From Candidatus Methylomirabilota bacterium (lineage in GTDB: Bacteria; Methylomirabilota; Methylomirabilia; Rokubacteriales; CSP1-6): 30,877 nt of DNA. Where the stretch lies: NCBI GenBank assembly GCA_046726415.1, contig JBKPAK010000118.1:1-30877 (forward strand). The letters are read 5' to 3'. Position numbers and translations under genes: made by a program. Shown in pieces: positions 1 to 30,877 of the stretch. How positions within the stretch are numbered: the stretch's first letter is position 1; every line of letters starts with the position of its first letter. The notes beneath the pieces were generated by a model. That model did not search any database. It was given only the letters and a program-made list of their open reading frames with translations, and was not told the origin of the DNA.

Positions 1-280
1 CGAGGGGGCCAACGTGCCGGCCATGGTGGTCAACACGCTCGAGACGTTGCTCCGCGATCCGCAGCTCGAGGCGACGGGCTTCTGGAGGATCGTCGAGCAC
101 CCTACCGAGGGAACGCTCCGCACCCCGGATATTCCCACGAACTTCAGCGAAACTCCCGGTGAGATCCGGCGGCTCCCCCCGCGGCTCGGTGAGCACAGCA
201 TCGACGTGCTCCGCGAGACCGGCTTCAGCCAGCCGGAGATCGATGCCATGCTGGCCTCGGGCGCGACGCGCACGCCCTGA
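1..280 (+). CDS. Family III CoA-transferase (CaiB/BaiF), C-terminal part, truncated by the window start
   Basis: The frame is open from position 2. It has the typical CaiB C-terminus: 'LLRDPQLEATGFWRIVEHPTEG...FSETPGEIRRLPPRLGEHSIDVLRETGFSQPEIDAM'. It is paralogous to the tail of 9742..10971. Confidence 0.85.
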   Translation, partial: EGANVPAMVVNTLETLLRDPQLEATGFWRIVEHPTEGTLRTPDIPTNFSETPGEIRRLPPRLGEHSIDVLRETGFSQPEIDAMLASGATRTP

Positions 281-345
281 CCACCGGCATCGCGCGCCCC
301 GGCCGGCGGTGATAGCGCCTCGCGCGCCGATGACGGAATCGCGAG

Positions 346-2058
346 ATGAGAACGCCTGAGCCCTCGCCGCTGGCCGAGTGGGCGATGGCGGCGCTGGCGG
401 CAGCGGTGGGGGTCGTCGCCGGGCTGGGCGCCGTAGTCTTCCGCGCCATGATCAGCGGCTTCCACAACCTGCTGTTCCTCGGGATGTTCTCCATCACCTA
501 CGATGCGAACCTTCATACGCCGTCCAGCCCCTGGGGATTTTTGGTGATCCTGGTGCCGGTGGTGGGCGCCGTCGGCGTGGCCTTCGTGGTGGGGACGTTT
601 GCCCCGGAGGCGAAGGGCCACGGCGTCCCCGAGGTGATGGATTCCATTTACTATCGCGACGGCCGCATTCGGCCCGTGGTGGTGGTGATCAAGTCGATCG
701 CCTCGGCGCTGTCGATCGGGAGCGGGGGCTCCGTGGGCCGGGAGGGCCCGATCGTGCAGATCGGAGCGGCGTTCGGCTCGACACTCGGACAGATCGTGCG
801 CATGCCGACCCGGCAGCGCATCGTCCTGGTGGCGACCGGCGCGGGTGGCGGTATTGCCGCCACCTTCAACTCGCCCTTGGGCGGTCTGGCCTTCGCCATT
901 GAGCTGATGCTGCCGGCCATCAGCGCGCGCTCCCTCTTTCCCGTCGCGCTCGGCACCGCCGTGGCGACGCATATCGGGCATCTCTTCTTCGGAAGGGCTC
1001 CGTCTTTCGACGTGCGCGGTCTCGCCGACTTCCGAGCCATCGATCTCCCATTCGCCATCTGGCCGTGGTTCGTCGTCTGCGGCCTCGCCGTCGGCCTGCT
1101 GGGCACGCTCATGACGCGGGCCATCTACTGGTTCGAAGACCACTTCGATGCCATGCCCGGCAACTACTACACGCGGCACACCCTGGGAATGCTCGCCGTC
1201 GGTCTGATCATCTACGGCTTCATGGCGCTGGCTCGACCGCTCTTCGGCCAGCCCAGCCACTATTACGTCGAAGGCGTGGGCTATGCGACGATCCTCGACA
1301 TCCTGCGCGGCGACCTCTCGGCGCCGGGCTTCCTGCTCGTCCTGGTCGGCGCTAAACTGCTGGTGACGTGTCTGACCCTCGGTTCCGGCGCCTCGGGGGG
1401 AATCTTTTCGCCGAGCCTCTACCTGGGGGCAGCTCTCGGCGCAGCGGTGGGGGCCATTCTGAATCGCCTTGTTCCCGGGCTCGGGATCAGTCCCGTTGAC
1501 TTCGCGCTGGCCGGCATGGCCGGCATGGTGGCCGGCGCCACTGGCGCCGTCCTGACGGCCACCATCATGCTGTTCGAGATGACGTGGAACTACGGCGTCA
1601 TCCTGCCGGTCATCCTCACCGCCACGGTGGCCTATGCGCTGTGCCAGCACCTCTCGCCGGCCAGCATCTACACGCTCAAGCTCCTCCGCCGCGGCGACGC
1701 GGTCCCTCAGGGGCTCCAGGCCTGGATCATCGGTGCGCGGCGGGCCCGGGACGTGATGAGCAAGGAGTTCGCGCTTGCCCCTAGCGTTCCTCCATCCGGG
1801 GCGGCAGGCGCGCTGGTCGTGGTCCGCGACGGGCGCATCAGCGGTGTCTCCCTCGAGGGCGCACCGCCCGTCGCGCACGTCCTGGTGGAGCCCGACGAGC
1901 GCATGGTGGCGATCCTGCGCGCGATGGAAGGCGGCGACGCGCGGGTGGCCCTGGTCGTTCCCGCGCGCGATGGCGCTGGCCCACGCGACGTGATGGGCAT
2001 CATCGGCGACCGCGAGGTGGCCACTCTCGCCCGCTCGATGGCGCGATTGATGGAGTGA
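346..2058 (+). CDS. ClC-family chloride channel/transporter with a degenerate C-terminal CBS-like region
   Basis: Multiple hydrophobic helices and ClC motifs GHGVPE (GSGIP equivalent), GREGP, GGIFSP and SIYT. The C-terminal 'ARDVMSKEF' segment is CBS-like. Confidence 0.92.
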   Translation: MRTPEPSPLAEWAMAALAAAVGVVAGLGAVVFRAMISGFHNLLFLGMFSITYDANLHTPSSPWGFLVILVPVVGAVGVAFVVGTFAPEAKGHGVPEVMDSIYYRDGRIRPVVVVIKSIASALSIGSGGSVGREGPIVQIGAAFGSTLGQIVRMPTRQRIVLVATGAGGGIAATFNSPLGGLAFAIELMLPAISARSLFPVALGTAVATHIGHLFFGRAPSFDVRGLADFRAIDLPFAIWPWFVVCGLAVGLLGTLMTRAIYWFEDHFDAMPGNYYTRHTLGMLAVGLIIYGFMALARPLFGQPSHYYVEGVGYATILDILRGDLSAPGFLLVLVGAKLLVTCLTLGSGASGGIFSPSLYLGAALGAAVGAILNRLVPGLGISPVDFALAGMAGMVAGATGAVLTATIMLFEMTWNYGVILPVILTATVAYALCQHLSPASIYTLKLLRRGDAVPQGLQAWIIGARRARDVMSKEFALAPSVPPSGAAGALVVVRDGRISGVSLEGAPPVAHVLVEPDERMVAILRAMEGGDARVALVVPARDGAGPRDVMGIIGDREVATLARSMARLME

Positions 2059-2113
2059 GCGAGTTGGCGACGTCGCGCGAAGGCGCCGACCAGCCAGCCG
2101 CACTCATGAGCTG

Positions 2114-3208
2114 ATGGACGACGGACAGGCTCTGCGGCACGACCTCGATCGCGGGACGTCCCTTCCCGCCTCGTGGTATACGGACCCGGCGCTCGTCGCA
2201 CGAGAGCGCGATCGCATTTTCCGCCGCGCGTGGCAGTACGTCGGGCGGGGCGACCAGGTGGCCCGGGTGGGCGACTTCTTCACCGCGACAATCGCCGACG
2301 TGCCCCTGGTGGTGGCCCGCGGCGAAAAGGGGCTGCGCGCCTTTGTCAATGTCTGCCGCCACCGGCGCCACGAAGTGGTCAGCGGCGCCGGGAACCGCCG
2401 GACCTTGCAGTGTCCCTATCACGCGTGGACGTATGACCTCGACGGCTCTCTGCGCGCCGCGCCCCGGTCTCAGAATGAGACCGGGTTCGACCCGAAAGAC
2501 TACCCTCTCCTGCCCGCGGGGCTCGACACGTGGGGTCCCTTCATCTTCGTCAATCTCGACGCGGACCGTCGTCCCCTCGCCCAGTACCTCGGCGACCTCC
2601 CATCGATCCTCGCAGGAAGCGGGCTGGATCTGGAGCAGCTGCAGCTCCACGACCGCGAGGAGTGGCACACCGAGGCGAACTGGAAGGTCGTCATCGAGAA
2701 CTTCCTCGAGTGCTACCACTGCCCGATCCAGCATCCCGGCTTCGCCACGGTGGTGGCCGTCGACGAGGACAGCTACCAGCTACAACGCCACGAGTGGTTC
2801 TCCAGCCAGGTGGCGCCCGTCCGGCGCTCGGCCCTCGAGGGTCGGGGCCGCCCGCCGGCCTACGACGTACGCGGCGCCGTCACCCAGGCCCAGTACCACT
2901 ATGTGTGGCCGAACTTGACCCTCAGCATCAATCCCGGCCATCCGAACCTGTCGCTCGACGTGTGGCTGCCGGCCGGCCCCGAGCGCACACGCGGCTTCTC
3001 TGAGCACTGGTTTGGCCCCGATGTGCCAGAGGCCACCAGGCGAGAGATGATCGACTTCAACCATCAGGTAAGCAGGGAAGACGACCGCCTCACCGACTCC
3101 GTCCAGCGCGGCCTGCGCGCCGGGCTGCCCGCCCGGGGGCGCTTCCTGATGCGAAGCGAGCACTTGATCGTCCACTTCCAGAAGCTGATTCTCGACGCTC
3201 TGGCCTGA
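2114..3208 (+). CDS. Rieske non-heme iron oxygenase alpha subunit (choline monooxygenase/CntA-like group)
   Basis: Rieske ligands CRH...CPYH; mononuclear-Fe motif 'NWKVVIENFLECYHCPIQHP'; C-terminal 'EDDRLTDSVQRG'. Confidence 0.92.
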   Translation: MDDGQALRHDLDRGTSLPASWYTDPALVARERDRIFRRAWQYVGRGDQVARVGDFFTATIADVPLVVARGEKGLRAFVNVCRHRRHEVVSGAGNRRTLQCPYHAWTYDLDGSLRAAPRSQNETGFDPKDYPLLPAGLDTWGPFIFVNLDADRRPLAQYLGDLPSILAGSGLDLEQLQLHDREEWHTEANWKVVIENFLECYHCPIQHPGFATVVAVDEDSYQLQRHEWFSSQVAPVRRSALEGRGRPPAYDVRGAVTQAQYHYVWPNLTLSINPGHPNLSLDVWLPAGPERTRGFSEHWFGPDVPEATRREMIDFNHQVSREDDRLTDSVQRGLRAGLPARGRFLMRSEHLIVHFQKLILDALA

Positions 3209-3250
3209 GCGACCACGCGCTTGCCACGGCGAGTGAATTGCCACCGTTCG

Positions 3251-5398
3251 CTACCCGTCGCTGGACCGCTTGACGATCAGCGCATCGACGACGGACAGGC
3301 CTTGGCCGCGCGGGTGGACGATGACGGGGTTGAGGTCGATCTCGGCGACCGCATCGGCGTGGTCAGCGGCGAAGCGAGACACGGCGACGAGCACATCCAC
3401 GAGGGCGTCCACGTCGGCGGGAGGTTCGCCGCGTACCCCCTCCAGGAGCCGGGCGCCCCGCAGCTGAGCAAGCAGGTCGTGCGCATCCTCGCGGGTGAGC
3501 GGGGCGGGGGCGAAGGCCACATCGCGCAGGGCCTCCACGAAGATGCCGCCGAGCCCGACCATCTGCAGGGGACCGAACGTGTCGTCACGCGTGACCCCCA
3601 CGATGACCTCGACGCCCTTCGGAACCATCTGCTGCACCAGCACGCCGCGGACCGCGGCGCCCGGATGGGCCGCTCGGGCGGAGGCCAGTACCTGCCGGTA
3701 TGCCCGGCGCAAGGCCGCCGGGGTGGCGAGGCCGAGCGCGAGCGCGCCCGCTTCGGTCTTGTGCGGGATGTCGGGCGACTGGACCTTGAGGGCGACCGGA
3801 AATCCGATCCTGCCGGCCGCTTCCACCGCCCCGGCCACGTCACTCGCCATTTCCTCGCGGGGTCGCGGAACACCATAGACGGCCAACACTTCCTTCGCCT
3901 CGGACTCGCACAGGAACTGGCCCGCTTGCCCGAGCCGCTGGCGCACCTCGGCGGCGCCGGGAGTGGGGGCAAGGTCATCCTCACTGCGCCGTCGCCATCG
4001 CTGCTGAAACTCCGCGTACTCCGCCAGCGCCCGCAGGGCTTTCACGCAGTTCGCCATGCTCGTGTAGGCCGGAATGCCGGCGCCAGCCAGGAGCATGACC
4101 GCGGCCGGTGAGGCGTTGGTGTAGGCGCAAAAGGCGATGGGCACCGCGCTCTGGCGCGCCACCCGCGAGATGGCGTCGATGTCGCGCCGGAGCGTCGTCT
4201 CGGTGGCCAGCGAGCCCACGACCAAGATCATGTCGACCACCGGCGATCGCTGGAGGATCTCGATGATGCGCGCGTAGCCGACCGCCCGGGCGGCCTGGGC
4301 CGTCAGATCGACCGGGTTCTGTGAAGAAGCATAGGACGGGATGAGCGGATCGATCTCCTTGCGCGTGGCCGCGTCGAGTTCGGGCAGTTCCAGTCCGTGC
4401 GCGGCGCACATGTCCGCCATCCAGGCGGCCCCCCCGCCCGAGGCGCTGAGCAAGGCCACCCGCCGTCCGCGGGGCGGTGGGCAGAAGGCGAAGGCCGCCG
4501 CCGTGTCCACCATCTCGTCGATGTCCTCGCCGCGGATGATGCCGTAGCGGCGGAACATGGCCTCGTATGCGCTATCCGAACCGGCCAGTGCGCCGGTATG
4601 CGACGCGGCCGCTCGCCGTCCGGCCTCCGAGCGGCCAACCTTGCCGACGATGATGGGCTTGCCGAGCCGCGCGGCCTTGGCGCCCACGGCGTGGAGCGTG
4701 GCCGCGCTTCGCACCGCCTCCATGTACACGAGGAAGATGTCGGCGCGTCCCTCGTCGAGCATCCAGTCGACGTAGTCGAGACCCTCGAGAGTCGCCTCGT
4801 TGCCGGAGCTGATCAGGTAGGTGAAACGAAGCTGTCGAGGCGCCCCGCGGTTCAGGTACGAAAAGCTGAGAGCCCCACTCTGGGCGATGACGCTGATGGC
4901 CCGGCCGCCGGCCACTTCGGGAATGAGGCGATATTCCTGATTCTCCAGGGAGGGGCTGAAGGTGGCGGCCAGGGGGCTCAGAGCATTGACCACGCCCTCG
5001 CAGTTGGGACCGCAGATGGCCATGTCGTAGCGCTGCGCGATCCGCTTCATCTCTTCCTGGCGAACGCGGGCCTCCTCTCCCTTCTCCTCTCCGAACCCCG
5101 ACGAGATGACCACCGCCGCCTTGATCCCCCGCTCGCCACACTCGGCCAAGACCTGCGCCACCGACGCCGCGGGAATGGCGATCACCGCGAGATCGACCGG
5201 CTCCGGCAGATCGGCGATGGAGCGATACGCCTTCAGACCCTGCACCTCCTCGCGGCTCGGCGTGACGGGGAAGACCTTGCCCGAGTAGCCGCGCAGCAGC
5301 AGGATGTGCAGCAGGCGTCCGCGGATAATGTCCTTGTCATCGGAGGCGCCCACGATGGCGAGGGCGCGCGGCCAGAGCAGCGGGGTGAGATCGGGCAT
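3251..5398 (-). CDS. Acetate--CoA ligase family (ADP-forming acyl-CoA synthetase, fused alpha/beta)
   Basis: CoA-binding N-terminus 'AIVGASDD', 'GPNCEG', phospho-His motif 'ASHTGALAG', ATP-grasp 'GFPVALKVQSPDIPHKTEAG' and 'EIDLNPV'. SD GAGGAG upstream. Confidence 0.93.
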   Translation of the reverse strand: MPDLTPLLWPRALAIVGASDDKDIIRGRLLHILLLRGYSGKVFPVTPSREEVQGLKAYRSIADLPEPVDLAVIAIPAASVAQVLAECGERGIKAAVVISSGFGEEKGEEARVRQEEMKRIAQRYDMAICGPNCEGVVNALSPLAATFSPSLENQEYRLIPEVAGGRAISVIAQSGALSFSYLNRGAPRQLRFTYLISSGNEATLEGLDYVDWMLDEGRADIFLVYMEAVRSAATLHAVGAKAARLGKPIIVGKVGRSEAGRRAAASHTGALAGSDSAYEAMFRRYGIIRGEDIDEMVDTAAAFAFCPPPRGRRVALLSASGGGAAWMADMCAAHGLELPELDAATRKEIDPLIPSYASSQNPVDLTAQAARAVGYARIIEILQRSPVVDMILVVGSLATETTLRRDIDAISRVARQSAVPIAFCAYTNASPAAVMLLAGAGIPAYTSMANCVKALRALAEYAEFQQRWRRRSEDDLAPTPGAAEVRQRLGQAGQFLCESEAKEVLAVYGVPRPREEMASDVAGAVEAAGRIGFPVALKVQSPDIPHKTEAGALALGLATPAALRRAYRQVLASARAAHPGAAVRGVLVQQMVPKGVEVIVGVTRDDTFGPLQMVGLGGIFVEALRDVAFAPAPLTREDAHDLLAQLRGARLLEGVRGEPPADVDALVDVLVAVSRFAADHADAVAEIDLNPVIVHPRGQGLSVVDALIVKRSSDG

Positions 5399-5419
5399 GG
5401 GATCTCCTCGTGGATCGTG

Positions 5420-6328
5420 CTAGCGGAACGCGGCGATGAGCTCCTGGAAAGCGACCATCTGACCCCCACGCGTCGATGAGGGCACCAATATCAACGAGGT
5501 GATGCCGGTGGCGTACCAGGCCTCGACGCCCTCGCGCACGTCGGCGACGCTGCCGAAGAGGGTCACCTCGGAGAGCCAGCGATCGGACATCAAGCTGGGA
5601 ATGCGCTCGTCCTGCCCGTCGGCGACGGCGCAGCGAATGGCTTCCATCTCGTCGGCGAAGCCCGCCTCGATCCAGTAGTTCTGGTAATTGCGCAGCTTCA
5701 CGTAGTGCGTCAAGGTTCGCCGGTTCACCGCGGCGGCGGCGGCCCGGTCCGCATCGATGCACGTCGGCACCATGTTGCCGATGAAGAAGGCCGGATCCGA
5801 TCGCCGCGCCGATGGTAAATGGCTGAGCGAGTCGATCATGTGGCGGCGCGCGCCATTGGCCCATACCGCGCCCTGGGCGAGCTCCCCCGCCAGTTCCACC
5901 ATGCGGCGGCGCAGGGTGGCGAGAACGATCGGCGGAAGCGCGCCGGCGTTCCGGGCGCCGGCTTCCAGGTCGGTCACGAAGCGCCGGATATCCTCCAGCG
6001 GCTTGCCCGCCCGAATGCCCAACCGGGCGTGCGTGGGTCCGTGGCTCACCCCGATGCCGAAGCGGAAACGGCCACCAGCGAGCTCGTGGATGAGCGCCGC
6101 CGTCTGCGCGAAGTCGAACGGATGGCGCGCGTAGATGTTGGCGATGCTGGTTCCGAAGGGAATATCGCGGGTCATCAGGGCCAGCGCCTGGCAGAGGCCG
6201 AGGCCATCGCCGAGGCTCGGACAGTAGATCCCCGTGAAACCCTCGCGCTCGATCTGCTGCGCCAATTCGAGCGTGGCGCGTCGGCGTCCGGGCACCGCGG
6301 CCAGGCTGACGGCCGGCTTTCTCGTCAT
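5420..6328 (-). CDS. LLM-class (luciferase-like) flavin-dependent oxidoreductase
   Basis: 'GTSIANIYARHP...AALIHELAGGRFRFGIGVSH' and 'LAGELAQG'. Start moved to ATG 6328 because GGAGG lies just upstream. Confidence 0.85.
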   Translation of the reverse strand: MTRKPAVSLAAVPGRRRATLELAQQIEREGFTGIYCPSLGDGLGLCQALALMTRDIPFGTSIANIYARHPFDFAQTAALIHELAGGRFRFGIGVSHGPTHARLGIRAGKPLEDIRRFVTDLEAGARNAGALPPIVLATLRRRMVELAGELAQGAVWANGARRHMIDSLSHLPSARRSDPAFFIGNMVPTCIDADRAAAAAVNRRTLTHYVKLRNYQNYWIEAGFADEMEAIRCAVADGQDERIPSLMSDRWLSEVTLFGSVADVREGVEAWYATGITSLILVPSSTRGGQMVAFQELIAAFR

Positions 6329-6350
6329 CGCCACCTCCGTGTGAATGGCA

Positions 6351-6373
6351 TATCATGACGGCATCCCCGGAGG
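6351..6373 (+). promoter_or_regulatory. Putative -10 box (TATCAT) and SD (GGAGG) for the acyl-CoA dehydrogenase operon
   Basis: TATCAT at 6351-6356 and GGAGG at 6369-6373, inside a 52-bp divergent intergenic region. Confidence 0.45.
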
Positions 6374-6380
6374 ATACGCG

Positions 6381-7508
6381 ATGAACTTCGATTTTTCCGA
6401 AGAGCAGCTCGTCCTGCGCGATCAGGCGCGCAAGTTCCTGAGCGAGCACGCCGCGCCGTCACGCGTGCGCCGTATCCTCGAATCCGATTCGCCGTACGAC
6501 AAGGACCTGTGGGACGGTCTGGCAGAAATGGCCTGGCCGGGAACCGCCATTCCGGAAACCTACGGCGGCGCCGGGTACGGCTACCTGGAGCTGTGCGTGA
6601 TCGCGGAGGAGCTGGGACGGAGTCTCGCGCCCACCCCGTTCTCCTCGTCCGTGTACCTGGCCACCGAGGCGATTCTTCTTGCCGGCACTGAGGATCAGAA
6701 AGAGCGGTGGCTCCCGAGACTGGCCGCGGGCCAGGCCATTGGATGCCTGGCCCTCAGCGAGGATGCACGCGCTCCTCGCCCCCAATCGATCGACACGCGA
6801 GTGGCCGACGGGCGGATCAGCGGCGTCAAGTTCCCGGTGGCCGACGGCGACGTGGCCGATCTCGCCGTGGTCCTCGCGCGGACCGCCGATCGCGCGCGAG
6901 ACGATGCCGCCTCGCTCGTCCTCGTCGATCTGCACGCCCCGGGGGCGACTCGCTCGCCCGTGGCGACCATCGATCCCACCCGTTCGCACGCCCGGATCGC
7001 CTTCGAGGGCGTCGCCGCCGAGCCGCTCGGCGCGGCCGGGGCAGGGTGGTCGCTGGTGGAGCGCCTGCTCGATCGCGCCGCCGTCCTCGTCGCTTTCGAA
7101 CAGGTGGGCGGGGCGCAGGCGGCGCTCGACATGGCCCGCGAGTACGCGCTGGGCCGCTTCGCGTTCGGCCGGCCCATCGCGTCGTTCCAGGCCATCAAGC
7201 ACAAGCTGGTGGACGTCTACGTGGCCCTCGAGCTGGCCCGCGCCAACGCCTATTACGGCGCGTGGGCGCTCTCCACCGACGCTCCCGAGCTGCCGGTGGC
7301 GGCGGCCACCGCCCGCATCAGTGCCAGCGACGCGTTCTTCCTCGCGGCCAAGGAGAACATCCAGACCCACGGGGGGATGGGCTTCACCTGGGAGTTCGAT
7401 TGCCACATGTACTACCGCCGAGCCAAGCTCCTGGCGCTCGTCCTCGGCAGCACGCGGAGCTGGAAGGACCGGCTCGTCGCGCGCCTCGAGGCGCGTGGGG
7501 CCGCCTGA
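6381..7508 (+). CDS. Acyl-CoA dehydrogenase family protein (PimD/FadE27-like small partner subunit)
   Basis: 'MNFDFSEEQLVLRDQARKFL', 'RFAFGRPIASFQAIKHKL', 'IQTHGGMGFTWEFDCHMYYRRA'. Start at ATG 6381 after GGAGG. Confidence 0.92.
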   Translation: MNFDFSEEQLVLRDQARKFLSEHAAPSRVRRILESDSPYDKDLWDGLAEMAWPGTAIPETYGGAGYGYLELCVIAEELGRSLAPTPFSSSVYLATEAILLAGTEDQKERWLPRLAAGQAIGCLALSEDARAPRPQSIDTRVADGRISGVKFPVADGDVADLAVVLARTADRARDDAASLVLVDLHAPGATRSPVATIDPTRSHARIAFEGVAAEPLGAAGAGWSLVERLLDRAAVLVAFEQVGGAQAALDMAREYALGRFAFGRPIASFQAIKHKLVDVYVALELARANAYYGAWALSTDAPELPVAAATARISASDAFFLAAKENIQTHGGMGFTWEFDCHMYYRRAKLLALVLGSTRSWKDRLVARLEARGAA

Positions 7509-7521
7509 GACGGAGGCCGTC

Positions 7522-8754
7522 TTGGATTTTCACGACACCCCCCCGGAAGCTCAATTCCGCGCCGAGTGCCACCGTTTCCTGGCGGCCAGCGTCGAGCGCA
7601 AGACCGGCTCCTTCGAGACGTGGCCGGCGCGCTGGGGCGAGGGGGAGAGTCTGCGCCGTGCCAAGGAGTTCCAGCGGAAGAAGGCCGAGGCGGGACTCGC
7701 GGCCATCACGTGGCCGAAGGCGTACGGCGGACGCGGCGAATCCCCCATCATGCAGGTGATCTACAACCAGGAGGAGGCGAGCTACTTCGTCCCCCGCGGG
7801 TATTTCGAGATCGGTCTCGGCATGTGCATCCCCACCCTGATGGCCTACGCCACCGAGGAGCAGAAGCACCGATACGTGGCGAAGGCCATCGCCGGCGAGG
7901 AGATCTGGTGTCAGCTTTTCTCGGAGCCCGCCGCCGGCTCGGACCTGGCGGGGCTGCGCACCCGCTCGGTGCGCGACGGTGACCGCTGGGTCATCAACGG
8001 CCAGAAGATCTGGACGTCGGGGGCGCACTTCGCCGACTACGGGATCCTCGTCACCCGCAGCGATCCCAAGGCGCCCAAGCACAAGGGACTGACCTTCTTC
8101 TTCCTCGACATGAAATCGCCGGGCATCGAGGTCCGCCGCATCAAACAGATCTCGGGCGCCTCGAACTTCAACGAGGTCTACTTCACCGACGTGCACGTGC
8201 TCGATACCCAGCGCCTCGGCGCGGTGGGCCAGGGCTGGGGCGTGGCCATCACGACCCTCATGAACGAGCGGCTGGCCGTGGGCGACGTGCGGGGGCCGGA
8301 CTTCGATGAGATCTTTCACTTGGCGCGCACGCTCGACCTGGAGGACGGGCCGGCGATCCGAAACGCCGCTGTGCGCGAGCGGCTCGCCGACTGGTACGTC
8401 CGCCAGCAGGGACTGCGCTGGACCAAATTCCGGACCATGACCGCGCTGTCCCGCGGCCAGACCCCGGGGCCGGAGGCCTCCATCGGCAAGCTCGTGAGCG
8501 CCACCAAGCTGCAGGAGATCGCCTCGTTCGGCGTCGACCTCATGGACATGGGGGGCGCGCTCATGGATCCGGCCCTGGCCCCCGCGCGAGCCGCTTTCCA
8601 AGAGGCGCTCCTGTACGCGCCCGGAGCCCGCATCGCGGGCGGCACCGACGAGATTCTCAAGAACATCCTCGCCGAGCGCGTGCTCGGTCTACCCGCCGAC
8701 ATTCGCGTGGACAAGGACGCATCCTTCGACGATCTGCCCACGGGACCACGGTGA
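7522..8754 (+). CDS. Acyl-CoA dehydrogenase family protein (PimC/FadE26-like catalytic subunit)
   Basis: 'WCQLFSEPAAGSDLAGL', 'NGQKIWTSGA', 'FNEVYF', 'LMNER', 'IAGGTDEILKNILAERVLGLP'. True start is TTG 7522 (MDFHDTP) after GGAGG at 7512-7516, not 6679. Confidence 0.92.
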   Translation: MDFHDTPPEAQFRAECHRFLAASVERKTGSFETWPARWGEGESLRRAKEFQRKKAEAGLAAITWPKAYGGRGESPIMQVIYNQEEASYFVPRGYFEIGLGMCIPTLMAYATEEQKHRYVAKAIAGEEIWCQLFSEPAAGSDLAGLRTRSVRDGDRWVINGQKIWTSGAHFADYGILVTRSDPKAPKHKGLTFFFLDMKSPGIEVRRIKQISGASNFNEVYFTDVHVLDTQRLGAVGQGWGVAITTLMNERLAVGDVRGPDFDEIFHLARTLDLEDGPAIRNAAVRERLADWYVRQQGLRWTKFRTMTALSRGQTPGPEASIGKLVSATKLQEIASFGVDLMDMGGALMDPALAPARAAFQEALLYAPGARIAGGTDEILKNILAERVLGLPADIRVDKDASFDDLPTGPR

Positions 8755-8765
8755 GAGGAGAAGCA

Positions 8766-9707
8766 ATGCGCTACGGATTCTATCTACCCACTCGGGGAGC
8801 GGCGGCCACGCCGGAGGCCCTGGAGGCCCTCCTCCAGCGCGGCGAGGCGCTCGGCTTCCACTCGGTGATGATCGCCGACCACGTCGTGTTCCCCACCACC
8901 ATCAAGTCGAAGTATCCCTACACCGTGAGCGGCGTGTTCCCCGGCCATGGCGACGCCCTCGAGCAGCTCGCCCTGGTGACGTTCGCCGCCGCCAAGACGC
9001 GCCGCCTGCGCCTGGTGACCAGCGTGATGATCGTCCCCTACCGCAACCCGGTGGTTACCGCGAAAGCCCTGGCCACCATCGATGTGCTCTCGCACGGTCG
9101 CCTCACCGTGGGGGTGGGGGTGGGGTGGCTGCGCGAGGAGTTCGAGGCCCTCGAATCGCCTGACTTCGAGCGCCGGGGCGCGGCCAGCGATGAGTACCTG
9201 CGCATCTACAAGACGCTCTGGACGAAGTCGCCCGCCTCCTTCGCCGGCGAGTTCTACCGTTTCGATGAGCTGCGCTGTGAGCCGCTGCCCGTGCAGAAAC
9301 CTCACCCACCGATCTGGGTCGGCGGCCACAGCCCGGCGGCGATTCGCCGAGTGGCGCGCCTCGGCGACGGCTGGCATCCGGTCGGCGCCAACGCCGCCGT
9401 GCCGCTGCGCCCGGCCGAGTTGAAAGCCTCGCTGAAAGAACTGTTCCGGCTCACCGAGGCGGCCGGGCGGGATCCCAAGTCCCTGACCATCTCGTTCAAG
9501 GCGCCGGTGTACGACACGACGCTCACCGCGGCGGGAGGCGAGCGTCGGCCCTTCTCGGGAACGACCGAGCAGATTGCCGAGGACATCGCGACGTACGCGC
9601 GGCTCGGGGTCAGCGAGCTGATCTTCGACTTCCGCAGCGAGAAGTCCGCCGAGAGCCTCGAGCGCATGGAGCGCTTCACGGCGACGGTCATGGCCGCCGC
9701 CCGGTGA
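8766..9707 (+). CDS. LLM-class, probably F420-dependent oxidoreductase (Rv2161c-like)
   Basis: 'GFHSVMIADHVVFP...YPY', 'RNPVVTAKALATIDVLSHGRLTVGVGVGWLREEF', 'PVQKPHPPIWVGG'. ATG 8766 follows GAGGAG. Confidence 0.9.
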   Translation: MRYGFYLPTRGAAATPEALEALLQRGEALGFHSVMIADHVVFPTTIKSKYPYTVSGVFPGHGDALEQLALVTFAAAKTRRLRLVTSVMIVPYRNPVVTAKALATIDVLSHGRLTVGVGVGWLREEFEALESPDFERRGAASDEYLRIYKTLWTKSPASFAGEFYRFDELRCEPLPVQKPHPPIWVGGHSPAAIRRVARLGDGWHPVGANAAVPLRPAELKASLKELFRLTEAAGRDPKSLTISFKAPVYDTTLTAAGGERRPFSGTTEQIAEDIATYARLGVSELIFDFRSEKSAESLERMERFTATVMAAAR

Positions 9708-9713
9708 GCCGCA

Positions 9714-9728
9714 TGGAGGGGGTGTCTC
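9714..9728 (+). repeat. Half-copy of the intergenic GC hairpin at 18081-18111
   Basis: TGGAGGGGGTGTCTC matches TGGAGGGGGCGTCTC (minus strand of the 18081-18111 hairpin) at 14/15 positions. Confidence 0.4.
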
Positions 9729-9741
9729 CGAGGACTCCGCG

Positions 9742-10971
9742 ATGATCATGCCGCTCGAGGACGTGAAAGTGCTGGATCTCTCCCACGCGCTCGCCGGTCC
9801 CTTCTGCTCCACGATGCTCGGCGACTTCGGCGCCGATGTGGTGAAGGTCGAGCCCCCCGACAGCGGGGACATCTCGCGCGCCTGGGGACCGCCGTTCTAC
9901 GGAACAGAGACGGCGTACTTCGTCGGTCTGCACCGCAACAAAAAGAGCATCGAGATCGACCTCAAGCACCCGGCGGGCCGGGAGCTGTACTTCCGACTGA
10001 TGGAGAAGGCCGACGTCGTCCTGGAAAACTACCGCGTGGGAACGCTGGAGAAACTCGGCATCGCTTACGAAGCGGCGCGCCGGCGACACCCCGGCATCAT
10101 CTACTGCTCGGTCTCCGGCTTCGGACAGAGCGGGCCGTACCGCGATCGCGCCGCGCTCGACCTCATCGTGCAGGCGGAGAGCGGCATGATCAGCGTCACC
10201 GGCGAACCGGGTGGGCGGGGCGTGCGCTGCGGGGTGTCCGTCGCCGACATGGTGGCCGGCATGTACGCTGCCTTCGGTATCTTGAACGCCCTTCGCGTGA
10301 AGGAGAAGACCGGGCGCGGCCAGTACGTCGACGTGGCCATGCTCGACGGTCAACTCGGCATCCTGTCGGGGATGATCGGCGCCTACCTGGCCGACGGCCA
10401 GGTGCCCGCGCCCATGGGGACGGCGTACAAGGCGCTGCTTCCGTACCAGACGTTCCGCACCAAGACACGGGATGTCGCCCTCGCCGTGGGCAGCGACAAG
10501 CTGTGGAAAACGTTTTGCCCGCTGATGGGTCTCGACGACTGGGTGGACGACCCGCGCCTCGCCACTAACCGCGCGCGCAATGCCAATCGCACCGCGCTCG
10601 TCGGTCGACTTCAGGAGATCTTCCTCACCAAGACCTACGAGGAGTGGGAGGCGATCCTCATGCCTCATGGCATCCCGATCGGCGCCATCAACACCATCGA
10701 CGCGGTGGTGAAGCATCCACAGGCGGCCGCGCGCGGGATGATCGTGGAAACGGACCACCCCACCGCGGGCACGATCAAGATGGTGGGCGTGCCCGTGAAG
10801 CTCTCCGAGACGCCGGGGGCCGTGCGCGACCCCGCCCCGCTTCTCGGTCAGCACACCGATGACGTTCTGCGCTCCTGGCTCGGACTCGGTAACGCCGACA
10901 TCGCGGATCTTCGCCGCGCCGGCAGTATCGGCCCCCAGAGAAACGGCGGAGGTACCGCCCTCGATCGCTGA
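9742..10971 (+). CDS. Family III CoA-transferase (CaiB/BaiF)
   Basis: 'VKVLDLSHALAGPFCSTMLGDFGADVVKVE', 'RNKKSIEIDLK', catalytic Asp region 'SVADMVAGMYAA', 'APLLGQHTDDVL'. Confidence 0.95.
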   Translation: MIMPLEDVKVLDLSHALAGPFCSTMLGDFGADVVKVEPPDSGDISRAWGPPFYGTETAYFVGLHRNKKSIEIDLKHPAGRELYFRLMEKADVVLENYRVGTLEKLGIAYEAARRRHPGIIYCSVSGFGQSGPYRDRAALDLIVQAESGMISVTGEPGGRGVRCGVSVADMVAGMYAAFGILNALRVKEKTGRGQYVDVAMLDGQLGILSGMIGAYLADGQVPAPMGTAYKALLPYQTFRTKTRDVALAVGSDKLWKTFCPLMGLDDWVDDPRLATNRARNANRTALVGRLQEIFLTKTYEEWEAILMPHGIPIGAINTIDAVVKHPQAAARGMIVETDHPTAGTIKMVGVPVKLSETPGAVRDPAPLLGQHTDDVLRSWLGLGNADIADLRRAGSIGPQRNGGGTALDR

Positions 10972-10980
10972 CGTCCCCAT

Positions 10981-11835
10981 CTACCAGACGACGTCGGCGC
11001 GTTCGCCGAACTCGAACTGGAAGGTGATCTCCTCCAGCTCGGCGGCGCTGAGGGCGCCTCGCCTCGCCAGCACGCACTCGAAGGCGGCCAGCCAGGCGTC
11101 GTAGTAGCGGAACTCGCCGCCGCGCGCTTCGGCGGCGGCGACCTCGGCGATCAGCGCCTGGCGGAACTCCGCCCACGGAAACAGTCCTCGTTCGGAGAGC
11201 GCCACGGCCATGCCCAACACGCGCCCCTGCCAGGGGGCGTCGAAGACCAGCTCGCCGTTGCGCCGCGGGACGGCGACACTTCCACCGAGATCGGCGAGCA
11301 GGCGGTGCAGACGCGCCTCCGTCGCGTCTTCGGACACCGCGGTGACCACCGATCGGCAGGCCTGCGGCGCCGCTGCCGCGGAGAGACGCCGAGGACGGTG
11401 GTCATCCACCGGCTGACCGTCCGGGCGCGGCTGCCAGGACGAGGCCGTGAACAGCAGTACGGCCAGGGCAGGCGCCAGGGGCCGGTGTGGATCGTCGGCG
11501 TCCAGCATCCCGTCGATATGGTCGTACAGCGCCAGCACCAGCGCCGGGGAGTCGACCGAGTGAAACCAGAAAGCCTGGCCGTCGAAGAGCAGCAGGACTA
11601 CGTTGGCCAGGGCACAGGGACCGAGGCAACCGCCGACCGTGAGGTGCACGACGTTGCGCAGCCGTCGACGCTCCCACTCGGTGTGGTACAGCGCCGTGGG
11701 CACCGGCGCGAACCCGTCCTCCGTACGCCCGCAGCAGCAACCGGTCGCGCACACGAAGAGCTGGCCACGCGGGCGGGCCACGTTGACGAGACGGCCGTCG
11801 GGCCGGACGACGATGTTGCGCCGACGTTCGCGCAT
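10981..11835 (-). CDS. Nitrile hydratase accessory protein (P14K/NhlE-like) fused to an N-terminal Cys-rich thioredoxin-like ferredoxin domain
   Basis: C-terminal part 'PRRNGELVFDAPWQGRVLGMAVALSERGLFPWAEFRQALI...YYDAWLAAFE' is the NHase-beta-like accessory signature. N-terminal part has 'LFVCATGCCCG...GGCLGPC'. It starts 4 nt after the nthA stop. Confidence 0.85.
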   Translation of the reverse strand: MRERRRNIVVRPDGRLVNVARPRGQLFVCATGCCCGRTEDGFAPVPTALYHTEWERRRLRNVVHLTVGGCLGPCALANVVLLLFDGQAFWFHSVDSPALVLALYDHIDGMLDADDPHRPLAPALAVLLFTASSWQPRPDGQPVDDHRPRRLSAAAAPQACRSVVTAVSEDATEARLHRLLADLGGSVAVPRRNGELVFDAPWQGRVLGMAVALSERGLFPWAEFRQALIAEVAAAEARGGEFRYYDAWLAAFECVLARRGALSAAELEEITFQFEFGERADVVW

Positions 11836-11839
11836 GCGG

Positions 11840-12445
11840 TCAATCGCCGCCGCCGGGAGCGGGCAGCCGCACCTGGGCGACGCCGATCAGCGCCTCACGC
11901 GTGATCTGGCGCGCCAGGTCGTCCTCGGGCAGTCGCTCGGCGCCGTCCGGGCGCAGGGGTAGCACCATGTAGCGAAGCTCGGCGGAGCTGTCCCACACGC
12001 GCACCTCGCGCTCCGGCGGGATGGCCAGGCCGAACTCCGCGAGCACCTTGCGGGGCTCGCGGACCGCGCGAGCGCGATAGGCCGGCATCTTGTACCAGGT
12101 CGGCGGCAATCCCATCACGTCCCACGGATAGCAAGAGCAGAGCGTGCAGACGACGATGTTGTGGACGGCCGGCATATTCTCCTTCACCACCAAACGGTCG
12201 TAGTTCAGGCCGAGGTCGACCAGCGCGGCTTTTGAGTCTTGGAGAAGGCGCCGCTTGTAGGTCGGATCGCGCCAGGCCCGTGCCACCGCCCGCGCTCCGA
12301 TCAGCGGTCCCGTGCTCGTCTCGTATCGGCGGATGACGCGGTCGACGGCGTCAGGCGGGAGAATCCCCTTCTCGAGAAGGATCGACTCCAGCGCGCGCAC
12401 GCGCGACACGACATAGTCGTCGACGTTCGGATGGTTCTTCCCCAT
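11840..12445 (-). CDS. nthA: Cobalt-type nitrile hydratase alpha subunit
   Basis: Metal-binding motif VCTLCSCY (Thr form, Co-type), 'GLPPTWYK..AYRARAVREPR', 'RVWDSSAELRYMVLP'. ATG 12445 follows a purine-rich SD. Confidence 0.96.
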   Translation of the reverse strand: MGKNHPNVDDYVVSRVRALESILLEKGILPPDAVDRVIRRYETSTGPLIGARAVARAWRDPTYKRRLLQDSKAALVDLGLNYDRLVVKENMPAVHNIVVCTLCSCYPWDVMGLPPTWYKMPAYRARAVREPRKVLAEFGLAIPPEREVRVWDSSAELRYMVLPLRPDGAERLPEDDLARQITREALIGVAQVRLPAPGGGD

Positions 12446-12462
12446 CGCCCTCTCCCCCTGCC

Positions 12463-13140
12463 TCAACCAGGCAGCAGATAGCTCTCCCAGAGGTCGAGGT
12501 AGACGTGCTGGTTTGGCTCGGCCACCTCGCCCCAGAGCTCCCGCGCGTCGAAACGCACGCTGTACACGGGCTTGGGCTGCTCGCCAAGGCCGTGAGCATG
12601 CGCGTCCGGGAACACGTGAACGCCCCGGTGAGCGGCGATCACGCCGCGCTTGCCGCGGGCGTAGCGGGGCAGCCGGGTATGCCCAGTGGGATGCATGGTG
12701 CGCGTCGCCACCGGCGCGCCCTCCGCGAAGCGGGGCGCACGAGTGGCATCCCGAAACGACGTTTCAGCTTCCGGGCGACCTCTGATGACTCCGGGAGTCG
12801 CCGGCTTCCTCGGCGCGGCGGTGAGGGGCGCTTGCGGCCGAGCCCGGAAGAAGGCTGTCCGCGCCTCCATCTCCTCGGCGGTGACCACGCCCTTTTCGAT
12901 GAGGAGCCGCACGATCCCGTCCAGCCAGTGCTCGAAGTAGCTCGAGCCGAGGTAGTGCGCCGGGTCCATGCGCTCGATGCTGTGGCGGAACTCGTCGATG
13001 CTGTAGAATCCGGCGGCTTGACCCGAGCGCATGATGGCCACCATGGCCGCCTCCCAGCGGGCATGGAACGGTGGCTCGTTCTCCTCTCGCTCCACCGGGC
13101 CAAAACCGTGCATCCCGCCGAGATCGTGGATTCCGTCCGT
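12463..13140 (-). CDS. nthB: Nitrile hydratase beta subunit (apparent ACG start codon)
   Basis: 'DGIHDLGGMHGFGPV', 'PFHARWE', 'DEFRHSIERM...SYFEHWL', 'GHTRLPRYARGKRG', 'YSVRFDARELWG', 'DLWESYL'. The position of the conserved Met1 reads ACG (13140-13138), 6 nt after GGGAG. Confidence 0.93.
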   Translation of the reverse strand, partial: TDGIHDLGGMHGFGPVEREENEPPFHARWEAAMVAIMRSGQAAGFYSIDEFRHSIERMDPAHYLGSSYFEHWLDGIVRLLIEKGVVTAEEMEARTAFFRARPQAPLTAAPRKPATPGVIRGRPEAETSFRDATRAPRFAEGAPVATRTMHPTGHTRLPRYARGKRGVIAAHRGVHVFPDAHAHGLGEQPKPVYSVRFDARELWGEVAEPNQHVYLDLWESYLLPG

Positions 13141-13146
13141 GGCGGA

Positions 13147-13166
13147 CTCCCAAGCGCGGCATCTTA
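13147..13166 (-). promoter_or_regulatory. Putative -10 (TAAGAT) and SD (GGGAG) for nthB
   Basis: Minus-strand TAAGAT at 13166-13161 and GGGAG at 13151-13147. No clear -35 box. Confidence 0.4.
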
Positions 13167-13236
13167 CCGCGGTCTTGACCTCGCTGGCCCGGGGGCTACC
13201 ACCCACGTCGGCCCTCCCAAGCGCCGCGCGGTATCG

Positions 13237-13318
13237 AGGGGCGCTCCGGCTCCGCGGGGGGTGCCCCGAGGCGCTGAGGGGCTTGGGGGCCCTTCGAGGC
13301 CCCCCATGTAATCAATCA
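13237..13318 (-). repeat. Structured REP-like intergenic element with two GC hairpins; possible terminator/attenuator between the amidase and nthB
   Basis: Minus strand reads TGATTGATT, then a GGGGGCC/GGCCCCC stem (13285-13304), then a second imperfect stem GGGGCGCTCC...GGGGTGCCCC (about 13238-13267). Confidence 0.5.
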
Positions 13319-14704
13319 AACGGCCGGGTGCCTCCGGTGCCAGTCGGTGGCTTGCTCGTATGCGTGGCCCGCGCGTAGCACTGTCGCCTCGTCGTAAGGC
13401 CGTCCCGCGATCTGGAGGGAGAGCGGCAAGCCCGTCTCGGTGAACCCGCACGGGACGGCGAGGGCCGGCAGGCCTGTCATGTTGAACGGCGCCATGTTGC
13501 TGCGCGCAAACGGGAAGTCGGGGTCAAGCACGGTCGCAAACGACGGGGCCGGGCCCGGAGTGGTGGGCGTCACCAGCAGGTCGATGTGGCGGAAGGCGGC
13601 GGCCATGTCCGTGCACATCTGAGCGCGCAGGCGCTGAGCCTGGACGTACTCAGCGCCGGTCAGCAAACCACCGGCAAGAAACTTCTCGCGCAACACGTCG
13701 CCGTAGAGCTCCGGCCGCTCCCGCAGGTCCCGCTCGTGATAGGCGAAGGCCTCGGCGAGGGTGATGACCAGGAAGGCCATCGCGGACCGGATGCTCGGGA
13801 TCTCGACCTCTTGGACCTCGGTCCCCAGCTCCCGCAAGACAGCGAGGGCGCGCTCGAAGGCCCGATCCATTTCGGGATGGATGCCCTCGAAGAAGTAGCC
13901 GCGCGGGACGCCCACCCGCAGACCGCGCATGCCGTCCTGCAGCGACGCGAGATAGTCGCTTATCGGCTCCCGGCTGGAGGCCGGATCGGCCGGATCGTAT
14001 CCCGCCAAGGCCTGGAGCAGGTACGCGCAGTCCTCTACCGTTCGCGCCATCGGGCCCGTATGGTCGAGCGTCCACGACAAGGTCACCACGCCGGCGCGGC
14101 TGCAGCGTCCGTACGTCGGCTTGATGCCGACGATGCCCGAGAACGCCGCCGGCCCACGGATGGAACCGCCCGTGTCAGAGCCGAGAGCCCCGACACACAG
14201 GCCGGCGGCCAGGGCCGCGCCCGATCCGCTGCTGGAGCCACCCGGCATGTGATCGAGATTCCAGGGGTTGCGGGCGGGCGGGAAGCGATGGGCGGGGAAC
14301 TGGATGCCGAGGGCGAACTCGTGGGTGATCAATTTGCCGAGCATCGCGCAACCGGCGTTCTGCAGCCGCGTCACGCACGTGGCGTCGGCGTCAGGAACCC
14401 AGTCGGCGAGGACCGCAGAACCCGCGGTGGTCAGGATGCCGTTCGTCGCGTAGAGATCCTTGTACGCGACCGGGATACCCACGAGGGGGCCAGTCCGATC
14501 GCCGCGTCGGAACGCCGACTCCGCGGCCTGGGCCTCCATCCTGGCCCGATCTCCGGTCAAGGTCACGAACGCTCGCAACATTGGGTCGAGCTTTTCGATC
14601 CGCGCCAGGAGGGCCTCGAGGAGTTCTACGGGCGAAAGCGTGCGCCGGCGGAACGCCTCGCCAAGTTCCCGGATGGTGGCGTAGTGAAGCTCAGCGATCG
14701 CCAT
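13316..14704 (-). CDS. Amidase signature family enzyme
   Basis: Lys-cisSer-Ser triad motifs 'AYKDLY', 'PGGSSSGS' and 'GSDTGGSIRGP'; also 'NPWNLDH'. ATG 14704 follows GGAG. Confidence 0.95.
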   Translation of the reverse strand: MAIAELHYATIRELGEAFRRRTLSPVELLEALLARIEKLDPMLRAFVTLTGDRARMEAQAAESAFRRGDRTGPLVGIPVAYKDLYATNGILTTAGSAVLADWVPDADATCVTRLQNAGCAMLGKLITHEFALGIQFPAHRFPPARNPWNLDHMPGGSSSGSGAALAAGLCVGALGSDTGGSIRGPAAFSGIVGIKPTYGRCSRAGVVTLSWTLDHTGPMARTVEDCAYLLQALAGYDPADPASSREPISDYLASLQDGMRGLRVGVPRGYFFEGIHPEMDRAFERALAVLRELGTEVQEVEIPSIRSAMAFLVITLAEAFAYHERDLRERPELYGDVLREKFLAGGLLTGAEYVQAQRLRAQMCTDMAAAFRHIDLLVTPTTPGPAPSFATVLDPDFPFARSNMAPFNMTGLPALAVPCGFTETGLPLSLQIAGRPYDEATVLRAGHAYEQATDWHRRHPAV

Positions 14705-14900
14705 AGCCTGCTCCGGCGTCGAACGCCACCGCCGGCTCAATCGTCCTGAGCGCGCGGCTATCAGTGGCGAGGACCGGCGCTAGCGCCGTGTTGAGGAGCG
14801 CGCGCACCATCTCGAGGCGCGCCTCGGCGATGTGGAGTCCCGCGGCCCGCATCCGGTCTCGGATCTCGTCTTCGGTCAGCGTCCGGCTCAGTTCGCTCAT
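14691..14900 (-). CDS. Small (69 aa) GatC/AtzG-like amidase partner protein
   Basis: 'MSELSRTLTEDEIRDRMRAAGLHIAEARLEMVRALLN...TIEPAVAFDA' shows the helix-GL-helix pattern ending in EPxxxF. It overlaps the amidase start by 14 nt. Confidence 0.7.
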   Translation of the reverse strand: MSELSRTLTEDEIRDRMRAAGLHIAEARLEMVRALLNTALAPVLATDSRALRTIEPAVAFDAGAGYGDR

Positions 14901-15068
14901 GGCGACCACCATACACCAGGCGGCTGCTCCTTGACGCCGCCGACGACCTGGCACCGCAGCGCGTCGCCTTGGGCTTGACGTTCGACCAGTAGGTCGGAGG
15001 CTCGGGACCGGGCGGCCCTTGCTCGGCCCAGGCCGCGCCCGTACGCTGAAGGTGATTGGTCAAGGGTC

Positions 15069-15725
15069 ATGGGTCGGCTCTGGTATCGCTGGCCGCTTGC
15101 CCGTTATGACCGCGCGTACCGCTGGGCGCACGGGCTGGACCAGTGCGCCGCCCGGATCGGGCCCATCATTCGCCTCGAGCAGCAGCGTCAACGCGGGGAA
15201 GCCATCCTCTCCGATGGCACCGCGGTGCGCCGGGGTGACCTGATCGGCGTCATCCACCTCGACAACGCCGCGGTGGCGGCCCTGCACGCGGGCGGCCGGA
15301 ACCCCCAGGCTATCGGACTGGAATTCCGGCGCCAGTTGGTCACCTCGCTGCGCGAATTGGCAGTCCTGGCCAGTCACGGCGGACGGCTCTCGCATCTGAA
15401 CGCGTTTGCGGCCACCACAATCTTCCTCGGGCTCCGGCGGCTCGGCTTCGAGCGGACGCGGGGGCCGATCTTCCCGCGGCTCGTGGGCGCGTACCAGCGC
15501 GCTCTGCTCTCCTGGCTGCACCCGGCGGGGCGCTCTCGTTCAGACCTCGGGGGACATCCGAGCGCCCAACGGTTGGCGATCTCGAGGCAGGAGCTGATCC
15601 TGCGGTACGCCCAACCCGACATCGCGATCCGCGCGGGGGCAGTGCGCCGAGCGGATGTCCGCCGAGCGGCGGCCAGTCGGCGCGCTCTCAGCGGCTCTCC
15701 TCGGCGCGCTTCCGAACCGTCTTAA
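15069..15725 (+). CDS. YkoP-like protein
   Basis: 'IIRLEQQRQRGEAILSDGTAVRRGDLIGVIHLDN' resembles the YkoP-family 'LSDGT.I..GD.....H..N' pattern; also 'LRRLGFE'. The low-complexity tail may be read-through. Confidence 0.65.
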   Translation: MGRLWYRWPLARYDRAYRWAHGLDQCAARIGPIIRLEQQRQRGEAILSDGTAVRRGDLIGVIHLDNAAVAALHAGGRNPQAIGLEFRRQLVTSLRELAVLASHGGRLSHLNAFAATTIFLGLRRLGFERTRGPIFPRLVGAYQRALLSWLHPAGRSRSDLGGHPSAQRLAISRQELILRYAQPDIAIRAGAVRRADVRRAAASRRALSGSPRRASEPS

Positions 15726-15789
15726 TCGTCTCCACGGGTCCGTCGCGCGCCGGGTCCTATCGCGTTCGCCCCGCTCCCGGGATTCCGCG

Positions 15790-16800
15790 TCACGACAAGG
15801 ACAGCAGAGCCTGCACCAGAGGCAGCTTGGCGGCGAGCAGCGTCCACCTCGCGGCCGGGCTCACCTTCCATACCTCGCCGGTCTCGGTGCCGACCAGCAC
15901 GCCGCTGGGAACCTCGGGATCGGGCACCACCGCGTGGAAGTTGACGTGGGACGGCGAGTGCACGGCATCGCCGAGTGAGCGCCACGCCTCGTGCACGTCA
16001 TCGCGCTGGTAGACGACGGCCTGCGCGCCGCCTTCGTCGCGCAGGCTCGAAAAGGCCGTCGGCGCCGACGCCACCGTCAGCGCATGCGGCGGTCGAGGAT
16101 CGATGCAGAGCGGGCGCGTGTACGGCGGCCGCATTCCCTGCCACGCGAACTCCCACGTGGCGCCACCGTCATCGGAACGGAAGACACCGGCAATGCGCTG
16201 CTCCATCGGCTCCAGGGTCCCGACGGGGCGACCGAAGCCGGTGGACGCGAATACCAGATTCGACCGCTTCGGGTGCCGGACGATCACGTGGATATCGGGG
16301 TTCCCGCCTGGCTGGGCGAAACGCCAGGTGGTTCCGGCGTCGTGGGTCTCGTAGACACCCCCCACCTCGACGCCGATGAGCCAGTGCGCGGGATCGGTGG
16401 GATCCACGGTGAGCGTCCGGGCGCGTCCGGCGATGGTCGTCCGGGGGAGGCACCACTCGCGGGCGCCGGGCGCCTCGCGAAAGGACGGGACCTCCGCCCA
16501 TGACCGACCGCCATCCGTGCTGCGGAAGAGAGCGGCGGGTTCGGTGACGGCGTAGAGCGTGTGCGGATCGTCGGGAGCGGCGGCGAGATCCCACACGAAC
16601 GAGCGGGCCATACCGCTCGGCGTCCAGGAGAATCCTTTGTCGATCGATCGCAGGAGACCGTCGTCGGTACCCGCCACCAGGTCGCCGTTCACCCGCGAGA
16701 GATGGCGGACGCTGCGCTGCTCGGCGCCGGCCGCTGGCTTGGCATGGCCGTGGACGTCAACGACGAACATCCCCTGAGCCGTCCCGATCAGAAGGTCCAT
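15790..16800 (-). CDS. BNR/Asp-box repeat beta-propeller protein (sialidase/VPS10-like fold), no signal peptide
   Basis: Four Asp-boxes: RSIDKGFSW, RSTDGGRSW, ETHDAGTTW, RSDDGGATW. Start at ATG 16800 (MDLLIGT) after GGAGGG. Confidence 0.85.
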   Translation of the reverse strand: MDLLIGTAQGMFVVDVHGHAKPAAGAEQRSVRHLSRVNGDLVAGTDDGLLRSIDKGFSWTPSGMARSFVWDLAAAPDDPHTLYAVTEPAALFRSTDGGRSWAEVPSFREAPGAREWCLPRTTIAGRARTLTVDPTDPAHWLIGVEVGGVYETHDAGTTWRFAQPGGNPDIHVIVRHPKRSNLVFASTGFGRPVGTLEPMEQRIAGVFRSDDGGATWEFAWQGMRPPYTRPLCIDPRPPHALTVASAPTAFSSLRDEGGAQAVVYQRDDVHEAWRSLGDAVHSPSHVNFHAVVPDPEVPSGVLVGTETGEVWKVSPAARWTLLAAKLPLVQALLSLS

Positions 16801-16855
16801 GACGCCCTCCGTGGACGAGCCCTCACCGAGGCGAGCCCGCCCCGCGCGATGTCGG

Positions 16856-18055
16856 TTAGTTGCTGCGCTCGGAGCCCACGATGCTGACGAACGACACACA
16901 CTCGCCCGGAGCGCCGCCGAGGTTGTGGGTCAGGGCCAGGGTGCGACCGCGCGCGACACTGGCGATCTGACGCTTGCCGGCCTCTCCGCGAAGCTGCAGC
17001 CAGCACTCGAACAGCATGCGGAGGCCGGAGGCGCCGATGGGATGACCGAACGACTTGAGCCCGCCATCTGGATTCACGGCCAGCTCGCCGTCGAGGTCGA
17101 ACGCTCCACCCAGAACCTCCTTCCAGGCGGTACCGCGAGATGCGAAGCCGAGGTCCTCCATCAGCACGAGCTCGGTGGGCGTGAAGCAGTCGTGGACCTC
17201 GGCCATGGCCAGCTCCGCGCGCGCATCCTTGATACCCGCCTGCGCGTAGGCATCGGCGGCCGACGCCACCACCTCCGGGAAGGTCGTGTAGTCGTAGTCG
17301 GGATCGATCGGCCCCGCCGCCGGCCCGGCCACAAAGGAAAGCGCTTTCACGAAGAGTGGTCGGTCGGTGTAATGATGGGCGTCCTCCGCGCGCACGAGGA
17401 TGGCGGCGGCCGAGCCATCGCTCACTCCGGAGCAGTCGAAGATCCCGAGAGAACCGGCCACCAGCGGGGAGCACGCGATGGTGTCCTTGGGCACCTCCTT
17501 CCGGAACTGGGCGCGTGGGTTGAGGGCGCCGTTCCGGTGGTTCTTCCAGGCGATGCGCGTCATGACCTCCTTCAGCTGCGCCTCCTCGAGGCCGTATTTC
17601 TTGGCGTACGCCGGGGCGAGCAGGCTGAAGGTGGCGGGAGCAGTGAGACTGGCCCGGGTGCCGTCGCCGGGGATGGCCACGCCGGGCAGCCCGGAGAATC
17701 CGGAGTCTTTCAGCTTTTCCACGCCGATGGCCATGGCGATGTCGTAGGCTCCCGAGGCCACCGCGTAGCACGCGTTGCGGAACGCCTCGGAGCCGGTGGC
17801 GCAGTAGTTTTCGAGGCGGCTCACCGGCTTGTAGTCGATCTTGAGCGGGCGACTCAAGGTGAGCCCACTCTGGCCCGAGTAGAGCGTGCCGAGCCAGAAC
17901 GCGTCGACCGCGTCCAGCCCGATCCGCGCGGAGGCCAGCGCATCCTTGGCGGCATCGACGAGCAGATCACTCGCGCCCTTGTCCCAATGCTCGCCGAAGG
18001 GCGTGCACCCCATGCCGACGATCGCTACGCGGTCACGAATACCGTTGCTTGCCAT
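16856..18055 (-). CDS. Thiolase-family protein (SCP2/archaeal-type acetyl-CoA acetyltransferase)
   Basis: 'VAIVGMGCTPFG', nucleophile 'ENYCATGSEAFRNA', 'EVHDCFT', 'GGLKSFGHPIGASG', 'HNLGG'. SD GGAGG. Confidence 0.93.
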   Translation of the reverse strand: MASNGIRDRVAIVGMGCTPFGEHWDKGASDLLVDAAKDALASARIGLDAVDAFWLGTLYSGQSGLTLSRPLKIDYKPVSRLENYCATGSEAFRNACYAVASGAYDIAMAIGVEKLKDSGFSGLPGVAIPGDGTRASLTAPATFSLLAPAYAKKYGLEEAQLKEVMTRIAWKNHRNGALNPRAQFRKEVPKDTIACSPLVAGSLGIFDCSGVSDGSAAAILVRAEDAHHYTDRPLFVKALSFVAGPAAGPIDPDYDYTTFPEVVASAADAYAQAGIKDARAELAMAEVHDCFTPTELVLMEDLGFASRGTAWKEVLGGAFDLDGELAVNPDGGLKSFGHPIGASGLRMLFECWLQLRGEAGKRQIASVARGRTLALTHNLGGAPGECVSFVSIVGSERSN

Positions 18056-18080
18056 GGCGCCTTCCTCCGTGATTCATTCA

Positions 18081-18111
18081 GGTTGGAGGGGGCGAGACGC
18101 CCCCTCCAACC
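18081..18111. repeat. Perfect 14-bp inverted repeat (REP-like hairpin) inside an operon spacer
   Basis: GGTTGGAGGGGGCG-aga-CGCCCCCTCCAACC, preceded by TGATTCATT (18070-18078) and followed by a C-rich tract. No U-tail. Confidence 0.75.
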
Positions 18112-18169
18112 CTCCCCATTTCACGCGGGGCCCGACCCTACGCCCACTCAACCTTCTCGTGCGATGCAC

Positions 18170-19579
18170 CTATCCTCGCACCGGCCGGGCCTTCCAGAAA
18201 TAGTTGTGAATGCCGTTCGCGGTGAAGAGGCGGCGAAACGTCATCTCCACGCGCTGACCGATCGCCACCGCCGCCGGATCGACGTCCGTCAGTTCGCACT
18301 GGAAGCGCCCGCCGCCCTCGAAGTCGATCACCGCCGCCACCACCGGCGGCGAGAGCGAGTAGGCCAGGCGATCGACGGTGTACGTGGCGATGGTGGCGGG
18401 CACGTCGGCCATCCGTTCCGACGTCATCCGGTCGACGGCGTGGCACTTGACGCACACGCGCTGAGGCGGCACGTGGCGGGCGCTGCACGCTTGACATCGG
18501 CTGCCCACGAAGGCGAACTTCCATGCCTCGGCACGAAAAGAGGGCGGCCCCGCTGGGGCTTCGGGATCCGGGCGACGCGGCGGCTCGCGCTGGAGAAATC
18601 CGCGCCAGGTGAGGAACGTCGCATACGACACGTTCCCGCCGCTGGCCGCCGCCTGCGCGATTGTCGGAGCTGGACGGCGCGTGGCCGCCGCGCCGGTGGT
18701 CTTCCAGACGGTGACGTCGGCACCGTCGGCCAGCGACACCAGAACGATGATCTCGTCGGGGGCCGCGCGTTCCAGGGCGTCGGACAGCAGGAGCGCAGCG
18801 TGGGCCGTCCCCGTGTTCCCGATGACACCGGTGAGATCGTCGCCGAGCGCCTCTGGTTTGGTTCCCACCGCCGTCACCGCGCGCTTGATGGCCCGGCCGT
18901 GCGGCCCCGCCGCGATGAGCCGGCTGATCCGCCCGGCTTCCACCCCAGCCTGCTTCAACGCCTCGCCGACCGCCGCCTGGGCCAGCGGGACGTACACGTG
19001 CTCGCCAAAGCGCTCCTCCCACTGGCGCGAGAACGCTTCACCGGGAACGCGCCAGCGGTCGAGGAACTCGCCGCTGGCCGACGCCGCCGCGATGGGCTCG
19101 GCGAGGACGGGCGCTCCATCCTCAGACGCTGCGCACAGGAGCGCGACGGCCGCGTCGCCCATGTCGCGCTCGTCGCCGCCCCCGGGCAGGCCGGTGCGGA
19201 CGTCGGCGAGCGCGACCAAGGTCGGCCGACCGGCATCGAGGCCAGCCCGAAGGGCGCCCGCCCCCGAGCGGATCGAACCCATCATGTCGAAGGCCATCGC
19301 CGAGTCGTCGAGACCGAGCGCGGCATGAATGGCCGTCGCGTTGGTCTTATCCAGGTAGGCTGGCGTCGCCGTGGCGAAGTACAGTCCCCGCGGTCTTACG
19401 CCCGGCGCCCCGCGGAGGGCGAGGCGCCCCGCCTCCACCGCCATCGACGTGGCGTCCTCGTCGTACGACGCCACCGCTCGCGTCCCCTGCCCGGCCGTCA
19501 CCCCGAGGGCGCTTCCTATGGTCTTGCGATCGAGGCGGTAGTAGGGCATGTAGACGCCGTAGGCCACGATCCCGTTCAT
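18170..19579 (-). CDS. HMG-CoA-synthase-like domain (non-catalytic) fused to a DUF35 Zn-ribbon/OB-fold domain
   Basis: N-terminus 'GIVAYGVYMPYYRL...DEDATSMAVEA' and 'GDAAVALL' are HMGS-like. C-terminus has CQAC...PPQRVCVKC followed by an OB fold 'GQRVEMTFRRL...YFWKARP'. Confidence 0.9.
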   Translation of the reverse strand: MNGIVAYGVYMPYYRLDRKTIGSALGVTAGQGTRAVASYDEDATSMAVEAGRLALRGAPGVRPRGLYFATATPAYLDKTNATAIHAALGLDDSAMAFDMMGSIRSGAGALRAGLDAGRPTLVALADVRTGLPGGGDERDMGDAAVALLCAASEDGAPVLAEPIAAASASGEFLDRWRVPGEAFSRQWEERFGEHVYVPLAQAAVGEALKQAGVEAGRISRLIAAGPHGRAIKRAVTAVGTKPEALGDDLTGVIGNTGTAHAALLLSDALERAAPDEIIVLVSLADGADVTVWKTTGAAATRRPAPTIAQAAASGGNVSYATFLTWRGFLQREPPRRPDPEAPAGPPSFRAEAWKFAFVGSRCQACSARHVPPQRVCVKCHAVDRMTSERMADVPATIATYTVDRLAYSLSPPVVAAVIDFEGGGRFQCELTDVDPAAVAIGQRVEMTFRRLFTANGIHNYFWKARPVRG

Positions 19580-19660
19580 GAGGGCCTATGGTACCGGCTT
19601 CGGCGAGCCTGGGCTACGACCTCCGGAAGAAGCTCAGTCAGCCTAGGTTAAGATCTCGCC

Positions 19661-20173
19661 GTGATGCCGCGCAACGTCGAGGTCAAGATTCACCTCGACG
19701 ATCTGGAATCGATCCGCGTCCGCGCGCTCGCCCTGGGCGCGGTGGATCACGGGTCCATCCATCAGGTCGATACGTACTTCGCCACGCCATCGGGGCATGG
19801 CACCCGCCTGAAGCTCCGCGAGCAGGATCCGGGTCGCAACGAGTTGCTCGCCTACCGACGTCCCGACACCGCCGGACTTCGCACGAGCGATTACCGCCTC
19901 TCCGCTGTCACCGACTCGACGGCGCTCCGGGAGGCGCTCGCCCTCGCCCTTGGGGTGGCCCGGCAAGTCGTGAAGAGGCGTCACCTCTTTTTGCTGGGGC
20001 GCACCCGCATTCACTTGGATTGCGTCGAAGGACTGGGAAACTTCCTCGAGCTGGAGGTCGTCCTGGCCGACGGTGAAGACACCGCGCGCGGCGAGCAGGA
20101 GGCCGAAGAGATCCTCGCGCGATTCGCGCTCGGGGCTCGGCCTCGCATTCCCGGTTCCTACGCTGATCTGTGA
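19661..20173 (+). CDS. CYTH-domain protein (class IV adenylate cyclase CyaB-like)
   Basis: 'RNVEVK', 'QVDTYF', 'RLKLRE', 'VKRRHLF', 'RIHLDCVEGLGNFLELEVVL', 'SYADL'. Confidence 0.9.
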   Translation: MMPRNVEVKIHLDDLESIRVRALALGAVDHGSIHQVDTYFATPSGHGTRLKLREQDPGRNELLAYRRPDTAGLRTSDYRLSAVTDSTALREALALALGVARQVVKRRHLFLLGRTRIHLDCVEGLGNFLELEVVLADGEDTARGEQEAEEILARFALGARPRIPGSYADL

Positions 20174-20216
20174 TGCCCCGCGCCGTCAAGGCGAAAGAGC
20201 CAGATGCGACATCGCG

Positions 20217-20245
20217 TTGCCCTCGCCCGCTCAGTCTGGTATCAC
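20217..20245 (+). promoter_or_regulatory. Putative sigma70-type promoter giving a leaderless amidase mRNA
   Basis: TTGCCC-17 bp-TATCAC with a TGn extension. ATG 20252 lies 6 nt after the -10 box and has no SD. Confidence 0.5.
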
Positions 20246-20251
20246 GAGCCC

Positions 20252-21928
20252 ATGATCGATCTCACTCCAGATCGCGTGCGCGCGTTGGCGGACGCCCTCG
20301 GCGTACCGCTCTCGGCTGACGACGTCGATGAGGTGACGCATCGCCTGAACGCTTTTCTCGACGCGCAGACGCCGCTGGCCGATCTGCCGCTCGACTCGGT
20401 GGAGCCCGTCCCCGCCTGGATGCCGAACGACCGTGCCTCCGCTCGCCGCGCCGCCCGCGCGCCCCGCGCCCGGTCCGCGAAGGGCCTGGCTACTCGGGAG
20501 ACCCACGACCCCAACGCGTCGATCGCGCACCGGAGCGCCACCGAGCTCGCTGGGCTGATCCACGCTCGAGAGGTCTCTCCGACCGCGCTGGTCGAGGCCC
20601 ACCTCGAGCGCATCGAACGCCTCGACGGGGACCTGCGCGCCTACATCACGGTGTGTGGAGAATCCGCGCTCGCCGACGCGAAGCGCGCCGAGGCGGCGGT
20701 GACGCACGGCGAGATCACCGGCCCATTCCACGGTCTTCCGTTCGCGGTGAAGGACCAGTTCGACACCGCCGGCCTCCGCACCACGTCGGGATCGCGGCTG
20801 CTCGCAGACAACATCCCCACCACCGACGCCCCCGTGGTCGCGCGCCTCCGCGCCGCCGGCGGAATTTTGCTGGGCAAGCTGAACATGACGGAATTCGCCC
20901 TCGGGGGGACTATCGACTTCCCCTTCGGCCAGCCGCGCAATCCGTGGAATCGCCTGCACGATCCAGGCGGCTCTTCGTCCGGATCGGGCATCGCCGCCGC
21001 GGCATCGCTGGCCACCGTGACGCTCGGAGAGGACACGGGCGGTTCGGTGCGCTCGCCCGCGGGCTGGTGCGGCGCGGTGGGACTGCGGCCCACCTGGGGG
21101 CTCGTGCCGCGCTCGGGCTGTTTTCCCCTGAGCTGGTCGATGGACGCCGCGGGCCCGCTCACCCGGACGGTCGAAGACGCCGCGCGAGTGCTCGCCGTGA
21201 TCGCCGGCCCCGATCCCGGTGACCCGCTGATGCGCCAGACACCGGCCCCCGATGTGATCACGCCCCTGCGAGCGGGTGTGCGCGGCCTGAGGATCGGCGT
21301 GATCCGCGAGCTGACCCTGGGCGTGGACACCGACTCGGAGGTACGCGCGGCCGTGCTCGCAGCGGCCGATGTGCTTCGGGGCCTTGGCGCGACCGTCGAC
21401 GAGGTCTCCCTCCCGCTCCTGCCGCTCTCGGGCGCCGTCTTCATGGCCATCGCCGACTCGGAGGGCGCGGGACGCCATCGGCCGTGGCTGGCGACGCGCG
21501 GCCAGAACTACGACGCGGGAACTCGGCGCCGGCTGGTGACCGCCGGATTGATTCCCACCGCGGTATATCACCAGGCGACGCGGGCGAGGGCCCTGATCCG
21601 AGCGCAAGTGCTCGAGACGCTCGGTCGCTGGGACGTCCTGTTGGCCCCGACAGCGCCGCGGAGCGCGCCGCTCATCGCCCAGACGCAGGCGCCGGTCACC
21701 GGCAAGGAGCAGGCGGCGGCGCGCTTCTTCACGCGCCGTTCCTACACCACGCCGGTCAGCCTGGCCGGAACACCGGCCATCTCAGTCCCGTGCGGCTTTA
21801 CCACAGCCCGTCTTCCCATCGGCCTGCAGATCGCCGGGCGCCTCTTCGACGAGCCGACGGTGCTTCGCGTCGCATGGGCATACGAGCAAGCCACGCCCTG
21901 GCATCGCGAGCGACCGCCGCTGGCTTGA
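20252..21928 (+). CDS. Amidase signature family enzyme with a fused N-terminal GatC-like segment
   Basis: 'AVKDQFD', 'PGGSSSGS', 'GEDTGGSVRSP'. N-terminal 'MIDLTPDRVRALADALGVPLSADDVDEVTHRLN...DSVEP' is followed by an Arg/Ala-rich linker. Confidence 0.92.
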   Translation: MIDLTPDRVRALADALGVPLSADDVDEVTHRLNAFLDAQTPLADLPLDSVEPVPAWMPNDRASARRAARAPRARSAKGLATRETHDPNASIAHRSATELAGLIHAREVSPTALVEAHLERIERLDGDLRAYITVCGESALADAKRAEAAVTHGEITGPFHGLPFAVKDQFDTAGLRTTSGSRLLADNIPTTDAPVVARLRAAGGILLGKLNMTEFALGGTIDFPFGQPRNPWNRLHDPGGSSSGSGIAAAASLATVTLGEDTGGSVRSPAGWCGAVGLRPTWGLVPRSGCFPLSWSMDAAGPLTRTVEDAARVLAVIAGPDPGDPLMRQTPAPDVITPLRAGVRGLRIGVIRELTLGVDTDSEVRAAVLAAADVLRGLGATVDEVSLPLLPLSGAVFMAIADSEGAGRHRPWLATRGQNYDAGTRRRLVTAGLIPTAVYHQATRARALIRAQVLETLGRWDVLLAPTAPRSAPLIAQTQAPVTGKEQAAARFFTRRSYTTPVSLAGTPAISVPCGFTTARLPIGLQIAGRLFDEPTVLRVAWAYEQATPWHRERPPLA

Positions 21929-22092
21929 TGCGGGGTATCGCTTTCCCGGCCGTCGAGGGGGCAAGAAACCCCAGGCCGCTACCGTCGGGCCGCGTGCACT
22001 GCCTCGCCTCGGGGATTATGGCCGGCCGGGCTCCCAGAAGGGAGCGAGTCGAGCGTCGTCGAGTGCACCCCGGTCTCGCCGCTCCGGGCGCG

Positions 22093-23088
22093 TCATCGAC
22101 GCAGCGCGGGCAGCACCTCGCGCCCGAATAGCTCGACGGTGCGTTCCGGGTCACTGGCCAGGCTAACCGTGAACATCAACTGCGGGGCGCCGGCCGCCGC
22201 CGCGGCGCGTGCCTGTTCGAGACAATCCTCCGGCGTGCCCGCCACCGCTAGTCGGGCGCGGAGGTAATCGAACAGGCCCAGCCGCTTGACCAGGCCGGGA
22301 TCCATCTCGCTCCGCGTGGTCGTGTACGTCGCCCGCATTTCGCGTACGGCAGGTACCAGCTCGGTGGGAACGCCGCGCCGCTCGGGATCAGCGCCGAGTA
22401 TGTACGCGGCCACGAAGCCCAGAATGTTCCCGAGTTTCTCGAGGGCCCGCTCACGGCGTTTGTCGCAGTCGAGACAGGCCACCCGCCACGCGTCGATCGC
22501 GCTCGCCTGCCGTCCCGCCGTGGCGGCGCCCTCACGCACGAGGGCCTTCGCGTGCGCCACGTGCTCGCGCTGGAGGCCGTAGTTGATGAAGAGGCCATCG
22601 GCCACCGCCCCGGCCGCGCGCAGCGCCGATGGACCGGAGGCCGCCGCGTACACCGGGACGCGGCGCCGCGCCCCACCGAGCTGAGAGGCCGCACCGCGCC
22701 AGGAGGCCCGCTCGCCCGCGAGGAGAGCGCGCAGATACGCGAGCCCCTCGCGCAGTACTCCCGGCCGAACGGCGGCGCCACCGACGTTCACCACCCCGCT
22801 GTGGCCCGCTCCCACGCCGAGGATCATCCTCCCGCCCGCAGCGAGGTTCACCGAGGCCGCCGCCGAGGCCGTGACTGCCGGGTGACGCGTGATGAGATTC
22901 GTCACACAGGTCGCCAGGCGGACGCGCTGGCTGGCGCGGGCGGCCAGAGTCATGGCCACCCACAGGTCCATCGCGTTACCGGGAGTGTCGGCGAGGCCCA
23001 CAAGATCGAAGCCGAGATCCTCGCCGAGCCTCACCATGTGCACGGTGTATTCCGGCGTGTACGGCCAGAAAAAGAAGCCGACTTTCAT
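22093..23088 (-). CDS. LLM-class flavin-dependent oxidoreductase (Mer-like)
   Basis: 'GFDLVGLADT', 'VTNLITRHPAVTAS...GGRMILGVGAG', 'VPVYAAASGP..LRAAGAVADG', 'AGTPEDC'. Start at ATG 23088 (MKVGFF). Confidence 0.88.
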   Translation of the reverse strand: MKVGFFFWPYTPEYTVHMVRLGEDLGFDLVGLADTPGNAMDLWVAMTLAARASQRVRLATCVTNLITRHPAVTASAAASVNLAAGGRMILGVGAGHSGVVNVGGAAVRPGVLREGLAYLRALLAGERASWRGAASQLGGARRRVPVYAAASGPSALRAAGAVADGLFINYGLQREHVAHAKALVREGAATAGRQASAIDAWRVACLDCDKRRERALEKLGNILGFVAAYILGADPERRGVPTELVPAVREMRATYTTTRSEMDPGLVKRLGLFDYLRARLAVAGTPEDCLEQARAAAAAGAPQLMFTVSLASDPERTVELFGREVLPALRR

Positions 23089-23116
23089 CGAGGCCTTCGC
23101 TCGTGGATGGGCCGCC

Positions 23117-23360
23117 TCAGTTGTCCGCCGCGGTGGAGGGATGGCCCTGGGTGTCATCGTCGACGAGCTCGATCGGCCGGCCGGCCGGCTGATAGCTGAC
23201 CGAGCTTCAGCGCGTCGGCCATGTCGTTGCCGCCTGGGCGAAGATCCCGATCAGCGGGCCGAGGGATCCCACGCTGATTGCCTCATGGGCCGGGCGACGG
23301 CAGTACGCGCGGGCAATCACAGAGAGTGCGCGGCGCTCATCGCGATGCGACCGATCTCAT
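23117..23360 (-). pseudogene. Frameshifted 5' remnant of a LivJ/LivK-type ABC transporter substrate-binding protein
   Basis: Joining frames gives 'PAHEAISVGSLGPLIGIFAQ / GNDMADALKL / AGRPIELVDDDTQGHPSTAADN*'. This matches the family N-terminus 'IKVG.L.PLTG.FA..G.DM..GL.L....AGR.IELV.EDT.G.P.TA'. Confidence 0.7.
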
Positions 23361-23398
23361 GCGCGCAACCCCTGCCGCGACGTCTCGAACGGCGGCCT

Positions 23399-23427
23399 AG
23401 GCTACTGCCGGACTCCGGGAGGGTCAA
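23399..23427 (-). promoter_or_regulatory. Putative sigma70-type promoter
   Basis: Minus strand TTGACC (23427-23422), 17-bp spacer, TAGCCT (23404-23399), about 40 nt upstream of the remnant's ATG. Confidence 0.6.
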
Positions 23428-23484
23428 GCGCCCGGCAGCAACGTCGTCCGGCCACGACAGCGCGGGCGTCGAGTGCGCCGCGGT

Positions 23485-23817
23485 TCAGCGTCGGCGCTTC
23501 GGCGACGCGACGTGACGGCGCAGTGCCGCCAGCCGCTCATCCCACCGAGCGCCGAGATCGGCCATCCACGTCACCGCCTCGGTGAGCGGCGCCGGAGAGA
23601 TCCGGTACAGCTTTTCGCGCCCGCGGCGGGTCGCCGTGACCAGCCCGGCGTCGGCGAGCGCCGCCAGATGCTTGGTGACAGCCTGGCGTGTCACCGGAAG
23701 CTGGGCGGAGAGACCGGTGGCCGTCGATGGTCCTTGCTCGGACAGCGCAAGGATGACCTGTCGGCGCGTCGGGTCGCCGAGCGCGCTGAAGATGGCGTCG
23801 GTCCGATTCCCCTTCAC
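23485..23817 (-). CDS. ArsR/SmtB-family transcriptional regulator (Cys-free, SRPBCC-associated type)
   Basis: 'IFSALGDPTRRQVILAL...PVTRQAVTKHLAALADAGLV...RGREKLY...WDERLAAL'. Its GTG start overlaps the SRPBCC stop (GTGA). Confidence 0.92.
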   Translation of the reverse strand: MKGNRTDAIFSALGDPTRRQVILALSEQGPSTATGLSAQLPVTRQAVTKHLAALADAGLVTATRRGREKLYRISPAPLTEAVTWMADLGARWDERLAALRRHVASPKRRR

Positions 23818-24209
23818 GCTCCGATCGCCGCCAGGGCGCTGCGGGGGGATACCACGCGGAGTTCCCCGCGCGGGAAGGCTGGCTGCTCCACGACGCGCAC
23901 TCGCGTACCGTCGGGGACCTCGTCCAGAGTGATCTCCACGCGGGTCGAGGGGACGGTGGCGATCTCGCCGGCGGCCGTCCGGTGAAACGGCAGCCATCGG
24001 AAGATCAGCTTGCGCTCCCATTCGACCTCTTCGACCACGACATGCCGCTCGGTGCCGTCCGACCACCGGAAGACCCCGCGGCCGCCGGGATGGACGGCGA
24101 TGTCCGTCTCGGCGCCGAACCAGGCGGAGACCTCCTCGGAATGGGTGAGGGCCGGCCACACCTCGGCGGGGGGCGCCGGCACGATGATCTCGCGCTCAAT
24201 CAGATCCAT
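23814..24209 (-). CDS. SRPBCC/AHSA1-domain protein
   Basis: 'IEREIIVPAPPAEVWPALT....SAWFG...PGGRGVFRW...STRVEITLDEVPDGTRVRVVE'. ATG 24209 follows GGAGG. Confidence 0.88.
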   Translation of the reverse strand: MDLIEREIIVPAPPAEVWPALTHSEEVSAWFGAETDIAVHPGGRGVFRWSDGTERHVVVEEVEWERKLIFRWLPFHRTAAGEIATVPSTRVEITLDEVPDGTRVRVVEQPAFPRGELRVVSPRSALAAIGA

Positions 24210-24228
24210 GGCGGGCCTCCGGAGATTA

Positions 24229-24292
24229 CGCGCAACTCGACAGTTGCGCGACCTCGTGCTACTGTCGCAACCGTAGGGTTGCACTGTAGCAC
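24229..24292. promoter_or_regulatory. Two palindromic GCAAC-N6-GTTGC operators with face-to-face extended -10 boxes
   Basis: CGCGCAACT-cgac-AGTTGCGCG (24229-24250) and GCAACC-gtag-GGTTGC (24267-24282). TGcTACTGT on + (24257-24265) and TGcTACAGT on - (24291-24283). Confidence 0.7.
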
Positions 24293-24322
24293 GATCGGCC
24301 ACCGCACCGGAGGAGGGCGCGC

Positions 24323-24952
24323 ATGAGCTTGATTCCCTACGTCGTGGACGAGACGCCTCGCGGCGAGCGGGCCTACGACATCTACTCGCGGCTGCTCAAG
24401 GACCGGATCGTCTTTCTGGGGACCATGATCGACGCCGAGGTGGCCAACCTAGTCACCGCGCAGCTGCTATTCCTGGAGTCGGAAGATCCCGGCAAGGATA
24501 TCCAGCTCTATATCAACTCGCCCGGCGGCGAGACGTCGGCCGGCCTGGCCATCTACGACACGATGCAGTACGTGAGGCCCGATGTTCGGACGCTGTGCAT
24601 GGGGCTGGCCGCCTCGGCGGCGGCGGTGCTGCTCGCGGCCGGGACGCCGGGCAAGCGCTATGCCCTTCCCAACGCCCGGATCATGATCCACCAGCCCTGG
24701 GGCCAGATCGGCCGAGGCCAGGCGGTCGACCTCGGTATCCAGGCCAGGGAGTTCCTCAAAACGAAGCAGCTCATGGAGGAACTCCTGGCCCGGCATACCG
24801 GACAGCCAGTCGAGAAGGTCCACCAGGATACCGACCGCGACCACTACATGGACCCCGAGGAGGCCCGGGTCTATGGGATGATCGACGCCGTCTTCTCGCA
24901 CCGTCCGACGCTCGCCATCACTCCCCCGTCGCCGAACGGCGGGCCGACCTGA
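24323..24952 (+). CDS. clpP: ATP-dependent Clp protease proteolytic subunit
   Basis: '[20 protein letters not shown]', 'YINSPGG'. Triad Ser (GLAASAA), His (IMIHQP) and Asp (DRDHYM) are present. SD GGAGGAGG. Confidence 0.97.
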
Positions 24953-24980
24953 TCCGTGGCCTTCATGAAAGACTCGCACC

Positions 24981-25754
24981 TCATCCAGGACGCCGCGCGG
25001 GAGCTCGGCACTGGCGAGTCGAGACAGATCGGCCATGACGGCATCTGACGCCGAGGGGTCCGTCACGAGAATAATTTCCGAGCCCTCGGCGAGGCAGCTC
25101 CTGGGCCTGGGAGCTACCTCGTCGGACCAAGTTCTCGAGCAACACCCGGATGCAGAACGGAAGGCGATCCAAGCTCACGCCGAGATGCCCTTCCACGGCG
25201 CGGAGACTCCAGAACGCGTAGGTGCGGTCGGCGACGGCGAGCGCGCGCCGCGCCAGGACGTCGAGCGAGGGTCGGTCCAGGACCGCGCGATCGGAGCGGC
25301 CGATGATCGACGCGATCTCCCGCTCGTGGGCCGTGTCCTCTTCGCGGATCCGGAGCAGCAGCGCTGCGACGTCCGGGTAGTCGCGCTGCACCGCATAGGC
25401 GTCGTCCACCAGGGTCTCAAGTGTGTCCTTCTCGGCCTCTAGATCGCTGACGAGCCGCTCCCAGGTCGTCCGAGCAGCCGGCGGGCTCGGCACGCGCTCC
25501 GGAACCCGGCCGCCCAGTCGCTGGATCGTCTGCCGCAACCAGCGGGCGTGGTTCTCCTCCCTGGCTGCGATCTCGAGCAGGCGTTCTCGGCGATCGGGAT
25601 ACCGGCCGAGGCGATCAGCGTCTTCGGCGAACCGCCGTGCCGCGCGGATCTTCGCCGTGTAATGCGCGCCGAGAATGTCCCGGACGTGGAGCCGCTCGGC
25701 TCGGGTGAGCGCCCGGAGGCGCGCGCGCCAGCCACGGAGGCGCCCAATTCGCAT
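24981..25754 (-). pseudogene. Ferritin-like domain fused in frame to a truncated aconitase A N-terminus
   Basis: Four-helix pattern 'LLEIAAREENHARWL...IQRLGG...LEAEKD...LLRIREEDTAHERE'. It continues into 'RRALAVADRTYAFWSL...SLDRLPFCIRVLLENLVR' (AcnA N-terminus), then similarity is lost. ATG overlaps the degP stop (TGATG). Confidence 0.65.
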
Positions 25755-26562
25755 CAACCTCGCTCGATCACCGCGTAGGTCGTCGCTCCCCCGCGGTTGA
25801 CGACCACAACGAAATCCCGGTCGCCGCCCTGGGCGACGACTCGCGAGAAGTCTCGGGCCGATGCCACCGGCTGCCGGTTCACTTCCTGGATGATGTCCCC
25901 CGGACGGATTCCCGCCTCGGCGGCGGGGCTGCCCGGCAAGACCTGAGTGACCACGACGCCTTGGAGCTCCGGCGGCAGACCCAGTCGTCGCGGCAGCTCC
26001 GGCGTCACGTCTGCAACGGAAAGACCTGGACTCTCCTGTCGCGCGCCCGGAGCGGCCGCGGCCGTCGTCCGCTCGGGAGCGGCACCAATGGTCACATCGA
26101 CCGTCTGCTCGCGCCCGTCGCGGACAATCGTCAGCCGCGCCTTCGTGCCCGGCGGCGCGCTGGCGATGAGATTGCGAAAGTGGCCGACGTCCTCCACCGG
26201 TTTGCCGTCGATGACCGTGATGACGTCGCCCCGCCGCAATCCGCTGTTCGCCGCGGGCCCGTCAGGGCTGACGTCTGCCACGACGAGACCCCGCATGTCG
26301 GACAGGCCGAGCCCGCGCGCCAGGGTCGGTGTCAGCTCCTGCACGGCCACGCCCAGATGCCCGCGGGTCATGCGTCCGCGGGTGGTGACGAGCTGGTCCA
26401 TGACCTGCCTCGCCATGTTGACCGGGATCGCGAAGCCGATGCCCATGTAGCCCCCACTCTGGGAGAAGATGGCGGTGTTGATCCCGATCAGCGCGCCGCC
26501 GGCGTTCACCAGCGCGCCCTCCGAGTTTCCGGGCTTTATGGGGGTCGCGCCGCCCGCACCAT
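25754..26562 (-). pseudogene. degP: Internally deleted HtrA/DegP serine protease (end of protease domain plus two PDZ domains)
   Basis: 'IKPGNSEGALVNAGGALIGINTAIFSQSGGYMGIGFAIPVN' followed by two PDZ domains. Signal peptide and catalytic His/Asp regions are absent. The upstream ATG 26562 gives only MVRAARPP*. Confidence 0.8.
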
Positions 26563-26571
26563 CGCCGCCGC

Positions 26572-26951
26572 CTACCAGCGCGGGAGGCGCCGCGCGAGCC
26601 AGCGCCAGTGCGGCTCCTCCGCGCGCTCCGCCAGATCGTCGAGGACGGCAAACGCGGTGTTCATCGCCTCGGCGAGCCAGCGAGCACTCTCTCCACCATG
26701 CCCTCGCACCGCTTCGAGGGCCGCCAGGCAGACGGTCGCGACCAGCTCATCGGGTGCATCCCGCTGCCGCACGAGGCGACAGGCCGCGCGGACCGACGCC
26801 TCCACGGCCTCGCTGACCTCGCGCGCACCGAGGGGGCCCCGCTCCAGGCGCTCGACCAGCAACTCGCGGACGCTGAGGCGGACGGCGCGCGCGGGCACGC
26901 CGGCGCGGAGGAGCCACGCCAGCTCGGACTCGAGCGCTTCCTCGAACAGCC

Positions 26952-26955
<4 letters not shown>
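26572..26955 (-). CDS. Hypothetical alpha-helical protein (127 aa), translationally coupled to clpB
   Basis: ATGA overlap with the clpB stop. '[16 protein letters not shown]...[12 protein letters not shown]' fills the gap between clpB and degP. Confidence 0.7.
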
Positions 26956-29555
<2,600 letters not shown>

Positions 29556-29579
29556 GCCCCTCTCCTTGTTGACGCGGCC

Positions 29580-29906
29580 TCAGGTCGCGTCACGCCGGCG
29601 GGCCAACTCACCTTCCAGGCGCTCGAGCCGCTCCAGGAGGTCCACGATGATCGCCGCGGCCGTCAAACTCACCTCGAGGTCGTGGTGCAGTCGAAGCATT
29701 CGCCTGAGCCGGGGCGCCGTGGCCGCGGCAAACGTCTGCGCCTCGGGCGTCGTCGGCTCCACGAGTCCCAGCCGGACGAGACGTGCGAGCCCGGCCGGCG
29801 TGATGCCGACCGCAGCGGCCAGCTCCTTGCCGGAGAGGTATACCTCGGCGCGTAGTGCCGCGCCGCTGACCATGGTGCTCATCGAATGCCGCGGCGGCGC
29901 GTTCAT
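29580..29906 (-). CDS. cbpM: Chaperone modulator CbpM-like (MerR-type HTH)
   Basis: 'ELAAAVGI....LARLVRLGLVEP...RLRRMLRLHHDLEVSL.AAAIIVDLLERLERLE', directly downstream of cbpA. Exact start uncertain (29906, 29882 or 29873). Confidence 0.85.
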   Translation of the reverse strand: MNAPPRHSMSTMVSGAALRAEVYLSGKELAAAVGITPAGLARLVRLGLVEPTTPEAQTFAAATAPRLRRMLRLHHDLEVSLTAAAIIVDLLERLERLEGELARRRDAT

Positions 29907-29913
29907 GGCCCGG

Positions 29914-30828
29914 TCAGCCCCGCGCCGGACGGTCGGCCGGCGCCGACGCGCCGCGCTTCAGCGCCTCGTACGCCTCCCGCTCCGAGGGGCTCGGCCGCTC
30001 GGGAATCACGATCCGGACGACCGCGTAGAGATCGCCGCGACTGCCGTCGCCGCGCGGGAGCCCGCGGCCGCGCAAGCGCAGGCGCCGTCCGCTCTGCGTG
30101 CCCGGTGGCACCTTGAGCGTCACCGGTCCGTCCGGCGTGTCGATCCGCACCTCACCCCCGAGGACCGCCTGCCAGGGCCAGAGCGGGAGGTCCATTTCCA
30201 GATTGTCGCCGACCCGAGCGAACGGATGGGGGACGACGCGCACATGGAAGTACAGATCCCCTGGCGGCCCGCCCCCGTAGCCCGGCTCCCCCTGACCGGC
30301 CAGACGCAGCACGGCGCCGGGGCGAGTTCCGAGGGGAATCTCCACGTCGAGACTGCGGCCGTTCAGCGTGATGCGCCGCCGCCCGCCCCGCAGCAACTCC
30401 TCCACCGTCACCGGCAGCTCGGCCTCCACGTCGCTTCCGGGCATCGTGACCCGAACGCTGCTTCGTCCCCCACGGCCGGCCGGTCGCCCGAAGAGCGAGG
30501 CGAAGAAATCGCTGAAGCCTCCGAAGTCCTCCCATTCTGCGGTCCCGGCCCCTCCTGATGCGGCGCCTGGCGGCGGCGTGAAGTCCATCCCGCCCTTCCA
30601 GTTGGCGCCGAGGGCGTCGTACTTGGCCCGCTTGTCCGGGTCGCTCAAGACCTCGTGGGCCTCGTTGATCTCCTTGAATCGCTCGGCGGCCCGAGCGCGC
30701 TCGCCGGGGGGCTGAAGATCGGGATGATGCTTGCGAGCGAGCTCCCGGTAGGCTCGCTTGATCTCCTTGGCTGTCGCCGTCCGCGGCACGCCGAGTACCT
30801 CGTAGTAGTCGCGGAACTTCACGGCCAC
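29914..30828 (-). CDS. cbpA: Class B J-domain protein (CbpA/DnaJ-like, no zinc finger)
   Basis: 'FRDYYEVLGV', HPD motif, 'FKEINEAHEVLSDP', G/F region 'FGGFSDFF', DnaJ C-terminal domains. GTG start after GGAGG. Confidence 0.93.
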   Translation of the reverse strand: MAVKFRDYYEVLGVPRTATAKEIKRAYRELARKHHPDLQPPGERARAAERFKEINEAHEVLSDPDKRAKYDALGANWKGGMDFTPPPGAASGGAGTAEWEDFGGFSDFFASLFGRPAGRGGRSSVRVTMPGSDVEAELPVTVEELLRGGRRRITLNGRSLDVEIPLGTRPGAVLRLAGQGEPGYGGGPPGDLYFHVRVVPHPFARVGDNLEMDLPLWPWQAVLGGEVRIDTPDGPVTLKVPPGTQSGRRLRLRGRGLPRGDGSRGDLYAVVRIVIPERPSPSEREAYEALKRGASAPADRPARG

Positions 30829-30877
30829 GGATCAGCGGCCTCCACTGGCGCCGCCACCACCACCTGGGCGGGGCGAA
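30819..30877 (-). CDS. grpE: Probable GrpE C-terminal tail, truncated by the window end
   Basis: Frame reads RPAQVVVAAPVEAADPWP*. '(L)RPA.VVV' is the GrpE C-terminal signature. It overlaps the cbpA start. Confidence 0.65.
   Translation of the reverse strand, partial: RPAQVVVAAPVEAADPWP

Follow-up and report, generated by a model that had tools for sequence, protein, structure and literature searches.

Nitrile hydratases, used in industry to make acrylamide and nicotinamide, frequently prove difficult to mature in E. coli (PMC7193024). The route by which cobalt enters the Co-type enzymes is still unclear, and the known activators are without obvious metal ligands in the available parts of two accounts of them (PMC7193024; PMC7329996). 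These activators, namely NhlE, NhhG and P14K (TIGR03889), are small, single-domain proteins for which a redox role has been proposed, and the order beta-alpha-activator is typical of their operons (PMC7193024). In vitro, the insertion of cobalt into the apo-alpha subunit requires DTT (PMC7329996). None of the six gene organisations that a 2020 review gives for activators has an added domain, as far as the available portion of that review goes (PMC7193024).

Two further groups of proteins are of relevance here. The COG0523 G3E GTPases comprise CobW, which serves CobN, and Nha3, which serves Fe-type nitrile hydratase; they have a GTPase domain (PF02492) and a cysteine-cluster motif for the metal, CxCC, and two clients are known for such CxCC GTPases, namely CobN and nitrile hydratase (PMC7689651; PMC11672702). 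The DUF1636 proteins (PF07845), small 'metal-binding' proteins of cobalamin operons, are relatives of the thioredoxin-like ferredoxins with an atypical loop cysteine (PMC4520260), and have been tied to B12 clusters and described as 'potentially involved in cobalt insertion' (bioRxiv 10.64898/2025.12.19.695462).

The locus described here lies in a stretch of 30,877 nucleotides of DNA from a soil bacterium of Candidatus Methylomirabilota, the whole of which is referred to as the window. It shares the beta-alpha-activator order with typical Co-type operons, and the C-terminal 98 residues of its activator have the same family match and the same beta-like fold as NhlE, NhhG and P14K. In contrast to these, the window protein has 284 aa and a second, confidently modelled domain, so that 186 residues are added, with six conserved cysteines, an RPDG..DD.RPR segment and a linker cysteine. 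Full-text literature searches found no published description of an activator with this architecture, in agreement with the first-pass annotation, which knew of none.

The fusion gene and its operon

The protein consists of an N-terminal ferredoxin-like domain (hereafter the N-domain), a linker and a C-terminal nitrile hydratase accessory domain. The features of the locus are as follows.

10945..10959, minus strand: terminator-like hairpin right after the fusion stop codon, weak evidence (1 site compared with 1.8 expected from shuffles)
10981..11835, minus strand: fusion gene, 284 aa plus stop codon, ATG start, single unbroken ORF
10984..11277, minus strand: residues 187-284, Co-type nitrile hydratase accessory domain, similar to the beta-subunit N-terminus (TIGR03889, PF21006, fold)
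11278..11385, minus strand: residues 151-186, variable linker with the semi-conserved C160 at nt 11356-11358 (pLDDT, alignment)
11386..11436, minus strand: residues 134-150, WQPRPDGQPVDDHRPRR, conserved post-domain segment (conservation in 38 rows)
11425..11772, minus strand: residues 22-137, domain predicted to have a thioredoxin-like [2Fe-2S] ferredoxin fold (model pLDDT ~85-96)
11614..11631, minus strand: G-C70-L-G-P-C74, second cysteine loop, GCLGPC (sequence; profile alignment)
11728..11751, minus strand: C29-A-T-G-C33-C34-C35-G, first cysteine loop, VCATGCCCG (sequence; HMMER alignment)
11773..11835, minus strand: residues 1-21, N-terminal beta-hairpin extension, R.N.V.R.DGR.VNVAR.RG (model strands at residues 8-10 and 16-18)
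11840..12466, minus strand: nthA, nitrile hydratase alpha subunit with VCTLCSC (PF02979, E 7.5e-76; TIGR01323, 256 bits)
12463..13206, minus strand: nthB, beta subunit (PF21006 and PF02211; TIGR03888, 246 bits)
13316..14740, minus strand: amidase (PF01425, E 7e-118)

The amidase, nthB, nthA and activator genes are likely to form one unit, of which the amidase gene is the first. nthB overlaps the start of nthA by 4 nt, and a gap of 4 nt separates the end of nthA from the ATG of the fusion gene. In nthB, the Pfam matches (PF21006, PF02211) begin only at residue 24, and translation probably starts downstream of 13206. Among 44 related loci, nthA lies immediately upstream of the fusion gene in 43 and nthB is upstream in 41. 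The motif VCTLCSC of the alpha subunit (C107-T-L-C-S-C112), which we take to be the cobalt-type signature, is invariant in all 28 alpha subunits compared from such operons. Searches returned no sigma-70-like promoter site within 10700-15300 and no match to an Rfam family across the window.

That two genes were joined by an assembly or frameshift error, or that a ferredoxin was fused to the activator by meaningless chance, has a negligible probability. Such an explanation could draw on the 4 of 44 related loci at which the fusion frame is interrupted, and on the frequent truncation or chimerism of short metagenomic gene calls in the family. However, all four interrupted loci come from a single MAG series, whereas the frame is intact at 35 loci (the remaining 5 are cut by contig ends). 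Contigs from three other, independent soil runs span the ORF and the linker with substitutions only, no indel being listed in 10981-11835, and identical or 99%-identical proteins of 283-284 aa are found on 8, 21, 2 and 1 other contigs (P0003-P0006). Fusion homologues with 65-100% identity cover ~99% of the length, the 38 that were aligned are all collinear with both domains conserved, and the fusion is widespread, with 949 homologues at E <= 0.001. By the intact loci, the contigs of other runs and the homologues, an artefact is ruled out at the level of sequence, and the fusion ORF is confirmed as a real gene. The first-pass annotation had described an uninterrupted ORF of 284 aa, 4 nt after nthA; the ORF list, the translation and the related loci all agree with its description.

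The last ~100 aa had been assigned to the nitrile hydratase accessory family, and this assignment stands. TIGR03889 matches residues 198-267 with 71.1 bits (cut-off 46), and NHase_beta_N (PF21006; E 1.2e-12, residues 182-272) is the sole Pfam family on the ORF. The fold of the predicted model (residues 166-274) is matched by the nitrile hydratase beta chains 3wvd_B, 3a8m_B, 2ahj_D and 4fm4_B with VIA Z of 8.0-8.4, values that are near the grey zone yet agree with the sequence match. None of the cysteine or histidine positions of the accessory domain is invariant in the aligned rows. It is thus well supported, on the level of sequence, that residues 187-284 are an ordinary Co-type accessory domain that replicates the N-terminal region of beta.

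Between the two domains, the segment of residues 134-150 is specific to nitrile hydratase fusions in which the N-domain comes first, and is absent from CobN-fused rows (alignment A2). R137, P138, D139, D145 and R147 are invariant in 38/38 rows, and the model confidence of the segment is low (49-59). The linker that follows (residues 151-186) is probably disordered according to the model, in which pLDDT falls below 50 at residues 146-170 and 183-195. Its length varies from 30 to 84 aa across the rows, and at least one linker cysteine is present in 33 of the 38. Its earlier description as Ala/Pro-rich is roughly right, since Ala and Pro make up 27% of residues 136-186, but overlooks Arg, which is as frequent as Pro.

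A second operon for a Co-type nitrile hydratase occurs in this genome, with a plain accessory protein (P0273, 127 aa) that is 43% identical to the accessory domain of the fusion. Across the phylum, the alpha subunit is present in 149 of 251 genomes, and a near-full-length N-domain orthologue in only 55. The second operon thus shows the extra domain to be optional rather than generally needed, and the N-domain is dispensable for the enzyme class, given the plain protein and the 149 versus 55 genomes.

The N-terminal domain and its cysteines

Pfam has no family for the N-domain at E <= 10, and both NF041613 (21.4 bits, cut-off 195) and NF041612 (14.8 bits, cut-off 150) remain below threshold. 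The domain matches PDB 5abr with E 1e-4 as a single sequence and E 1.3e-7 as a profile, and the profile matches 7t2r_B with E 2e-5. The predicted model superimposes on 1m2a_B with VIA Z 10.3 and an rmsd of 2.1 A over 91 of 101 residues, and on 5abr_A and 9bp5_B with Z 10.1 and 10.6, respectively. Over all these matches, rmsd values are 2.1-2.6 A over 91-95 residues, and whole thioredoxin-like [2Fe-2S] ferredoxins are covered; Foldseek returns the same ferredoxins as its top matches with probability 1.00. The matches of Foldseek and VIA include NuoE, HydB, NfnB and FdsG. A thioredoxin-like [2Fe-2S] ferredoxin fold of residues 22-137 is thus well supported by the model, as had been supposed from the cysteine pattern, and together with the Pfam and TIGR03889 matches, this establishes the two-domain architecture proposed in the first-pass annotation.

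The domain resembles Aquifex aeolicus Fd4 (1M2A) and Azotobacter vinelandii FeSI (5ABR) over the whole fold, and its second loop, GCLGPC, is identical to that of FeSI. In contrast to the thioredoxin-like ferredoxins, its first loop is short (C-x5-C), and it has two extra cysteines and an added N-terminal hairpin. This hairpin (residues 1-21) is common to the CobN-fused and YHS-fused forms and absent from short standalone paralogues, and N7, V9, R11, D13, G14, N18, V19, A20 and R21 are invariant in 38/38 rows.

The whole protein has eight cysteines, namely C29, C33, C34, C35, C70, C74, C160 and C254, the first six of which are at the positions that had been read earlier. C29 and C35 align with the two cysteines of 'VCR-GTGC' in 7t2r_B (HMMER), and C29, C35, C70 and C74 fall on all four cysteines of 7t2r_B and 7q4v_B, while three of them fall on cysteines of 5abr. 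The aligned cysteines of these targets are cluster ligands. By the alignment and the predicted model, on which the assignment is based, C29, C35, C70 and C74 occupy the ligand positions of NuoE/HydB-type domains, with C33 and C34 as extra cysteines. The spacing of the ligand positions is C-x5-C...C-x3-C, not beginning with C-x4-C as had been stated. Among 140 unique rows, C29 is kept in 140, C35, C70 and C74 in 139 each, C34 in 137 and C33 in 135. This pattern fits the earlier proposal of four ligands and two spare cysteines, though weakly (139-140 compared with 135-137 of 140). The distinction between the two sets of cysteines depends on a small number of variant rows (P0150, P0192, P0194, P0217).

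The fold and the ligand positions, which are those of [2Fe-2S] domains, would also suit a true [2Fe-2S] ferredoxin that moves single electrons and has no contact with cobalt, a reading which we regard as unlikely, if well worth weighing. In nitrile hydratase maturation, such a redox helper would keep the cysteines of the alpha subunit reduced until cobalt is inserted, or take up the electron from Co(II)->Co(III) and aid cysteine oxidation. The DTT dependence of cobalt insertion in vitro (PMC7329996) and the redox function proposed for Co-type activators (PMC7193024) speak for it, but it leaves the retention of C33 and C34 in 135-137 of 140 rows unexplained.

Relatives on CobN and beside cobalt transporters

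In public protein names, the N-domain is hidden behind 'CobN', 'accessory protein' and 'CopZ', and some nitrile hydratase fusions are labelled 'cobaltochelatase CobN' by JGI. The first-pass annotation had placed a similar domain at the N-terminus of some CobN cobaltochelatases, and such a form exists. The N-terminal extension of long CobN proteins is the same unnamed domain, in records that name the whole protein 'cobaltochelatase CobN', and is followed by ~130 residues and the 1090-position CobN-Mg_chel domain, whereas the accessory domain takes that place in the window protein. CobN-Mg_chel is carried by 11 of the 150 best representatives. In 401 Chloroflexota genomes, the N-domain was found at 30 places with 56-66% identity, in frames of 1412-1575 aa that are CobN and have the same hairpin and both cysteine motifs, C-x3-(G/A)CCCG ... 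GCLGPC (alignment A2). Five such loci are in B12 clusters, each with CobO followed by the fused CobN and CobD nearby, and CobT and CbiM are also present at three of the five. The available portion of an article on 'open issues' in Haloferax makes no mention of a ferredoxin domain of CobN (PMC8305020).

Relatives of the N-domain are also fused to YHS and HMA metal-binding domains. At one locus (L062), the order is cbiM-cbiQ-cbiO-[N-domain-YHS], adjoining a NicO Ni/Co permease, and at another (L064), a CsoR/RcnR-type repressor and a P1B ATPase with HMA precede [N-domain-YHS]. One standalone copy is interrupted by an insertion sequence and lies between two COG0523 genes and znuABC-like genes. More distant standalone paralogues are 30-45% identical and ~120-130 aa long; their neighbours, judged by eye, are enoyl-CoA hydratase- and exonuclease-like, which is not a metal context. 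In contrast to the domains of NuoE, HydB and NfnB, the N-domain is fused to CobN, accessory domains and YHS/HMA, and not part of electron-transfer complexes. Because it is also found on CobN and beside cobalt transporters, the N-domain is probably a shared part for handling cobalt.

These contexts bear on the redox-helper explanation from both sides. On CobN, the domain could feed the Co(II)->Co(I) reduction for the adjoining adenosyltransferase CobO, and CobO is directly upstream of the fused cobN in 5/5 loci. However, CobO is also upstream of 2/5 unfused cobN (L072, L074), and neither the YHS/HMA fusions nor the placement after cbiMQO and a metal-efflux ATPase are explained by electron transfer.

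Alternatively, the six cysteines could bind Co(II) as thiolates on a ferredoxin-like scaffold that has no cluster. The domain would then do without a GTPase what the CxCC site does in CobW and Nha3, and carry the metal from importer to CobN or to the alpha subunit. In line with this, the N-domain is fused to CobN and to the nitrile hydratase activator, precisely the pair of systems served by the CxCC chaperones; the contexts with cbiMQO, NicO, the P1B ATPase, YHS and HMA, the nearly invariant CCC run and the split standalone copy by the COG0523 genes point the same way. This reading is nevertheless distinctly improbable, since the four best-kept cysteines are exactly on [2Fe-2S] ligand positions with an identical GCLGPC, the adjacency of cobW is the same for fused and unfused cobN, and the five fused-cobN genomes still have 5-7 COG0523 genes each. 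The window protein is without a GTPase domain and is predicted to have a different fold from the COG0523 chaperones, so that the likeness would be one of functional analogy. The lack of a neighbouring cobW as a tell-tale of fused cobN was considered and dropped, as a COG0523 gene is near cobN at 0/5 fused and 0/5 unfused loci from the same phylum (stretches of 9-20 kb, in which the positive control worked). A weak PF02492 match (22.5 bits) was observed 8 kb upstream of cobN in G550.

A role as a mere sensor or structural domain, with an Fe-S or Zn site that senses oxygen, redox or metal status or stabilises the activator, and that would gate or extend the action of the activator but perform no chemistry, is very unlikely. 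Thioredoxin-like ferredoxin domains are often accessory modules in larger enzymes (NuoE, HydB, NfnB, FdsG), and a plain accessory protein suffices for the second operon, both of which would be compatible with it. The 56-66% identity between CobN-fused and nitrile-hydratase-fused forms across phyla, the recurrence of the fusion in both domain orders and the repeated siting by cobalt importers argue instead for a specific, shared task.

DUF1636 is present in 17-26% of the members of the nearest language-model clusters of the N-domain. Membership of this family was rejected, as Pfam gives no match at E <= 10 and 5/36 relatives match weakly (best E 0.0073); with the PF07845 profile, no N-domain was found in 5 genomes, and the CobN-fused copies were missed in four genomes. 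A ferredoxin-like gene is part of a cob operon of Bacillus megaterium, where it encodes CbiW.

Regarding the origin of the fusion, both domain orders exist, with the N-domain first in P0133 and the window protein, as opposed to P0131, P0136 and P0158. P0158 combines a plain-type accessory domain, which shares 52% identity with P0273 and 45% with the corresponding domain of the window protein, with an N-domain of the CobN type that groups with CobN-type rows in a starred 99 clade. From domain order and the comparison of accessory domains, rather than from the N-domain tree, at least two fusion events can be deduced. The free N-domain tree, which is unrooted and moderately supported, separates the nitrile-hydratase-fused N-domains; AU tests, for groups defined after the tree had been seen, reject neither a single origin of these (p 0.097) nor one of the accessory-first N-domains (p 0.16), and independent fusion origins are not drawn from this tree. 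The earlier suggestion of a recruitment from cobalamin synthesis is no more than compatible with this unrooted, moderately supported tree, and no CobN was found in the genome carrying the window (98% complete).

A proposed two-part maturation factor

The reading that we favour, with slightly better than even confidence, is that the protein joins a cobalt-handling and thiol/redox module to a subunit-swapping chaperone, as a two-part maturation factor for the upstream Co-type nitrile hydratase. By homology to NhlE and P14K, the accessory domain would hold the apo-alpha subunit and release it to beta once loaded, in the manner of self-subunit swapping. C29, C35, C70 and C74 would be the ligands of a [2Fe-2S]-type centre like that of NuoE/HydB-type domains, and C33 and C34, perhaps with C160 of the linker, would supply thiol/redox chemistry for cobalt insertion. 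These thiols may take up Co(II) and hand the metal on, and the same thiols may maintain the three cysteines of the alpha active site in reduced form, as DTT does in vitro, while the cluster could accept an electron as Co(II) is oxidised to Co(III). In B12 clusters, the N-domain would do the cobalt-side job on CobN, as it would, fused to YHS, after cobalt importers.

A bolder reading is put forward tentatively and with considerable doubt, namely that the N-domain is a new, nucleotide-independent cobalt chaperone that receives Co(II) from importers such as CbiMQO or NiCoT through the [2Fe-2S]-type site and C33, C34 and, on a flexible arm, the linker cysteine, delivers it to CobN and to the alpha subunit of nitrile hydratase, two clients unrelated to each other, with coupled one-electron chemistry, and replaces CobW and Nha3 in these lineages. 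If this were true, nitrile hydratase would be the first non-corrin cobalt enzyme with a thiolate metal-delivery domain inside a swapping chaperone.

The family also picks out many public proteins whose names hide an unnamed domain. Production in heterologous hosts at low cobalt could become easier with an activator that brings a thiol/redox module of its own. A conserved cysteine domain on both client systems provides a concrete, separable part for both cobalt-delivery questions, that of CobN and that of nitrile hydratase.

Fusion gene, operon and spread

The protein under study is encoded by a single open reading frame of 284 aa on the reverse strand, as the ORF listing bears out, and its ATG lies 4 nt past the stop codon of nthA, which is preceded by nthB and an amidase gene.

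Features of the window on and around the nitrile hydratase operon
10981..11835, (-): fusion of an N-terminal six-Cys domain and a nitrile hydratase accessory domain
11840..12466, (-): nthA, nitrile hydratase alpha subunit, 208 aa (Pfam, E 7.5e-76; TIGR01323, 256 bits)
12463..13206, (-): nthB, beta subunit (Pfam and NCBIfam)
13316..14740, (-): amidase (Pfam)
14691-14954, (-): 87-aa ORF without a Pfam family, overlapping the amidase start
20204-21928: second amidase
5420-6334, 8751-9707, 22093-23157 and others: four luciferase-like monooxygenases

As listed, nthB begins with GTG at 13206 and the family models match only from residue 24 on. A later start codon is probable; right before the conserved DGIHDLGG, no ATG, GTG or TTG stands out. 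The 87-aa ORF might be a small amidase-associated subunit or reflect a mis-set amidase start. Across 346-30558, amide, nitrile and acyl-CoA genes are plentiful, including a family III CoA-transferase, an acyl-CoA dehydrogenase, an ADP-forming CoA ligase, a thiolase with a ChsH2-like OB protein and a Rieske oxygenase; a cobalt transporter is not among the genes seen in the window.

The reading of the protein's end as a nitrile hydratase accessory domain held, with an equivalog model matching residues 198-267 (71.1 bits against a cut-off of 46), NHase_beta_N (Pfam) matching residues 182-272, and residues 166-274 of the AlphaFold model aligning with nitrile hydratase beta chains (Z 8.0-8.4). With P0273, this genome's plain accessory protein of 127 aa, the part shares 43% identity, and the homologue alignment holds no invariant Cys or His within the accessory domain. 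By its C-terminal domain we file the fusion in the Co-type accessory family, whose members are small single-domain proteins, a defining feature that is the one the fusion fails.

An assembly accident as the origin of the fusion is ruled out, because near-identical proteins (99-100%) are called on 8, 21, 2 and 1 other contigs, because contigs from three other soil runs span the ORF and linker with base substitutions only and no indel listed within 10981-11835, and because 35 of 44 related loci, drawn from species-representative genomes, carry both domains in one intact frame. The remaining nine comprise five cut by a contig end and four with an interrupted frame (L019, L029, L038 and L039), all from MAGs with isolate names beginning 'MFD'; these interruptions look like assembly indel errors rather than gene decay. 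In L038 the nthA and nthB matches are split too. The fusion is hence a real two-domain protein, which joins an accessory domain of the swapping-chaperone family to a ferredoxin-fold Cys domain.

A search with the whole fusion returned 949 homologues (E <= 0.001), the best 120 of which are 65-100% identical and, with one exception, span 95% or more of the query. The 44 loci carry mostly Methylomirabilota/Rokubacteria and Chloroflexota/Dehalococcoidia labels, with few others. A cobalt-type nthBA pair closely accompanies the fusion: in 43/44 loci the gene immediately upstream is nthA, the remaining locus beginning at the fusion gene itself, nthB lies upstream in 41/44, and all 28 aligned alpha subunits carry VCTLCSC, which we take to be the cobalt-type signature. 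Among 251 genomes of the window's phylum, 149 encode a nitrile hydratase alpha subunit and 116 match the N-terminal domain at E <= 1e-5, 55 of these near full length at an identity of at least 62% (56 places) and three more partially; these tallies, like the 30/151 tally of a second sample, include four genomes flagged as unpublished (G076, G216, G217 and G293), and G076 is one of the 55; these four enter no other result.

Fold and cysteines of the N-terminal domain

Residues 1-135 match no Pfam family even at E <= 10, and in NCBIfam only models of thioredoxin-like 2Fe-2S ferredoxins are hit, below threshold (21.4 bits; cut-off 195). In the PDB, a single-sequence search found Azotobacter vinelandii FeSI (5abr, E 1e-4), and a profile of 36 diverse relatives found 5abr (E 1.3e-7) and the N-terminal domains of 7t2r_B (2e-5) and 7q4v_B (0.0026). 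The predicted model, built with an alignment of 38 homologues, has a pLDDT of about 85-96 across residues 20-130, and Foldseek places thioredoxin-like [2Fe-2S] ferredoxins on top. The ferredoxin-like fold suspected in the first-pass annotation is thereby upheld, as VIA-align gives Z 10.1-10.6 and an rmsd of 2.1-2.6 Å over 91-95 residues, in matches spanning whole ferredoxins of 101-109 residues. The domain resembles a thioredoxin-like ferredoxin in its predicted working and stands outside every curated family.

Its nearest named relative is DUF1636, described in passages of two sources as a ferredoxin-like protein, labelled 'metal-binding', that belongs to cob operons (PMC4520260; bioRxiv 10.64898/2025.12.19.695462). 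In a language-model search, DUF1636 was annotated in 17-26% of the members of the nearest clusters; membership of DUF1636 was rejected when its model was run on the domain. Public records name the proteins 'nitrile hydratase accessory protein', 'cobaltochelatase CobN' or 'YHS domain-containing protein/copper chaperone CopZ', and leave the domain itself unnamed in all cases. For neither CobN nor nitrile hydratase activators did the full-text literature searched, which covered few subscription journals, describe an attached ferredoxin-like domain.

All six cysteines (C29, C33, C34, C35, C70 and C74) were confirmed in the sequence, and the fusion has two more, C160 and C254; a linker Cys is kept in 33/38 fusions. 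NuoE-type domains use C-x4-C...C-x3-C. In the HMMER alignments, the cysteine pair of 'VCR-GTGC' lines up with C29 and C35, and that of 'GC.G.C' with C70 and C74; the aligned cysteines of the PDB targets are presumably [2Fe-2S] ligands. Of 140 unique domain sequences, all have C29, 139 have C35, 139 have C70, 139 have C74, 137 have C34 and 135 have C33; four otherwise normal sequences (P0150, P0192, P0194 and P0217) lack C33 or C34 and keep the other four. The proposed split into four ligands and two spare cysteines rests on these few variants, and the conservation gap is small; the pattern would suit four ligands of cluster type, with two further thiols in the ligand loop.

The domain on CobN and beside metal transport genes

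An exhaustive HMMER run over 1.84 billion representatives turned up the N-terminal domain in 384 proteins (E <= 0.001). Its kinship with CobN, put forward in the first-pass annotation, proved correct: CobN-Mg_chel is present in 11 of the best 150 of the 384, and in the two full-length proteins among these 11 (1484 and 1449 aa) the domain sits at the extreme N-terminus. The same 150 include NHase_beta_N in six, YHS in four (with HMA too in one) and CbtA or FecCD on single fragments, and the rest are short, many ending by eye within the first residues of CobN. NHase_beta_N follows the domain in P0133 and precedes it in P0131, P0136, P0158 and P0254. The metagenomic P0136 (408 aa) may have three parts: an accessory domain, the N-terminal domain and a following stretch which to the eye looks like the beginning of CobN; Pfam finds NHase_beta_N alone.

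Of 401 evenly sampled Chloroflexota genomes, 59 carry the domain at E <= 1e-8, and 30 places lie within open frames of 1412-1575 aa, 56-66% identical to the window's domain. The second sample (151 genomes) holds 18 places scoring above 1300 bits for CobN-Mg_chel, 13 of which are known carriers from the 401-genome survey. All five fused cobN loci read have the adenosyltransferase CobO directly upstream and CobD nearby, and three also have CobT and CbiM.

The domain thus has recurrent links with CobN and with genes for cobalt or metal transport, the latter at single loci each. In L062:6142-11310 a domain-YHS fusion (253 aa) closes the series begun by cbiM-cbiQ-cbiO, and a divergent NicO-family Ni/Co permease adjoins them. 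In L064:2730-6810 a CsoR/RcnR-type metal repressor, a P1B-type ATPase (HMA plus a cupredoxin-like end) and a domain-YHS fusion (234 aa) follow on one strand. In L065:8435-10384 a standalone gene is broken at about residue 41 by an insertion sequence, with znuABC-like genes before it, a COG0523 gene on either side and a FUR-family gene nearby. The other matching genomes of the window's phylum have matches at 30-45% identity, and those read are standalone paralogues (F.C.GCCCGH ... ECLGPC) without the N-terminal hairpin, in a context that by eye looks non-metal, with neighbours resembling an enoyl-CoA hydratase.

Features at other loci
L065, 8728-10038: insertion sequence with an integrase core domain
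L050:6108-6467, L052:6828-7187, L053:6331-6735, L054:6013-6375: distant standalone family, 119-134 aa

A quick maximum-likelihood tree of 147 domain sequences (midpoint root, many open forks, simple-pattern labels) gathers all 42 domain-first nitrile hydratase fusions in one 59-row cluster (support 92), nested in a group with CobN-fused rows (support 84), and is consistent with recruitment of the domain from CobN. P0131 and P0136 fall in a clade of their own (starred, 98), and P0158 lies inside one of CobN type (starred, 99). Two observations independent of the tree suggest that fusion happened more than once: some proteins have the accessory domain first and others last, and P0158 has an accessory part most like the plain type (52% identity and 125 bits to P0273 versus 45% and 59 bits to the window's). 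AU tests, with groups named after the tree had been seen, did not reject a single clade, whether of all the nitrile-hydratase-fused rows (p 0.097) or of the accessory-first rows (p 0.16).

Genomic setting and proposed role

The window's genome (7.6 Mb, 352 contigs, 98% complete) has the domain once and no CobN was found in it, nor was a match in five other fusion-carrying genomes; therefore the domain works without CobN here. A second Co-type operon, on another contig (L048, G000:C214:29000-39000, ~4453-7811), comprises nthA (VCTLCSC), nthB, the plain P0273 and an amidase, hence a cobalt-type nitrile hydratase can mature without the domain, which is not needed by the enzyme class. Upstream in L048, on the opposite strand, lies a ring-opening amidohydrolase (AtzD/TrzD family).

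Passages in one source hold that Co-type activators insert cobalt, oxidise the ligand cysteines and perhaps act in redox (PMC7193024), and parts of another report that cobalt entered apo-alpha in vitro only with DTT, optimally at 2 mM (PMC7329996). The four best-kept cysteines may hold a [2Fe-2S]-type centre, and C33 and C34, perhaps with the linker Cys, could bind Co(II), hold the alpha cysteines in their reduced state, or both, so that the domain would supply in the cell what DTT supplies in vitro. By analogy only, the domain parallels CxCC chaperones: CobW and the Fe-type activator Nha3 are given as CxCC GTPases, and cobW as usually adjoining cobN, in excerpts that also state that there is no published evidence of direct CobW action on CobNST (PMC7689651, PMC11672702). 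In our loci, cobW adjacency shows no contrast (0/5 fused versus 0/5 unfused cobN loci). With its mechanism at the stage of a proposal, the fusion is a clear, testable lead on cobalt delivery.
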